Notes under the pieces: generated by a model
The model's input: the letters and a program-made list of their open reading frames with translations, nothing else
Told to the model about the DNA's origin: nothing
Database searches by the model: none
In this document: positions 1 to 64,000 of the stretch, in pieces
How the letters are laid out: each line of letters opens with the position of its first letter
Numbering within the stretch: position 1 is the first letter of the stretch
Translations under genes and position numbers: made by a program
Source of the DNA: Nitrospirota bacterium
GTDB taxonomy: Bacteria > Nitrospirota > JACRHJ01
Length of the DNA stretch: 64,000 nt
NCBI GenBank assembly: GCA_963733375.1
Contig: CAVTDB010000003.1
Location: 64,001 to 128,000 of the forward strand
Direction of reading: 5' to 3'

Positions 1-2238
1 ACCCGCTCGTCACCATCGGCCCGGACGGAAAAGTGACGGACGTGAACGCGGCGACGGAGACGGTTACAGGATATTCCAGGGACCGCCTCATCGGGACCGA
101 CTTCTCGGACTATTTCACGGAGCCGGATAAGGCGCGCGCGGGGTACCAGCAGGTTTTCCGCGAGGGCGCGGTCAGGGATTACCCGCTTGAAGTAAGGCAT
201 AAAGACGGACGCATAACGCCCGTGCTTTACAACGCGTCGGTCTATAAAGACGACTCCGGAAACGTCATAGGCGTGTTCGCCGCCGCCCGCGATATTACGG
301 AGATGAAGCGGGCGGAAGGTATACTCAAGAACCTCGCTTCCCAAAACAAGCTTATACTGGATTCCGCGGGCGAAGGCATATTGGGGATGGACGCGTCTGG
401 AAGGCACACGTTCGCAAACCCCGCGGCGGCCAGGATGCTGGGCTGGGAGGCTCGAAGAGCTTATCGGCAGGCAGAGCCACTCGATATGGCACCATACCAG
501 GCCGGACGGCAGCCCATATCCTGAAGAGGAGTGTAATATCCATGCCTCGTCCCGGTACGGCGTCGCCCACCATGAATCCGAAGAGGTGTTCTGGAAAAAG
601 GACGGCACTTCCATCCCGGTCGAGTATACGAGCACGCCGGTCTGGGAAGACGGCAAGCCTGTCGGGGTAGTCGTCACCTTCAACGACATAACCGAGCGCA
701 AGCGGGCCGAGGAAGCGCTGCAGGTATCTGAAAAACGTTACCGCATGCTGTTCGACACAATCGACGAAGGCTTCTGTATCGTCGAGATGATATTTGATGA
801 ACACGAACGTCCGGTCGATTACCGCTTTCTGGAGATTAATCCGTCGTTCGAGAAACAAACGGGATTAGTCGGTGCGCAGGGCAAGAGAATGCGCGAACTT
901 GCCCCGCAGCACGAGGAGTTTTGGTTTGAGACTTACGGAAAAATCGCGTTAACTGGCGAACCGGCCCGTTTTCAGAACCTTGCCGAACAACTGAGCCGGT
1001 GGTATGACGTTTACGCCTTCCGTTTCGGCCAGCCGGAAAACCGGCAGGTTGCCATCCTTTTTAACGACATCACCGAGCGCAGGCTTACGGAAGAGGCGCT
1101 CCGGGAGAGCGAGGAGAAGTTCAGACTCCTGGTTGACAGTGCGCAGGACTATGCGATTGTAATGCTGGGCACCGACGGACGGGTTGTGAGCTGGAACGCG
1201 GGCGCACAGAGGATGAAGGGATATACCGCCTCTGAGATAATCGGAAAACATTTTTCGTGTTTTTATCCCGAAGACGATGTCCGCGCCGGAAAGCCCGGGC
1301 GTGAGCTTAAAATCGCCTCGGAGACCGGGAGGTTTGAAGACGAAGGCCTGAGGGTGCGCAAGGACGGGTCACACTTCCAGGCCAATGTCGTAATCAACGC
1401 CATCAGGGACAAGTCCGGGAAACTGCGCGGCTTTTCAAAGATTACCAGAGACGTTACCGAGCGGAAACAGGCCGAGGACGAGATAAAGAAGCTGAACGAG
1501 GACCTGGAGCAGAGGGTCGTGGAGCGGACGACGGAAGTTACGGCGGTTAACAAGGAACTTGAGGCTTTTACATATTCGGTGTCTCACGACCTGCGGGCCC
1601 CGCTTCGGCACATACACGGGTTCGTTGACCTTCTTATCCAGAACTCCAGCCAGAGCCTGGACGATAAAGGCAAGAGATATCTTACGACGATATCCAAGGC
1701 GGCATCCCAGATGGGGAACCTTGTGGACGACCTCCTTACCTTTTCCCGGATGGGTCGCACCGAGATAAAGAAGCATTCCATAGACCTGGAAAACCTGGTT
1801 CACGGCGTGATCGACGAGATGAGGTATGAGCTGAGGGAAAGGGATATAGAGTGGAAGGTAGGCAGCCTCGCGCCGGTTTACGGCGACCCATCCCTGCTCA
1901 GGCTTGTGATGGTAAACCTGATATCCAACGCGGTGAAGTTCACAAGGCATCGGGACAAGGCGGTGATTGAGATAGGCTCCTATACCGAAGCCGGCGGCGG
2001 GGATGTGGTGTACGTCAAGGATAACGGCGTAGGGTTCGACATGCGGTACGTGGACAAGCTCTTTGGCGTGTTCCAGAGGCTCCACAGTATCGAGGAGTTT
2101 GAAGGGACCGGCATCGGGCTCGCCAATATCCGGAGGATTATAGGCCGGCACGGCGGCAGGACCTGGGCCGAGGGCGCGTTAGGCACGGGTGCGGCATTTT
2201 ATTTTTCCTTGCCTTCTATGGACGGGGATAATGTATAA
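1..2238 (+). CDS. Multi-PAS sensor histidine kinase (BphP/Cph1-like HisKA-HATPase); 5' end outside window, frameshift near 460
   Basis: ORFs 33..524 and 586..2238 carry consecutive PAS/PAC repeats (DITERK motifs), H-box YSVSHDLRAPLR, N-box NLISNAVKF and G-boxes DNGVGF/GTGIGLA. Confidence 0.9.
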
Positions 2239-2282
2239 TCTATAATGACGTATGATTTTACGGGTTATAAGAGAGGAAACCG

Positions 2283-2750
2283 ATGACAAGGAACGCTGAA
2301 TTAAAAAGGATACTGCTTGCGGACGACAACCCTAACGATGTCGAGCTGACGCTTGAGGCGCTCGAACAATATAACCTGGCAAACGAGGTCATGGTGGTAA
2401 AGGACGGGGCCGACGCGCTCGATTACCTTTACAGGCGCGGGGCGTACGATGAGCGCACGGGCGGCGATCCGGCGGTTATACTGCTGGACCTGAAGATGCC
2501 CAAAGTGGACGGGCTGGAGGTGCTTCGGCAGATAAAATCGGACCCGGCTCTTAAATGCGTCCCGGTCGTCGTCCTGACCTCCTCCCACGAGGAGAGGGAC
2601 CTGGTTGACAGCTACAACCTGGGCACGAACGCATACGTGGTAAAGCCCGTGGACTTCAAGGACTTCGTAGAGGCGATAAAGGGCCTGGGCTCCTTCTGGG
2701 CGGTATTGAACGAGCCTCCGGCGGGATGCGTCAGAAGAGAGAAAAGCTAA
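2283..2750 (+). CDS. Single-domain response regulator (Rcp1-like)
   Basis: ILLADDN, ILLDLKMPKVDG, VVVLTSS, NAYVVKP; typical partner of the upstream kinase type. Confidence 0.92.
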   Translation: MTRNAELKRILLADDNPNDVELTLEALEQYNLANEVMVVKDGADALDYLYRRGAYDERTGGDPAVILLDLKMPKVDGLEVLRQIKSDPALKCVPVVVLTSSHEERDLVDSYNLGTNAYVVKPVDFKDFVEAIKGLGSFWAVLNEPPAGCVRREKS

Positions 2751-2751
2751 A

Positions 2752-4353
2752 ATGGCACATAAGCATCAGCTTCGCATACTCCATCTGGAAGACAACCCGC
2801 TCGATGCCGAGCTGGTTGCCGCCGCGTTTGATACCGCCGGCCTGAAATGCGGGATAACCCGTGTCGAGACGGAGCAGGCATTCACCTCCGCCCTGGAATC
2901 AGGCGGCATGGATTTAATCCTGGCCGATTACTCCCTGCCTTCTTTCGACGGCGTTTCCGCCCTGAAACTCGCGCATGAAAAATGCCCGGACATACCTTAT
3001 ATCTTCGTTTCCGGCCAGATGGGCGAGGACATCGCCGTGGAGTCGCTTAAGCTGGGGGCGACGGATTATATCCTTAAGAACAACCTGAGCAGGCTAATGC
3101 CATCGGTGCGCCGCGCCCTAAATGAGGCGCTGGACAGGCGCGAGCGAAAGAAGGCGGAGGAAAAGACTGCCGCGGCGGAGAAGGCGCTCTGGGAATCGGA
3201 AGCGAGGATGCAGAAGCTGGAAAGCCTCAGAGCCCTTGCCGGGGGCATAGCCCACGACCTGAATAACCTGATGGTGGCCGTGGATGCGAACGCGGGGCTG
3301 GCGCTTAAGGCGTTAGCTCCCGACTCTCCCGCGCGCGAGCTGATAGAGGGCATCGAGAAGGCGGTCGCCAAGGTATCCACTTTCTCGAAGCAGATAATGA
3401 GCTTTACGGGAAAGTTCGAGGCGATGAAGGAGCCGGTCAGCTTGAACGAGGCTGTGGAGGACACGTCTCATTTCCTGCTCGCGTCCATTTCGAAGGACGC
3501 CGCACTTGAATTCCGCCTCTCGGACGGCCTTCCGGTCATCATGGCCGACCCGCAGAACATCCAGCAGGTGGTTATGAACCTGATTTTAAACGCCTCCGAC
3601 GCCCTTGAGAAAAGAAAAGGGAAGATCGAGGTCTGCACCGGGAAGCTCTTTGCTGAGCGTCCATACCTGGACTCGATGCACTTGGGGAAGGACCTGGCTG
3701 AGGGAGAGTATTTGTTCATAGAAGTCTCCGACAGCGGCTGCGGCATGGACGAAGAGACAAAGGGGCGGGTATTCGACCCGTTTTATACCACGAAGTTCAC
3801 GGGCCGCGGGCTTGGGCTCTCCGCCGTTTTCGGGATAGTAAAAGGGCATGGCGGGGCGATTGGCCTGACGAGCGCGAAGGGGCGCGGCACGAGTTTCAAG
3901 GTACTCCTTCCGATACCGGAAGAGCCTTTGCAGGCCGGAGTCGAAAAGCAGGAATCAAAGGACGTCTGGTCCGGGGGCGGGACTATACTTGTAGTGGACG
4001 ACGACGAAAGCGTCCGCATGCTTACCAAAAAAGTCCTGGAGACCGCAGGCTATAAAGTACTCACCGCCCCCGACGGACAGCAGGGGATTGAAATTTTCAG
4101 GCAGAGCGGCGAATCGATATCTTTAGTCCTGATAGACCTGATAATGCCGCAGATGCGGGGCGACGAAGCGGCAAAGGAGATGCGGAAATTAAAAGACGGT
4201 ATAAAAATTTTATTCCTCAGCGGGTATAGCGACCTCCAACTGGCGGACATGGCCGATGGGCCCGGTAAGGCGGCGATTATGATGAAGCCATACAAGGTGA
4301 CAAAGCTGCTTCAAAAAGTTCAGGAGGTCCTGGAGCAGAATGTCCGTCAATAG
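2752..4353 (+). CDS. Hybrid REC-HisKA-HATPase-REC histidine kinase
   Basis: N-terminal REC (LHLEDN, ILADYSLP), GGIAHDLNN H-box, FDPFYTTKFTGRGLGLS, C-terminal REC (LVVDDD, LIDLIMP). Confidence 0.92.
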   Translation: MAHKHQLRILHLEDNPLDAELVAAAFDTAGLKCGITRVETEQAFTSALESGGMDLILADYSLPSFDGVSALKLAHEKCPDIPYIFVSGQMGEDIAVESLKLGATDYILKNNLSRLMPSVRRALNEALDRRERKKAEEKTAAAEKALWESEARMQKLESLRALAGGIAHDLNNLMVAVDANAGLALKALAPDSPARELIEGIEKAVAKVSTFSKQIMSFTGKFEAMKEPVSLNEAVEDTSHFLLASISKDAALEFRLSDGLPVIMADPQNIQQVVMNLILNASDALEKRKGKIEVCTGKLFAERPYLDSMHLGKDLAEGEYLFIEVSDSGCGMDEETKGRVFDPFYTTKFTGRGLGLSAVFGIVKGHGGAIGLTSAKGRGTSFKVLLPIPEEPLQAGVEKQESKDVWSGGGTILVVDDDESVRMLTKKVLETAGYKVLTAPDGQQGIEIFRQSGESISLVLIDLIMPQMRGDEAAKEMRKLKDGIKILFLSGYSDLQLADMADGPGKAAIMMKPYKVTKLLQKVQEVLEQNVRQ

Positions 4354-4441
4354 GATTTTTTAGCCGACGGCATTAATCCCCGTAACGTCGAAACCATGCA
4401 CCAGCCCCCGTTCTCCTTGAACTTTTCTCATCCCGCGGGGT

Positions 4442-7400
4442 TCACTGCTTCTTTTTAAACAGGCTTTCATCCATCTTGACCCTCAGCCTGAAGTACGGCC
4501 CCTGCCCCCAATAGCTGTCCTGTTTCAGGTCCGCGTCGAACCGGTCGAAGGAGTATCCCAACGAGAACCAGAGGTTTTTTATCACCCTGTAGCCCACCTC
4601 GGCGGAACCGCCGTGCAGGAGCGAGCCGGCTTCCGCATTGTTCATCAGCCTGTACTCAAGCCCGACATCCACGCGGTCCGTCAGGTCGTAGAGCATACCC
4701 ACCCCCGCGAGTTGCGTATACGAGCTGATGCCGCCGTCGCCCGTCAGCTTGCCGGCATATTTACCGGTGAGCTGCAGTCTCCTGGAAGCCTGCATGCACC
4801 ACTCCGTCGATGTGATTAACGACAACGTCCTCAGGCTGTCGGTAAGTGAAGAGTTATCGTCGTACTTGTATTCCAGTTTTAAAAAGCCGTCCAGCCTGTC
4901 GTCATCGACCGGCCTGTAGGCTCCGCTCACGGAAGTGCGGTTAGTGGTACGTTTGCCGCCGGTGCCGATATCTTCCCTGCTGAAACGCTCCTGGAACAGA
5001 AGGGTCATCGATTGGGCCAGCCTGTACGCCGTGCCTTGTTCTATCAGGTAACTGTCGTTACCCGTGGCGGCAAGCTCGTGCCTGTACTCGACCCTTCCGG
5101 TCGCCTTCAGGTCTTCCCTGATCAGGTACTCGAGCCCGGCTGTGGCGGCTACGGCGTCCGCCTGGGACTGTATCTGGGGCCCGCTTAAGGTCCTTAAGTA
5201 TTCTACCGACGTACTCCCGTTCAGCTTATCGGTAAGCTTGAAGGTATTCTTCAGGCCTATGACCTGCTGGTTCCTGCTGCCGTCCGCCCCGTCGTCCAGG
5301 CGGTACTCGCTGTATCCGCTGACGCCCTTCATCAACTGCGTCTCCGCGCCGACGACGGTCCTGGCCTGGCCCTGTATTTCGGTCTTCAGGTATTCCTCGC
5401 GCACGTATAACTTGCTTATATCGCTCAGTTGATATTTCAGCCCGGCCGACGTTGTCAAAGTCCTTGCCGCTCACGATGTCCTGCTTGTGGGTGACGTCCA
5501 GGTCCAGCTTCGGGAAAAGCTGGGCACTCAATGTGATCCCAAGACCGGCGAACTTTTGCCAGACGTACGGACTGCTGTCGAACGGCAGGCGGCTGTTCGG
5601 GTCCGTGGGCGGGATGAACTTTGTATTGGAGGTCTCGCGCTCAAGCTCTAATGTGAGCTTGAACTTATTGAACTTCATCTCGGCCCCCAGGGAGACCAGG
5701 TTGTTGCTTGTCGCGTTAAGTTTGTCGTCGTCGCTGAAGGCCTTCATCCGGAAGACCACGCGCTCCCACGGCTCGTAACTCGCCTCCCCGCCGTACTTGG
5801 TCGCGCCACGGAAGACGTCGGTCGCGGAGGGGTTGTTGAAGCCGTCGTCGGCCTTGTGGTAGTAACCGGATATTTTAAAATCCTTAAAGGGAGTGGACAG
5901 GAGGTCCACCGCATAGGCCGAGCCCTGCCGCCTGGACAAGATGCCGTCTGTCGCCGCCATCATCGAATCCGTGCTGGCAAATTCCGCCTTCAGGTCTGTC
6001 TTGTACGGAAGCTTCAACTGCAAGTCCGCGCCTTCCAGGCGGTAATCCCCGCCGTCCTGTTCCTCCACGGCGCCGGTGACTCCGGCCTTGACCCAGGGAA
6101 GCGGACTCAATGTCGCGCGGCCTCCGTAGATATAGTGCTTCGCCCCGTCCTGTATGCTCTCGTATACCGCGATTATGTACACCGGGTTCAGGTCGGCGTC
6201 GTGGCTCGGGACCGGCGCCTTGAAGAGTATCGTGCCCATCTCGATGTCGAGATAATAATCGCTCCCGCGTGCAAGGGTCTGCCGGTCGAGTACGATATCC
6301 GGGCGCAGGCGGTCGCGCGTTTCTATGCTGATCTGCTCGGAGCCCTCGACTATCGGCGACTGGCTCAGGTAGTAGAACCCCGATATGCCGAGGCCCGGCA
6401 AGGCGTCAACGACCTGCGTCTGGTCCGTATAGCTCGCGAAGCCGCGCACCCTGAGCGAAGACATGGGGTTTATGTCGGCTTGAATCCCCGTAAGCGTCCG
6501 CTTATACGCGGCGAGCTTTACGTCGTCGAAACCGGTGTCGTAGTCTCCGTACAGCAGGTACGACCTGTCCTTCTCAAGCTTGACATATAACTTGTCGGCT
6601 GATTTTGCCTCGTACCCCAGCTTGCTCTCGTCGCCGTATATCTGGTATTTGTTGTCCGCCTGATAGTCCGTCGCCGCCGCGTTCTGCAGGTCCGGAGTTT
6701 TCTTCTTGCCCGAGTCGTACGCCGCCGTGACATATAGGTTGTCGAACAGGTTCCCCTTGAGGAAGAACGCGCCGCGCTCCTGCGAGAACGCGCCCTTGTC
6801 GAACCAGCCGTCCATGCTGAGCGGGCTGAACGCGCCTCCCGCGGAGCCGTAGCCCACCTTGATCTCGCCGACGCCCGCAATCATTACAGGACGCTTCGGC
6901 GGGGAGAAGAACACCTTGAACGTCTCGGTTATATCCTCGACGGAGACGCTGACCGTGGCCTCGCCACTCCCGCGGGGCGACAGGATGTCGAACTCGGCGC
7001 CCTTCTCGAAATACGGTATCTGCACGCCCCCCTGGGCCTGGTCCATGTCCTTCTGGACGACTTCTCCCCTGGTCGTCACGATGGTGATGAACGTGGACGG
7101 CCGCGCCGGTTGCCCCTTGGCGTCCCAGGCGGTGACGGTTACGTGGAGCTTCGACACTCCGTCGGCCGGGACGTCGCTCTCGTCCGGCTTGACCAGCAGT
7201 TTGGCCGGCTTGACGGGAGCCTCGACCGTTACCTCTTTTGTCTCCCGGATGTTCCCGAACGGGTCCTTGGTCTCGGCCTTGATGAGCGTCTTGCCGGTCT
7301 CGCCGACCTTGACCCCTATGTACTCGTATACCGTTACGTTATTTGCTTTGTCTACTATCGTCTCGCCGACCCTGTTATGGCCCACGGGCTCTCCGTTAAC

Positions 7401-9606
7401 AAAAAGGAGCGCTTCGCGGTCCGACGCCGCCTTCACGACCACCTTTACGGCGCCCTTCGTTATAACTTCGCCTTCTTTTGGAGACAGTATCTCAAGGGCG
7501 GTGGTGAAACCCTTTATCTGTTCAGCCATGCTTTCGTCCGCTTCGGGCTTGTCCGCCGCGGGGGCGGACCCGGCATTGTCATTTGTCCCGGCCCGTACCG
7601 CGTCCGCCGGCGCCGTAACTGCGAAATCCGCCCTGACCAGCCCGCTCGACTTCATGTCGATGAACTGCGAGCCGCCGTCGCCCATGGACCGGTTTGATGT
7701 CGGCACGAGCGCCGCGCCGCCGGGCAGGGACAACGTGTCTACCTTCAGGACGTGGGTGCCGGGGTCAACGTAGGGTATCGAGTACTTGCCGTCCTTGTCG
7801 GTTATCACCCTGGCTGCCATTCTCCAAGTAAAGGACCGCGCCGCCCAGGCCTTTCTCGCCCGCCTGCCGGAAACCGTCGCCGTTGCCGTCCAGGAACACC
7901 CTGCCTATTATCGTGCCTTTAGACGTGAATACGCCCTCGCTGATGGTCAGCTTGAACGATGCCCTCATGGATACGGAGGCGCCGGCGACGGCATAGGCGA
8001 CGTTAACGCCGTCGCCCTTCATGCTGTCCGGGCCGACGATGGCGCTGTAACGGAGCTCTACGGTTTTCCCCGCGGCCAGGTCGCCGATATGCCAGACGAG
8101 CGACTGGCCGTCCTGGCCCGGGTCCGCCGCCTTGACGCCGCCTATCAGTGTGGAGCCTTTGACATAGGGGACGTCATGCGGCATGCCGTCTCTGACCTGC
8201 ACGTCGTTTAGCGCGGTCTTGGCCGTTGTTAGTCACAGTGACCGTATAATGCACCACGTCGCCTATCGAGACAATGTTCTTGTCCGCCGTCTTGGTAATC
8301 CCCAGCGCTGTCCTGGGCGGGTCCACCGGTATGTCGAAGGTCACCGGGCTCATTCCGGCCGCCAGGGTAAAACTCTGGCCACGAGACCCGGCGCCAACCG
8401 TGTAGCCCGGCGGCAGCTTCGGCGTTGGCACTTTGGACGGGAATATGTAACTGCCGCCGGGCTCGACCTTGAGGCGGTAAGTCCCGGCATCCAGGTACTG
8501 GAACTGGAACTTCCCGTCTGCGCCTGTCGTGATCGGGTTTGACTGCGCCACAAGAAACGGCGTCAGGGGCAAGGCGGCCGGCAGGCCGGTACTTATCGTC
8601 TATGAGCGTCACGACCGCGCCCGCGACGGGCAGCCCGGTAGCCGTGTCGAAGACCGTGCCCAGAGGGTCCACGAACACATTGTCGTCATGTGAGGGGACG
8701 GCGTCGAGCGGGTCCGTGTATATAACCTCTATCGGCGTGTACGGCTGTATCGAGAGTATCCCGTCCCCTGTCAACGGGGGCCCGGAATTGGTCGGGAGGT
8801 TGCCTACGAACACGCCCGTGTTCGGGCCCGTTTCCTGGCACGTTACGGCCTCCTGGTCGTCAACGCTCCTGGAGCCGCCGGGCAGGACTGCGTAGTGGTA
8901 CACGGTGACGGTTATGGTGTCGATGGCCGCCGGGTCGATGTTTCGATCAGGGTCCGTCACTTTTATATATGAGATGTCGCCCAGGTTATAGCTGTAGACC
9001 CTGTTGTATGAGGAATCAGTAAAAATCACGACTCCCGGCGTCCGGGCCTTGACCGTCGTAGTCGCCGTCCGCGGTGCTGGCCGCGCCCTCGCTGCATGAG
9101 GCGTGCACGGTATCCGGTATGACAGTGTTGTTCGCCGCATGCTTGTCCACCGCCACCGTTAAATGCACGGTCGAGGAAGAGCCGGGAGCGAGGGCGCCAA
9201 CCGTCCACGCCACGGATCCGGAGGCGTATGCTCCACCAGAGTCCGCGCTGACAAAAGTCGTGCCCGACGGGAGCGTGTTCTTCAGAGTCACGGCGGAGAG
9301 CGGGTCACTGCCCGGGTTGCTGGCGTTGATGGTGTATTCTATGTTATCGCCGGCCCATACCACGTCCGCCGCCGATATTACTACATTTATGACGGGGGCG
9401 GTTACCGTCAGGCTGGCACTCGCGCCCTCCTGAGGCATGGCGACGTTCTTTTGCGTCTGGTAATCGCAGGTCGCGTTATTGACCACTTGAGCGGCTCGGG
9501 CCGGGGATGCGGCAAATGCCCACATGGAGGCGCAGGCGAATAACAGGAGGACGAAAATGCCCGCCTGCCGCCTTAAACTCTCCTGATATGCAGTTATTGC
9601 CGCCAT
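4442..9606 (-). CDS. Large secreted DUF11/SdrD-B/Ig-domain protein with C-terminal outer-membrane beta-barrel (about 1700 aa; split by about 5 frameshifts)
   Basis: Consecutive overlapping ORFs 9016..9606, 8229..9140, 8174..8572, 7765..8202, 5226..7820, 4442..5458. Signal peptide ending ARA, DUF11 motifs (GDNIEYTINASN; ITKTAD..GDVVHYTVTVTNNG), SdrD-B-like IIGRVFLDGNGDG..ITDKDGKYS, and an aromatic-rich amphipathic beta-strand C-terminal half ending YFRLRVKMDE. Confidence 0.8.
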
Positions 9607-9654
9607 TCTTCCTTTACCGCTGGTCCATTAGCCGTTCCCGCGGCAGTCAGCGAA

Positions 9655-10917
9655 TCAGTTGACTGTCGCGTCGAACGTCACTGCGGCAGTGGCGCCCGCG
9701 GCGATCGAGTTGATATTGACCTGTATAAGACTTCCGGCGGGGTTGGGCTGCGTGAGTCCGTTCAGCTTTAATGTCCCCGCCTTGTATGTGACAGGCAGTG
9801 CGTTTAAATCATCTTTTATGACGACGTTCCCCGCCGCGTCATTACCCGCATTCCGCGCGGTGATGGTATATGTAACGGTATCTCCGGGTTTGGCCGAGGC
9901 CGGGCTTACGGCCTTGGTAGTGCTTATCGCCGGCGAGAGGACGGTAATACTTACCGGCGCCGAATCAACCGGCGAAGCGCCGTCCGCGGCGGCTTCCGCC
10001 ACGTTGCTGGCGCCCGCTCCGCTCAGGCTGACCGCCTGGGCGTGGTTCGATGGCCTGTTGATATTGACGCTGAACACCAAAGTCGCGGTCGCGTTCGGGC
10101 CGAGAGTCCCGACGGGCGCCGTGATGACGTTACCGGACAGCAGGCTGTCGTTCTGCGCCACTGTGTTCAGCTTGATTGAGCCGCTTACGAACGTCGATAT
10201 CCCGAGGACGCTTCCTATGTTGTCGGTGACGGTGACGTTCGTCACGTCGGATGTCCCGGCGTTTCTTACCGTAATCGTGTAAGTAACGGCATCGCCGGGC
10301 GTGGGGTTGTTATTGCTTACCGACTTCGTTATCGTCAGTACCGACCCGCCGACTGTCGTCTGAGACTCCGGGGATACGCCAAGGACGGAAGTATTGCTGG
10401 TGGATGTGGCCCTGGCGTCGTCGTTTGAGCGCGTGTTTGCCGCCGCGCTCCCGGGTATGGGCAGCTTCATATACACCAGCATGGACCCGCCCGCGGCGAT
10501 AGGCCCGATCGGCGCGGTAATCAAAGACGACGCGCCCGGGTCGGAAAAGAACTGGACGGCGCCGGGGTTGAACGTGGATGCGCCCGCGTCGTGATCAGAT
10601 GACAGGGTGAACGAATCGGCGGCGTTGCCGGTGTTGGTTACCGTTACCGTATAAACCACGGATGCCCCGGCTGACCCGGAAAGCGTGGCCGGAGCAATCA
10701 GGACGCTCGCGCCCTGCTTTTGCAGTATGGTGACGTCTACCGACGCCGACACCAGCGGCATCGGGTTGCCGCCGCTGTCCCCGTAACTGACGTTGGCGGT
10801 GTTAACCAATGGCCCTGGCGGGGCGACCGCGGCCATCGCCGGGCAATAGCCCAGAAGCGTGGCCGTGAAGGCGGCCGCCAGTACCGTTAAAAGTTTCCTG
10901 ACTATTCTATTGCCCAT
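9655..10917 (-). CDS. Secreted DUF11-domain protein, 420 aa (putative minor/shaft fibre subunit)
   Basis: Signal peptide, N-terminal LVNTANVSY...SASVDVTI segment, Ig-like domain, one complete DUF11 domain and a C-terminal truncated DUF11 ending VTFDATVN. Confidence 0.85.
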   Translation of the reverse strand: MGNRIVRKLLTVLAAAFTATLLGYCPAMAAVAPPGPLVNTANVSYGDSGGNPMPLVSASVDVTILQKQGASVLIAPATLSGSAGASVVYTVTVTNTGNAADSFTLSSDHDAGASTFNPGAVQFFSDPGASSLITAPIGPIAAGGSMLVYMKLPIPGSAAANTRSNDDARATSTSNTSVLGVSPESQTTVGGSVLTITKSVSNNNPTPGDAVTYTITVRNAGTSDVTNVTVTDNIGSVLGISTFVSGSIKLNTVAQNDSLLSGNVITAPVGTLGPNATATLVFSVNINRPSNHAQAVSLSGAGASNVAEAAADGASPVDSAPVSITVLSPAISTTKAVSPASAKPGDTVTYTITARNAGNDAAGNVVIKDDLNALPVTYKAGTLKLNGLTQPNPAGSLIQVNINSIAAGATAAVTFDATVN

Positions 10918-10951
10918 AAAAGCTCGGATTTGCCTCGTGCTCGGAATAGAT

Positions 10952-10987
10952 AAGCCGGCCGGCGGCCCTTGGGCCGCCGACCGGCTT
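10952..10987 (-). terminator. Strong GC hairpin just downstream of the 440-aa subunit gene (mRNA stabiliser or partial terminator)
   Basis: aagccggccggcggccc-tt-gggccgccgaccggctt: 17-bp arms with one non-Watson-Crick position (G-U in the minus-strand transcript); only a weak U-tract. Confidence 0.65.
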
Positions 10988-10997
10988 CCGACTCGAC

Positions 10998-12320
10998 TTA
11001 GTTCGCGTTTACCGTTACTCTGTAGAAGAACTCCGCTTTGCCGGTCAAGGCAGGAAGTGTGCCTCCGGTCACATTTCCGGATACGACGCCGGCAGCAAAA
11101 GTAGGCGCGCAGTTAAGCGGGTTTATAAATGGTACGCTATCCGCTCCCGCGCCATCAGACGCTTGCAATATTTTGCCGAACGTCACGAAGCCCGACAGCG
11201 TATCGGCGATAACCACTGCGTTTGCGACGTCGTGCCCGTTGTTGGTCACCGTAACGTGGTAGTTGATCGTGCCGTTGGGGAGGGCGGAGGACACGTCGGC
11301 GGTTTTCGTCACTGCCAGCAAAGGCGCGTCGACTGTCACCACAACTGCGGGCGTGTCAAACTGCGGCTCCGGAGTCGTATCGGTGCCGGACTTGTAATTG
11401 ATGGACGCGACGTTAGATAATGTCGTACCGTCCACTATTCCCGGGGTCGTGTTTTTGATCTTGCCGGTTATGGTGATGTCGGTCTCGCCATTAGTCGAGC
11501 CGGCCTTGGCAGCCACCGTTTGAGCGCTGGACGTGAATACGTTGCCGGAAAACGTCCCATAGGTGCTGGCGAGCGTGTCGATGTCGGCGGGAATCGTGTC
11601 CGTTACGACCACGCCGGTAGCGCCTACCGTGCCCGAGTTGATGAGCTTTATGGTGTAGGTGATGGCCTGGTTAGCCTTGTAGTGCAGTCCGGCCTGGTCC
11701 ACCCCCTTGGTAGAGCCGGTGAGGTTGGCCGAGTCGGTGGTCGTGGTCAGCGTGGTGGTATCGAAGACCGGGGCGACCGTTCCGCCCGTCGCGTCCTTCG
11801 TGTTGGTGGTGGACGTGGCTTTAATGGCTTCCGTGTTGCTCGTCGGGGCTACGGCGTCCGGGATAACGATATGCACCCAAATCTTCTGACTCCCGCCCGC
11901 CGCGATCACGTCCGTGGTGGAGCCTGCAAGGACTGTGGACGTTTCGGTGCCGCTTCCGTTGTCACGGTAGAACGTAAACGTAGTCGGGGTCCATGCGCCA
12001 CCCGAGGTATTGGACATAGTGAAGCTGTCCGACGCGTTACCGACGTTATTGACAGTTACCGCGTAGTCCACCGTGCCCAGGTTGTTGCTGAGTATCGTGG
12101 ACGGGGACGGGGTGAGGGTCACGCCGTAGAGATAGGTCACGGACACGGTAACCGAGGCGGTCACCGGAGTCATGGCGTTGGCATTTACGTCATTGTAAGT
12201 CGCTGAAACTGTATTCGTGATATTACGGCTGAAGGTCGCGGTTGCCGCGAAGGCGTTGCCTATGGCGAATAACGCCATTATGCAGGCGATGGACAGAGTG
12301 ATCGAAATCTTCTTAAACAT
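10998..12320 (-). CDS. Secreted DUF11-domain protein, 440 aa (putative major fibre subunit)
   Basis: Signal peptide ending AFA, strong RBS (AAAAAAGGAGA), N-terminal ITNTVSATY...TASVTVSV, one complete and one C-terminally truncated DUF11 ending FFYRVTVNAN. Confidence 0.85.
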   Translation of the reverse strand: MFKKISITLSIACIMALFAIGNAFAATATFSRNITNTVSATYNDVNANAMTPVTASVTVSVTYLYGVTLTPSPSTILSNNLGTVDYAVTVNNVGNASDSFTMSNTSGGAWTPTTFTFYRDNGSGTETSTVLAGSTTDVIAAGGSQKIWVHIVIPDAVAPTSNTEAIKATSTTNTKDATGGTVAPVFDTTTLTTTTDSANLTGSTKGVDQAGLHYKANQAITYTIKLINSGTVGATGVVVTDTIPADIDTLASTYGTFSGNVFTSSAQTVAAKAGSTNGETDITITGKIKNTTPGIVDGTTLSNVASINYKSGTDTTPEPQFDTPAVVVTVDAPLLAVTKTADVSSALPNGTINYHVTVTNNGHDVANAVVIADTLSGFVTFGKILQASDGAGADSVPFINPLNCAPTFAAGVVSGNVTGGTLPALTGKAEFFYRVTVNAN

Positions 12321-12404
12321 GATTTTCTCCTTTTTTCTGTTGAACTTCGGTTAACTCGTTTTAAACCAAAAAACTAACCCAATCCTGATGTGTCACCTCC
12401 TTTA

Positions 12405-12924
12405 CTACTTAACCTTTACTTTGAAATTTACATGCCCGGACTCGCCGGGCTGGACATCCTTCTTTACGGTCCACTGAACCTGCGTGTACGCCTCGGCCGG
12501 GGCGGCCTTTTCCACAACCTTGCCGGACTTATCCTTCTGCTTGACCATCACCGGCGGCTTTTGGTACGTCTTGCCGCCGTCAACGCTGAATGCTATCTCG
12601 GTATTGCCGCCTTCAGCGCTCCCAGGCACGTATGCCGTGTTCTCCGGGACAGGGTCGATTATCTTCGCGTCCCTGGCAACGCTTTGACCCTCGTTTTTAT
12701 ACGTTATGGAATACACTACGGTGTCGCCCGCAACGACCTTCCCGGCGGGCACCAACGTTACGACCTCCTTGCCGTTCTTGCTTGTCTTCACCTCCTTTGC
12801 CATAGAAATAGTGAGTTTCAACTTTGGCCCCTGAGCGGCCGCCCAGGCGGATATGCCCGTTAACATGAATACCGCGGCGACTGACCAATATCGCCGCCTT
12901 TACCGTTCTGCCTGAAATACTCAT
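12405..12924 (-). CDS. Small basic single-DUF11 secreted protein (putative chaperone/assembly factor); frameshift within the signal peptide
   Basis: ORF 12405..12866 (AGDTVVYSITYKNEG, IIDPVPENTAYVPGSA, FSVDGGKTY, VNFKVKVK) plus likely start at 12924 (MSISGRT) behind a GGAGGGG RBS. Confidence 0.8.
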
Positions 12925-13071
12925 TTCATCCCCTCCATTGTTATGATTGTCATCACTAAAGCCCGCCTATGCCCGTTTTCTGCTTTCGGGCCTCCCCGGC
13001 ATGCGTCACGCGGTTTGTGCAGTACCGTCTTTTCAGGTTTGACTATAAATATCATTTGTCGCCTCCCTCCG

Positions 13072-16000
13072 TCAGTTAGGGTTGATAGTTACTTGTAAAT
13101 AGACTTTGCCCTCGCCGCCCGGCGCCAGGGTGCCGCTAACGATGAACACCGCGCTACCCCCGGACAGGTTGTCCGAGACCGGCGTTGCGGTGGCGTAGGT
13201 CGAGCTTGCGTTCCCGGCCCTCATGCTCCCGGTAACATACGACGTGTAGGTAGGGATATTGTCGGTTATGATTATTAAAGCGGCGTCGCCCGTGCCGTCG
13301 TTTTTGTAGTCTACCGTGTACGTAAGCGTGTCACCCGGTTTGGGCGTGGGCTTGTCTACCGTTTTTGTCAGCGTTATGTGCGGGTTCGTTACCGTAACCC
13401 CCGCAGTGCCGCCGGTGGATTGGACGGGGTATCCGGTCGGCGTGAACGATGCGTTATTGAGATACGTGCCGGATGCCGCAGCCGCCGTGGACTGGAAATT
13501 AAGCGTCAATGCGCCGGTCGCGGGAAGCGTCCATGAGCCGCTCCAGGTAATCGTTCCGGTCGTACCGGCAGGGTTGGCCGTCGTCATGCCCGTGGTCGTG
13601 CCCGTCCGGTATGAGAACCCGGCGGGGAGCGTGTCCGTGACGCTTGTGACCGGTATGCTCAAAGGTCCTGTGTTCGTCATGGTGATCGTGTAGCTTACCG
13701 TCCCTGCCGCCGTGGTAGTGGACGGGGACGCGCTTTTGGTTATGCCGAGCGCAAAAACGGTCACGGGCGCGGTGTCTCCGGTGGGGTAAGTCGTCTGCCC
13801 GCTAACCGTCCATGTAGCGTTATTGTAATATGTGCCCGTTGTCGGGCCTGCATATGCGTGGAAGACGAGCGTCAGCGAGCCGCCGTTCCTGCCGATAGCC
13901 CAGTTCCCGCTCCACGTAAGCACCTGGCCGGCCACGGCCGGGTTGTTAGTCGTCGTGCCCGTGGTCGAACCGCTTATGTAAGAGAACCCGGCCGGCAGCG
14001 TATCTACAACTCTTGTGACGGTCCTGTTGTTCCCGCTGTTGTTTGTCATCGTGATGGTATAGACCACCTCTCCGCCGGGCAGTACCGCCGAAGGGCTGAC
14101 GGTCTTGTTTATGTCATAGGTGGAGACGATGACCGGCGCCGTATTGGAGATAGTCTGCACCCCGCAGCCCGTCGCCGTGAATGTCGCAGTGGGGTTGTTA
14201 TACGTACCGTTCGTGTTGTTCACGGTGACATCGAAATTGAGCGTTAAGGTGCCGTTGGCGGGCAGAGTCCAGGAGCCGTTCCATGTAAGCGTTCCGGTCG
14301 TCCCGGTCGGGTTGTTCGTCGTCATGCCGTCGGTCGTGCCGCTGACATACGTGAAATTGCCTCCGGTCGAGTTGAGCGTATCCGTCACCCGTGTGACGGG
14401 TATGTCAGACGGGCCTGTGTTTGACAGCGTAATCGTGTAGGTTACCGTCCCGGCGTGGGCGACCTCGCCCGGAGCCACCGTCTCGGATATGCCCAGGTGG
14501 AAGACCGTAACAGGCGCGGTATCCCCGGTTGACTGGACCGGATAGCCGGTCGGGGTGAAAGAAGCGTTGTTGTTATACGTGCCATCCGTACCGCTCGCCG
14601 TGGCGGAGAAGTTAAGCGTCAGCGTGCCGCCGTTCGCGGGCAGCGTCCATGAACCGTTCCATGTAAGCGCCTGGCCGGCCACGGCCGGGTTGGCGGTCGT
14701 CATGCCGGTGGTCGTGCCCGCATTGTAGGAGAACCCCGCCGGGAGCGTATCCGTTACGCTTGTGACCGGTATCGACGCGCTGCTCGGGTTTGTCATCGTG
14801 ATGGTATAGGATGCGGTCCCGCCGGCAATGACCGAGGCTGAGGCCGCGGTCTTGGCTATGTTTAAATGAAAAACCGTAACGGGGGCGGTCGGGCCCGTGG
14901 TAGTGTCCGGATATCCGGTGGCGGAAAACGACGCGTTGTTGTTATACGTGCCGTCGGTAGAGCTCGCCGCGGACTGGAAGTTGAGCGTGAGGGTTCCGTT
15001 CGCGGGCAGCGTCCAGCTTCCGTTCCACGTGAGCGTCTGCCCGGCCACGGCCGGGTTGGCCGTCGTCATGCCGGTCGTCGTGCCCGTCTTGTATGAAAAG
15101 CCCGCCGGGAGGGTATCTACCACGCTTGTAACTGTCGTGGCGGAGCCGCTGTAGCTGGTCAGGGTCATCGTATAGCCTACGGTACCGCCCGCTATGACCG
15201 CTGACTGGCTCGCGGTCTTTGCCATTTTTAGGGTAAATACGCTGACAGGCGCGGTCGGTCCTGTGGAGGTGCTGGGGTATCCGGTGGCTGCGTAAGATGC
15301 GGTGTTGGTGAAAGTCCCCACGGACGAGCCCGCGGCGGACTGGAAGTTGAGCGTGAGGGTGCCGTTCGCGGGCAGCGTCCAGCTTCCGTTCCACGTGAGC
15401 GTCTGTCCGGCCACGGCCGGGTTGGCCGTCGTCATGCCGGTAGTCGTGCCCGTCTTGTAGGAAAAGCCCGCCGGGAGGGTATCTACCACGCTTGTGACAG
15501 TTGTGGCGGAACTGCTGACGCTGGTCATTGTAACCGTGTATGTTACCGTCCCGCCGGTCTGGACAGTGGACGGGGTTACCGTCTTAGCCGCCGAGAGGTT
15601 AAGTATCGCGTCGGTATCCGTGGCGGTGTTGTTTGTCAGGACCGGGTCCGTAGTGTTGTACGGGGGATTGACCGTGACGGAATTCACGATTGTCGGGCTG
15701 CCTCCCTGTACGGTCCCTTGCAGCGTCAGCACCGCACTCTGCCCGGAGGCGAGGTTGATCCCGCTCCAGTACTGCGTCGTGCCGTTGTATATGCCCCTGT
15801 CCGGGCTGAAGACCGGGCTCTGGAGGTTTGCCGGGATTGTGTCCCTTACCCAGCAGCTCGATATGCTGCTCGGCCCGTTGTTGGTGACTGTTATGATATA
15901 GGTGGCCGCGCTTCCGGGCAGAGCCGTCGTCTGGTTGTCGGTCATTGCGATTGACAGGTCCGCCTGGGGGGTGAGGGCGTCGCTGTCAGTGGCCGCGTTG

Positions 16001-18297
16001 TTCGCTGAATTGGTGTCCGTAATTCCCGGCGGCGGCGTTACGGTCGCGGTAACAGAGAGCGTCCCCGTGGCCGCCGGGTCTATGGTACCCGCAATGGTAA
16101 GGGTAACGTGCTGCCCTGACGCGAGGCTCAGGCCGGTCCACGCGCCGGTGCCCGAGTTGTACGCCCCGGTCGAAGCCGTATATAAAGGGGACTGTACCGA
16201 AGTTGGCAGGGGAACACTCAGCGTAAGGCTCGTAACGGCGCCCGGCCCGTTGTTGGTGACCGTGACGGTATAGCTGTCGGCGTTGCCTGGTATGATGCTC
16301 GTCACGCCGTCCGTTATTGCTACGCCGAGGTCCGCGTTGACGGGAGATGTGCTTCCGATTGCCTGCACGGAAGGGTCCGTCCCGGCGGTGCCGTTGGGAT
16401 AGATGGTGGCCGTGTTGGTTATCGGCAGGGAGGCGGTCGGGCACGTCGATTTGAAAACGACCGTGACCGTATCGCCGGCATTGACCACGCCCGATGCCCT
16501 GCCCGGGCCGTTTATCAGCCGGCCCGGGGTCGAAAAAGGCATGTTCCCGCCCACGTCGGCGACGGCGCCGCCGTTCATTTTCGTGGACCCGGCTACATAT
16601 GCCGTGCCGGCGGGTATGCCGTCAAGAAGCCACGACCCGGCAGTGTTCGTCAGGCCGGTATTTGAAGCCGTTATGGTCCATGTGATAGTCGCCGTGCCGC
16701 CGACGGTGCTCACGCTCGCGGTCTTGGCGGTATCGAGCCTGTCTACCAGCGTCGCGGTCGTGTAGTTGGAGGTCGTGGTAGCCTGGAGAGGAGCTGACAG
16801 AGCAGTTGGTTAAAAAATTGTACGTCCAGCTCGAATTGGTGACATAAGACGCAGCCGCGGGCGAGGGCGGCACCGCATTAACCGCTGCCTGGTACTGGAC
16901 CCACAACTGGGCGCCCACGGCGATGCCGCCGATATTGAAGCCGGCGGATGGGTTTGCGCCGGACAATGTGGTATAGGTGACGCCGTCCGTGCTGGTTTTC
17001 GCGGTCCCAGGGATGAACGATGTATACGGCGGCGGGACTGATGTATATATCACGTTTTGCGCGCTTGTCGAGCCGGCGGTGTTGTCGAGCCTTGTAGTGT
17101 ATGTCAGGGTATCGCCCACATGGGTCGTTGTCTTGTCGACGGTCATGACGGTTGTGGGGAAAGTTGGCGCGCCGACGTCCACCTGTATTCCGATGGAGCT
17201 TATGGTGTACGCGTCCTGGTTTGAAGTACCCTGGGCGCTGGCCTCGGTCTGACCGTGCTGGAGTATGCCGGAGACGTCAACGTTTGTTATGTCCCAGCCA
17301 TGACGCGTCCCATTTGTGGCCGCGCCGCTGCCAGTGGTGGTGGTAGGTGTGTCGTTCAGGCTGCCGAACGTCCCGGACGTATCGACGGTGCCGTTGTCCT
17401 TGTTTATCTGGCTTGCGAAGAAGTTGCTCGCAAGGTTGTTCGGTCCGGATACCGGCTGCATGGCGCCGACCGGCCCGAAAAGCATCTGGTCGCCAGCGAT
17501 GAACGAGTCGCCCTCCATGGCGCTTACCATCAGGCGGGCGTTTATAGTGCCGGCGCTGTTCACGCAGAAGCCGCTCACCGCGTATCGCGGAGGAGTACCC
17601 GCTCGCCGCGTGAACTCGCAGCCGACGAATACAGACATGCTCCTTATCGGCAGGGTGGTGTTCCTGTAGACCACCGCGAGCGTCCAGCCCGCGCAGTTGC
17701 TGTTGTTTTCATTCGGGTCGCTCGTCGCTGGGACGCCGCCCACGGTGTATGTCCCGGCGCCGGCTGACTGCACGTAGGCGGTCACGTCCGCCGAAGCCGA
17801 CATAGTAGTATTGGCCTCCGGTATCCCCGGTACGTCTTTTGCCGTCGCGGCATCAGGCGCGACTGAATAAGTGCCGGAGGGTGTCGCCATCGTTACGCTG
17901 CTGTCCAGCGACGACGACACGTTCTGGTTTGCGGTCTGCATAACAGCCGCCCCAGATAAGCTCGGCGTAAAGGATGGTGCTCCCCGCCGGTATGTTGAGC
18001 TGCGCTGCTGACGAGTTCTGGGACCACGTGAGTGTCGTCCCGGCCGGATAATGTGCCGACCTGTGAAGAAGGGTTGGTGGTTATGAATGCGCCTATGGCG
18101 CCCGCCGCTCCAGGGTTGTTCTGGTTCGCTATCTTGTCGAGACCGAGCGTGTTGCCGGTAAAGGTCATTGCGCCCGTGTCGACCGCCGTGAAACGCGTGA
18201 TATATGAGGCATGCGCCGGGACCGCGAGACAAAGGACCGCCATCGCCGCAAAGCATATCGCCGTAATGGCCGTGACTAAAACTTTTGACTTTCGCAT
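13072..18297 (-). CDS. Giant Thr/Gly-rich DUF11-repeat adhesin (about 1740 aa, about 11 DUF11-like domains; frameshifted)
   Basis: ORFs 17893..18297 (signal peptide ending AHA, then YITRFT..GAMTFTGNTLGL), 16622..18256 and 13072..16713 with repeated xKT..GGTVxYTITMTN..VxDTLPAGFSY..W..TLNF..NxA; last domain truncated at VYLQVTINPN. Confidence 0.85.
14500..15610 (-). repeat. Near-identical tandem DUF11-coding repeats inside the adhesin (period about 366 bp)
   Basis: gactggaagttgagcgtgagggt occurs at 14972 and 15338; protein repeat DTLPAGFSYxxGTTTGMTTANPAVAGQxLTWNGSWTLPANG. Confidence 0.85.
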
Positions 18298-18308
18298 ACT
18301 TTTAATCT

Positions 18309-18530
18309 CTATACGCAGGAGTTAAACCGCTTGATCCGGTCGTCCAGCCAGAACTCTTCCGCCTGTGCCAGACGTGCAAAGTCCAGCGACCCTACGATAT
18401 GGCGTTCCGCATCGGTTAAGTCATACCCCTCTTCGATGCAGACCGCGTCCAATTCACGTGAAGCCCTTTCACGAAAACTAGCATCGGTAACAAGGCGCCC
18501 GATGAACTGCTCTACTGCTTTTTGAGACAT
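18309..18530 (-). CDS. Small NHLP-clan (Os1348/Franean1_4349-like) protein, 73 aa
   Basis: MSQKAVEQFIGRLVTDASFR...GYDLTDAE matches my recollection of the family pattern (IGRxxTDxxFR..GYxLTxxE); GAGG RBS; first gene after the sigma54 promoter. Confidence 0.7.
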   Translation of the reverse strand: MSQKAVEQFIGRLVTDASFRERASRELDAVCIEEGYDLTDAERHIVGSLDFARLAQAEEFWLDDRIKRFNSCV

Positions 18531-18604
18531 GGCGATTTTCCTCGGTTAAATTAAACAGCTAATGATTATTAGATTAGAAACGTTATTCCTAGTACATTAA
18601 TATT

Positions 18605-18620
18605 AGCAAGAGTCGTGCCA
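18605..18620 (-). promoter_or_regulatory. Sigma54 (RpoN) -24/-12 promoter driving the DUF11 operon
   Basis: Minus strand reads TGGCAC-GACTC-TTGCT, an exact match to TGGCAC-N5-TTGCW, 75 bp upstream of the ATG at 18530. Confidence 0.9.
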
Positions 18621-18637
18621 AAAAAAAATACCTTGAA

Positions 18638-18650
18638 ATTCAAATAGTTA
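18638..18650. promoter_or_regulatory. Candidate IHF site between enhancer and sigma54 promoter
   Basis: ATTCAAATAGTTA, one mismatch to WATCAANNNNTTR, in an AT-rich context. Confidence 0.45.
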
Positions 18651-18673
18651 TTATAAAAGCAGATGACGTGGCC

Positions 18674-18827
18674 TGGCCCATTCAGGGCCAATGATTTCTC
18701 GATGTACGCCTTGACGATGCCCGATTAGGTGCGAGAGGAGCGGAATTAAAGGAAATTTCTCTGAAAAATTAGATAGTTGACTATGGGGGGAACTAACGGC
18801 GGAAAGGTTTTGGCCCAAATTGGGCCA
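18674..18827. promoter_or_regulatory. Two copies of a 17-bp palindrome TGGCCCA-N3-WGGGCCA (candidate bEBP upstream activating sites)
   Basis: tggcccattcagggcca at 18674..18690 and tggcccaaattgggcca at 18811..18827, both upstream of the sigma54 promoter. Confidence 0.55.
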
Positions 18828-18847
18828 TAATCCCAAATCTTCAGGTC

Positions 18848-20236
18848 CTAATTATCTTTTTCCATTGACGTTTTTTTCCGGTTGAACATCTTCCGGTTAA
18901 TCTTCAGACGCTGTGCGGCAAGCGACTTGTTGCCGTCGCAGCTTTTCAGCGTCTCCTCCAAAACCCGGTTTACCACGGCTTCGAGAGAAAGCTCGCCTTC
19001 ATTAAATTTGAGATGGAAGTCCACGCCGCCATCCGATGCGGCCTTGTTGTCTTTATAAATTACGAGGTGCTCCGGGCGGACCAGTTCTCCGTTTACAAGG
19101 ATAGCGGCCCGCTCCAGACAGTTTCGCAGTTCCCGTATATTTCCGGGCCAATCATATGCCATGATCACTTCCATGGCCTTGCGGGATATTCCGGGAAGGT
19201 CCTTTCCCTGGTGTTGGCGGAATTGGGGCAAAAATTGCTCCACGAATAACAGGATGTCTTCCTTCCGTTCTCTGAGAGGCGGGATAACGATGGGGAAGAC
19301 ATTCAACCGGTGGAACAGGTCTTCCCTGAATTTTCCCTGCCGGACAAGGGCTTCAAGGTCCCGGTGGGTTGCCGCGATTACGCGGAAGCCAACCGGCAGC
19401 AGCCGGTCGGAGCCGATTTTATAATAGACGCGCTCCTCAAGGACCCTGAGGAGCTTGACCTGGAGGGGAAGCGGCATGTCGCCTATCTCGTCTAACAGCA
19501 TGGTGCCGCCATCGGCCAGCGCGAACTTGCCGTCCCTGTCCCTGTCGGCCCCGGTGAAGGCTCCCCTGACATGGCCGAAAAGCTCGCTTTCCAGGAGGGT
19601 TTCGGGGACCGCCGCGCAATTGACCGCCACGAAATTGGACGGCATGCCGCCGCTCGCAAAATGGATGTCCCGCGCCAGGACCTCCTTTCCAACTCCGCTT
19701 TCGCCGTAGATGGCAACGGTGGTACGCGGCGAGGCCGCCACCATTTCAGCGGCTTTCAACGCCTCGCTCATAGCCGGGGAATGGGTCATTATAGACTGGA
19801 AAAGGTGGCGGCTTACCACATATTCCTTGAACTTCTTATTCGAGCTGTTCTCTATCGTCAGACGGCCAAATTCCAGCGCCCGTTTTATTACCACGTCCAG
19901 TTCGTCGCGGGAAGCAATCCTTTTTCAGGTAATCGAATGCGCCGCTCTTCATGGCTTTGACGGCTGTCTCCACGTCGCCCTGGGCGGTAAAGATAATAAA
20001 CGGCGTATCGGATCCTTTTTCGCCCGTAAAACGCGAGCAGCTCCAGTCCGTCCATCCCCGGCATAACGAGGTCGGAGATAATAAGCTGGTAAGGCTATCC
20101 TTCTCCAAGGAGTGCAATTGCTTTTTCCGCGGAGCGCGCCAGGGTAATCTCGTACCCAAGGTCACTCAACTGGCTCTTCAATAATCTGGCGCTGGCTGGC
20201 GTTGTCTTCCACGATGAGGATGCGGGCGGCGGTCAT
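18848..20236 (-). CDS. Sigma54-dependent response regulator (NtrC family REC-AAA+-HTH); frameshifted REC domain
   Basis: Start MTAARILIVEDN at 20236; GESGVGKE Walker A, ESELFGHVRGAFTGA, LLDEIGDM, WPGNIRELRN, C-terminal Fis-type HTH GNKSLAAQRLKI. Confidence 0.92.
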
Positions 20237-20406
20237 GATAACGTACTCGCTTTGGGTTCAGCCTTTTCGCCTGAACAAGACGCAAAGGCAATTACTAATT
20301 CTACGCTAATAGGCACCGTTGGCATTCTAACCTATTGCGGAATAATTTTCAATCACGATGATGTCATCGAGACCTCGCAACTGCCGCTGAACGCTTTTAT
20401 GTCGAT

Positions 20407-20434
20407 TTGACATAAATTATCTGCGGCGTACACT
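20407..20434 (+). promoter_or_regulatory. Candidate sigma70 promoter for the aldo/keto reductase
   Basis: TTGACA-N16-TACACT. Confidence 0.45.
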
Positions 20435-20541
20435 TTTAAATAATATTCCGGGGCGCCACGGACAGGCGGGGATTCATGAAATTTTCCGCGATGGCGGCAA
20501 GCGCCGAAAGCCGCTTATAACCTTAGCCGGAGAAGACCACG

Positions 20542-21493
20542 ATGGCAGAACCTGAAAATTTCATCAAGGACGGGGAGATGATATATCGCACGCTTGGGCG
20601 TACCGGGGAGAGGATATCGGCCATAGGCCTGGGCGGCTACCATATCGGTGGCGTAAAAAGCGACGGCGAGAGCATAAGGATTATCCGCTCCGCTATCGAC
20701 AGGGGCATCACCTTCATGGACAATTCCTGGGACTACCATGACGGCACGAGTGAAAAGAGGATGGGAGAGGCCCTCAAGGACGGATACCGGCAGAAGGTAT
20801 TCCTGATGACAAAGTTCGATGGACGTACAAAAAATGAGGCGATGAAGCAGATAGACGAGTCGCTTAAAAGGCTGAAGACAGACCACCTGGACCTCCTGCA
20901 GATCCATGAGGTTATCAGGCTCGAAGACCCCGACAGGGTTTTCGCCGAGGGCGGAGCGATAGAGGCGCTGACTGAGGCAAAGAAATCGGGAAAGACAAGG
21001 TTTGTGGGTTTTACAGGGCATAAAGACCCGATGGTGCACATGCGTATGCTGGAGCAGGCCGCGGAGCATAATTTCCATTTCGATACGGTCCAGATGCCCC
21101 TGAACGTGATGGACGCCCATTTCCGCAGTTTTGAAAAAATAGTCCTGCCCGTTCTGGCGCAAAAGGGCATCGGCGTGCTGGGGATGAAGTCAATGGGCTC
21201 TTCCGTTATTCTGGAAAGCAAGTCGGTCAAGCCAATCGAATGTCTGCACTACGCCATGAACCTTCCGACATCAACCGTCATCACCGGTATTGACAGCATG
21301 GAAATTCTTAAACAGGCGTTTGAGGCTGCAAGGACTTTTAAGCCGATGACGAGAGTCGGAAGTGGCGAAATTACTGGCACGGACGGCGGAAGCCGCGAGA
21401 GGGGGTAAATACGAGCCTTTCAAGACTTCCGACGAGTTCGACAGCACGGCCCATAATCCCAGGTGGCTGGGACCTATACCGAAGGCGCCTTAA
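20542..21493 (+). CDS. Aldo/keto reductase; frameshift near 21350
   Basis: YRTLGRTGERISAIGLGG, GITFMDNSWDY, DHLDLLQIHE, GFTGHKDP; C-terminus GKYEPFKTS..NPRWLG continues in another frame to TAA at 21493. Confidence 0.88.
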
Positions 21494-22237
21494 CTATGCC
21501 GTTACAGTGGCTTTAGCCTCTTTGTCGAAAGGGTTTGTCCTGAACTCAAGCGAAAAAAGAAATGGATACTGTTCATTTAAGTGCTTGATATAGGCCACCC
21601 ACTCGACAAGCAACAGGCTGTAAGCCCGCTCGATGTCTCCCGCCAGGTGTTTGCCGTCCGTAACCGGGATATCGTCAAGGTTGCCCCTTCGCGCCAGCTC
21701 TTCCATCAGATGAAAAATCGCCCAGAGCAGGTCGGTAAAGGTTTCATGTTCCAGGAGGTTCGGGTTTTCAAGGAGCCCAAGGAGGAACTGCCTTTTCTCT
21801 AGCAGGATATTTCTCAGCTCGCCAAGGTCCCCAAGCTTATAATCTATATCGAGCGCATGGGCGGAAATCTTTCTTGAAAGCGAGTCGAAATCCTCCGGCT
21901 TCCATTCGGACGATAAACTATAAACCTTTGAGAGCCCTTCCCTGTCCGGGTCGAACTCCTGGAATTTTTTCAGCATGTCTCTGCCTATCTCGCTGAAGAA
22001 GACCCCGATTACCATATTCATCTTATTAAGCCGCAGTTCCCGCTCTTTCCTGTCCAATAGCTTATGGATTATCAGTGTGACTACCAGGACCTCGACCGGC
22101 AGGAAGGCCAGCTCACCGACCAGATAAATAAAAATATGACGGAGGTCGTGAAATAAGAGGTAATGCAGGAAGTATAATGCGGCGGCAAGGAGCAGCAGGA
22201 TAATGCCGAATTTAATCTGCCAGCGGTCTTTTCTCAT
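21494..22237 (-). CDS. Conserved hypothetical membrane protein (two N-terminal TM helices)
   Basis: Intact 247-aa ORF; hydrophobic N-terminus; motifs LAFLPVEVLVVTLII, LLENPNLLEHETFTDLLWAIFHL. Confidence 0.7.
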   Translation of the reverse strand: MRKDRWQIKFGIILLLLAAALYFLHYLLFHDLRHIFIYLVGELAFLPVEVLVVTLIIHKLLDRKERELRLNKMNMVIGVFFSEIGRDMLKKFQEFDPDREGLSKVYSLSSEWKPEDFDSLSRKISAHALDIDYKLGDLGELRNILLEKRQFLLGLLENPNLLEHETFTDLLWAIFHLMEELARRGNLDDIPVTDGKHLAGDIERAYSLLLVEWVAYIKHLNEQYPFLFSLEFRTNPFDKEAKATVTA

Positions 22238-22305
22238 GCGTGGATAATAGCGGGAAAAGAGGCCTTATGCAACTTTTTTTGGGAAAAATCAGGACGGCAA
22301 TCGTG

Positions 22306-23115
22306 TCATTTTGTTCGCCCCGAATTATTGGGGACCAGCCTGATAGCCAGACAGTCATATGCGAACCGGCCGCCTTCGTAGGAGACTTTTTCCCGCCGCA
22401 GAATGCGCCACTCGCCGTTCTGGTACACGCCGTCGGCGGCCAGCTTCTCTATAAGCCCGGTCGCGGTGTCGAGCCATTCCGCGAGTCTGGGATTGTGCGT
22501 AAGGGCAATCGGTTTCATATTCGGACTCGATATCAGGGTGACCGGCTCTACAATCAGGTTCGAAAGTTCGCGGAAGGAGACAGCTTCGGCGGCTGGCTTG
22601 GCTTGCAGCCGGATCATCCTGGCCCGCGCATCCGGCCCGGCCGTTTCCTTGGTGGCGTCAATTAAGTCGAGCAGATGGCTGCGAATATCGTTTAAGTCTT
22701 TCGCTTCTCGCAATTTTTCGAGGCCGGGATAGGTTTCAAGCGCCTTGGCGAGCATGGATATCTCGCGCAGGTAATGGTTCCTCTGGTTATCCGGGACCAG
22801 GTACATGACGACCAGCGACACGGGCTTTCCGTCCGGCGCTCCGTAATCGATACCCGCCGGGCTCCATCCGATCACGCACATGAGGTCTTCATCGAACGGT
22901 ACGCGCGCATGGGGGCAGGCCCATCCCTTGCCGAGCGCGGTGTTGGTCTCCTGCTCCCTGTCCATGACATGTCCGACCACGTCCGTCCCGGCAGGAACTT
23001 CCGGAAAGGCTTCGATGATATGCGCTAAAAACTGTAACGCGTGCCCCTTATCGTTTTCAGGCAGTTCGAACAGCCTGCCTTCCTGAATGGCATCCAAGAG
23101 GCTATCCATTATCAA
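22306..23115 (-). CDS. PTS EIIA(Ntr/Fru)-like domain protein with C-terminal extension, coupled to mgtA
   Basis: DREQETNTALGKGWACPHAR phospho-His motif, GIDYGAPDGKPVSLVVM; abuts the mgtA stop. Confidence 0.8.
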   Translation of the reverse strand: MIMDSLLDAIQEGRLFELPENDKGHALQFLAHIIEAFPEVPAGTDVVGHVMDREQETNTALGKGWACPHARVPFDEDLMCVIGWSPAGIDYGAPDGKPVSLVVMYLVPDNQRNHYLREISMLAKALETYPGLEKLREAKDLNDIRSHLLDLIDATKETAGPDARARMIRLQAKPAAEAVSFRELSNLIVEPVTLISSPNMKPIALTHNPRLAEWLDTATGLIEKLAADGVYQNGEWRILRREKVSYEGGRFAYDCLAIRLVPNNSGRTK

Positions 23116-25775
23116 TTACCTCCATAACGATTGAAGAACCAGGTTTTCACCCGATGGGTCAATACGGCGTATGTCGCCAGGAACAACATTATCCATAGCC
23201 AGTAGACGCCGGGCAGCGGGACCATCCCCAGAGTCCGCCGCGAAAGGCGAGTAGGGCAGCCACGCCCCGATGGCCATGATGGTCAGCGTGGTCATGGTCA
23301 AATGCAGGGAGGCCCGGCTTCCGAAGAAAGGCACCCGCCTTGTCCTGATGATGTGGACGATCAGCGTCTGGGTCAGCAGCGATTCCACGAACCATCCCGT
23401 CTGAAAGAGCTTCGCCAATGACCCCTTTTGCAACGGGCTCGCCGCGGGATCGCAGAAAGACATTGCAGCGGAAGAAGAACCACATCAGGGCGAAGGTGGC
23501 GTAATCGAAGATGGAGCTGATCGGCCCGATGAAGACCATGAACCGCTTGATGTTGGCGATGTCCCATTTGAGGGGCCTTGCTGATAAGCTCCTCGTCCAC
23601 GTTGTCCGTCGGGATGCCGGTCTGGGAGAAGTCGTAAAGCAGGTTGTTGGTAAGGATCTGCACCGGCCGCATCGGAAGGAACGGCAGCAGGTAGCTGGCG
23701 CCGACCACGCTGAACATGTTGCCGAAATTGGAGCTTGCCCCCATGCGGATGTATTTGACGATGTTGGCGAAGACCCTCCGGCCCTCCATGATGCCCTCTT
23801 CCAGGACAAGAAGGCTCTTCTCCAGGAGCACGATGTCCGCCGATTCCTTGGCCACGTCCACGGCGGAATCCACCGAGATGCCGACGTCGGCCGCTTTCAG
23901 CGCCGGGGCGTCGTTGATGCCGTCCCCCATGAACCCCACCACGTGGCCGTTGTTGCGCAGGGCTTTGACGATCTGCTCTTTTTGCGCCGGGGACAGCTTT
24001 ACGAAGACGTTGCTTTCCTCCACCGTCTTTGAAAACTCCTCCGGCGAAAGCTGCGACAGCTCGGCCCCCGTAACCATCCGGTCCACATCGAGGCCCACGT
24101 CCCGGCAGACCTTCTCGGTCACCAGGCCGTTATCGCCGGTCAGGACCTTGACCGGTACTCCGGCTCCGGACAGAAGCCGCGAGCGCCTCGGTGGCGGAGT
24201 CCTTGGGCGGGTCGAAGAACGCGATATAGCCGAGCAGGATCAAGCTGGCTTTCGTCATCGACCGTGAAAACGCTCTTGTCGCGCGGGAACTCCCGATAAG
24301 CGATTCCCAGCACCCGGAAACCGTCACGGTTGAGCCTCTCGTACTTCCTCGAACAGGTCCCCGCGGATCATGTCGATCAGGGGGTAGATCTCTTCATCGA
24401 TCTGGTAGCGTCTGCAACACGCGTAAATTTCTTCCACCGCGCCCTTGCAGATCAGCACATGGTCCCCTTCATAGTCCACCACCACGGACATGCGGCGGCG
24501 CTGGAAATCAAATGGAAGTTCGTCCACAAGCCGGCAGTCGTGTTCGACATCCAGGTCGGCATGGTCGATGACCGCGCAGTCTATCAGGTTGCGCAGGCCG
24601 GTCTGGTAGTAGCTGTTGAGATAGGCGTAGTTAAGAACCTCTTCGCTGGTGTGTCCGACGATATCCACATAGTGCTCCAGGACCACGCGGTCCTCGGTCA
24701 GGGTCCCTGTCTTGTCCGTGCAAAGGATGTCGATGGCCCCGAAGTTCTGGATAGCCGGGAGCCGCTTGACGATGACCTTCTTCTTGGCCATGGTCAGCGC
24801 CCCTTTGGCCAGGTTGACGGTGACGATCATCGGCAGCATTTCAGGGGTAAGGCCGACCGCGATGGAGAGACCGAAAAGCAGCGCCTCCAGCCAGTTGCCT
24901 TTGGTCAGGCCGACGATCAGGAACACCGCGCAGACCATCACCACCATGAACCGGATCATGAGCCAGGTGAAGGAACGGACTCCCCGGTCGAAGCTGGTTT
25001 CCTCGCGCTTTTCCGACAGCCGCTCCGAGATGGCGCCGAACAGGGTGCGGATGCCGGTGTTCACCACGACGCCCTTAGCCGTGCCGCTGGTGACCGAGGT
25101 GCCCATGAAACAGGCGTTCGGCAGTTCAATGGCGGACTGGCAGGATAAGCCTGCGCTTGCAATCGTTTTCTCGACGGGCATGGATTCCCCGGTCAGCGTC
25201 GACTCGCTGACGAAGAAATCCTTGACGGCGATCAGGCGCAGGTCCGCCGGAATGATGGAGCCGGCCTGCAGGAGCACGACATCGCCGGGAACGATTTCGG
25301 ATATCCTGACCTCGGACGCCGCCCCGTCCCTCAAGACGAAGGTCCTGGACTGGACGCGCTTGCCGAGGGTTTCGACCGCCCGGCTGGACCGGCGGTCAAG
25401 GATGTAGGACAACCCGACGCTTAGAAGTATCATCGCGCCGACGATGACGGCGGATTTCCACTCGCCTATGAGCCCCGAGACCGAAGCGATTATCAGGAGT
25501 TGAACGATCAGCGGGCTTCTCAGGCGGCGAAACATGTCGGCCCCGAAACTCAACCGCTTGAGATGAGACAGCTCGTTGGAGCCGTACTCGTTCAGGCGGC
25601 GTTCCGCTTCTTCGGCGCTCAACCCCTGAAGAGTGGTTTTGAGCGTAGCCAGCGCCTCCTGGATGGGCGCCGCGCAAAGCTCCGCCATCTGCCGTTCGTG
25701 GCCGTTCAAACCGCGCTGTCCGTATGGTTGCGCCTGTGAGACGTTTGAGAACTTCGTGAACAAACCTTTTCTCAT
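23112..25775 (-). CDS. mgtA: Magnesium-translocating P-type ATPase (frameshifted)
   Basis: [75 protein letters not shown]: MgtA/MgtB-specific motifs spread over several ORFs. Confidence 0.93.
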
Positions 25776-25892
25776 GGCGCAACCCTCGAGTTCAATGGTG
25801 GTGTTGCTTGACTTAGGGGCGGGTTGGCAGGGCATCGCTATGGACCGCGACACCGCGCATGCCTTAATGGAAAGAAAAAATAGCCGAGATCC

Positions 25893-26273
25893 TCATCCGC
25901 CGGCCGGGCGTTTAAAAAACAGCTTTAACAATTCCCCTTTGGGTTCGTATACAACGCTGACAAGCTCCCATCCCTCCGCGCCGAGGGCGTTGATATATTC
26001 CGGCAGTTCGCTTACCTGCCCTTTATCCTTGAATTTGCCGATCGCCTTGATTGCAATATTCCGTGAACTGGTTATCCAGTGGGATGCATCTTTCGCGAGC
26101 TTCCTGAATTCCTCCTCGCCCATCCCAATATTTATAAATCCCTCGTAAGACAGGACCTCTTTGTATTCCCACCTCTTCACTGAATGAAAAACCTCTTCCC
26201 TCGTATCCTGGATGAGCGTATTAATGCCGGAAGCCTTGAAAGGGTCCTTGCCCAACCGCGCCTTATCCGTCAT
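25893..26273 (-). CDS. Small ParA-partner-like protein: basic N-terminal peptide plus DUF4177-like domain
   Basis: MTDKARLGKDPF..GINTLIQDT N-terminus; WEYK...INALGAEGWELVSV...FFKRP; ATGA overlap with parA. Confidence 0.65.
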   Translation of the reverse strand: MTDKARLGKDPFKASGINTLIQDTREEVFHSVKRWEYKEVLSYEGFINIGMGEEEFRKLAKDASHWITSSRNIAIKAIGKFKDKGQVSELPEYINALGAEGWELVSVVYEPKGELLKLFFKRPAGG

Positions 26274-27044
26274 GGCTTACCCCGTTGTAAAATTTCCTTG
26301 CAAAGGTTCATATAGTCTTCCGCCCCGGCGCTTCCAGGCCTGTATTCAAATATAGTCTTTCCGAAACTCGGGGCCTCCGCCAGGGCTATATTATCTCTTA
26401 TGAGGGTGCCAAAGAGCTTGTTGCCGAAACTCTCCCTGATTTTCTCCACTACTTCCTGGTTCAGTTTTTTACGGCGGTGGAACCGCGTGCCTATTATGCC
26501 TGTGATATCAAGCCCCGGGTTTAACCGCCTCTTTACAAGCTGGACCGTTTCCACCAGCTTGGCCATACCCTGTAACGCCAGATACTCCGTCTGCAATGGG
26601 ATGAACGCTTCCTGCGCGGACGTGAGGGCGTTTAGCGTGAGGACGCCGAGGCTCGGAGGGCAGTCCATAAGCACGAAATCGTATCCAGCCGAGCCCTTCC
26701 AAAATTTCTTTGAGTAAAAATTCCCTTCCCGCCATCCCGGAGAGCTCTATTTCAGCCCCTGAGAGGTTTATGCTGGAAGGGATAACATCGATAAACGAAC
26801 TGGAATCCGGGATTTTACGCTTAAAAACCACTTTATCCAGTTTTGATTCGCCTTTTAAGAGCTCGTAAACAGTCAGTTTTAGCTCATGGGCCGGAATACC
26901 AAGCGAATAGGTAAGCTGCGCCTGCGGGTCGAGGTCGACCAGAAGGATTTTTTTACCCAACTGCCTGAGCCCGGCGCCAATATTTACCGTGGTTGTAGTT
27001 TTACCTACACCACCTTTCAGGTTCACTAAGGCTATGACCCGCAC
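26270..27044 (-). CDS. parA: ParA/Soj-family ATPase (orphan; one frameshift near 26690)
   Basis: NLKGGVGKTTT deviant Walker A, LVDLDPQA, DCPPSLG, IRDNIALAEAPSFG; no parB in the window. Confidence 0.9.
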
Positions 27045-27058
27045 TGGCCGCGTCCTGT

Positions 27059-27661
27059 TTATGCGCTTTTCCTCTTAGGAAGCGCGGCGCTGGCCACCTC
27101 TTTTACGCTGCCCTCCACTCCGACGAGTATGTCCCGTACGGCAGCTACGGCAGTGGTTCCGAGCGAGCCCGCAGCCTCGATAGCGCCGCGCACCGCGGAA
27201 ACCGCAACGCCTACCACGTTCCCGCCTACCTCGCTTGCGGCCTCGATAACCCCGTCCACTGCGCCCTTTGCCACAATGGCGACATCCGCGCCGACTTCGG
27301 CGGCGCCCTTAACGGCGCCTCTTGCGGTCTGGCTTGCGGCCGTGACAACGTCTCCGCTAATATCGCTTATCCCCATCACGGCGCCTTTAGCGACGTTTCT
27401 CGTGCTGTTGATAAGGTTCGCGCCTACTTCCTCGGAGGCCTGTATCGCCCCTTTCAGGACATCCGCAGTCACGTTGACGGCATCGTCCGCCACCGCGCCG
27501 GTGGCTTTGAGTGTGTTTGAAACCGTATCGCGCACAAGGGTCACTATCTCCGCCTCAATCTCGTTCAGCCCTTGCAGGCTGGACGCAATCTCTCCTTTTA
27601 CGGTAGTGCCTGCCTTTCCTAACGCTTCCCCGCCATGACTCAACGCCTTTTCCCTTGGCAT
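27059..27661 (-). CDS. Ala/Gly/Val-rich protein with about 6 tandem 22-aa amphipathic repeats
   Basis: LKGAIQASEEVGANLINSTRNV / AKGAVMGISDISGDVVTAASQT / ARGAVKGAAEVGADVAIVAKGA / VDGVIEAASEVGGNVVGVAVSA / VRGAIEAAGSLGTTAVAAVRDI; GGAGG RBS; 14 bp upstream of parA. Confidence 0.75.
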   Translation of the reverse strand: MPREKALSHGGEALGKAGTTVKGEIASSLQGLNEIEAEIVTLVRDTVSNTLKATGAVADDAVNVTADVLKGAIQASEEVGANLINSTRNVAKGAVMGISDISGDVVTAASQTARGAVKGAAEVGADVAIVAKGAVDGVIEAASEVGGNVVGVAVSAVRGAIEAAGSLGTTAVAAVRDILVGVEGSVKEVASAALPKRKSA

Positions 27662-27790
27662 ATCATCCTCCCGATTTTTTAACGTACATAGTTATAAGTA
27701 TATAGCATTACTCAGCCTTTTGAAGGCTGTATCCCTCTTTTTTTCATTATTTGTCTATATCGTTTGATAGGCGTTCAATTTTGACCCGGC

Positions 27791-28762
27791 CTATTCTTCC
27801 ACCATCCTCCAGGTCTGGTCCGGGTCGTATTCCTCCATTTTGCGGGCAATCTCCTCGGTTTTCGGCCCCAGGTCCTTCTGATATACCCTGCCGCGCTGGT
27901 TCACGATGAAGGTCATCACTCCCGAGACTCCCCACCGGGCGGGGTAGGCGACCAGCGCATGGCCCGCCACCATGTTGCCGTTAACGATATAGCTGAACTT
28001 CCCGCCCGGGGCGCTTGGCCCCTGCCGCTTGAGCATCCGGAAATAGTAGCCGTGGAAAGGCCGGGGGCCGCTCTCGCCCGCGTTGCGCTTTCCCATGTAC
28101 CCCTCTTCCTTGGCCTTGGCGACCAGCGGGCCGAGCGGGCTCTCTTTCTCTCCGTCTGCGGTCGGCCAGTAGAGGCCGTCCTTTCTGCCCGGAGAGCTGA
28201 TCATATGCTGGGCGTACTTGGGGATCTGTACGCCGTCCGGCTCCGGCATGTTGTAATATTCCCGTTGCGCCTCCACGTAGGCGCGGCAGGCATTGATCGC
28301 AAGCAGTTCGTTGTGGCCTATGCGCCGGTTTAAAATCTCTTCGCGGCCCGCCTCGGTGTCAAATATCCAGGTGTCTCCTTTTTTTACTATCGGCACGGGA
28401 AACGGCCATTTTTTAGCGCCGATAACAAGGGTGAACCTGGTCTGCCCTTCCTTGACAAGCTCCGCGCCTTCCAGCACGTGCTGGGCGAAATGCTCGAACT
28501 CGGAGGCCTGCTCCACCGGGTCGCCCGGCTCAAGCTCGCAGGCGACCGGCCCGAAAATCGCCCTCACGGCCTCCTGGTCATTTGCCTTAGCCGCCGCAAT
28601 CAATGCCTGGCGTACCTCCTCGGGCGAGGAAAAAACCCGTTGGGCAGGGCAGGGCTGGGCGGCAAGGCTGACGGCCGGAAGCGCCGCCATCACCAGCAGC
28701 ACGGCTGCCATGCAGCAAAATTCCGCGCATCGGGAAAGAAACTTTTTAATATCCTTCATCAT
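27791..28762 (-). CDS. DUF2950 family protein
   Basis: Signal peptide; WPFPVPIVK, EEILNRRIGHNEL, GRKDGLYWP, PFHGYYFRML, SGVMTFIVNQ. Confidence 0.88.
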   Translation of the reverse strand: MMKDIKKFLSRCAEFCCMAAVLLVMAALPAVSLAAQPCPAQRVFSSPEEVRQALIAAAKANDQEAVRAIFGPVACELEPGDPVEQASEFEHFAQHVLEGAELVKEGQTRFTLVIGAKKWPFPVPIVKKGDTWIFDTEAGREEILNRRIGHNELLAINACRAYVEAQREYYNMPEPDGVQIPKYAQHMISSPGRKDGLYWPTADGEKESPLGPLVAKAKEEGYMGKRNAGESGPRPFHGYYFRMLKRQGPSAPGGKFSYIVNGNMVAGHALVAYPARWGVSGVMTFIVNQRGRVYQKDLGPKTEEIARKMEEYDPDQTWRMVEE

Positions 28763-28828
28763 GCCTGCTTCCCTTTCTTAATAAGGCATGCACGCCGGAT
28801 GCCCGGCCATTGAAGCCGATGTTTCTGT

Positions 28829-30028
28829 CTACCGCCGGCCGCCGCCGCCCCCACCGCCCCCGAAGCCGCCACCGCCGCCTCGACCGCCACCACCGCCTCC
28901 GCCCCCGCCGCCACTGCCGCGACCGCCCCCGCCACCGCCGCCGCCGCCACGACTGCCGCCTGAAGTTGCAGGTTGCCGGCTTGGAGCAGGCCGGTTAAAC
29001 TGCTGCATATTCTCGCGGCTGGTCTTGCCGCGCTCGCGGTAAGTTGCGGCGTCCCCGCTGGTGCCATAGCCGCCATAACCCGAAACTGACGCAGGTTTTT
29101 TTGTCTGTACGTCCCGGCCACGGTACACGTCGCTGTTATCAGTGCGTACCGGCGGGCGGTTTCCGGTAATGGCCGGACGGGGCTGCGTAACCTTGGCCGG
29201 GGACGCAACCTTGCCGGTAAACTCACGGCGCTTCTGCACATCACGGCGGAGCCCCTCACGGTAGCCTGCCGTATCGTGCCGCGTCACCTTCCTGTTGACG
29301 TCGATGACGGAGTATCTGTCGTTTATGTATCTGTTGTTCCGGTCATGGATGTGCGGCCGGAAACGGCCAATCCAGCCGCCGCCCTGCCAGCCGTGGTAAT
29401 GGATGCGGTGCCCGTGCCAGTCGCAGTCGCGGTTCAGCCAGACTCCTATCGGCAGCCCGATGCCGAAGGTAATGAACCCGTAGGACGGGGGTTCGAAGTA
29501 CACCTCCATGGGGTCGTACTGGGGCACATAGATTACCTCGGGCTCGACCGGAACGATGCTGATAGTCCCATCTTCATTATTGATCACCTGCTGCTCCGGG
29601 GTGGAGACCAGGTTGCCCTCCGCCAGCGCCTGCGCGCGCAGCCGCTGGATCGAATCGAACACGTCGTCTTGCTGGTTGACGAAGGCCTGCCCCAAAGAAA
29701 CAGTCCAGTCGTATTTCTGGTCCATCATTAAAAGGACGCTGGGGTAGTGGGCCACGGCCCTGACGCTCACGTCCCAGGGCTGGTCGTCAACCTGGGCCGA
29801 GTTCCCGTACTGCCCGACGTAGCGCGCCGCTTCGTCGATCTGGTCGATGAAGGTCGCGGCCGGCAGCATCTGGGCGAGAAGCGGGTCCGGGTAGAGGGCG
29901 ATAGGGGCTAACATGTCGTCAAGCTCGTCCGCGTTGAACGGGATATAGTCGTCGGCCCACGCCGTATGCCCCGCGACCATGCCCAGAAAAAGGAGCGCGA
30001 CGGGTATCGTGATAAGAAATTTTTTCAT
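28829..30028 (-). CDS. DUF3300 family protein with Gly-rich tail
   Basis: ELDDMLAPIALYPDPLLAQML, WDVSV, LGQAFVNQQDDVFDSIQRLR, IYVPQYDP; 4-bp overlap with DUF2950 not present but genes are adjacent as in the usual pair. Confidence 0.88.
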   Translation of the reverse strand: MKKFLITIPVALLFLGMVAGHTAWADDYIPFNADELDDMLAPIALYPDPLLAQMLPAATFIDQIDEAARYVGQYGNSAQVDDQPWDVSVRAVAHYPSVLLMMDQKYDWTVSLGQAFVNQQDDVFDSIQRLRAQALAEGNLVSTPEQQVINNEDGTISIVPVEPEVIYVPQYDPMEVYFEPPSYGFITFGIGLPIGVWLNRDCDWHGHRIHYHGWQGGGWIGRFRPHIHDRNNRYINDRYSVIDVNRKVTRHDTAGYREGLRRDVQKRREFTGKVASPAKVTQPRPAITGNRPPVRTDNSDVYRGRDVQTKKPASVSGYGGYGTSGDAATYRERGKTSRENMQQFNRPAPSRQPATSGGSRGGGGGGGGGRGSGGGGGGGGGGRGGGGGFGGGGGGGGRR

Positions 30029-30348
30029 TTGTCCCCCACGAAATTGGTGCGTCTTGCCGGGCTGTTACACTTAATTAGTATACCAATAAAAAAACATCCA
30101 ATGGCTTTCGAGCAAACTCAATCTCCCCTTGTTCAGTTGACGTTTTTCAAATAAAAGAGGTTACGGAAATTCCGGAACCTCTGGATTTTATGCCAGGCGA
30201 TACTGGTTTTCGAACCAGTGACCTTGGCTATGCGGGCACTGGATAATATTTAAAAAACCGCATCTTCGTACTCTGCCCCGATCCTCGCCATCAAGGCCTC
30301 GGTTTACATGTCCCCGTCCTGCCCCAGTGTCCCGTCCTGGTAATTTAT

Positions 30349-30378
30349 AAAAAAAAGGGGTTGCGATGTGCAACCCCC
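30349..30378 (-). terminator. Rho-independent terminator of the SYLF gene
   Basis: ggggttgc...gcaacccc hairpin followed on the minus strand by T8. Confidence 0.7.
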
Positions 30379-30396
30379 CCTTGAGCTTAGTCAAGC

Positions 30397-31089
30397 TTAA
30401 TCCTTCATGGAACGCCTTTCAATCATGGCGCATATCCGCCCGCCTTTCGACGGCCCCGCGCCCGAGATAAGTATGTCCGCAGGGCTCACGGCCTTTCCGT
30501 AATATTTGGCGTTATCTTCCCCTTTCGCCGCCACAACCCCGCCTTCAACGGTCAGGCCCGCAAAGGCGCCCTTGGCCCTTACAAACGCGATGAAGGCAGC
30601 GGCCGTCAAAGGAGATGCCTCACCCGCCGTGCCGACGCCGACCGGCCCGGCAGCGATTGAAGCGTCCGCCCCGAGCTTGAACTGGGGCGAAAGCATCGCA
30701 TTGACCGCCTCGTTAGTCATTGCGAGGATTACAACCTCCGCCTTCTCGGCGCCTATCTGAAGGCCGTAAGTGACGGAACCCATCCCGTAAAATGCCGGGC
30801 CCCTGCACTCGCCGGTTTTCTGGTCCACAGAGAAATAGACGCCGCTTCCGCCCGAGCCGCCGAGTATTAACCCCGCCTTCACCAGGCTCGGTACTATCAA
30901 TACCCCCTTCGCCTTGGGCAACTCTTCTCTAAACCAGGCCATTTCAGGGGCTTTTTGAAAATCCCTGAGTGTTATCTGTGCCTGGTCGACCAGCACCTGC
31001 TGCTCGTTCGGCTCCGATGCATATGCCGGAAACGCTAAGCCGGCGGCCAGCATCGTTACACCAAAAAAGGCCAACAATAGTACTTTCAT
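30397..31089 (-). CDS. Lipid-binding SYLF (Ysc84-like) domain protein
   Basis: Start MKVLLLAFF behind GGAGG; AKGVLIVPSLVKAGLILGGSGGSG, YGLQIGAE, LGADASIAAGPVG, AKGAFAGLTVEG. Confidence 0.88.
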   Translation of the reverse strand: MKVLLLAFFGVTMLAAGLAFPAYASEPNEQQVLVDQAQITLRDFQKAPEMAWFREELPKAKGVLIVPSLVKAGLILGGSGGSGVYFSVDQKTGECRGPAFYGMGSVTYGLQIGAEKAEVVILAMTNEAVNAMLSPQFKLGADASIAAGPVGVGTAGEASPLTAAAFIAFVRAKGAFAGLTVEGGVVAAKGEDNAKYYGKAVSPADILISGAGPSKGGRICAMIERRSMKD

Positions 31090-31399
31090 GGTTACCTCCG
31101 CAAGAAGGTCCTTATCAGTAACTGTATCTAATAGAGTAGCACTTTTTTTCAAAAGTGCTTGCTTAGTGCTGAACGGCGCAATAATAATCCACTTTAAGGG
31201 TAATCGGCGCCTAAAATTGCCACACACTTTACAGGGGTATAAATTAAATTCCTTGCATTTAATCTTAAAAGAAAATAACATGATAACAATTGTCCATTAG
31301 AATAATAAGGCCCTGCCGGACAAAACAGACCTCCTGCGCGCAAGTTTTAGTTCATCCAGTCATTCGTAAGGGCGCTGGCCGCGACAAAAGGAGCTTCCA

Positions 31400-32083
31400 A
31401 TGATATGCCCTAAATGCGACCTACATTTCGGAGAAGACAAGAAATTCTGCCGCAACTGCGGGACACCCCTCGTCAGCGACCAACAGGGTAAGAACCTCAG
31501 AAAAAAACCCTTCTTCACCGGTTTTGCCGTATTCGCGGCGGTATTCGCGATACTCTTAGCCGGCACCATATTCTCGGTTAAATACTTCCTTCCCGGCGAG
31601 CGGCTTGCCGCCCACTTCAATACACCGGAAAAACAGGCGTGCAACGTCGCGGCGCCGGCCGACTTGTCGAAACAGGTGCCTAAATATGATGATATAACGT
31701 TCAGGCATGAACACGGGCGCGGCAAGGCGCAAAAGAGCGGGAGCCTCCTGGTCAAAACCGATGGCGGGGAGTACGAGACCACTGCGGCGCTTATCGAGGA
31801 CGGAAGCGACAACCTGGGCCTGAGGATCGGCATTAAACCAAATGACGCTGTATTGTTCTTTGACGGCCAGATGCGCGGCTATGCGCCGCTGGAAGTAAGG
31901 GACCTCCTGCCCGGAAAGCACGTCATCGGGATAACCAAACCCGGCTACAAGACGAGGAACATAACCGTGAACCTCGTGAGCGGCGTTGACAAGGAGTGCA
32001 CTATATCGCTCGAGAGGAAACAGGCGGACGTCCCGTCCACCCTGAGACTCGTACGGGACCCGCTAGGGGCCGACAAATCATGA
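31400..32083 (+). CDS. Zinc-ribbon + TM + PEGA domain protein
   Basis: CPKC..KFCRNCG, TM helix, PEGA-like PNDAVLFFDGQMRGYAPL..PGKHVIGITKPGY. Confidence 0.78.
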   Translation: MICPKCDLHFGEDKKFCRNCGTPLVSDQQGKNLRKKPFFTGFAVFAAVFAILLAGTIFSVKYFLPGERLAAHFNTPEKQACNVAAPADLSKQVPKYDDITFRHEHGRGKAQKSGSLLVKTDGGEYETTAALIEDGSDNLGLRIGIKPNDAVLFFDGQMRGYAPLEVRDLLPGKHVIGITKPGYKTRNITVNLVSGVDKECTISLERKQADVPSTLRLVRDPLGADKS

Positions 32084-32123
32084 AGACATTTTGTCCAGCA
32101 GGAGATAAAGAGGAGGGCGGTAT

Positions 32124-32918
32124 ATGAGATGCCCGGCGTGTGGAGTCTTCCATGTCGAGGAAATTAAATTCTGCGATTACTGCGGGGCCCGGCTTGCAAG
32201 AAAGCCATTGAAGAGATTGAGGGGTCTGCTCGCCGCCTTCGCCGTCGTGGTCATATCGTTCCTGGGCAGCTACCTGTTGACAACTGGCGTCCTGAGTCTC
32301 CATGAAAAGAGGCTTAACGACGAAACCCCGCGCCCATTGACAGCCGCACCCGCCCGCTTCGCGAAGAACAGCATCCGTCCCATGCGCAGCATATGTGCGA
32401 CTCCGGCCGTGGCCAGGCCGGCTGCCAAAATGGCGGGGTCCTTTGCAGTTGCGCGGGCCGACGACAAATCCGCCGCCACCGAGGCTGCCACGCCCGGGAC
32501 CGCCGCGCCGGACTCGCATGCTGCAAACCAGCCGGAGAGCAGGTTTCGAACTCATGAGAGACCCGCTGAACGCGGAGAAGTAAAGAACGGTCGCGTTATC
32601 GGCCTTCGAAGCATGTTGATAGGCGTAAATTTTGACCCATCCCGGCTGTTAGAAAGCGGTGCGCTCACATCAAACGCTTGCCGCAACCCTCACCTCGGCA
32701 CTATGTTCCTGACGGTCGTCAACAAGTGGAATAGCCTCGCCTTCTTGCAGGACGCCATCGACCGTGACACTTGTCTCACCTTCCTCATGGCGCGTTTGCA
32801 CGGTGATATGGTAGATGGTTTCCCTGTACCGGTAGTGGACTTTGAACGTCTCCCAGCCCTCAGGCAGGCACGGCGCGAAATGCAGCTTGTCTACTTCGAG
32901 CCTCAGTCCCAGAAGTGA
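32124..32918 (+). CDS. Zinc-ribbon + TM membrane protein; 3' end doubtful because it overlaps ndvB antisense
   Basis: CPAC..KFCDYCG, TM helix, Ala/Pro-rich linker; GAGGAGG RBS. Confidence 0.6.
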   Translation: MRCPACGVFHVEEIKFCDYCGARLARKPLKRLRGLLAAFAVVVISFLGSYLLTTGVLSLHEKRLNDETPRPLTAAPARFAKNSIRPMRSICATPAVARPAAKMAGSFAVARADDKSAATEAATPGTAAPDSHAANQPESRFRTHERPAERGEVKNGRVIGLRSMLIGVNFDPSRLLESGALTSNACRNPHLGTMFLTVVNKWNSLAFLQDAIDRDTCLTFLMARLHGDMVDGFPVPVVDFERLPALRQARREMQLVYFEPQSQK

Positions 32919-35900
32919 TTCCAGGATGAGGCGGTACATCCAGCCGGCAGACCCCGTGTACCACGTCCATCCGCCGCGTCCGATGTGAGGCGATACTGCA
33001 TAAACGTCGGCTGCGACAACGTACGGTTCGACCTTATATGTTTCCATCTCTTCCCGGGATATCGCATGGTTCACCGGGTTGATCATCGTCAGGATTTCCC
33101 ATGCACGCCGCCTGTCGCCTAATTGGGCGAAAGCCATCGCAGCCCAGACCGCGCCGTGCGTGTACTGTCCGCCATTCTCCCTCACGCCCGGGACGTACCC
33201 TTTTATATAGCCCGGGTTCAAATCAGACTTGTCGAACGGCGGGTCAAGGAGCTGGACCAGCTTATGGTCGCGCCTTACCAGGCGTTTATCCACCGATTCC
33301 ATTGCCATTGCCGAACGCTTGGCGTCCCCGGCGCCGGAGAGGACTGACCAGCTTTGCGAAATGGAATCAATCTGGCATTCGGCATTGACTGCCGAACCGA
33401 GAGGCAAGCCGTCGTCGAAATAGGCGCGACGGTACCAGCCGCCATCCCAGCCGCTTTCCTCGATATTTCGTCCTCAGCCCGGCCGCCTCTTCCAGACAGC
33501 GTTCCGCAAAAGGCCCGTCGCCGCGCAGCCGTGCAATTTTATTAAACTGCATGAGTACTTCGTAAAGGAAGAACCCCAGCCAGACACTTTCGCCCTTGCC
33601 CTCTGCGCCAACCATATTCATGCCGTCATTCCAGTCGCCCGAGCCGATAAGCGGCAGGCCATGCTCGCCAATGCCGGCGCCTTTCATAATAGCCCGAACA
33701 CAGTGTTCGTACAGACTGGCCGCTTTTCCAGACTGGCGTGGAAGGTCGTAATACGAGTCCTCGTCCGCATTTACCTGGCGGCCGTCTATGAAGTGGACAG
33801 GTTCATCGAGCACGCCGGTATCCCCGGTGCTTATAACGTAGCGGCATACAGCCAGCGGCAGCCAGAGAAAATCGTCGGAACAGTGCGTACGGACGCCTTG
33901 GCCCGATGGAGGGTGCCACCAGTGCTGGACGTCTCCTTCCTGGAACTGACGCGACGCGCACAGGAGTATGTGTTCGCGCACGAGGCGCGGTTCCGCGTGG
34001 ATGAGTGACATCACGTCCTGCAACTGGTCGCGGAAACCGAAAGCGCCCCCGGACTGGTAGTACCCGCTGCGGGCCCAGAGGCGGCACGCGAGAGTCTGAT
34101 ATATCAGCCAGCCGTTGGTCATTATATTAACGGACTGGTCGGGCGTCTCCACCTGCACCGCGCCCAGGGTGTGGTTCCAATGCTGCCAGACCTTCTCTAA
34201 CGCGTCGCGCGCGGCGGCGGCCCCCCGGAAGCGATGTACCAGTACGCTGGCGGCGTCGGCGTCCTGGCCCGCGCCGAGCCTGAATATGACCTCGCGCTCC
34301 TGCCCGTCGGCAAGCTCAAATGGGACCTGGATCGCGGCGCAGGGGTCCAGGGCGGCCCCTACCCTGCCGGAAAGCCGTGAACGGCTCATCGCCGCCGGAT
34401 CTTTAAGCGTTCCGTTGCGGCCTAGGAACTCCGCCCGGTCGCCGCTCATGGTACGGGCCGCCTCGTCCACGTCGAAGAAGGCGGTCTGGTCCGCGAATTT
34501 TGTGCTGTATGGGTTCCGCGCAAATAGCGCACCACTGCCCGGATCAATTTCGGTAATCACATGCATTGCCGTCCTCGACCGCAGGTCTCCCAGTACCCAT
34601 TCCACATAACCCGTAGCGGATAGCCGGCGCGGTCTTCCGGACTCGTTTTTCACCTTCAACACCGTGAACTTGACCGACGCGTCCAGGGCCACATAGACCC
34701 ACATCTCGGTGCGTATGCCGTCCTCCACGTGCTCAAAGACGCTGTAACCGAATCCGTGGCGGCTAACGATAATGCGTCGCCCCGCGGCTGGGCAGAGGCG
34801 CGGGCGACCAGAAATGGCCGCTCTCCTCGTCGCGGATGTAAAAAGCCTCACCGCTGGAATCGCATACCGGGTCGTTATACCAGGGTGTGATGCGGAACTC
34901 ATGGGCATTGTCCATCCAGGTGTAAGCGAGCCCGCTCTCCGAGATAACGGTCCCGAACTGCGGGTTCGCCAGGACATTCACCCACGGGGCCGGAGTCGTC
35001 TGGTCGTGCGTCGGTAGTAATAACGTACTCGCGGCCGTCAGGCGTGAAGCCGCCGAGCCCGTTAGAGAACAGCAGGTCGCCGCGAGGCGTCGCCTCGGCA
35101 TGCGGGGCTTTTTTGTAGACCCGGGTCGGAGTGAGGCGCGGTATGCTTGCCTCGGCGACACCGCGGCGGTTAACAGTCCAAATGACCTGGTCCACCAGTG
35201 TTCCCCGGCTATCGGTGATGATGGCGCGGGCGACCGTTTTAAACAGGATGCGGTCCTCGTTCGATATCTGTTCCGCGGGCCTCACAAAAATGCCGCCCGG
35301 CCGGCTCCGCCGCGTCCGATTCCAGGCCCGCGGCGATTAGCCCCATTATCTGCTCTTGCAGAAGCTGCCGGTAACCGGCATGGTCTTCGTTCCAGATAAC
35401 CAGGTCTACAGGCAGTCCCTTTAAGCGCCAGTATGCGTGGGCCTGTACGAGTTGGCGTACCAGCTCGATATTGGCCAGGTCCGCAATCTGCAGCAGCACG
35501 ATAGGGAGGTCGCCCGAAATTGAATAGCCCCACAGGCCGTATTGCCCTCTGCGGTTACTGAGCAGCACGTCCGGGGCGGCGCGAAGCGAAGAATTGGAGT
35601 AGATCAACGAGCTGGCCAGGCGCCCATAGAGTTGCGCGTCGGTTTCCGTGGCGTTGATCTGTCGCAAGAGCACCTGGCCGTGCGTCCATGCCATATCGAA
35701 GACACGGTCCGCGAGACGCCGGTCCTGATATTTCTCGACAAGCCCCAGGCATGCCTCCCGGTTTTCACCAATGCCTGTGACCATATTTATTGTGACCGGC
35801 TTGTCCGGCTCGATAGTTATCCTGTGCCTTACGGCGACGATGGGGTCGAGAACCGAGCCCTGGCTGCCTGAGAGCGTCCCCGACGGGTTTGAAGTATCGT

Positions 35901-38900
35901 GCATGGCCTGCGGGTCGGCGACCGTATTGCCCCGGCCTATGAACCGCATGCGGTCGGTTTCATAGGATGCCTCTCCTGGCGTCCGCCCCGTGCACGGCCA
36001 TCAGGTGAAACATCCAGGGCGGCTCTTCGTCGATGGAGCGGGGCCGGCGCGTGCAGAGTATGGCGCCCTGCTCGTCAATGATTTCCGTCTGGACAAAGAG
36101 GTTGCTGAACGCCGGATGCAGTGCGTCCGACGCCTGCGATGCAAGGACCACTTCCGCGTAACTCGTTATATCGATCTCCCTGCGCGTCTGTGAGCGGTTG
36201 GTAATCGTGATCCGGCGCAGTTCTATGTCGTCCTCGGGCGAAACGGTAATCTCCGTATGCGTCTCAATGTTATTGTCCGTACGGCGGAACTCCGCCCGCG
36301 CTTCCGAAAAAATCGCTTCATACTTCTTTGGCCGTTTAAGCGTAGGCTGATACGCGGTTGACCAGAACTCTCCGCTCGCCACGTCGCGGATGTAGCAGAA
36401 CGTGCCCCAGTTATCGCAGGTACTGTCTTCGCGCCAGCGTGTGACCGCTATATCTTTCCACCTGCTGTAACCGCCTCCCGCATTGGTGACCATCACGTGG
36501 TACCGGCCGTTAGACAATAACTGCACCTCCGGTACCGGCGTATTGGGGCTGCCAAGTACGCGCACGGGCATCTCTATTCCGCTTGACGCCGTCCGTATCT
36601 CTGAAATCTCGGCGGTTTGCGAATAAAACGCCGTGGCCTTAGGCACACGCTCCTGGAGCAGCAGCATGGTCGCCTGGAACCCAGGGTCGGACTCGAACCG
36701 CTTCTGCATCTGACCGTCCAGGAGCAAACAGGCCAGCGAGAGGAAGCTCATACCCTGGTGATGCGCCATGAAGGACCGCACCACCGCGCTTGACTGTCCG
36801 CGCGGCAGGCGGGAAGGCGTGTAGTCTATCGCCTCATAGAAGCCATACCGGGTTTCAAGGCCTTCGGCCGCGAGCCGCTGCAGGTTTAAGCATGCTTCCT
36901 CGGGCGCCACCATCAGGGCAAGGGCCGAAGCATAAGGAGCAACTACCAGGTCCTCGGCGAGACCGCGTTTCAGCCCAAGGCCGGGCACGCCGAACGCCCG
37001 GTACTGGTAGTTTAAATGCACATCGATCGTGTTGAAGCCGGACTCCGACATGCCCCACGGCACCCTGCGCTTCTTCCCGTATTCGACCTGCGCGGCCACG
37101 GCCGCCTTATATGTCTGGTCGAGCAGCGTGTTTTCATACGTCGGCATCACCAGGAGCGGCATCAGGTACTCAAACATCGAGCCGCTCCATGAGAGTAGGA
37201 CCGGGTCCCCACCGGTGGCGGTGAGAAGGCGTCCCAGAGCGAACCAGCTCTCCTGCGGCAGTTGTCCCTGCGCAATCCCGATGAAACTGCAAAGCCTGGC
37301 TTCAGAAGCTAATAGATCGTAAAAACTCTCATCCAGCCTCCGCTCGCCGACGTTATATCCGATGGATAATAAATGACGGGCCTTGTCGAACAGAAAGTCA
37401 TATTCCATGCGTGCGAACTCGCCGCACTGCAGCGCAAGCCGCTCTATCGCCGCGATCCTCAAGCCGGCGCGCCGGCTTGCCTCTTTGATAAGCCCTTTAA
37501 GCTCATCATCGATTGCCGGCGGCAACTCATCCTCAAGGGCGGCCAGTTGGCGCAGCGTCGGGATTCCGGGTAACGACCTGGAAGTTATCAGGAGAATCCG
37601 GCAGCAATATCCACGGCGCGAGAAACTCCAGCTCATCGAGGGCGGCCTGGCACTGAGCGACGAAGGCACGCGCCCACCACGCCGCCTGGCCATCATTGAC
37701 CGCACCGGCGCTACCCTGGGCGTCAATGCCGGCGACCACTTCCGCGGCGGACTTTGCCAGTTGTTCAAGGCACAGCCTTGCCGCCGCAAGATTATCGGGC
37801 GGGCATTTATACGCTGACTCCATATCCAGTTTAAGGCGGGCGAGCTGGGCTTGAGCGGCCCCATTCGCCGCGTCCGCGAGAACCCGGACGGTATCGCCCA
37901 AGCCGTCGAACAACCTCGCTCCCAGTATCTTCTGGTCGGCAAGCGCCAGCAGGCCGGGCCGCAATGTAAGAAGACTGCCTGCAAGGTTCCCGCTGTCCAC
38001 CGATGAAATATAGGTGGGCAACAGCGGCTTCAGGGACTTTGTATCGTACCAGTTATAAAAATGGCCCCGGTATTTTTCCAGGGATTCCATCGTCTTAAAC
38101 GCGTTTTCAGTGCGTTCGATGAGTTGCCCGGTTACAATATAGCCGAAATCATGCGCGGATAAATTCGATAGCAGCGCAAGCCCCATGTTTGTAGGCGAAG
38201 TGCGATGGGCGACTACGGAAACGGGATGCTCCTGAAAGTTATCAGGCGGCAGCCAGTTATCTTCCGGACCTACGAATGTCTCAAAAAACGCCCACGTCTT
38301 CCTGGAAAGATTCCGTAGAAAAATATTCTGGTCAGCAGTCAGCCTTGCTTCGCGCCGGGCGAGCGGCCGGCTGATCCACCACGCGATAAAGGGTGATGAA
38401 AACCACAGGCCCAATAAGGGTGCGGCCATTCCCAACGCGGCCGGCCTTGAAAGGGCAAGATAGACCGCTACGGCAGTCGCAATTATGGGGGCTATCCACA
38501 TTGACCTGAAGGTGGCGGCGAGGCTGGTGCGCCCGGTGTTGCCCGATGCATTCCATTCAAGAAGCCGTTTATGCGTCAGCAGCATCCGCCACACGGTGCG
38601 CAAGATCGCATCCAGACTGTAAAACGCCTCATAAGGCAGACAGGCGAGCGTAAATGCAGCCTGGGCAATGCGCATGCCGGTAGAACGCCCCGCGGCAGAG
38701 AGGTGCTGACCAAGAAGCACATCTCCCGGCTTCCGAAGAAGATCAAGGATAGAGGGAATCAGAGAAGGGAGCAGGATGATCCCTAAAACCGACAAGGTCC
38801 AGAAAAGCGGCATCGCCAGGACAGTCCAGCCAAGCAGCAGAAGGAGAGTCAACGCCACTGGCACGAGACTGCGCCGAAGGTTGTCCAGAAGCTTCCAGCG

Positions 38901-41354
38901 GGACAGCATCGAGAGCGGGTTCTTTTGAAAGCGGGAAAGGGCTGCCCGGGACGCCGGGCAGCAGCCACCTTACAAGCTGCCAGTCCCCGCGAATCCAACG
39001 ATGCCGGCGGCTCACGTCCGCGCTGTAGCCGGACGGATATTCCTCGTACACCATAACATCGCTCTGAAGCCCCGCGCGCGCGTAACATCCTTCCAGCAGG
39101 TCGTGGCTGAGTATACGGTTCTCGGGGAAGCGTCCATCCAGCGCCAGCTCGAATGCGTCGACGTCATAGATGCCCTTGCCTATGAACGACCCTTCCTGGA
39201 ACAGGTCCTGGTAAACATCCGAGACAACACGCGTATAGGGATCGATTCCCGGCTCGCTCCCGAACATGCGCGCATACCTCGAACGGTTCGTGCCGGGCAG
39301 GCTGACGGCCACGCGCGGCTGAAGGATGCCATATCCCTCGCAGACGCGCTGCTTGTCCTGGTCGTACCGCGCGCGGTTCAGGGGGTGCGCCATCGCACCC
39401 ACAAGCTGCCAGGCCGAGTCGCGCGGCAGCTGCGTGTCAGTGTCAAGGGTGATCACATACTTAACGCTTGATAATACCGCCGTGTCGCCTACTATGAGTG
39501 AAAAGCGTTCTTTTGCGACGCCATGTTCACCGGCGCGCAGTAAGGCGTTTAAGTCCGAAAGCTTGCCGCGCTTACGCTCGTATCCCATCCAAATACGGTC
39601 CTGGGGATTCCATCGGCGCGGGCGATGGAAAAGGAAGAACGCGTCGCCCTTTGAATTCCCGTATTTTTCATTCAGTTCTTCGATTCTCTGACGGGCCAGC
39701 AGCACAAGAGCTTCGTCCTCGGGCAGCGTTTCCTCGGCTGCGTCCCGAAAATCAGTCAGCAGGCCGAAGTGCAGGTTGTCGTCACGATTTGCCAGGAACC
39801 TGACTTCCAGCGCCTCGACCAGGTCCTCGATGTTCTGAGCGCTGATGAGCATGGTCGGGACAACCGTCAAGGTACGCGACTGTGGCGGTATGCCTTTGGA
39901 GAAGTCCATCCGGGGCAGCGGATGCGGTGCCGCGAGCAAAGTGGCCAACCAGTTCACCAGGGCCACGGCCAGATGACTTGCGCACAGAAGCGAGAGGATG
40001 CCCGTCAGCCCGAGCGCCCAGCCGTATAGCCCGCCGGCATGCGCCTTGGATAACATGAACCACGTGGGTACCGCTGTAATCAGCACGATGGCGCCTATAT
40101 ACAGCAGCAAGGGAAACCGTGAGGCCGATTTCCGAAGGGCCTCAAAGACGGATAAGCGTACTTCCGCCAGTTGCTCAAGCTGTTGACGCCCCTTGTCTAT
40201 CAGGTAATAGCCGACATGTACCGCATTTTCATGCGCAAGCCTGATCGCTTCGGCCGCAACTTCGCTCTCCGATAGCCGGCTCTTCTTAGCCGTTTTCTCC
40301 ACGGCGTGGCGGTAACGGTCGCGCGTAACAAAATCCATCTTGCCGTAAACGCCGCCTGTGTCCTCCCGCAGGGTCTGTTCGACAATGCTCATCGTCTCGA
40401 CGAACTCGCGCCAGTCCATTGCGCCAAGGAAGCGGAGGCTGCCTATACTGTTACTCATCGAGACCTGGTCGGCGGCCTGCTGCTGGTTCTCCGACTGCAC
40501 CAGTTGTTTGATCGTCAGGCCGGACTCGGACAGTTGCTGCTCAATCCAGGTAAGCGGCAATGCGAGGGCGGGGCCCTGTCCCTGGAGCCGGCGCGTGAGT
40601 TCCGCAACAAACGAACTCACCATCGGCGGGCCGGACCGCGCCATGTCGGCAATCACAAGGATCAGGCTCTTCGGGTCCTTCTCCGCGGTTTGGGTCAGCA
40701 GGTCAGCCCAGTAATCGGCGCTGTTCCGGTCGAGCCTGTCAGTGGCGATCCGGACCGCGACTCGCCGGAGGTTCTCGATCAGCGCCAGGCGCAGCATGAT
40801 GGGGATTGCCCACAATTCGCCTAATTTCAGGCTGGTTACTCGTCTGATAGGCCTTTACAAAACCGATGAGGCTCTCCGGGTCTACCCGCCCGTCTCCATG
40901 TGAAATAGTTTCCAACGCAATGTCATATACGCGAGGGAGACCGGCTGAAGGACCATCTTGCAGGCGAGGCAGTTCCCGGCTGTAACCTTTCGGCAGATGC
41001 CTTCTGGCTGTTCGGACCTGCTCCTCTATCAGGTAGAAATTGTCGAGCAGCCATTCCCCCGCAGGTGTGATCCTGCGGTCTGTCTTGACAGCCTCGGTCA
41101 GCAGGTTGCGGGTTTCCAACAGCACGCTTTCATTCTCAGCCAGGCGCGTCAGCAGCTGCTCCGGGGCATGGCCCTGGGCTCAGCCTGTGCGAGTTCGCGA
41201 GCGTCTTGCCGTGCTGCTCCATCTGATAGGCGCTGAACAACTCCGACCGAAGCGGCTGCTCGTCGCTTGCACGTTTTTGCGTTAAGATATTTTTGCTGAG
41301 GCTCGCACCCAGATGAGACAGGCGCCCGAGAATAGTTTTGCTACTCTTCTTCAC
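32670..41354 (-). CDS. ndvB: Cyclic beta-1,2-glucan synthase (GT84 + glucoamylase-like + GH94 domains, about 2900 aa; about 6 frameshifts)
   Basis: PLRSELFS, AGEWLLDNFY, WMGYERKRGKL, ITLDTDTQL, ILSHDLLEG, RRHRWIRGDWQ, YDLLASEARL, YQSGGAFGFRDQLQD, GSGDWNDGMN, RENGGQYTH, GRGGWTWYTGSAGW. Confidence 0.93.
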
Positions 41355-41595
41355 GTTTTATTCCGTTTTTGATGAGAGGATATCAGAGTGTACTTAGGTG
41401 AGAACTTTTTCTCGGTATGGCGATTTCAGGACACAGTGAGGTTCTTTTGTATAAGCCAGTGTAGCCCCTTTATCATGTCAGGTCAAGGCAAAACGGTTTT
41501 AACTATCTGAAACAAGGGGATTTTGGACCAGGTGTCCATTGAGAATTCGACGGATATAAATCGCCATACCTAATACGCAAAAGAATAATAAACGT

Positions 41596-41624
41596 TTGAC
41601 ATCTCGCAAATAAACGTATAGAGT
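41596..41624 (+). promoter_or_regulatory. Sigma70 promoter of the cold-shock gene (long 5' UTR, about 155 nt)
   Basis: TTGACA-N17-TAGAGT. Confidence 0.6.
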
Positions 41625-41785
41625 GTATCTAGTGTTGCTGCGGCGTGATGCTGCAGCTTTTTTTTTGCCTGGAATTTTTTCATGCTTTTTGGATTGTAAT
41701 GATTTACTTAAGGCTTGAAACGGTTTGACAGGTTAACAATGGTTGAGCGTCTCAGGGCGTTCGCCAAAGAACAAGGGGTATTAAA

Positions 41786-41983
41786 TTGAAGGGTTCGGTT
41801 AAGTGGTTCAACGAGAGCAAGGGTTATGGTTTCATCACGCCGGAGGAAGGCAAGGATGTGTTCGTGCATTTCTCCGAGATAAAGATGGACGGCTTCAAGA
41901 CCTTGAACGAAGGCCAGGAAGTACAGTTTGAAGTGACTGACGGTCCGAAGGGTCCGCAGGCAGTCAATGTAATGAACGTGTAA
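41786..41983 (+). CDS. Cold-shock protein (CspA family)
   Basis: [39 protein letters not shown]. Confidence 0.96.
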
Positions 41984-42005
41984 TTAAAAAAACGCTTCAA
42001 AATCG

Positions 42006-42038
42006 AAAGGCCCCGGAATTTTCCGGGGCCTTTTTTTT
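42006..42038 (+). terminator. Rho-independent terminator after csp
   Basis: aaaggccccggaa-tt-ttccggggcc followed by T8. Confidence 0.88.
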
Positions 42039-42098
42039 ATGCACGTATTATGAATCCCTCAAGTCGGGGTTTTGGTCCGGGGGATTCGTTAAAGTAGC

Positions 42099-42947
42099 TC
42101 ACTCGCCCCTGTGTCTTTGCTCGCCCGCGCCCCCTTTATCTGGCGCGCCTCCCTGCTCCTTTTTCTGCCCGCGCGGCTGCTGAGCTTTCTCCTGAGGCTG
42201 TTTCTGCTGCCGCTGAACCTGAGGTCGCTGCTTCTGCTGCCGCTGGACTTTCTCCTGAGGCTGTCTCTGCTGCGGCTGGACTGTTTCCTGTGGCTGTCTC
42301 TGCCGGCGCTGGACTTTCTCCTGAGGCTGTCTCTGCTGCCGCTGGACTTTCTCCCGAGGTTGTCTTTGCTGTTGACCTTGAGGTTTCTGAACCTGGGGTT
42401 GTCTTTGTTTCTGAACCTCAGGCCTCTGTTGATATTGCTGTTGCCGTTGTTGTCTTAGCTGCTGTCTCTGCTGTTGTGGCCGAGGTTGATAGCCCTGGAC
42501 GCCCCAAGTCCCTTGCGTCCAATGCCGGTCACTGTGCCAGCCCCTCCAGTTCAATTGGAGTTGTCGGTAAGGAATCCGTTCATAGTTCCATCGGTGTCCG
42601 TTCCAATTATGGTCTCTGTAATATCCCCTCCAACCCGGGTCTACATCAAAATAGAAAGTTGGGACATCGTTATAATAACCCCAGCCACGGTCATAATAGT
42701 GTGAGCTATACCAACGGCCGTCCCATAGACGCCACCACCAGCCATCCCAGAAGTAGAGGTCCGCATCAATGGCAGGGTCAACGTAGACATCGTCAGCATC
42801 AGGCAGCACTATCACATCTGGCGGTGCGGGAAATATGAGTGGCGGCGGCAGGGGGATCCCGATACTTACATTTACATCCGCCATTGTCGGAACCGGCACT
42901 GCAATTGTCAACGCCAAAAGCACTGTTCCCCAAAATAACTTCTTCAC
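42099..42947 (-). CDS. Secreted Trp/Tyr-rich (YXWGXW-like) protein with Gln-rich 11-aa-repeat tail
   Basis: Signal peptide, VNVSIGIPLPPP, YFWDGWWWRLWDGRWY; tail of QPQEKVQRQQR repeats (33-bp DNA repeats at about 42180-42420). Confidence 0.78.
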   Translation of the reverse strand: MKKLFWGTVLLALTIAVPVPTMADVNVSIGIPLPPPLIFPAPPDVIVLPDADDVYVDPAIDADLYFWDGWWWRLWDGRWYSSHYYDRGWGYYNDVPTFYFDVDPGWRGYYRDHNWNGHRWNYERIPYRQLQLNWRGWHSDRHWTQGTWGVQGYQPRPQQQRQQLRQQRQQQYQQRPEVQKQRQPQVQKPQGQQQRQPREKVQRQQRQPQEKVQRRQRQPQETVQPQQRQPQEKVQRQQKQRPQVQRQQKQPQEKAQQPRGQKKEQGGAPDKGGAGEQRHRGE

Positions 42948-42986
42948 TTTGTTGCCTCCTTTAAGCTTCAGGGGTCTTTTCGCCCT

Positions 42987-43208
42987 TCAGCCTTTCCTGC
43001 TTCCCGCAACAACCAGCGCGACGCCGCCCGCGAGCGCAATAGCGCCCACGATCGGAGTCAGCGGGATCGTTTTAGTCTTATCAGCCGTCAGATGGATCGG
43101 CCCGATATCTACGACTTTCTCTCTGGTCGTGTAGGTAATGCCTTGATACGCAAGGGACGCGATCCCTACAACAATGAGGAGGATGCCTATAATCGTATAT
43201 GCTTTCAT
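42987..43208 (-). CDS. Small two-TM membrane protein (DUF3185-like)
   Basis: MKAYTIIGILLIVVGI..TYTTREKVVDIGPI..KTIPLTPIVG; AAGGAG RBS. Confidence 0.75.
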   Translation of the reverse strand: MKAYTIIGILLIVVGIASLAYQGITYTTREKVVDIGPIHLTADKTKTIPLTPIVGAIALAGGVALVVAGSRKG

Positions 43209-43313
43209 TTCACTCCTTTTATGGTCCACGATGTGGAGCCCGAAACAAACAAGGCCGGGAAAACGGCCTTGCTTGTCGGCAGACGGTGAACCAGGCCGCG
43301 ATCTCTTTACCCT

Positions 43314-43478
43314 TTAATGCCTGTCATGGTCGTAGTCGCCCCGGTCGCCGCGGTCGTGCATCTCACCATGCTCATGGTCACGGCCCCTGTCCTCATCGCG
43401 TCGGTCATGCCAAAAACATCCGGAAAGCATAACCGTCGCTAACAGAACGGCAATCAACCCCAGCAATATACGTTTCAT
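43314..43478 (-). CDS. 54-aa His/Asp/Arg-rich lipoprotein (not in ORF track)
   Basis: MKRILLGLIAVLLATVMLSGC-FWHDRRDEDRGRDHEHGEMHDRGDRGDYDHDRH; lipobox LSGC; GGAGG RBS. Confidence 0.75.
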   Translation of the reverse strand: MKRILLGLIAVLLATVMLSGCFWHDRRDEDRGRDHEHGEMHDRGDRGDYDHDRH

Positions 43479-43752
43479 CTCGCCCTCCGTGGACCACCTT
43501 GATGCGATTATAACCCTCTACTTGACGTTAATGTTGTTTAAGGATCTCCACTGATAATAAAAAGCGTTAGCGACATCCATAACTTGTGGTAAAATATAGC
43601 AAAAATCCCATATTCCGTCAAATTGCTGAAATCTACGGCCACCCGAAAGCCACCAAAATTAGGATTGACTCAGGAAGGAGCGGCCGCCAGAGATTTGAAG
43701 CCCTTTGCAACTGGTGAGTTTTTAGTTTATACTTTAATTAAGAGGTGAGGTT

Positions 43753-43833
43753 ATGTTTTACAATACCTTGCTGATACTATTGTTCGTGGTGATTCTCGCG
43801 CTTGCTGCCTCCGGCTTGCGGCCTTGGCATTAG
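43753..43833 (+). CDS. 26-aa single-TM peptide (not in ORF track)
   Basis: MFYNTLLILLFVVILALAASGLRPWH; strong RBS GAGGTGAGG. Confidence 0.5.
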   Translation: MFYNTLLILLFVVILALAASGLRPWH

Positions 43834-43873
43834 GTATCAGGGCGAACGGTTGAATGCTCTATAGGGGGTTTTT

Positions 43874-44683
43874 TTATCCGCAGGTCTTACCAATTAGAAC
43901 AGAACATTTTGAATTTGAAAGCACTTGTCTTGATACGCTGCCCAACATCTTCTTAATTCCTCTTAAACCCCTGCAACCCACGGCAATTAAATCCGCTTGC
44001 GTCTCTTCGGCTGATTTCAGTATTTCGCTGGATGGCGTTCCCGATTTCAATTGCACATGGATACTTTTAAAACGGTTTCTTAAGCGGTTCGCTGCCTCCT
44101 GAGCTATTCTTTCAGATTCCATAATGTTTTGATTTGTCCCCGTTACATTCAGAACCGTTACTTCCGTATCATCGGCAAAAGGAACCAACGACAGCAACGC
44201 TCCGGTAGCGAGCGAATGTTCTGAGCCATCCGTGGCAAAGAGGATTTTCATTCTGCCCGATTTTAAATCGGGAGGACGTTTTACAACAATGACAGGCTTT
44301 TTGGAATTGGCCATAATAGACTTCATCACGCTTCCAAAGATAAACGACTCGGCGCCTTTTGCGCCAATGACTATCAGGTCCGCATCCATATTGTCAGCCG
44401 CATCAGGAATGCACTGTTCGGGGGGACCGTCATCAAACGCCACGCTTTTAATTGCCTGTGTCGAACTTAAAATTTGAAGTGCGGGATTAAGCACGTTCGG
44501 CGCGATATTATTTTTTAGATCCTTAAGCGTGCCGAAATAAAAATCCTCGTCGTATTGGAAAGGTATCCAGTCTATGGCGTGAAAAATCGTTATGCTGTCG
44601 GAAGATGAAAGCTGGAGCCGGGCGAGAAACCCGGCCGCCCACTCTGAATATTTGAACCCGTCCGTTGCAAGCAAGATTTTCAT
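43874..44683 (-). CDS. Tandem-domain universal stress protein
   Basis: Two KILxATDG motifs; DLIVIGAKG / DLIAVGCRG; LGSVSRQVL..CSVLI. Confidence 0.9.
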   Translation of the reverse strand: MKILLATDGFKYSEWAAGFLARLQLSSSDSITIFHAIDWIPFQYDEDFYFGTLKDLKNNIAPNVLNPALQILSSTQAIKSVAFDDGPPEQCIPDAADNMDADLIVIGAKGAESFIFGSVMKSIMANSKKPVIVVKRPPDLKSGRMKILFATDGSEHSLATGALLSLVPFADDTEVTVLNVTGTNQNIMESERIAQEAANRLRNRFKSIHVQLKSGTPSSEILKSAEETQADLIAVGCRGLRGIKKMLGSVSRQVLSNSKCSVLIGKTCG

Positions 44684-44691
44684 TTATTAAA

Positions 44692-45781
44692 CTATTTTTC
44701 TCCAATATAAACATCCACCAACTGGCCGGGATAAATATAGAAGTTTTTGGGTTTCTCAAACCTGAAAATTACCGGCAATACCCTTACATCCACCCTTTCA
44801 GTCCTTTGATTTGACAATTGAATTTTAGGCGATACATATGGCTGGACCCGCACATATTCCAAAGGAATGTGGATATCGGTGCCCCTTATGAACATTTGCG
44901 CATTCATTTTTGGCTGCCTGCGGCAATCTGGGCACAAGTATCTCATCGATATAGCATCTGACACCAAAATAGTTCTGCGAGCTCCCCATGACGAGGACGG
45001 GTTAAACCCCTGCGTATATGTGTCATATGTCCCTTGCGCCGATACGTAGCTGCCGACCGCCGTATTTATGGAAAGCACTCTCCATCCACGGGCGCTTTTA
45101 TGGTGTACTTGGCAAGCAGGGCGTTTGAAGCCTGGTATGCCTTTGTTAAGGCATCATACTGGTTTTCCTGGTTTTTAATATCATAAATCCAGGCTCCGGC
45201 CTTGGTGAGTTCATACTGTCTTCCGGGCGACTTCGAGATTTGCCTTTGCTGTTTTCACTGCGTTTTCCGCGTTATCCAATACGTCTTTGCTCACTGATTT
45301 CGGGTCAAGTTCATATGATTTCCTCTGCTTGTCCATACTGGTCCTGCGCCGTCTTGAGGCTTGCGCTTGCAAAATCCACCTGGGCTTTGGCAATATCCAG
45401 ATTTTCTTTTCTCGGCTGGGCCTTAAGTTCTTTCAAGAGGGCCAGCGCGGCCTCAGCCTGGGATTTCTGCTGCTCGACGGTTGCCCTTTGGACGGAATCG
45501 TCCAACATCAGCAGCGGCTGTCCCTTATGCACATGCTTCCCCTTCGGAGACCAGGATATTTGTGTATTACTCCCTGAGCACTTCAGGATATATATTGATA
45601 TTCTCTCCATTGCTCTGGTAGCTTTCAATGATGCCGTTGGCATAGATGCCTTTTGCGTAAGGATTGGAGGCCGGATTAAACGCCGGAGGCTGGGGCTTTT
45701 TTTCTATGCCGAATATATAGGCGCTCACCAGGCCCGCTATCAGGCCGATGATTGCAAGGAGAATATAATCTTATTCCTCAC
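44692..45781 (-). CDS. HlyD/DevB-like membrane fusion protein (frameshifted)
   Basis: GTG start overlapping the ATPase stop; N-terminal TM, IYANGIIES, VHKGQPLL, YTIKAP, ERVDVRVLPVIF..YPGQLVDVYI. Confidence 0.82.
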
Positions 45782-46474
45782 AGTTCCCTCCTTTTTCGAT
45801 GCCGATGATCCTGCCGTCCTCCATTTTCATTATCCTGTCGGCGTATTCAAATATCCTGCTGTCATGGGTAACGATGATGATGCACCGGTTTTCGTTCAGG
45901 ATGTTTTTCTTGACGAAATCCACAATTCTTCTCCCGGTGTCCCCGTCCAGGGAAGCGGTCGGCTCGTCGAATATCAGGATATCGGGACGGCTGGCGATCG
46001 CCCGCGCAATCGCCACCCGTTGCTGCTCTCCTCCGCTCAATTTGACCGGCGGGAGGTATGCCCGGTCCTTGATCCCCACTATCTCCAGATACTCCATGGC
46101 CTCGTTCATGGATTCATTCCAGTCAAGCTTTTTCAGGATCAGGGGGATCGCCACATTTTCGACCGTGGTCAGCCGCGGGAAGAGGTGGTAATCCTGAAAC
46201 ACGAATCCCACCTTGTTCAACCTGAAATCGGCGATCTGGTCGCTTGTCATGTTCCAGATATCCTTGTCCTCGACCTGCACCGAGCCCGAATTCGGCCTGA
46301 GAATTCCCGAGATCAGGCTCAACAAGGTTGTTTTGCCGCTCCCCGACGGGCCCTCAATATAAAGCATTTCCCCGAAGTAGGCATCGAAACTGACGCCTCT
46401 CACGGCGTAAGTTTTGGCTTCTCCCTCGCCGAACCATTTGACCAGTTCGTTGCCTTTACCGCCAGATTGGCCAT
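45771..46474 (-). CDS. ABC transporter ATP-binding protein (LolD/DevA-like)
   Basis: GPSGSGKTT, LSGGEQQRVAIARA, IFDEPTASLD, VTHD. Confidence 0.92.
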
Positions 46475-46476
46475 TA

Positions 46477-47616
46477 TTATCCCCTGAAAATGTCGAACGG
46501 CTCTATCTTGAGCACTTTCCTGACGCCGATATAACTTGAAATGCCGGCAATGATCAGGACCATGACAAAGGCGAACCCAAGATTTCCGTAAGTTATTCTG
46601 GCTGCGTAGCTTGGCAGCCTGAGTCTTGCCACGGCTATAATCAGGGAGGCCAGGCCGATACCCAGGCCATAGCCGGTAAGGGCGGTGAAAGGTCGCCTGG
46701 AACAGGATCATATAAGACCAGTTCCTTCCCCTTTGCCCCGATCGCTTTTAATGCGCCGAATTTTTCCAGGTTCTCCAGGATGAAGGTATAAAAAGTCTGC
46801 CCTGAAATGGATAAGCCGACAATAAAACTTATCACCGTCATGATAAGGACATTGATGCCGATGCCTGTCTGGTATTTGTAAAAATTGGATATTTTCTGGA
46901 TAAATTCATCTTTCGTCAACGCCTCATATCCAAGCGATTTCACCTGCTGCTTGATGTACGGCACCGCGTCGCTGCTCTTGGGATCGACCAGAATATATGA
47001 GATGGTGAATCTCATGGAGGGGATATACTGAATGGCCCTGTTATACGTGGTGTAAAGGGTCGGAACGCCGAACAGGCCGCTGGACGTGACTTTGGCAATG
47101 CCGACAATGACTCCCCGGTGGTCGTTTATTTCAAATTCGGTACCGAGTTCGGGTTTTCGAGCTTGGGGAATTCCGCATCCTTGACCACAACAAAGGCATT
47201 TTCCGCATAGATGTCCTCGATATTCCCCTCGATGAGCTCAGGCCTGCCAAACAGGCTGGAGTCGTCCAGCCCAAGGACCGTCACCGATTGATAGGCGCCG
47301 CTGCGCAGCTTCACCAGAGCCCCGCCGGAATACAGCGGCACTGCATATTTGACGCCGTTAATGCTCCGTACCGCGTCCAAGTACATAATCCGGCATCGGG
47401 ATGCTGTTCGCCGGGGTATTGACCGCCGGGTCCATCACCCAGAGCTTGGCGCCTACGTTGAGGACGGTGGAGGATGACCGGTGCAGAATGCCGGCGAACA
47501 TCGAGGTCATCATGACCATCAAGAAAGACCGCAAAGGTTATCCCGACAAGCAAGGCGGCAAATTTCCCCTTGTCGTTTACCAGCAGCTTATATGCGATTT
47601 TCAGGATTCCCGGCAC
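46477..47616 (-). CDS. ABC permease (FtsX/MacB/DevC-like; frameshifted)
   Basis: KLLVNDKGKFAALLVGITFAVF, VGLSISGQTFYTFILENLEKFGALKAIGA, VRKVLKIEPFDIFRG. Confidence 0.85.
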
Positions 47617-47670
47617 AGTATTTCCTTAAATTTTCCGGTTGTTTCAGAATGGTTTAATTTTTATTTAAGT

Positions 47671-48216
47671 TTAGCTTTCGATCTCGTCCAACTCTTCCGG
47701 GGTGAGAACCTTTTCCCCAAGCGGAAAAATTATTTCGTCTTCTCGTTGCATATGCTTCCGGAGCAGTTTTATGTAAATAGAAAGATTGTCCAGCAGCATA
47801 TCGGCTGAAGACTGGGGAGTCACGCCGCAGCAGAATTCTGAATCCTTAGGCTCTGGACTTATGCCTGCTTTCATCCCTCCCGCGTCCTCGGTCCCTGGAA
47901 GGATTTCAGCCATCAATTTAACCATTTTCCGGCATAGGTCATGCTCCGCGAGCATGACGACTACCGGGTCGTATTCTTCTTTAGTTCGCTCTTCCATTTT
48001 GTTGAAGAGGTGCTTTTCCTCCCTGGCCTGATGATAATCGTTCACGTACTCTTTACAAAAACCTAGAAAATCCTCAAATGTGGCTCTGTGTACCTTCCCC
48101 GTCTCGCCAATGAAGGTCCCTTCCCGCTCTGCATCGGCCAGTTTCAGTCTAATTATTTCATGCTCGTTCCTGAGTATTTCAAAAATCTTCTTCATATCAA
48201 CCCGCCCTGACCTCAT
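47671..48216 (-). CDS. Hemerythrin (HHE) domain protein
   Basis: NEHE, YHQAREEKHLF, AEHDLCR, KHMQREDEIIFP. Confidence 0.85.
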   Translation of the reverse strand: MRSGRVDMKKIFEILRNEHEIIRLKLADAEREGTFIGETGKVHRATFEDFLGFCKEYVNDYHQAREEKHLFNKMEERTKEEYDPVVVMLAEHDLCRKMVKLMAEILPGTEDAGGMKAGISPEPKDSEFCCGVTPQSSADMLLDNLSIYIKLLRKHMQREDEIIFPLGEKVLTPEELDEIES

Positions 48217-48273
48217 AGATGTATTTAATTACAGCACACCCGTGGACGCATTTCACCTTCAGTGATATTATAT

Positions 48274-48303
48274 ATTATAACATTTGGGATTATAACATTT
48301 GGG
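48274..48303. repeat. Perfect 15-bp tandem duplication in a divergent promoter region
   Basis: attataacatttggg x2. Confidence 0.9.
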
Positions 48304-48553
48304 CTACAATAGAGACGAATAAATGCGCGATAGTTCTTACAATTACATAATTGTTGGTGGGGGGCGGACAATGACCTCTGAACGATGTTTTGGATTTCAT
48401 TACACTGAGAAGGTACGTTAGCGTCAAAAAAGCCACTGAACTCTCAGCCGCCAAGCTGGTTTGACAGCTCTAAGGGGGTGTTATTCTTGTATACAGGTTG
48501 CGGGCAAGGTCAAAATGGCAAATGAGCTGATAGCGACTGAGGTCACATCAGTT

Positions 48554-49555
48554 ATGATCCGAAAGAAATATTCTCCCATAATCATTGCGGTGCTGACGGT
48601 TTTTTCCCTTGTACTCACCGTGCCCGGAGCGATTTCCCGCGCCTATGCCCAGCAAGAGTGTCTTGCCTGCCACGGACAGAAACAATCGCCCTACTTTATC
48701 GATGAGGCGCGCTATAAGGAATCCGTCCACGGCGTATTCCCATGCCAGAGCTGTCATGTAACAATTTCCAGCTACCCCCACACGAATGTCCGAAGAGTCG
48801 ATTGCGGGATATGCCACTTGAAGGAAGCCAGTGGCGCCCCGATGACGCAGGCGCTCCAGTACGTGATGAGTGTTCACGGTAAATTGAGCAAGGAAATAGA
48901 AAATGCGCCGCGTTGCCAGACTTGTCATGGATATCACTATGTCCTGCCCTCGGCGGATCCGCGTTCCGAAACTTTCCGGAAGAAGATCCCTTCCCTGTGC
49001 GCCAGATGCCACCCCGCCGAATACGACGTTTATATAACGAGTATTCACGGCACTGAATTTCTTGGGCAAAACAATATGAAAGCCGCCACCTGCATTGATT
49101 GCCACGAGGAACACCTTATTCCTAATCCCGAAGAAAAAAAATGGAAACTATGGCTAATCGGCGAGTGCGGTTCATGTCACAGGAAACAGCTCGACACCTA
49201 TCATGATACGTATCACGGACGAGTGACCGAACTCGGTTTCACCACCGTGGCCAAATGCTCCGACTGCCACGGTTCGCATGGCATCTTTCCACAAGGAAAC
49301 ATGAAATCTTCCATATCAAGTGAGAATATCCTTAATACCTGCAGGAAATGCCATCCAGGTGCGACGGCCGGTTTCACAAAATATCATGCTCATCCTGATG
49401 TCCATAGCCGTAAGAAAGACCCTGTACTTTACTACACATATATTTTCATGACTGTGCTCCTCGCGGGGGTATTTTGTTTCTTCCTGCCGCATACCCTGCT
49501 CTGGGGGTATCGGTCGCTGAAGGAGCGCATCAGAAAACAGGGGAGAACGGAATGA
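48554..49555 (+). CDS. Nonaheme c-type cytochrome with C-terminal TM helix (CbcL-like cytochrome c module)
   Basis: Signal peptide ending AYA; nine CxxCH (CLACH, CQSCH, CGICH, CQTCH, CARCH, CIDCH, CGSCH, CSDCH, CRKCH); C-terminal TM with His (FFLPHTLLW). Confidence 0.9.
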   Translation: MIRKKYSPIIIAVLTVFSLVLTVPGAISRAYAQQECLACHGQKQSPYFIDEARYKESVHGVFPCQSCHVTISSYPHTNVRRVDCGICHLKEASGAPMTQALQYVMSVHGKLSKEIENAPRCQTCHGYHYVLPSADPRSETFRKKIPSLCARCHPAEYDVYITSIHGTEFLGQNNMKAATCIDCHEEHLIPNPEEKKWKLWLIGECGSCHRKQLDTYHDTYHGRVTELGFTTVAKCSDCHGSHGIFPQGNMKSSISSENILNTCRKCHPGATAGFTKYHAHPDVHSRKKDPVLYYTYIFMTVLLAGVFCFFLPHTLLWGYRSLKERIRKQGRTE

Positions 49556-50376
49556 GCGAGGCAGTCTACATAAAGCGGTTCAACGCCTACCAAAGAATTC
49601 TCCATATCATCATGGCCCTGAGCTTCCTTGGCCTTGTAGCGTCTGGGATGCCTCTTAAGTATGCCGAGACCGGCTGGGCCAGTAAGTTTATGCAGGTGGT
49701 CTTTGGAAGTTACCATACCGCCGGAGTAGTGCACCGCATCTGCGCGGTTGTGACATTCGGATACTTCTTTGCCCACATAGTCTACGTGATTTACTACATA
49801 GTCGTCGTCCGCAGGTTTAAGTTCAAGATCTTCGGGCCTGAATCCATGGTGCCCAGGTGGAAAGACGCAAGGGATATTTATGGCAATTTCAAATGGTTTT
49901 TTGGCTTGGGGCCTAGGCCTCGATTTGACAGGTGGGCTTACTGGGAGAAGTTCAACTACTGGGCTGTTTTCTGGGGCGTAGGAATGATCGGCGTATCAGG
50001 ACTTATCCTATGGTTTCCTATTTTCTTTACGCGGTTTCTTCCGGGATGGATTATCAATGTTTCGACTATCATCCACAGCGACGAGGCGCTCCTTGCGTCT
50101 GCCTTCATCTTCACCATCCATTTTTTCAACACCCACTTAAGACCGGAAAAGTTTCCCATGGATACGGTGATTTTCACAGGAAGCTTATCCCAGGAGGAAT
50201 TGAAATTTGACAAGCCGCTTGAATATGAGCGCATAGTCAAGGAAGAAGGGGATACTCGTACAGTCCCCCCTCCGCCCCGATGGCTCTTGTCCGCCGGCAT
50301 TATTTTCGGTGATGTCTTGATAATTGCCGGTCTTATCCTGCTCGCCCTCATAATTTACGGGCAATTTTTTAGCTAA
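49552..50376 (+). CDS. Di-heme cytochrome b (FdnI/HydC-like) quinol oxidoreductase module
   Basis: ATGA overlap with the cytochrome c; QRILH, VHRICA, RWAYWEKFNYWAVFWG, IHSDEALLA..IHFFNTHLRPEKFPMD. Confidence 0.88.
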   Translation: MSEAVYIKRFNAYQRILHIIMALSFLGLVASGMPLKYAETGWASKFMQVVFGSYHTAGVVHRICAVVTFGYFFAHIVYVIYYIVVVRRFKFKIFGPESMVPRWKDARDIYGNFKWFFGLGPRPRFDRWAYWEKFNYWAVFWGVGMIGVSGLILWFPIFFTRFLPGWIINVSTIIHSDEALLASAFIFTIHFFNTHLRPEKFPMDTVIFTGSLSQEELKFDKPLEYERIVKEEGDTRTVPPPPRWLLSAGIIFGDVLIIAGLILLALIIYGQFFS

Positions 50377-50409
50377 TTGAAGGTGCCCCCCTTTTATTTG
50401 ACTGCGTTA

Positions 50410-52125
50410 TTACCACCGGGGGTTCCTTTTAAGCCAGCCGTCCAGAATTACCCAAAATATCTTGAACGGGTTAATCCGCCAGCCTTTGATGGGCCAGTCG
50501 ATCTCGTGCTTATAGCACAGCGAGTCGAGCGTGTTAAGGCTGGCTATCTCATCTCGCATGCCGACGGCGACGTTATCCGGGTCGTTTAGCTTATCGTTGA
50601 GTTCGAGCGCCCGCAAGGCATGCTTCCTAACCATCGCACCTTTTTTCTTTCCTATGGCCCCGTACTTTTCCTTGAGGTCGAGCAGTTTGAGCGCTGCGTG
50701 ATACGTGGCCTTCACGATTTCTTCACGCGTCATCCATTTCGTCTCGTAGTTCAAGGTGTACTTCCAACTCGGCATGAGCATGGCTTCCCGGTGTTCTTTG
50801 AGTGTCCGGTAGAAAAACCGGTAGCCGAACTTCTCGGGGTCCTCGAATATGCCGCTGCCAGGGTCGATGAACGGCGCGAGGGGCGCAATAAACGGCAGGA
50901 GCCTGTTGCCGGAACCGTACTTTGCCATGAGTTCGCCGCAGTAGTCCACGGTCTCCATGACCGAACGGTAGTCCTGGTGCGGAAGGCCAACCATGAAGAA
51001 CAGGTCTATACGTTTGCACCCCGTATGAAACAGTTCCTCGACCAGGGTTTCAAGCTCGTCGTTCGTGTAGCATTTTCCGAACGTCTTCCTGACGTTGATG
51101 TCATGGGATTCGGGGGATATCTCGACGTTGAAGGTCTCAATGGAATCCGCGACCCTCTCCAGGAACCCGGCCGGAGGGGGGTTGAAAAACTCCAGGGCGA
51201 TCTCGTTCTTGACGCGGCGCCTTTTGAGGGCGTCGAGGAACCGCTCGCCGTAGTCTCTGCCCGCCTGGAGCAGGTCTCCCAGCACCATCACAGGGGCGAG
51301 GGTATATTCCGATATGCGGTGTATGTCTTCGGCAAGCAACTCCGGAGAGCGGAAACAAGGCCGAGGACGCATGCAGACTTTCTGGAATGCGGAGATCGAA
51401 CCGCCGCAGGAACCGCAGTTGTGGTTGCAACCCCTGCACGAGAATACCGCCGTGACGGGATAGTTGGACCAGTTCTCGAACGGCATATAGCCAGAAGGGT
51501 CGCGGTACTTGATTGCCATCCTCATAAGGTGTGAATAATCAAAACGGACGCGGTCGAGATTTGGGGGCGAATAGGATCGCTCGTTGACCACGATGCGCCC
51601 GTCGGCGTCTCTCCATACGAGGTTGGGCACTGCCTGATAGCCGGTACCGGACTTGATAGCCTCCATGAGCAGCCGCAGAGGCTCCTCCGTGGATTCCCCG
51701 CAGACGACGAAATCCACAAACGGGTAGTCTCTTATTATCTCTTCGTGGAAGTAGGTCGCGCTCAGACCGCCGAGGATGACCGGCTTACCCGGGTGGTGTT
51801 TCTTGACGAGCGCGGCCAGGCTCAGGCTGCCGTCCACATGGGGGAGCCAGTGCAGGTCGATACCGAAGGCAAGCGCGTCGAGCTTCCTGACAAAGGGACC
51901 GGGGTCGAACGACCGGTCCCGCAACATCTTCAGGGCGAGGTTTATTATCCTGACGCTGGTGCCGTGTCGCGTTAGGTACTCCGAGAGGGTGAGGAAACCG
52001 ATGGGGTATATCTCAAAGACCGACGATGAGGGTATGACATCGCTTACTGGGCCGGAGAAAACCGGCTCTTCCCTGAAGTTGAATACGCTTGGCGGGTGGA
52101 GGAGTATCAGGTCGGGCTTGGGCAT
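50410..52125 (-). CDS. B12-binding radical SAM protein (TIGR04190-like)
   Basis: LILLHPPSVFNFR, FEIYPIGF, FGIDLHWLPH, GGLSATYF, CNHNCGSC, LAPFIDPGS. Confidence 0.82.
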   Translation of the reverse strand: MPKPDLILLHPPSVFNFREEPVFSGPVSDVIPSSSVFEIYPIGFLTLSEYLTRHGTSVRIINLALKMLRDRSFDPGPFVRKLDALAFGIDLHWLPHVDGSLSLAALVKKHHPGKPVILGGLSATYFHEEIIRDYPFVDFVVCGESTEEPLRLLMEAIKSGTGYQAVPNLVWRDADGRIVVNERSYSPPNLDRVRFDYSHLMRMAIKYRDPSGYMPFENWSNYPVTAVFSCRGCNHNCGSCGGSISAFQKVCMRPRPCFRSPELLAEDIHRISEYTLAPVMVLGDLLQAGRDYGERFLDALKRRRVKNEIALEFFNPPPAGFLERVADSIETFNVEISPESHDINVRKTFGKCYTNDELETLVEELFHTGCKRIDLFFMVGLPHQDYRSVMETVDYCGELMAKYGSGNRLLPFIAPLAPFIDPGSGIFEDPEKFGYRFFYRTLKEHREAMLMPSWKYTLNYETKWMTREEIVKATYHAALKLLDLKEKYGAIGKKKGAMVRKHALRALELNDKLNDPDNVAVGMRDEIASLNTLDSLCYKHEIDWPIKGWRINPFKIFWVILDGWLKRNPRW

Positions 52126-52388
52126 GGGCGTCCTGGTCCTCGGCGTATTCCTGGCGTACAACTCCCGGCCATAATGCTTCTCTCCAGCTTGCCTGAAAGC
52201 CCATCCCTCGATAAAGCGCGTATATTATGTATATCAAAATAGCTGGCTAAATTCAACTTTTTGATCAGCGTGCAATTTTGACCCGTAACCGGTATCCTGT
52301 TTGTCCCAGATAAATTGCAACAATATAACGAAGGGTGCCGGGCTTAAGCGCGGATTTCTCTGCCAATGGATCAAATATCGACATCGGT

Positions 52389-53522
52389 TTACAGTTGTGG
52401 GGGCGCTATTGTTATGCCTTCCCGATTTTCAAAAGCCACACAGTATACCCCCTTGCCATCCACTGCGGGGCCAAAACATTCATTGCAGGAAATGCATCTG
52501 GCTTTGCGGTGGTCACCCTCATGCCAGCGCCTGATTAGTGCCGGTTCGGATATCAGCGGACGGCTGAGAGATATATAATCTGCCGAACCGCTCTTTACCA
52601 AATTGTCCGCGACCTCGTAGGAACGGATGCCGCCAACAAGCATCAGTGGTACGGATACATTTTGTTTATAAGCCTGCGCTGATTCCCTGTAGTAGACTTC
52701 ATTCTCCGGAGTTTTGAGAATGCCCGGACGCGAAGGAATAAGTTTTTCGGGCGAAGCCACTGTACCTCCGGACAGTTCAACAGCATCTACAGTAGCATTT
52801 CCGAGCATGGCCGCAACTTTTATTGCCTCCTCAGACGTCATCCCTCCCTCCATGAAATCGTCTGAGTTAAGCTTTACGAACACCGGGTAAGCGGGTCCCA
52901 CCGACTCCCGTACACTATGCGCCACCTCAAGCAGGAGTCTGGCCCGGCTGTCGAGGCAACCTCCGTATCCGTCCGTCCGTTTGTTGAACACAGGGGAAAG
53001 AAACTGGCTAAGCAGAAAACCGTGGGCTGCATGTATCTGGACAGCATCGAACCCTGCCTTTTTCGCGCGTACGGCCGCCTGGGCGAAAGCGGATTTGAAG
53101 GCTGCAATATCATCTATACCGGCCTGACGGTAGGTCGGTTTCCCCTCGGATTTTCCGGAGGATGGCCCGACAGGGTCCAGCCCGCTCAGCGACTGGTCAG
53201 AGTTTGCCCCTGCGTGTACCAACTGTAAGGCAATCTTTCCGCCGACCGCATGTACAGCCTGCGCCATATCCCGGAGGCCTGGGAGGAAGCGATCGCCGTA
53301 AACTGCCAGTTGCCACCGGCTTGATTGACCTTCTGGGCTGACGAATGCGTAACTGCTGATAATCAAACCAACCTCTCCCTTGGCCAACTCTACCATCATT
53401 TCCGTGAGTTTGTGACTGGCTGATCCGTCCTCGTCCGCCAACCCTTCCCAAGTGGCCGACCGTATAAACCTGTTAGCCAGTTCCAAACCGTTGATGCATG
53501 TGCGTTCAAACAATTTAGGCAT
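52389..53522 (-). CDS. NADH:flavin oxidoreductase (Old Yellow Enzyme family) with C-terminal Cys cluster
   Basis: NRFIRSATWE, QIHAAHGFLLSQFLSP..NKRTDGYGG, VGGIRS, CISCNEC..C. Confidence 0.92.
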   Translation of the reverse strand: MPKLFERTCINGLELANRFIRSATWEGLADEDGSASHKLTEMMVELAKGEVGLIISSYAFVSPEGQSSRWQLAVYGDRFLPGLRDMAQAVHAVGGKIALQLVHAGANSDQSLSGLDPVGPSSGKSEGKPTYRQAGIDDIAAFKSAFAQAAVRAKKAGFDAVQIHAAHGFLLSQFLSPVFNKRTDGYGGCLDSRARLLLEVAHSVRESVGPAYPVFVKLNSDDFMEGGMTSEEAIKVAAMLGNATVDAVELSGGTVASPEKLIPSRPGILKTPENEVYYRESAQAYKQNVSVPLMLVGGIRSYEVADNLVKSGSADYISLSRPLISEPALIRRWHEGDHRKARCISCNECFGPAVDGKGVYCVAFENREGITIAPPQL

Positions 53523-53674
53523 GACAGTCTCCTTTAGAAGCACACCTGACCCACCTTGCGTGGTCATATCTTGCTGTTATTAATATGATACATTAAATCA
53601 CGCCTGGATCAAGAAAGGGTGCCGATGATGGGTAACTCTGAACGTCGATTTACAATTACAGCCGTGTCCTATCC

Positions 53675-54418
53675 TCAAAATAACTTCTGACAGGCAATCC
53701 CCGCCTTTTCAAATCCCGCCCTCAACTCATCACCCATCTGTTCGAAAAACCCGTCATCCATAGCCCACGTCATCCCATGTTTTTTATACGCCCAGTCTGC
53801 ATAATGATAGTTCAGCCGGTCTAAGAGAACATGGTCAACTTTGCCCTTAAGCATATCAACCAGTCCTTCGGCACCGGGAAGCAGGGGAGCGATCATGACA
53901 AAGGTTTTAATTCCGGCTGAATGCAGAATACCCAGTGCCTCAACCCTTTTGGCAATCGGCGGCGCATTCGGCTCAAATATCTTCCTCACTCTTTCATCCG
54001 CCGTGGTTATGGTGAACCCAACTTCGGAATCCTTGGCTTTTTTCAATAGCTCAATATCTCTCAGAACCAACGGGGATTTAGTCGGAGCCGTAAGCGGCCA
54101 GTCGTTTCCTACGAGGATTTCAATGCATCTCCTGGTGAGCTGATATTTCTTCTCCAGAGGTTGGTATGCATCACAGACCCCGCTTATCCAGACGTTCCCT
54201 TTTTTCTTTTTCTTAACCTCACGGTCTAATAGTTCAGGGGCATTTATCTTAACATCGACAAAATCACCCCATGCTTCACGGTGCCCTGTGAACCGTTTCA
54301 TGAATTTGGCATAACAATAAACACAATTATGCTGACAGCCGACGTAGGCGTTCAGCGCATAATCGTAAATCTGGGATTTCGATAGGATGCTCTTTGCAGC
54401 TATCTCTTTAATGATCAT
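53675..54418 (-). CDS. Radical SAM protein, SplB/Rv2578c-like
   Basis: NAYVGCQHNCVYCYA, DAYQPLE, TKSPLVLRD, FEPNAP. Confidence 0.85.
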   Translation of the reverse strand: MIIKEIAAKSILSKSQIYDYALNAYVGCQHNCVYCYAKFMKRFTGHREAWGDFVDVKINAPELLDREVKKKKKGNVWISGVCDAYQPLEKKYQLTRRCIEILVGNDWPLTAPTKSPLVLRDIELLKKAKDSEVGFTITTADERVRKIFEPNAPPIAKRVEALGILHSAGIKTFVMIAPLLPGAEGLVDMLKGKVDHVLLDRLNYHYADWAYKKHGMTWAMDDGFFEQMGDELRAGFEKAGIACQKLF

Positions 54419-54539
54419 TTCTTTGTTTTTATTTATTCCGTTGCTACTGCTTCAACTGTCGTTGATATTCACTGTATCAGTTCATGAGTTATAGTCAATA
54501 CCCTTGCCTCAAATGAGTGACATCAGGTCCTCCCAGCAT

Positions 54540-54628
54540 AAAAAAAGGACCTACGGTTTTTCGTAAGTCCTTGATTTAAAATGGTAGGCGATGTGGGGTT
54601 AGAACCCTCGAACCCTGCCGTGTGAAGG
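54540..54628 (-). mobile_element. att-like site 1: degenerate tRNA-Val(CAC) 3' half plus IHF-consensus/hairpin
   Basis: Minus strand CC-TTCACAC-GGCAG...GGGTTCTAACCCCAC-ATCGCCT-ACCA, then AATCAAGGACTTA (exact WATCAANNNNTTR) and GGACTTACG/CGTAGGTCC hairpin + T7; no D-arm or 5' acceptor strand. Confidence 0.75.
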
Positions 54629-54786
54629 ACATCTTAAATCATCAACCTCTTTTCCGAATTTCTCCTTTTCTTTCCTTATTCATCCTCATACCCGCGAAAT
54701 CGGATATCCAGCAACATTAAGACATAGTTTAAATATGGTGTAGCCGGAATTACCACCACGCTCGCCCAGTAAAGAAAAGCTGCGAC

Positions 54787-54820
54787 AAAAAAGAGGCTGC
54801 GAATCCGCAGCCTCTTTTTT
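54787..54820. terminator. Bidirectional Rho-independent terminator after the subtilase-adhesin
   Basis: aaaaaagaggctgcg-aatc-cgcagcctctttttt. Confidence 0.88.
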
Positions 54821-54839
54821 ATTTCTGCCTCGTGGAGGG

Positions 54840-57800
54840 TTAATCGGCAGCGAAAGTCACCAATATCGTATGAGGCGTGGTTACATTAATGAACGTATAG
54901 GAAGTTGTCGTGGTCACAGGGCTTCCGTCCACCGTGAGTGTATCTACGTGATATCCGGCTTTGGGGATGATGGTGTAAGTCTGGTCCGCACCGCTGGTCA
55001 CCGCTCTCACGCCGGGAGGAGAAATGTTGCCGTTTGCGCCCGCTGTGGCCGTGATCGTCGGGATAAACGCCGCGGCTATAGTGTGGTCAGCCTGCACATT
55101 CGAGAATGTGTAGCCGGTCAGCGCCCCTTTGGAAGTCCCGTCGACCGTCGTGCTGCCCATCGCATAGCCGCTCGCTGGTGCAATGGCAAAGGTCTGGCTG
55201 GTGCCCTGCACCACTGCGGTGGTCCCAGGCGTTATGCTGCCGTTTGCGCCCTGGGTAACCGTTATGGTAATCGTCGAATTCTGCGCGAAGGTCACCGATA
55301 TCGTATGAGGCGTGGTTACATTAATGAACGTATAGGAAGTTGCCGTGGTCACAGGGCTTCCGTCCACCGTGAGTGTATCTACGTGATATCCGGCTTTGGG
55401 GATGATGGTGTAAGTCTGGTCCACGCCGCTGGTCACTGCTCTCACGCCGGGAGGAGAAATGTTGCCGTTTGCGCCCGCTGTGGCCGTGATCGTCGGGATA
55501 AACGCTGCGGCTATAGTGTGGTCAGCCTGCACATTCGAGAACGTGTAGCCGGTCAGCGCCCCTTTGGAAGTCCCGTCGACCGTCGTGCTGCCGACCGCAT
55601 AGCCGCTCGCTGGTGCAATGGCAAAGGTCTGGCTGGTGCCCTGCACCACTGCGGTGGTCCCAGGCGTTATGCTCCCGTTTGCGCCCTGGGTAACCGTTAT
55701 GGTAATCGTCGAATTCTGCGCGAAGGTCACCAATATCGTATGAGGCGTGGTTACATTAATGAACGTATAGGAAGTTGCCGTGGTCACAGGGCTTCCGTCC
55801 ACCGTGAGTGTATCTACGTGATATCCGGCTTTGGGGATGATGGTGTAAGTCTGATCCGCACCGCTGGTCACTGCTCTCACGCCGGGAGGAGAAATGTTGC
55901 CGTTTGCGCCCGCTGTGGCCGTGATCGTCGGGATAAACGCCGCGGCTATAGTGTGGTCAGCCTGCACATTCGAGAATGTGTAGCTGGTCAGCGCCCCTTT
56001 GGAAGTCCCGTCGACCGTCGTGCTGCCCATCGCATAGCCGCTCGCTGGTGCAATGGCAAAGGTCTGGCTGGTGCCCTGCACCACTGCGGTGGTCCCAGGC
56101 GTTATGCTCCCGTTTGCGCCCTGGGTAACCGTTATGGTAATCGTCGAATTCTGCGCGAAGGTCACCGATATCGTATGGGGCGTGGTTACATTAATGAACG
56201 TATAGGAAGTTGCCGTGGTCACAGGGCTTCCGTCCACCGTGAGTGTATCTACGTGATATCCGGCTTTGGGGATGATAGTGTAAGTCTGGTCCACGCCGCT
56301 GGTCACCCCTCTCACGCCGGGAGGAGAAATGTTGCCGTTTGCGCCCGCTGTGGCCGTGATCGTCGGGATAAACGTCGCGGCTAACGTGTGGGCCGTCTGT
56401 ACATTCGAGAATGTGTAGCTGGTCACTGCCCCTATCGAGGTCCCGTCGACTGTCGTGCTGCCCATCGCATAGCCGCTCGCTGGTGCAATGGCAAAGGTCT
56501 GGCTGGCGCCCTGCACCACATCGATTGTACCAGGCGTTATGCTGCCGCCAGTACCGGCTGATGCGGTTATTGTCAACATCGATGTCGCTATAGTCATCGT
56601 GCCGATCGCGCTGCCTTGGTAATTGGCGTCGTTTATCGTGCCTACTACCGTATAGGTCCCGACCGCGGTCGGAGCTGTTGATGTGCCGTTATAGGTAAAG
56701 CTTACCGAGAGGCCCACAGGGCTGGTGGTAGCGCTTGCGCTCTTCGCGGTGCCATCGCAGGTTTGGCTCAGGCCGCAGAGCGTTACCGTGGCCGTACACT
56801 GGGCTATCGTCATAGTGCCCAAGGCGCTTCCCTGGTAGTTGGTGTCGTTGATCGTGCCCACTACCGCGTAGGTCCCGGCCGCAGTCGGGGCTGTCGATGA
56901 GCCGTTATAAGTGTACGTGACTGCGAGGCCCACAGGGTTGGTGGTAACCGTGGCGCTCTTCGCAGTCCCGTCGTAGCTATGGCTCAGGCCGCCGAGCGTT
57001 ACCGAGGCCGTCGCCTTGGCAATAGTCATCGGGCCGGTCGCGCTGCCCTGGTAGTTGGTATCGTTTATCGTGCCCACTACCGTATAGGTCCCGGCCGCAG
57101 TCGGAGCGGTCGATGAGCCGTTATATGTGTACGTGACTGCAAGGCCGTTCGGAGTCGTGGACACCGTGGCCGGCTTCGCAGTTCCGTCATAGGTTTGGCT
57201 CAGGCCGCTTAAGGTTACGGTAGCCGCAGCCTGCAGCACGTTTATCGTCACGTCCTTGGACGCAGTGTTGTAGTCGGTGGTGTCCGTCGGGGTAAAGGCC
57301 GCTTGCAGGGTCTGGCCGCTGCCCGCATTCAAGACCGCCCCGGCAGCCGGAGTGTAGGCAAATGAGCCGCCAACCGGGGTGCTGGCGTTCAGCTCGAGTC
57401 GCGCCCAGTGCCGTGCCGTAGGTGATGTCGGCGGGGCTGTTCCAGGTAATGACTGGAGTCGCCTTCGCTATAGTCAGCGTGCCCGAAGCGGTACCTGTAT
57501 AATTCGTATCGTTGACAGTGACGGCTACAGCATAGCTCCCGGCAGCAGTCGGAGCGGTCGATGAGCCGTTATAAGTGTACGTGACTGCAAGGCCACCCAC
57601 AGGGCTGGTGGTGGCCGTGGCGTTCTTAGCGGCGCCGTCGTAGCTCTGGCTCAGGCCGCCGAGCGTTACCGTCGCCGGCGCCTGGGAAACGTTTATCGTC
57701 ACGTCCTTGGACGCAGTGTTGTAGTCGGTGGTGTCCGTCGGGGTAAAGGCCGCTTGCAGGGTCTGGCCGCTGCCCGCATTCAAGACCGCCCCGGCAGCCG

Positions 57801-60800
57801 GAGTGTAGGCAAATGAGCCGGCCACCGGGGTGCTGGCGTTCAGCTGAGTCGCGCCCAGCGCAGTGCCGTAAGTGATGTCGGCGGGGCTGTTCCAGGTAAT
57901 GACTGGAGTCGCCTTCGCTATAGTCAGCGTGCCCGAAGCGCTACCTGTATAATTCGTATCGTTGACAGTGACGGCTACAGCATAGCTGCCGGCAGCAGTC
58001 GGAGCGGTCGATGAACTGTTATAAGTGACGGTGACCGAAAGGCCGTTCGGAGTCGTGGACACCGTGGCCGGCTTCGCAGTTCCGTCATAGGTCTGGCTCA
58101 GGCCGCCGAGCGTTACCGTCGCCGGCGCCTGGGAAACGTTTATCGTCACGTCCTTGGACGCAGTGTTGTAGTCGGTGGTGTCCGTCGGAGTGAAGGCCGC
58201 GTGCAGGTCCTGGCCGCTGCCCGCATTCAAGACCGCCCCGGCAGCCGGAGTGTAGGCAAATGAGCCGCCAATCGGGGTGCTGGCGTTCAGCTGAGTCGCG
58301 CCCAGCGCAGTGCCGTAAGTGATGTCGGCGGGGCTGTTCCAGGTAATGACTGGAGTCGCCTTCGCTATAGTCAGCGTGCCCGAAGCGGTACCTGTATAAT
58401 TCGTATCGTTGACAGTGACGGCTACAGCATAGCTCCCGGCAGCAGTCGGAGCGGTCGATGAACTGTTATAAGTGACGGTGACCGAAAGGCCGTTCGGAGT
58501 CGTGGACACCGTGGCCGGCTTCGCAGTTCCGTCATAGGTCTGGCTCAGGCCGCTTAAGGTTACGGTAGCCGCAGCCTTCAGCACGTTTATCGCTACGTCC
58601 TTTGTCGCGCCGTTGTAGTCAGTGGTGTCCGTCGGGGTAAATACCGCGTGCAGGGTTTGGCCGTTGCCCGCATTAAGGACGCCACCCGCCGGAGTGTAGG
58701 CAAATGAGCCGGCCACCGGGGTGCTGGCGTTCAGCTGAGTCGCGCCCAGTGCCGTGCCGTAGGTGATGTCGGCGGGGCTGTTCCAGGTAATGACTGGAGT
58801 CGCCTTCGCTATAGTCAGCGTGCCCGAAGCGGTACCTGTATAATTCGTATCGTTGACAGTGACGGCTACAGCATAGCTCCCGGCAGCAGTCGGAGCGGTC
58901 GATGAACTGTTATAAGTGACGGTGACCGAAAGGCCGTTCGGAGTCGTGGACACCGTGGCCGGCTTCGCAGTTCCGTCATAGGTCTGGCTCAGGCCGCTTA
59001 AGGTTACGGTAGCCGCAGCCTTCAGCACGTTTATCGCTACGTCCTTTGTCGCGCCGTTGTAGTCAGTGGTGTCCGTCGGGGTAAATACCGCGTGCAGGGT
59101 CTGGCCGTTGCCCGCATTCAGGACCGATCCGGCAGCCGGAGTGTAAGTCAGCGTGCCAGGCACCGACGCTGTCGCGTTAAGCTGAGTCGTGCTCAATGCC
59201 GTGCCGGACACAATGTCGGCGGGGTTGCTCCAGGTGATCGTCGGAGTCGCCTTGGTGATCGTCAGGTTCGCCCCGACGTAGGTCAGGGTGTAGTTGCTAC
59301 TCAGCGCGAGCGTGCCCTGCTGTATAGCATGCGTCCCTACTGACTCGCCTGACGCTCGGGTCAGACTTCCGGTGAAGCTGTCGCCGTTCACGAGCGAGCC
59401 GCTGGTAATGGAGTAGGTGAGCGCCGGGTCCGAGTCGCCGTACGTCTTGCTCTTGGCGTCCGCGGTGACGCTAACAAGCCGCTTGGCGATAGTTAGCGTG
59501 CCGGTATCGTTTGTGCTGCCAGCGCTTACAGTGAAACTATCATTTGTGACAGCCGATGCTGCACTTGTGGTCGTTACTGTAAGCGTCGATGTTTTGTTGG
59601 AAGAGTCCACCGTTGCCGGGCTGAAGACCCCGGTGGCTCCGGAAGGCAGTCCTGAGATGGTCAAGGTGGGACCGGTACCGCTACTGTACCCCGACGTGCT
59701 GATGGCGTAAGTTACGGATCCGCCTGTCCCGTACGTAAGCGTGCCTGTTTGATTACCGACCGAAACCGAAGTAACGTGATACGTTGCCGCCACATAAGGC
59801 CCGACGTACGGGCCGCCGCCGGGCGCGCCGGCAGGCTCTATCTCGTCGGAACCTGTATTCAAAACGGCATTAGCCATGTTGATACGGCCGTTGCCAGTTT
59901 CGTCCGTGGAGTTGCCCGCAAGGTCGGCGGAAGCCGCCATCCTCGACACCACCACCCCGTTTGAGATGGTAGCATCGTATGCCCGCAGGTAGCCCGCCAC
60001 ACCCGCGGCTATGGCCGCCGAGGCCGACGTGCCGCTAACTGCGGCATAGGCATTATAATCAAGGCTGGTTGTGACAATGCCGACGCCCGGGGCCGCAAGG
60101 AAGACGTCCTTCCCGTAATTGCTGAAGGAGGCAAGCGCGTCAGAGGAATCTGTCGCGGAAACGCCGATGACGCCCCTGTCGCCCGCCGGATACGTCGGGT
60201 CCGAAATCGCATCATTACCGGTGGCGGCCACAAGGACGACGTTCTTCGACCAGGCATAATCTATGGCGTCCTGGAGGTTCTGACTGAAGCCTGGGTTGCT
60301 GAAACCCATGAGGATAACGTTGGCCCCGTGGTCCACCGCATACAGGATACCCGCTATGATATCGGCGTCCTTGCCGGTGCCGTCCGCGCCCAAGACCGTA
60401 ACGGGCATTATGCTGACGCCTGAAAAACAAACGCCGGTGATACCGATATTATTGGATACGCCCGCTACTATGCCCGCAAGCGACGTGCCATGTCCATTGG
60501 GATCGGTCGTGCCGCCGGAACCGTCTATTATAGACGTCCCCGGGACTATATTGCCGGCAAGGTCCGGGTGAGAGGCGTCCACGCCCGTATCGAGTATTGC
60601 GACCGTAGAGTGATAAAAAGGGAGAGACACACCATAAACGGAGTCCCAGCCGATCCTGGGGAGATACCACTGGCCTTCGTAATAAGGGTCCGGCGGAGTG
60701 AGTGTTTCGACCTTGCGCGTCTGATTTACCTCGACGCTTTCTACCTGCTGGTCGGATTGATAATTGAGGGTTACGGTGGCCAACTGGTCAGCCGTAACTT

Positions 60801-61026
60801 CTATGACATGCAGTCTCAGCGCCGGGATCGATGAGGTTTCCACGCCGCCGTCGCGTGCTACTATAGCCCCCACATCGACATATGAAAGCCCGGCAACCGT
60901 TTTTACTATTAAAGAGGTTTTCGGGGGGTCTGGAGGATCGGCGGCCCATCCGGCAGGAAGATAAGATAGAAAGAACAAAATGGATAATAACGGCAGTACT
61001 ACAATTAGCCTCTTGAACAGGCCCAT
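54840..61026 (-). CDS. Giant secreted S8 subtilase fused to MBG-like and InlB-B-like repeat stalk (about 2060 aa; frameshift near 57390)
   Basis: Signal peptide; catalytic triad ILDTGVD, NGHGTSLAG, SGTSASAA; MBG-like KSKTYGDSDP / LSQTYDGTAK..PTAAGSY repeats; C-terminal ITATAGANGNISP..GYHVDTLTVDG..HTIxVTF repeats. Confidence 0.9.
54845..56545 (-). repeat. About 4 near-identical 435-bp tandem repeats (145 aa, two-domain unit)
   Basis: tgRggcgtggttacattaatgaacg at 54871, 55306, 55741 and 56176. Confidence 0.92.
57130..59260 (-). repeat. About 4.5 near-identical 444-450-bp tandem repeats (MBG-like two-domain unit)
   Basis: gcccgaagc anchor at 57481, 57931, 58378 and 58822. Confidence 0.9.
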
Positions 61027-61346
61027 AACCCCTCCTTTTACACGCGCTACGGTTATAAATTCAGGATGAAGAGGACTTATGGCTCTACCAAATCGGAACT
61101 GCTATTGGGAAAAACTGGAGTTTTTCACATAACTACTATTAGCTAATCTCATTTCCGTGAAATGTCAATGACCCAAACGTATTAGTTTATGTGGAAGTGC
61201 TTGAATTTGCATTAAAAATAATTAAATTATTTTAATTAACCAGCCTGCTTTGGGGTTAATAGGCGTCACTTGACAAAGTGTTCATCAATTCTGGATTAAG
61301 TACATACGAGAATTGCCCGTTTGTTTGGAAGAAGCCGAAAAAAACT

Positions 61347-61436
61347 GCTACAATTCCGCTACAATTGTAATTTTTGACAAAAAAAGGACCTACGGAAATC
61401 CGTAAGTCCTTGATTTTAATGGTAGGCGATGGGGGG
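61347..61436 (-). mobile_element. att-like site 2: tRNA-Val 3' tip plus the same IHF/hairpin block and paired direct repeats
   Basis: aaaaaaaggacctacgg..cgtaagtccttgattt..atggtaggcgatg repeats 54540..54593; gctacaatt x2 at 61347 and 61358. Confidence 0.72.
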
Positions 61437-61623
61437 CCTCTAAGTGGGCTGCTGGTTTGGGAGATCGGCTATCCCACTGGAATACATATGCTTTAATTTC
61501 CTTCCGATATTTACAATGTTTCCATACAGTATGAACACTGCTTTGTATTCCCGGCAAATCATATAAGTAAAAGAGGGGGCTTTTGGCCCCTCCTTTGCGG
61601 ATGATTGCTTCATAATTTTTTTC

Positions 61624-61845
61624 CTAAATAGCACCTCCCTTCGCTAAATAGGATTTCAATTGCGCTGAAGTAATCCCATTTTTTGTTCTGGGATTTATAT
61701 AGTGAATTAAGCCAGCTTGTGGCGAATCAATAAGCGCGCCTTTTCTTAAATATCCCCATTCGGATTTGGGGTACTCCGCGGAGTATTTGTTGGTATCCAA
61801 CGAGCACACCACAATTCCTTCGGCCACAGAAGCAGTTCTCAGCAT
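61624..61845 (-). pseudogene. Short hypothetical ORF, probably a 5'-truncated remnant
   Basis: GIVVCSLDTNKYSAEYPKSEWGYLRKGALIDSPQAGLIHY looks protein-like; low-GC context; no good RBS. Confidence 0.35.
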
Positions 61846-62003
61846 ACGATAAAGACTCGGAATTCAAGGAACTCCTTATTGTTCACAATGGTGAGCCGGT
61901 AGCAGTTCAGCACACCCTTTTTCTCTTGTAAGGAAAAAGGGAGCCTTCTAAACGACTCCTCTGTAGGTTTTGTTATGGTCTTGAACCAGCGAGTCGTGTA
62001 AGC

Positions 62004-63735
62004 TCAGGAAGCAAAGAGCTTTCTGTCTGTGTACTTAACGTCGTCCTCATTGAAGTAGGGCTTAGCCCAGGCTGATGTCTTCTTGAGCACAAACGGTTTT
62101 GTATTGCCTTCCTTGTCAGTCGTCTTTGCCCGGAAGTGGAAGTGGTCCACGAGCCTCACGGCCTCTATCGCAAAGACCGTGGCGATGTCCTCGTCCTTTA
62201 TGCAGATCAGGTTGTCTCCGTTAGACATTTCCCCGCCGAGCGCGAGGTTGGACGAGCCGAAATATACACAGTTGTCAGGGGTGTTGAAGTCCATTACGAC
62301 GAACTTGTGGTGTATGTTGTGCGCCTTCACGCTTTCTTCCTTGTCGAAGGGTGGCGGCAATGCGCCAGCAAGACTCTTCGCGTTTACCAGTATGCCTCTC
62401 CTGGATCCCGGCTTGTAAAGCGAAACGGCCTTCGTGGAGTCAGTAACGCCGTAGGAGAACACGTCCTCCCTGTTTTGTATCTCCCTCAGCGCCGGATACA
62501 CGGAACCCCCGGTATTCTCCGCCAGCGACATGATCGAAAAAAGCACCGACTTTGTCTTCGGACTCCCGATCCTTTCAGAAATGCCGTCAAGAATGCTTGT
62601 TGCGAAATCCTTGTTATGAGGCGCGAAAGTGATCGAAGTGGAACCGCCGTTGAATTCAAAACACTCGGTCGCGCATTCGCACTCGCTGAAGTTCTTCATG
62701 TTCTCCCAAGAAGCCTCGAAGACTTTCCCGTAACACACGGCGACATCCTTGTCTTTGAAGACGGCCACGTGGTTCGCGTTCACACAGAGGCCCGTGACGG
62801 AGAAGTTTGTGGAGCCGGTGAGTACCTTTGCCGCATTGCCGCCCTTCTTGACTATTATGACTTTATCATGCGCAAACCTTTTGAACTTTCCACGCATTAT
62901 TTTGGAGTCGCTGGTCCCGGCGGCTTTCTCGAACCTCTTCTCGAAATCGGTCTCGGGCGAGTCGTCCGTCCCGTGTCCAGTTTTTTCGCCGTCTTCCGTG
63001 GAAGTTGAATTGTCCAGGATCATGCGTATCCTGCCCTGGCTGGCAAGTTTCAGGCACAGGTCCGCAATGACAGGCTCGTTGAAGTCGTAAGCGAACATGT
63101 CCACTTTGAGGGATTTGTCGGCCAGCACCTCGTTTAATATGTCCAGGATTTCTTTACGCGCAGTGAAACCAAGCCAAGTATATACATCTTCATAGGTAAA
63201 GTCATTCCCGTCGTTAGAGCAAAAGTGTTCGGACGTATCGAATAACCATCCATCACCTTCCTTGATGAAGGCGTCATTCTGGCCGAACCAGGCTGAGCTA
63301 GGCCTGCGACGTCAGAAATGACCGAGTGAAGGCGAGTTCAACGTTCTTCGAAGCGAACCTGTCAACGAGGATCTCGGCGGTGGCGGTCAATGAACTATCC
63401 AGGTCTTCAAGCTTCCCGCTTTCTTCGTCCCAATAGCGCGGCGTGACGTAGTATTTATAATTGCCGTATTCCGGATTGTTGAGCTTTTGATGAAAATCGC
63501 CCGGTACATGTATCCAACGGAACTTCTGGAATGGAGATTCGTTGGAGTGTTTTTCTTCCTTGGTGCCATCGAAGTTGACGCGGTTCATCAGGAAATACCG
63601 GCTTCCGGATGGTGTGCCTATCTCGATAGAGAAACCCACGAAATTATCCTTCATGAGCACGCCATCGATATCGAAGGCGAGCAGCGTCATGGCATCCCCT
63701 CTGTATGCTTTCACCGATACTCTGTTATCAGGCAT
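62004..63735 (-). CDS. Phospholipase D/nuclease superfamily protein with two HKD-type motifs (single-base insertion near 63298)
   Basis: AHDKVIIV..GSTNFS and IHHKFVVMD..GSSNLA; removing one base at ..GCC TA(G)C TCA.. joins 63298..63735 in frame to 62004..63128 via SQAYSAWFG..WLGFTARKEI. Confidence 0.85.
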
Positions 63736-64000
63736 AACGAGACTCCTTTTAGAAACTTAAGAATGGCAATGAGAGCCCGCCCGGTGGAAACCATAAAAAG
63801 CTCACATCAAAACAGGCAGGCCGGTTTAATAGTTTTATTGCGAGCCATTCGAAAATTCATAAAACGGGTCTATGAATTCCTGAGACCCGTAGAACTCTTT
63901 CGAAGCGGCGGTGCAACCGCCTTTGCATTTATCTTTAAGGGGATGTTCACACTCGATGCATTTTTGCGGCACGGCGCTCCAGAACTGCCTGCATTTCTTT

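Follow-up and report, generated by a model that had tools for sequence, protein, structure and literature searches.

The window, a 64,000-nucleotide stretch of DNA from a soil Nitrospirota bacterium, carries on its minus strand a candidate DUF11 fibre gene set behind a sigma-54 promoter (Table 1). The operon products are an adhesin, a small protein, two shaft proteins (440 and 420 aa) and an outer-membrane barrel protein of roughly 1700 aa, and Pfam and NCBIfam place DUF11 (CLIPPER) or TIGR01451 in every one of them. The sigma-54 motif occurs twice in the window, where chance would give 0.15 matches, and it also precedes the adhesin gene in each of the four related genomes (L010-L013). The 73-aa ORF resembles Pfam PF14407 (E 1e-11; 45.3 bits, under the cut-off of 48) and has a conserved counterpart in L011 (11972-12193). 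Pfam and NCBIfam searches of the operon and neighbouring genes returned no match to PapC, PapD, sortase or type IV pilus components, in agreement with the first-pass annotation of the operon, and a Pfam scan of the same genes revealed no export machinery encoded nearby.

Table 1 Features of the candidate fibre locus, with positions in the window.
Feature	Position	Strand	Remarks
Sigma-54-dependent response regulator	18848..19894	-	adjoins operon; named from likeness to L011
Sigma-54 promoter, TGGCAC-N5-TTGC	18606..18620	-	motif search; fronts operon
73-aa cytoplasmic Nif11 / Frankia_peptide-like ORF	18312..18530	-	promoter's first gene
Adhesin	13072..18297	-	signal peptide, head domain of no assigned family, ~11 DUF11, last truncated; three frameshifts
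Small single-domain protein	12405..12924	-	truncated DUF11, without donor hairpin; one frameshift near 12890
Shaft protein 1 (440 aa)	10998..12320	-	signal peptide, donor hairpin, CARDB-like domain, complete DUF11, truncated DUF11
Shaft 1 donor hairpin, residues 34-61	12138..12221	-	invariant Asn36; alignment A1, modelled dimer
Shaft 1 acceptor domain, residues 332-440	11001..11327	-	Lys339 and Asp373 invariant; without Asn hairpin
Shaft protein 2 (420 aa)	9655..10917	-	layout as shaft 1
Shaft 2 donor hairpin, residues 37-64	10726-10809	-	
Shaft 2 acceptor domain, from about residue 328	9658-9936	-	
Base protein	4442..9606	-	signal peptide, donor hairpin, DUF11, CarboxypepD_reg-like, DUF11, SdrD_B-like, Big_1-like, C-terminal beta-barrel; five frameshifts
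Base-protein donor hairpin	9403-9486	-	
Base-protein large C-terminal beta-barrel	about 4442-6908	-	

Nine frameshifts fall within about 11 kb of coding sequence in the adhesin, small-protein and barrel genes, so these three proteins are whole in the window only if the breaks are read through. The adhesin is split over three frames (breaks near 18054, 17921 and 16762) and the barrel protein over six (near 9069, 8586, 8222, 7810 and 5423). The shift near 12890 removes the signal peptide of what had been called the 153-aa gene; translation probably begins at the ATG at 12924, which follows a GGAGG, giving a product of ~172 aa with the signal peptide included, and orthologues in relatives have 163-199 aa. 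Intact base-protein orthologues have 1607-1751 aa. The number of frameshifts would fit a decayed locus, with the adhesin, small-protein and base genes as pseudogenes in the source organism, a reading we consider hardly credible. At all five barrel-gene breaks the window has one extra base relative to every covering contig among those listed from other public runs (X1-X4); these insertions are thus probably assembly errors and the genes probably intact in nature, as they are in relatives. The neighbouring response regulator, putatively assigned from likeness to the L011 protein and from sigma-54 activator motifs, is probably frameshifted too, since its reading frame is 348 aa in the window against 457-459 aa in relatives (457 aa for the L011 orthologue), which points to a general assembly problem.

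The last domains of the adhesin, the small protein and both shafts had been described as stopping just short of the final beta-hairpin, and the four quoted C-termini (VYLQVTINPN, VNFKVKVK, FFYRVTVNAN and VTFDATVN) were found in the translations. An HMM of complete internal DUF11 repeats (122 positions) extended to positions 116-122 in internal domains and ended at or before 97 in the C-terminal domain of shafts and adhesins, bearing out the truncation for these two classes. Free hairpins behind the signal peptide were likewise recovered in both shafts and the barrel protein, their three 28-mers aligning without gaps. The residues reported as invariant, N3, Y9, M17, A22 and S23, are identical in the window's three copies, but only N3 is invariant in the wider family, where position 9 is Y, F or W, and M17, A22 and S23 are local features.

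A hairpin HMM reached at least 8 bits in 1/2728 background ORFs, compared with 121/293 DUF11 or barrel ORFs. It gave 12.7-48.6 bits on shafts and base proteins, some of which were HMM seeds, and no more than 4.1 bits on adhesins and small proteins; the two N-terminal adhesin pieces tested scored -3.3 and 4.1, consistent with an adhesin that is acceptor only. The internal adhesin hairpin quoted previously lies near residues 1083-1108 of the 1213-aa adhesin frame. Just 16 of 276 complete internal domains reached 8 bits, so the orphan hairpins are a specialised subclass that, by score, resembles ordinary DUF11 hairpins only weakly. The tail of the full-domain HMM aligned to the N-termini of 36/53 shafts and 22/70 base proteins, at only about 5-6 bits.

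The arrangement is kept beyond the window. The four related genomes share the order activator, adhesin, small protein, shaft, base protein, and among 55 metagenome loci with at least 3.5 kb upstream, 45 have a small acceptor protein, a donor-plus-acceptor shaft and the barrel protein in succession. In a census of 80 loci, which are not independent and include several near-duplicates, the gene preceding the barrel gene encoded both donor and acceptor in 53/70 cases and lacked the donor hairpin in 14/70, several of which begin at the locus edge. A donor hairpin was detected by HMM in 48/70 base proteins; inspection by eye of the 22 below threshold found 18 clear, two ambiguous and two without a hairpin. 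None of the 70 barrel proteins has an acceptor-type end. The proposed polarity, with the adhesin as acceptor, the shafts as both and the barrel protein as donor, thus holds in the census, and homologous operons keep the donor/acceptor pattern. The proposed tip-shaft-anchor gene order survives in part: the small-shaft-barrel succession is fixed, but the adhesin gene often follows the barrel gene. Most loci have one shaft gene, and the window has two. The small protein is acceptor-only in 55/58 wider-family loci. Since it retains the catalytic Asp in only 11/51 cases, it is unlikely to be a regular tip subunit and might act instead as a cap or chaperone.

The K, D and N motifs noticed earlier are the Lys-Asp-Asn isopeptide triad of DUF11, exemplified by the solved intramolecular Lys715-Asn806 bond with Asp748 (PDB 9IFR), as reported in PMC12617251. 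At the split, Asn comes from the chain after the one that holds Lys and Asp. Asn36, Lys339 and Asp373 are invariant among 10 shafts of 27-84% identity (alignment A1), and the hairpin Asn is invariant among 31 base proteins of 28-69% identity. Across 53 wider-family shafts, Lys, Asp and hairpin Asn were each present in 52, against a full triad in 119/132 and 95/114 complete internal domains in two sets. Shaft 2 also matches the isopeptide-forming fimbrial domain TIGR04226 (NCBIfam, E 3.9e-12), and the shaft profile matches the BcpA pilin (3kpt_A, E 5e-4); two shaft residues line up in the profile alignment, Asp with the position changed to Ala in the mutant entry 3rkp and Asn with the BcpA Asn. 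Given the identity of the motifs with the triad, the joint between subunits is probably covalent.

Modelling of the 440-aa homodimer, suggested in the first-pass annotation, placed the N-terminal hairpin of one copy (interface residues 32 and 34-62) on the C-terminal domain of the other (residues 332-379, 422 and 437), with Asn36, Lys339 and Asp373 in the interface. Three runs on the mature protein scored 0.57, 0.56 and 0.56, against 0.00 for the best of three controls, and shared at least 90% of contacts, with a partner pLDDT of at least 87. The score mark was reached by 20/30 solved pairs and 1/23 single chains, calibrated with alignments that differ from those used here. Recognition of a known fold could by itself have led the complex tool to assemble it from two chains; the monomer model was mediocre (pLDDT 68.5, pTM 0.50).

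The barrel of the base protein is predicted to have about 38 strands. The folds it matches best are those of Deinococcus SlpA complexes (E about 1e-8, TM 0.23-0.25), and its match to FimD (Z 13.4, rmsd 8.5 A) is on a par with those to porins. SPOR domains in some base proteins would place the segment before the barrel in the periplasm, so that surface exposure of the N-terminal arm would require passage through the barrel.

The split architecture and its conservation, the triad conserved in trans and the confident head-to-tail model are established by computation. From these we favour, with some confidence, an operon encoding a modular DUF11 isopeptide surface fibre in which one domain is split between two polypeptides at each subunit junction. 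In the upstream partner, adhesin or shaft, the final domain would contain the A-strand Lys and the catalytic Asp (D-x-L-P) but have no strands beyond F; the shaft or base protein that follows it would supply the absent two-strand Asn hairpin, directly after its own signal peptide. Hairpin insertion would complete the sandwich and unite Lys, Asp and Asn, and the Lys-Asn isopeptide normally made within a DUF11 domain would then form between chains. The adhesin, as acceptor only, would occupy the distal end; shafts would chain head to tail, possibly into homopolymers; and the donor-only base protein would end the chain and, through its large C-terminal barrel, anchor it to the outer membrane. Export would most plausibly take both the fibre and the N-terminal arm of the base protein through the barrel, and the product may be a long pilus that reaches the cell surface. 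The two-strand hairpin complementation with DUF11 folds put forward earlier gains support from the homodimer model and the conserved donor/acceptor pattern.

Head-to-tail complementation might instead be non-covalent, as in chaperone-usher pili, with Lys, Asp and Asn serving folding or packing only. Some DUF11 domains lack the bond, as reported in PMC12617251, and the Asp is frequently lost from small proteins; we nevertheless regard this as unlikely, because in trans each triad residue is kept at or above the full-triad rate of complete domains, and the loss in the small protein suggests a position free to vary where the chemistry is unneeded. It is also improbable that the proteins form a fixed stalk of three or four pieces (base, one or two shafts, adhesin) in place of a long homopolymer, which would make them a fibrillar adhesin encoded piecewise and ligated after export. 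The single shaft gene at most loci would suit such a stalk, the modelled pair is a homotypic shaft pair only, and single-chain DUF11 stalks are common, judging from PMC12617251 and Litorilinea GhlA. Against it, that homotypic model does pass, and with a matched donor and acceptor on one protein there is no evident stop to self-addition.

Very unlikely, in our judgement, is that no assembly between subunits takes place, the hairpin belonging to its own first domain or docking in cis on its own C-terminal domain, and the products being separate DUF11 surface or envelope proteins with a tether related to the SlpA type. The hairpin strands are moderately confident in the monomer model without a partner (pLDDT 70-84), and to the SlpA fold matches and SPOR domains can be added a short barrel-family member with a weak SlpA_C match (30.6 bits, cut-off 35). 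However, adhesins and small proteins have acceptor ends without a hairpin, and base proteins a hairpin without an acceptor end; with donors and acceptors on different proteins at tip and base, cis completion cannot explain the pattern. That the hairpin runs into domain 1 is just how a DUF11 hairpin runs into the next repeat.

No description of this gene set or fibre was found in the literature, and the proposed split-domain fibre shares traits with several known systems. In chaperone-usher pili (type 1 and P pili), the N-terminal extension of the next subunit completes an incomplete Ig-like fold; the order of tip adhesin, shaft and terminator and a large outer-membrane barrel that holds the fibre are also alike. 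Here, by contrast, the operon has no PapD-like chaperone or PapC/FimD usher by Pfam. The donated segment, of about 28 residues, is a two-strand hairpin rather than one strand, the DUF11/CnaA-like fold includes an isopeptide triad, and the terminating subunit itself carries the barrel, whose modelled strand number compares with 24 in ushers. Type V pili donate more than one strand, so two-strand donation has some precedent; their subunits are protease-activated lipoproteins that donate C-terminal strands, whereas the proteins here have Ala-x-Ala type signal peptides, N-terminal donors and no protease gene. Shared with type V pili of Bacteroidota, as described in PMC13655056, are donor-strand exchange without chaperone or usher and an outer-membrane anchor subunit. 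Sulfolobus archaeal threads (PMC9715654) and BsaA of Clostridium perfringens (10.1101/2024.11.04.621531) are reported to combine chaperone-free donor-strand complementation with autocatalytic intermolecular isopeptide bonds, as may occur here; those systems have no outer membrane or barrel anchor, use a single donor strand and other folds or families (BsaA is TasA-like), and their bond is not a split form of a known intramolecular triad.

Sortase-assembled Gram-positive pili such as BcpA also have shafts that are strings of Cna-type isopeptide domains, covalently joined, as the subunits here probably are. No sortase is encoded here; the proteins have no LPXTG or pilin motif, stop directly past the F strand and come from diderm hosts, and their link would be an autocatalytic Lys-Asn bond within a shared domain rather than an enzyme-made Thr-Lys bond. 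Split isopeptide tools divide a Cna-type domain, with Lys and catalytic acid on one fragment and the partner residue on the other, and docking is enough for the bond to form. SpyTag/SpyCatcher, SnoopTag/SnoopCatcher and isopeptag are engineered examples (PMC6539128, PMC5333627); those are man-made, whereas the split proposed here would be natural, repeated head to tail and fibre-building. Single-chain DUF11/CLIPPER fibrillar adhesins share the domain, the triad and the beads-on-a-string stalk (PMC12617251; Litorilinea GhlA) but are described as one polypeptide with intramolecular bonds, and barrels and strand complementation are not mentioned in the main text of PMC12617251.

The barrel family comprises 2879 clusters from several phyla, cultured Betaproteobacteria among them, and is annotated as hypothetical throughout. 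The gene set appears to be carried by thousands of other Gram-negative bacteria besides the source Nitrospirota.

Every peptide quoted in the first-pass annotation is present in the window translations, and the three N-terminal 28-residue segments that it had compared align without gaps. Below, donor denotes the free N-terminal hairpin that carries an Asn behind the signal peptide, and acceptor a last DUF11 domain that ends before its own hairpin. The claim that the last domains are incomplete was examined with a 122-position HMM built from five complete adhesin repeats. Internal repeats cover positions 1–122, and in the last domain of every shaft or adhesin tested the match ends at or before position 97, a few residues from the stop codon, as had been claimed. 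In Pfam, every operon protein apart from the barrel part and two frame pieces (134 and 303 aa) exceeds the gathering score of DUF11 (PF01345), with 366 bits over 10 stretches in the adhesin; the shaft domains are assigned to DUF11, DUF7619 and DUF7507. An HMM built from 41 family hairpins scored at least 8 bits in 121 of 293 ORFs with DUF11 or the barrel, against 1 of 2728 unrelated ORFs from the loci analysed; the hairpin pattern is not due to chance. All 17 internal hits at this threshold lie at the C-terminal end of a DUF11 domain, and only 16 of 276 complete domains are matched, so that by their sequence profile the free hairpins are a specialised subclass. With the tail of a full-domain HMM (positions ~96–126), matches of ~5–6 bits were obtained at the N-terminus of 36 of 53 shafts and 22 of 70 base proteins, and of none of 54 small proteins.

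DUF11 was renamed CLIPPER in a 2025 survey, and in the crystal structure of a CLIPPER domain (PDB 9IFR) an intramolecular isopeptide bond joins Lys715 to Asn806, with Asp748 as the catalyst (both from the accessible text of PMC12617251). The NCBIfam model TIGR04226 ('isopeptide-forming domain-containing fimbrial protein') matches the 420-aa shaft (E 3.9e-12), and a profile of ten shafts matches the Bacillus pilin BcpA (3kpt_A, E 5e-4). In that alignment, the BcpA Asp replaced by Ala in the mutant entry 3rkp stands opposite the shaft Asp, and a BcpA Asn opposite the Asn of the shaft hairpin; these BcpA residues we take to be D312 and N383 of the K273–N383 bond. Judged from the CLIPPER structure, the BcpA alignment and the TIGR04226 match, the K-strand, D-x-LP and N-x-A motifs are the isopeptide triad. 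A search of the PDB by sequence with the 420-aa shaft gave an antibody chain as its sole match (E 0.96), and 9IFR was not among the matches.

The triad is divided between neighbouring proteins. Across ten shafts (27–84% identity; numbering of the 440-aa shaft), the middle domain has a triad of its own (K205, nearly invariant, D241 and N303). K339 and D373 are invariant in the last domain, which has no Asn, and N36 is invariant in the N-terminal hairpin; the cut therefore falls between residues that must meet. Terminal domains thus have their own Lys and Asp, with the Asn on the next protein. In 31 base proteins at 28–69% identity, the hairpin Asn and an internal K323/D357/N420 triad form invariant columns. 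Among 53 shaft-like proteins the acceptor Lys, the acceptor Asp and the hairpin Asn are each found in 52, and the Asp is present in 46 of 47 adhesin acceptor domains. Complete internal domains of the same loci carry the full triad in 119 of 132 cases (base proteins) and 95 of 114 cases (other proteins), and by this count of residues the split domain is as well equipped for the predicted bond as the intact ones.

The source MAG is 81% complete in 26 contigs. From promoter to base gene, the operon occupies 18620 to 4442 of the window, all of it on the minus strand. The operon flanks code for a sigma-54 activator and sensor kinases, and Pfam and NCBIfam searches of the operon and flanking ORFs gave no match to a chaperone or usher (PapD or PapC), a sortase, type II secretion or type IV pilus genes; for PapC/PapD, sortase and type IV pilus genes in the operon this agrees with the first reading.

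Features of the operon and other annotated elements of the window
Feature	Position	Strand	Remarks
Sigma-54 promoter	18606–18620	-	perfect motif; 2 matches in window against 0.15 expected
73-aa Nif11 / Frankia_peptide-like ORF	18312–18530	-	between sigma-54 promoter and adhesin gene; no signal peptide; PF14407 45.3 bits (cut-off 48); copy in a relative at L011 11972–12193 (-)
Adhesin	after 73-aa ORF, window operon	-	large, ~11 DUF11 domains
Small protein	after adhesin, window operon	-	single domain
Shafts	after small protein, window operon	-	two proteins, 440 and 420 aa
Base protein	last in window operon	-	intact orthologues 1607–1751 aa
Sigma-54 activator	18848–19894 (18848–20165 with the 109-aa ORF)	-	348 aa here, 457–459 aa in relatives
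109-aa ORF	19836–20165		other frame; may be receiver domain of the activator
Second perfect sigma-54 promoter motif	60476–60490	-	heads the subtilase
Very large secreted subtilase (Peptidase_S8)	54840–61026	-	many MBG and InlB-B-repeat domains; split into overlapping ORFs of 1279 and 830 aa, probably by a further frameshift

In the window three frames are needed to read the adhesin and six to read the base protein, and an extra shift near 12890 removes the signal peptide of the small protein, whose likely start is the ATG at 12924 behind GGAGG. Such breaks could reflect gene decay or assembly error. Window positions 5300–9700 were compared with contigs of four public runs labelled as soil, wetland and peat metagenomes. 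At all five base-gene breaks (5453/5456, 7815/7816, 8222/8223, 8591/8593 and 9068/9071) contigs 90–99% identical have one base fewer, and for this reason these five breaks are most likely insertion errors of the assembly and not gene decay. The short sigma-54 activator and the out-of-frame 109-aa ORF beside it hint at one-base errors as a general feature of the assembly. No long homopolymers occur at the frameshift sites. A GGCC or CCGG context was seen there. Further public runs (X5–X13) contain only small shares of the window sequence, and no habitat is read from them.

Homologous operons were predicted to keep the donor/acceptor pattern, and they do, both in four related genomes (loci L010–L013) and in a metagenome census. 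The related genomes have an activator, an adhesin (610–1127 aa), a small protein (163–199 aa), one shaft (425–444 aa) and a base protein (1607–1751 aa), all intact, with the hairpin on shafts and base proteins and absent from adhesins and small proteins. Base proteins are 69–86% identical between genomes, and the shafts of these relatives only 27–33% identical to the 440-aa shaft of the window. The base evolves much more slowly than shafts and adhesins, the pattern expected if the latter are exposed. A metagenome scan with an alignment of 11 close sequences confirmed 470 relatives. From the best 80 loci of these 470, 79 entered the census together with L010, and several are near-duplicates. 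The locus L075 has no barrel ORF, and L011–L017 were excluded for orientation or duplication. Calling acceptors by an HMM alignment that ends at most 15 residues from the C-terminus undercounts them, since long loops break the alignment, and this criterion was replaced.

Donor and acceptor ends and gene order in the census
Set	Result	Basis
Base proteins (at least 1400 aa, start within the locus), n = 70	donor hairpin in 48/70	HMM, at least 10 bits
22 base proteins below HMM threshold	clear hairpin 18, ambiguous 2, without 2	by eye
70 base proteins	acceptor-type end in 0/70	
Gene -1, 70 evaluable	donor + acceptor 53, acceptor-only 14, neither 2, donor-only 1	
Gene -2, n = 58	acceptor-only 55/58; median 175 aa	
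Gene -3, n = 24	acceptor-only 21/24	
First DUF11 gene downstream, 26 complete	acceptor-only 25/26	
Loci with at least 3.5 kb upstream, n = 55	small, shaft, barrel in order 45/55	
Same 55 loci	large acceptor-only protein on either side 33/55	

The gene order tip, shaft, anchor had also been proposed. Small-shaft-base is the fixed part of the order, and the adhesin may lie on either side of the barrel gene; with a downstream acceptor-only protein in many loci, the order as proposed is not universal. A large acceptor-only DUF11 protein is encoded directly 3' of the barrel gene in L034–L040, L042, L048, L050, L052, L063, L065, L071–L072, L076, L078, L083, L086 and L090. Four loci (L085, L091, L093 and L096) have the order ~330-aa donor + acceptor protein, small protein, ~350-aa acceptor-type protein and barrel, in which the shaft and a second acceptor seem to be swapped.

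A complex of two copies of the mature 440-aa shaft (residues 26–440), the check that the first-pass annotation had named, was predicted with a 10-row alignment. Three runs scored 0.57, 0.56 and 0.56, against 0.00 for three unrelated-partner controls; of solved pairs, 20 of 30 reach the mark for such models, as does 1 of 23 single chains. Contacts agree between runs to at least 90%, with partner pLDDT of at least 87. As anticipated, the hairpin (residues 32–62) is placed on the last domain (332–379) of the partner: the confident interface comprises 32 and 34–62 of one copy, and 332–348, 352–358, 364–379, 422 and 437 of the other, and in the model residues 215–217 and 290–296 of the adjoining domain also take part. 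Hairpin strand 1 is predicted to run antiparallel to the D373-bearing strand (40–42 with 367–371), which would put N36 beside D373. No similar complex was found in the PDB by sequence, so the score does not stem from a homologue already solved; the model may simply rebuild a familiar fold. The 440-aa monomer model is mediocre (pLDDT 68.5). A fold search with the whole 440-aa model gave only generic Ig-repeat matches (integrins and ciliary proteins, TM at most 0.25) and was uninformative.

The C-terminal barrel region (~820 aa) was modelled from the last 819 residues of the G008 orthologue of the base protein, with 52 aligned sequences. The model (pLDDT 83.2, pTM 0.78) is made up of ~38 long strands, with a small domain inserted at residues 175–235. 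The best Foldseek matches are Deinococcus SlpA complexes (E ~1e-8, TM 0.23–0.25), followed by MtrB, LptD and FimD, all with TM at most 0.27. By VIA-align, Occ porins reach Z 15 and FimD, tied with porins, Z 13.4 (rmsd 8.5 Å over 348 residues), and smaller barrels align separately to the halves 5–465 and 452–807. The model is thus that of a large barrel with no specific relative, which may be one barrel or two in tandem. The region has no match by sequence to the Usher or Autotransporter families of Pfam, and one short member of the barrel family scores 30.6 bits for SlpA_C (cut-off 35). An inserted beta domain (model 165–253, ~954–1042 of the G008 base protein) matches the phage DT57C neck protein 8hqo_R (rmsd 1.6 Å over 67 residues, 24% identity, Z 8.9) and may be a plug or lumen domain.

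Some members have a SPOR domain between an SdrD_B-like domain and the barrel (for example P0023, 920–990, E 1.2e-9), and in P0083 and P0122 SPOR is at the N-terminus in place of the DUF11 arm. SPOR binds peptidoglycan, so that the segment before the barrel would be periplasmic, and the N-terminal arm and fibre would then reach the outside only through the barrel. This passage is the weakest link of the model. SPOR also ties the barrel family to the cell wall. In short members of ~1000–1100 aa (P0070, P0114, P0128 and P0145) the barrel is preceded by Ig-like domains alone. The DUF11 arm and the hairpin are missing, and these proteins may show what the barrel does by itself.

The small protein has an acceptor-like end, but the catalytic position is Asp in only 11 of 51 distinct sequences, those of the Nitrospirota clade included; the others have Leu (26), Asn (7) or another residue (7). 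The frequent lack of Asp here supports a role for the Asp in the chemistry of shafts and adhesins. It points as well to a small protein that binds the hairpin without locking it, possibly as a cap or as a chaperone of inverse polarity.

The analysis confirms both the split-domain architecture and its polarity, which are conserved and occur widely. Their best-supported reading is head-to-tail complementation by the hairpin, which we regard as likely. Its rivals are cis docking, gene decay, a fixed-length stalk and a joint without a covalent bond. By cis docking, the hairpin would instead pack on its own chain; such docking does not account for acceptor ends on adhesins and small proteins that have no hairpin, or for the hairpin of base proteins that have no acceptor end. 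A fixed-length stalk would use the same joints in a structure of set length; the window has two shaft genes and the related genomes one each, and the modelled joint is formed by two copies of a single shaft. With a non-covalent joint the hairpin would complete the acceptor and no bond would follow, the manner of binding suggested for the small protein; shafts, for their part, retain the three residues of the predicted bond. The full statement, hairpin complementation with a covalent lock, is the one we favour, with moderate confidence.

A broader picture, which we consider rather unlikely as one joint reading, is a self-ligating pilus class of diderm bacteria in which all joints are covalent, export is through the barrel and the Asp-less small protein is a chaperone. 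In such a pilus, the Asn on each N-terminal hairpin would meet the Lys and Asp in the split CLIPPER domain of the subunit before it, linking the fibre into one covalent chain with no need of sortase, chaperone or usher. The chain would end, and be anchored, at the subunit fused to the ~38–40-strand barrel, through which the fibre would be exported. The Asp-less small acceptor would act as a periplasmic chaperone of polarity opposite to PapD, taking the donor hairpin reversibly and not giving a strand, until the true acceptor displaces it and locks the joint.

The system is not wholly new in principle, because donor-strand complementation with an isopeptide lock is already described for archaeal threads (accessible part of PMC9715654) and BsaA (accessible part of 10.1101/2024.11.04.621531); it is better seen as a variant. 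The assembly principle is all that is common to these and the present operon, whose Pfam matches include no TasA-like family. Chaperone-usher pili have a PapD-like chaperone, whereas PapD_N and PapD_C are absent from the Pfam and NCBIfam matches of operon and flanks; their usher is a 24-strand barrel with a plug, against ~38 strands in the model here, and their donor is one strand, here two, the likeness being by prediction only (0.56 against 0.00). Sortase-assembled pili share the Cna-type Lys/Asn/acid triad, as in the BcpA and TIGR04226 matches, but depend on sortase and LPXTG; here Pfam and NCBIfam find no sortase, and the C-termini stop right after the F strand with neither LPXTG nor a hydrophobic tail. 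Type V pili of Bacteroidota have lipoprotein precursors and C-terminal donor strands, in contrast to the Ala-x-Ala signal peptides without Cys and the N-terminal donors of this operon. Classical (type Va) autotransporters end in a 12-strand barrel, and SlpA/OmpM tethers combine an SlpA_C barrel with a periplasmic N-terminus that binds peptidoglycan; the barrel here resembles SlpA only at the low TM already given, with SPOR in some members. Litorilinea GhlA is a single DUF11 chain of 6596 aa. In the openly accessible literature we found no report of DUF11 subunits that assemble into a fibre; the accessible main text of the CLIPPER paper (PMC12617251) contains neither 'barrel' nor 'strand complementation', and neither DUF11 nor CLIPPER occurs in the portion examined of a 2026 review of bacterial surfaces. 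Haloarchaeal tafi, matched through the word DUF1102, and F-ENA anchors also came up and are not relevant.

Five pilus assembly pathways are textbook knowledge. If the proposal is true, this would be a sixth for Gram-negative bacteria, with no component homologous to the others and a naturally split isopeptide domain as its joint. It would also be a natural counterpart of SpyTag/SpyCatcher, offering protein engineers a large natural library of orthogonal self-ligating tag/catcher pairs. The role of isopeptide domains in Gram-negative bacteria has been raised as a question (accessible text of PMC12617251), to which the split-DUF11 system would be one answer.

The barrel part alone defines 2879 clusters at 50% identity (E at most 0.001), 1151 of them at E at most 1e-30. 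Named members come from Nitrospirota MAGs, Desulfobacterota (Smithella) and Oligosphaeraceae, with many records from Burkholderiales, Betaproteobacteria, Gammaproteobacteria and Steroidobacteraceae, all annotated as hypothetical, 'DUF11 domain-containing', 'SdrD B-like' or 'repeat protein (TIGR01451 family)'. The nearest ESM Atlas clusters, a lead only, are proteins of ~850 aa, mostly from Pseudomonadota. The family is present in the named isolates Sulfuriferula sp. AH1, Curvibacter fontanus and Rivibacter subsaxonicus, and with such harmless cultured carriers the proposal can be tested at the bench.

Follow-up and report, generated by a model that had tools for sequence, protein, structure and literature searches.

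On the minus strand of the window, which is the whole 64-kb stretch of DNA analysed, lies an operon whose proteins all match Pfam DUF11. It contains, from upstream to downstream, a putative tip adhesin (P0004, 13072..18321), a small acceptor-only protein (P0003, 12405..12866), pilin A (P0002, 10998..12320), pilin B (P0001, 9655..10917) and a putative outer-membrane anchor (4442..9606). All features described below are on this strand. The P-x5-K and Asp motifs quoted for three acceptor domains in a preliminary description of this DNA were all located there by a sequence check of P0001, P0002 and P0004. The gene order recurs in other Nitrospirota and beyond them: acceptor-only and donor-only proteins lie next to each other in this order in G001, G002, G006 and G008, in a Lentisphaerae MAG and in a metagenome contig (L025).

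The adhesin consists of a signal peptide, an N-terminal region of about 500 aa to which no domain was assigned, at least nine complete DUF11 repeats and, at its end, a truncated domain, and it lacks a donor at the N-terminus. Its DUF11 match (4.5e-111) covers 10 stretches. Its C-terminal acceptor domain (13075..13395) carries K1117 and D1151 within PHITLTKTV and IITDNIP and ends in ...LQVTINPN before the stop. In this assembly the gene is divided into four frame segments, and tblastn with the intact G001 orthologue placed the frame changes near 18054, 17920 and 16760.

P0003 is a single truncated DUF11 domain (2.9e-07) with K24 and D71 and no donor. It had been overlooked in the preliminary description, so that four acceptors are counted in place of three. 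The protein probably starts further upstream, in a different frame (12697-12924), which would probably make a ninth frame break in the locus. Fourteen other loci encode orthologues (163-202 aa) that have signal peptides.

Both pilins are intact. Pilin A (440 aa) begins with a donor peptide at residues 26-63 (12132..12245; Asn36; donor HMM E 4.5e-15) and ends with an acceptor domain (11001..11336) that carries K339 and D373 within PLLAVTKTA and VIADTLS and covers acceptor HMM positions 1-101 with a 2-residue tail. Pilin B (420 aa) has its donor at residues 30-66 (10720..10830; donor HMM E 2e-19), with Asn39 encoded at 10801-10803. Its acceptor domain (9658..9945; PAISTTKAV, VIKDDLN) contains K335 (9913-9915) and D369 (9811-9813) and covers positions 1-101 with no tail. 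Between them lies a complete internal CLIPPER domain (9958..10347) with its own triad, K198/D232/N305, which scored 47.1 bits against TIGR04226 'isopeptide-forming domain' (cut-off 30). The AlphaFold2 model of pilin B (mean pLDDT 87.9) forms the donor into two strands, 35-43 and 56-64. The domains had been called Cna-type in the preliminary description; they do belong to an isopeptide-forming family, and that family is rather the CnaA-like CLIPPER/DUF11.

The anchor, of about 1700 aa, contains a signal peptide, an N-terminal donor, DUF11, CarboxypepD_reg-like and Invasin_D3/Big_1-like regions and a C-terminal all-beta part of about 800 aa. Its donor, residues 38-69 of P0006 (9400..9495; donor HMM E 1.4e-4), has Asn43 at 9478-9480, and a truncated domain is absent. 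The C-terminal region (4445..6821; profile A4 matches at 5412-6821 and 4445-5458) is predicted to be a beta-barrel. The model of the G001 orthologue's barrel, a poor one (mean pLDDT 60, pTM 0.39), shows about 30 long strands, and its top Foldseek matches were LptD, SlpA, TonB-dependent receptors and the FimD usher, at TM 0.25 or below. The gene is split into six frame segments here and is intact, encoding 1607-1814 aa, in relatives. Public contigs have one base fewer at each of its five frame changes, which look like assembly errors consisting of single extra bases. Neither the location of the third donor on this anchor nor the broken frames of the adhesin and anchor had been noticed in the preliminary description.

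The terminal domains of the adhesin, both pilins and P0003 stop short of the Asn-bearing penultimate strand. Compared with an HMM of the complete repeat, those of P0001, P0002 and P0004 start at position 2-3 and end at only 90-103 of 122 (2-103 in the adhesin), and the match ends 0-3 residues from the protein C-terminus (3 in the adhesin). The mature N-termini of both pilins and the anchor resemble the two missing strands. These donors are about 35 residues long, directly follow the signal peptide and hold their Asn within an I-x-N-x-A motif. By hhalign, a 48-sequence donor alignment fell on the last 33 columns of the complete-repeat profile (130 columns in all), with the Asn of each aligned to the other and a weak P of 0.044; direct matches of donors to the complete-repeat HMM were also weak (per-domain E 1-2). 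Among internal hits of the donor HMM, 27/32 start 1-11 residues after an acceptor-HMM hit that reaches at least position 85 of 101 (two overlap it), so that the two together make up a whole domain. The Asn strand missing from the terminal domains is thus found on the N-terminal peptides of other chains, in agreement with the proposal that Lys/Asp and Asn are carried by different polypeptides. Furthermore, since one operon encodes acceptor-only proteins (adhesin, P0003) together with a donor-only protein (anchor), complementation in trans is required.

The pairing was modelled with the acceptor (residues 325-420) and donor (residues 30-66) of P0001. The complex reached an ipSAE of 0.89, compared to 0.01 for the best of three controls; three runs agreed in at least 99% of contacts, and the partner pLDDT was at least 91. 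The mark used for this score was reached by 58/80 solved complexes and 2/110 mismatched pairs, counts that are only rough for the P0001 complex because the author's own alignment was used. Part of this success may stem from complete Ig-like domains having been memorized by the model. Donor residues 39-48 pair with acceptor residues 362-369. As for the Lys-Asn-Asp geometry expected for a cross-link, D369 touches N39, and K335 contacts donor residues 58 and 60, the pair K335-N39 being absent from the 25 contact pairs listed.

From these results, we consider it reasonably probable that the operon encodes a surface fibre of split CLIPPER/DUF11 domains, complemented by donor strands, locked by Lys-Asn isopeptides and polarized into tip, shaft and base. 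At each subunit junction, one CnaA-like beta-sandwich domain would be shared by two polypeptides. The donor of one subunit would enter the open domain of its distal neighbour and complete the fold there (donor-strand complementation), setting Asn beside the acceptor's first-strand Lys and catalytic Asp; the isopeptide would then form autocatalytically and lock the joint. The adhesin, or P0003, would form the tip, the pilins the shaft and the donor-only anchor the base, held in the outer membrane by its large C-terminal beta-barrel. Subunits might cross the outer membrane through this same barrel. Cross-links would exist inside the stalk subunits as well as between them, since every pilin possesses one complete internal CLIPPER domain and a triad belonging to it. 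Computation shows that the terminal domains are truncated, that the donors are homologous to the missing strands, that the key residues and the gene order are conserved and that donor and acceptor are predicted to dock; from this we infer the covalent bond, the donor-acceptor pairing, the order of assembly and the outer-membrane crossing. The parts of the preliminary interpretation that computation can test were supported.

Donor-strand complementation could also proceed with no covalent lock, Lys, Asp and Asn forming only a buried hydrogen-bond network; the fibre would then owe its cohesion to inserted beta-strands alone, in the manner of chaperone-usher, type V and TasA fibres. Truncation, donor homology and docking need no bond. 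In an alignment of 11 pilins (30-84% identity, mean column identity 47%, P0001 as reference, P0002 among the members), 26 of the 420 positions are invariant. The donor residue N39, the acceptor pair K335 and D369 and the internal triad K198, D232 and N305 are all among them. An N-terminal donor was found in 52 of the 141 proteins examined, 43 of which were flagged as terminal acceptors as well, with 4 more that look so by eye. The Asn described as invariant in the donors (N36, N39 and N43 here) is present in 52/52, 51 by alignment and 1 by eye. Across 10 further Nitrospirota loci it is kept in 28/29 donors, the exception being a 399-aa pilin of L033 with Ser in its place. In the pilin and adhesin acceptors of the same loci, Asp is kept in 24/24 and Lys in 18/24 by alignment and 5 by eye, with 1 ambiguous. 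This conservation is partly expected, since DUF11 domains in general show their highest conservation at K, D and N.

Away from the junctions, by contrast, the triad is lost freely. As had been noted earlier for several internal adhesin domains, Lys is absent from repeats 1, 2 and 6 (ADLGVAITD, ADLSIAMTD, LGISETV) of the 8 complete repeats aligned, and the small acceptor-only proteins of pilin loci keep Asp in only 9/15 and Lys in 7/15. Judged from these sequences, the triad residues are dispensable for the fold, so their retention at the junctions argues against a mere hydrogen-bond network, as does the real bond that the identical triad forms in a complete domain (PMC12617251). The Lys and Asp losses in small acceptor-only proteins, the Ser donor and an acceptor lacking both Lys and Asp (P0030) are, on the other side, natural variants consistent with an unlocked joint. 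We regard the non-covalent fibre as rather unlikely, though the strongest of the alternatives.

A further reading is that the N-terminal strands of a pilin complete its own C-terminal domain, perhaps with an intramolecular isopeptide, giving a stapled monomer and not a fibre. Other strand-exchange pilins are known to adopt self-complemented states, and in the AlphaFold2 monomer model the donor region is folded as beta structure (pLDDT 73-80). However, the adhesin and P0003 have an acceptor without a donor, the anchor has a donor without a truncated domain, and this arrangement is conserved across loci. Only about 5 residues join the donor to the pilin's first domain, a spacing like that of tandem domains in a continuous stalk, and a three-domain ring would therefore be sterically awkward. 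Closure in cis is thus considered improbable. An artefact, in which faulty assembly or gene calling had chopped a single giant DUF11 adhesin into the 'pilins' so that a domain merely looks divided between gene ends, is scarcely credible: the locus does contain at least eight frame breaks (three in the adhesin and five in the anchor, from stop-to-stop frames and tblastn with the intact G001 orthologue), but the P0001 and P0002 frames are unbroken, every donor comes after a genuine intergenic gap (P0002 stop 10998, P0001 start 10917) and a signal peptide, and independent assemblies of other genera, and of another phylum, share the gene boundaries, as do about 50 database proteins 325-768 aa long.

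The cross-linked fibre was compared to known systems. In chaperone-usher pili (type 1 and P pili), each subunit has an incomplete Ig-like fold, which the next subunit fills with its N-terminal extension. The operon resembles them in a tip adhesin without a donor and a basal subunit that terminates the chain. It differs in that two strands are donated and not one, in the predicted covalent lock, and in a terminator that is itself fused to a putative outer-membrane barrel; moreover, its proteins matched no family of PapD-like chaperones or FimD-like ushers, nor was a secretion component identified among them. Sortase-assembled Gram-positive pili also contain Cna-type domains and are joined by Lys isopeptides, the bond linking Lys to a C-terminal Thr. 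In the operon, the bond would run from side chain to side chain, and no LPXTG motif, sortase or sortase signal was found in its proteins, in line with the sortase-independence proposed earlier. SpyTag/SpyCatcher, an engineered pair likewise joined through a Lys isopeptide, was made by dividing a Cna domain into one strand and the rest. Here, the split is natural, the domain is CnaA-like and not CnaB, and the tag comprises two strands of about 35 residues.

DUF11 (PF01345) has been renamed CLIPPER, with a CnaA-like fold solved at 1.77 A (PDB 9IFR) in which an intramolecular K715-N806 isopeptide adjoins D748; in CnaA-like folds the bond links the first and penultimate strands, and the accessible portion of that survey treats DUF11 solely as an intramolecular domain of adhesin stalks (PMC12617251). 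The operon's domains share the family, the fold and the triad of Lys (first strand), Asp and Asn (penultimate strand), and the internal pilin domain is an ordinary complete member. The terminal domains, in contrast, lack the Asn strand and the last strand; because these are supplied by the N-terminus of another protein, the cross-link would be intermolecular.

The closest precedents are BsaA and the archaeal threads. BsaA of C. perfringens inserts an N-terminal donor strand with Asn35 into a neighbour, where an autocatalytic isopeptide with Lys74, catalysed by Glu56, is proposed ('exchange and lock') with no sortase, and mutants lose oligomers (bioRxiv 10.1101/2024.11.04.621531). BsaA has a TasA-like fold, a Glu catalyst and one donor strand, whereas the operon has a CnaA-like fold, Asp and two strands. 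BsaA also comes from a Gram-positive bacterium, in which it is processed by SipW and secreted by a route linked to type IV pili, whereas the operon has a diderm host and a dedicated outer-membrane anchor. BsaA is backed by mutants; the operon's fibre is a computational prediction. The archaeal thread of Saci_0406 likewise combines donor-strand complementation with an isopeptide between subunits, in a fibre that has neither chaperone nor usher, but its subunit has no Pfam domain and its host has no outer membrane (PMC9715654). No description of the present fibre system was found in a literature search; if correct, it would represent a route to pili so far undescribed in bacteria with two membranes.

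Upstream of the adhesin, a 73-aa ORF (18309..18530) resembles Nif11 and Frankia peptides, with scores below the cut-off both for PF14407 (45.3 bits, cut-off 48) and for Nif11 (20.5 bits). A gene for a sigma-54-dependent transcriptional activator (18848..19894; Pfam Sigma54_activat 8.5e-64, AAA_lid_14, HTH_8) adjoins the upstream end of the operon, and between them lies a perfect match to the sigma-54 promoter consensus TGGCAC-N5-TTGC (18606..18620), one of only two in the 64-kb window. Matches with up to two mismatches numbered 44, below the 62.6 expected by chance, so only the position and perfection of the match count. A sigma-54 activator gene is likewise located upstream of the operon in the relatives L013-L016.

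The operon was encoded on the minus strand from about 18620 to 4442, in the order 73-aa ORF, adhesin, P0003, P0002, P0001, and long gene. The principal products were a large adhesin (P0004, 13072-18321) as the putative tip, a small acceptor-only protein (P0003, 12405-12866), two pilin-sized proteins (P0002 or pilin A, 10998-12320; P0001 or pilin B, 9655-10917), and a putative outer-membrane anchor (long gene, 9606-4442, with its last ~800 residues predicted to be all-beta), all on the minus strand. A gene for a sigma-54 activator (18848-19894, minus strand) was located upstream. Between this gene, just downstream of it, and the operon, a perfect sigma-54 site TGGCAC-N5-TTGC was found (18606-18620, minus strand); the 64-kb window held two such perfect sites, and the other one (60476-60490) was inside a gene. 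The 73-aa ORF (18309-18530, minus strand), located after the sigma-54 promoter and before the adhesin, resembled a Nif11/Frankia-type ribosomal peptide precursor (PF14407, 45.3 bits, below the cut-off of 48). Genes for a PAS histidine kinase, a response regulator, and a hybrid kinase (586-4353, plus strand) adjoined the 3' end of the operon on the opposite strand.

The DUF11 family (Pfam, cut-off 24.6) was matched by P0001 (98.7 bits), P0002 (53.2), P0003 (31.2), P0004 (365.8), and P0006, the donor-bearing fragment of the anchor (60.9). All five proteins also matched TIGR01451 above its cut-off of 24. According to the accessible text of a 2025 survey, DUF11 is now named CLIPPER, the 1.77 Å structure 9IFR of this family contains a Lys715-Asn806 isopeptide beside Asp748, the isopeptide of CnaA-like folds joins the first and penultimate strands, and the triad residues are missing from some DUF11 domains (PMC12617251). 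The middle domain of P0001 matched TIGR04226, 'isopeptide-forming domain', at 47.1 bits versus a cut-off of 30, and the full triad was present within one chain in the internal domain of the pilins (K198/D232/N305, invariant). The terminal domains lacked the full triad, as they ended at position 90-103 of the 122-position repeat HMM without the Asn strand. Sequence searches of the PDB with P0001 and P0004 gave no relevant match and did not recover 9IFR, so residues were mapped via family profiles. A Foldseek search with the whole pilin model matched nothing but generic proteins of tandem Ig-like build (the legs of integrins, antigen I/II C123, and PrgB), and this is uninformative on the domain split.

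To define this split, an HMM of 122 positions was built from the eight complete internal adhesin repeats. The last domains of P0001, P0002, P0004, and their orthologues in four related genomes covered only HMM positions 2-3 to 90-103, and each match stopped at the protein C-terminus or a few residues short of it. Against the end of the same HMM, the N-termini of mature P0001, mature P0002, and the long gene product scored weakly (per-domain E of 1-2). A profile of 48 donor N-termini was aligned to the last 33 of 130 repeat-profile columns, Asn on Asn, with P 0.044. A stronger adjacency test with a donor HMM took the place of comparing the complete-repeat HMM with short donors alone. When the acceptor-HMM match had to reach at least position 85 of 101, 27 of the 32 internal donor-HMM matches in 141 proteins started 1-11 residues after an acceptor-HMM match (two overlap). 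Thus, ordinary complete domains consist of an acceptor-like part followed by a donor-like part, and the latter is, as judged from these alignments, relocated to the N-terminus in the operon proteins.

The adhesin and P0003 carried an acceptor and no donor, and the long gene, with a donor, lacked a truncated domain. This order of acceptor-only and donor-only genes recurred in four related genomes (G001, G002, G006, and G008), a Lentisphaerae MAG (L021), a metagenome contig (L025), and 10 further loci. The placement of Lys/Asp and Asn on different chains in the preliminary description was borne out both by the absence of an Asn strand from the acceptors and by the side-by-side occurrence of the two gene types. 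At one related locus (L035:11825-13960, plus strand), each of three tandem mini-pilins of ~213 aa was made up of one truncated domain immediately after a donor (A-T-N-T-A...), and these are the minimal subunit form.

All motifs quoted in the preliminary description were found in the window, and the observation was confirmed and extended. Among 11 pilins with 30-84% identity to P0001, 26 of 420 positions were invariant, and these included donor N39 and acceptor K335 and D369, as well as K198, D232, and N305 of the internal domain. When the pilin alignment was used for a database search restricted by protein length, 154 matches were obtained, 120 of them listed; the set of 141 proteins examined was drawn from the window, its relatives, this search, and one further source. 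An N-terminal donor was present in 52 of these, and the Asn described as invariant was retained in all 52 (51 aligned, one by eye). The donor proteins comprised 43 with a flagged terminal acceptor, four more with a terminal acceptor by eye, four anchors or anchor fragments, and one other (P0203). Wherever they were aligned, the acceptors of this set had K and D; the alignment started after the Lys in 12 acceptors, and the Lys was present in all seven of these that were inspected. The donor-less proteins mostly had complete C-terminal domains followed by sorting tails. The exception among the acceptors was P0030, a metagenomic protein of 254 aa whose terminal truncated acceptor was without Lys and Asp. 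This protein, possibly a fragment, had neither a signal peptide nor an N-terminal donor.

A more distant set contained 14 regions, of which 10 were kept. L027 (contig end), L036 (masked), L039, and L040 were dropped; the last two showed a partial barrel-profile match, belonged to a different subfamily with no donor on the anchor, and stayed outside the counts. The donor Asn was found in 28 of 29 donors of the 10 regions. The exception was a 399-aa pilin (L033:9474-10673, plus strand), which had Ser at this position and Lys and Asp in its own acceptor; its joint could be non-covalent by nature, or the Ser could be a sequencing error. The pilin and adhesin acceptors of these regions retained Asp in 24 of 24 cases, and Lys was aligned in 18, seen by eye in five, and ambiguous in one.

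The Lys was missing from three of the eight adhesin repeats. The small acceptor-only proteins were compared across 15 loci (P0003 and its orthologues in L013-L016, L021, L025, L029-L034, L037, and L038); Asp was present in nine, Lys in seven, and both in six. P0003 itself retained both residues, and one or both were lost in nine of the 15, with Asp often replaced by Asn. The Lys-less repeats together with these losses indicate that the fold is independent of the residues, in agreement with the earlier view that Lys is dispensable for folding. Overall, the alignments show that Lys, Asp, and Asn are retained where an inter-chain junction would be expected. Because the bond-forming residues were lost in many lineages, the small protein may act reversibly, as a donor-strand chaperone or cap, and not as a covalent partner.

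The predicted complex of the P0001 acceptor (residues 325-420) and the P0001 donor (residues 30-66) gave ipSAE values of 0.89, 0.88, and 0.89, compared to 0.01 for the best of three controls. For reference, 58 of 80 solved complexes passed the ipSAE mark, as did 2 of 110 mismatched pairs; these counts are only rough here because a custom alignment was supplied. The runs agreed in at least 99% of contacts with a partner pLDDT of at least 91, and the score may in part reflect what the model has learned of intact Ig-like domains. Donor residues 39-48 were paired with acceptor residues 362-369, K335 contacted donor residues 58 and 60, and D369 contacted N39; these predicted contacts match CnaA topology. 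Regarding the proposed Lys-Asn-Asp geometry, the Asp-Asn contact was present in the model, but the K335-N39 pair was absent among the 25 contact pairs listed.

The missing C-terminal strands of one subunit are thus predicted, from the alignments and the model, to be supplied by the N-terminal extension of another, as in donor-strand complementation. We regard such strand complementation in trans as highly probable, and the full mechanism, in which a covalent Lys-Asn lock is added to it, as moderately probable. Computation, as far as it reaches, supports the interpretation in the preliminary description.

The long gene was intact in relatives, with products of 1607-1814 aa. These anchors consisted, in order, of a signal peptide, donor, DUF11, CarboxypepD_reg, SdrD_B, Invasin_D3/Big_1, and ~800 residues without a family assignment. 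The model of this last region was all-beta with ~30 long strands and of poor quality (mean pLDDT 60, pTM 0.39). Its Foldseek matches were all large outer-membrane barrels (LptD, SlpA, TonB-dependent receptors, MtrB, SprA, and FimD) with TM of at most 0.25; FimD appeared at rank 34 with a weak TM of 0.20 among many large barrels. The last anchor fragment of the window also showed weak Pfam matches to BBP2 and OmpA_membrane. In another Nitrospirota family, the anchor (L033:13885-19986, plus strand) had an OmpA-like peptidoglycan-binding domain at residues 833-941, flanked by the surface domains and the barrel, which is relevant to anchor topology and to a tie between the fibre and the cell wall.

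Compared to intact orthologues, three frame changes were found in the adhesin (near 18054, 17920, and 16760) and five in the anchor, in a source MAG of 26 contigs that is 81% complete. The start of P0003 is probably in another frame (12697-12924). Homopolymers did not explain the breaks, since no runs of five or more bases occurred at the frame-break sites; comparison with public contigs did explain those of the anchor. When contigs of four public metagenome runs were compared with window positions 4400-9700, all 10 indel entries were located at the five anchor sites (near 5455, 7815, 8222, 8592, and 9070), and each was one base fewer. This difference was seen in three runs at each of the first two sites and in two runs at each other site; at 9068-9071, two further runs were without the change, via short, diverging contigs. 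As public contigs were one base shorter at all five sites, the anchor breaks are most likely single-base insertion errors of this assembly and not marks of a pseudogene, and the gene is most likely intact in related populations. A second large surface protein (54840-61026, minus strand) was subtilisin-like in its N-terminal part and continued with many ~145-aa repeats (435-nt period), and it apparently consisted of two ORFs overlapping at 57187-57332, perhaps through another frame error.

The operon was compared with known fibre types. Chaperone-usher pili encode a chaperone and an usher with their subunits, whereas no Pfam or NCBIfam family for a PapD-like chaperone or a FimD/PapC-like usher was found in the operon proteins of the window or of loci L016, L015, and L033. 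Sortase-assembled pili depend on a sorting signal and a sortase, whereas the search of the operon proteins gave neither a sortase family nor an LPXTG-type tail, and in the pilins and adhesin the final strand of the incomplete domain was also the end of the protein (...TFDATVN, ...RVTVNAN, and ...QVTINPN, each directly before the stop). This agrees with the sortase independence claimed in the preliminary description. The TasA/BsaA fibres are alike in mechanism; however, TasA, camelysin, and SipW families were absent among the operon protein matches, and the tandem Ig-like fold places the operon outside that class. As described in the accessible text on BsaA of C. perfringens, a protein with a TasA-like fold, the donor-strand Asn35 is proposed to be bonded to Lys74 with Glu56 as catalyst, and oligomers were lost in mutants (bioRxiv 10.1101/2024.11.04.621531). 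In archaeal threads, the available text describes a link between Asn57 and the N-terminal amine of subunit n+2 (PMC9715654), and that of a 2026 review names intermolecular isopeptides for sortase pili only. The literature covered, with few subscription journals and no supplements, contained no report of a split DUF11/CLIPPER domain, a DUF11 pilus, or an isopeptide-linked diderm pilus. A paper on Tat-fimbriae was set aside as a DUF11 precedent, as its 'DUF11' is the irrelevant DUF1102. The principle is already known; the fold, host type, and anchor are new.

We tentatively propose an undescribed class of diderm pilus, 'split-CLIPPER', recurrent in Nitrospirota and present in at least Lentisphaerota besides; with all its steps taken jointly, the proposal is plausible but falls short of probable. 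Its subunits would polymerise without chaperone, usher, or sortase through the exchange of two beta-strands between neighbours, and each joint is predicted to be self-sealed by an autocatalytic Lys-Asn isopeptide. The fibre would be rooted in the fused outer-membrane barrel, perhaps also its export pore, and accompanied by the small acceptor-only domain in the possible role of chaperone or cap. Provided that the bond forms, a pilus that is both covalently polymerised and independent of sortase would be a first for outer-membrane bacteria. A tandem-repeat adhesin would have become a polymer by a cut of the gene within a domain, which turns the domain boundary into a self-sealing joint, and a pilus assembly route that dispenses with both a protease and a chaperone-usher pair would be added. 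The donors of ~35 residues and acceptors of ~95 residues are also candidate natural Tag/Catcher pairs with a CnaA-like fold, and each operon would provide several versions, possibly mutually orthogonal.

The barrel profile was matched in 56 of 301 sampled Nitrospirota genomes, including 41 of 64 in one family; therefore, the anchor family is not peculiar to one MAG. A locus search with barrel peptide patterns gave only five loci in genomes and five in metagenomes because the patterns were narrow, and the genome search with the barrel profile reached much further. An unrestricted search with the pilin-alignment profile was useless as a route to pilins, as giant multi-repeat proteins dominated: the best 150 of 65118 matches were all DUF11 proteins of this kind, with 1962-7723 aa. 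Finally, a pilin-like protein of 353 aa with a donor and a terminal acceptor (P0282) was labelled 'hypothetical protein [Novosphingobium sp.]', and by this label the subunit type extends to Alphaproteobacteria.
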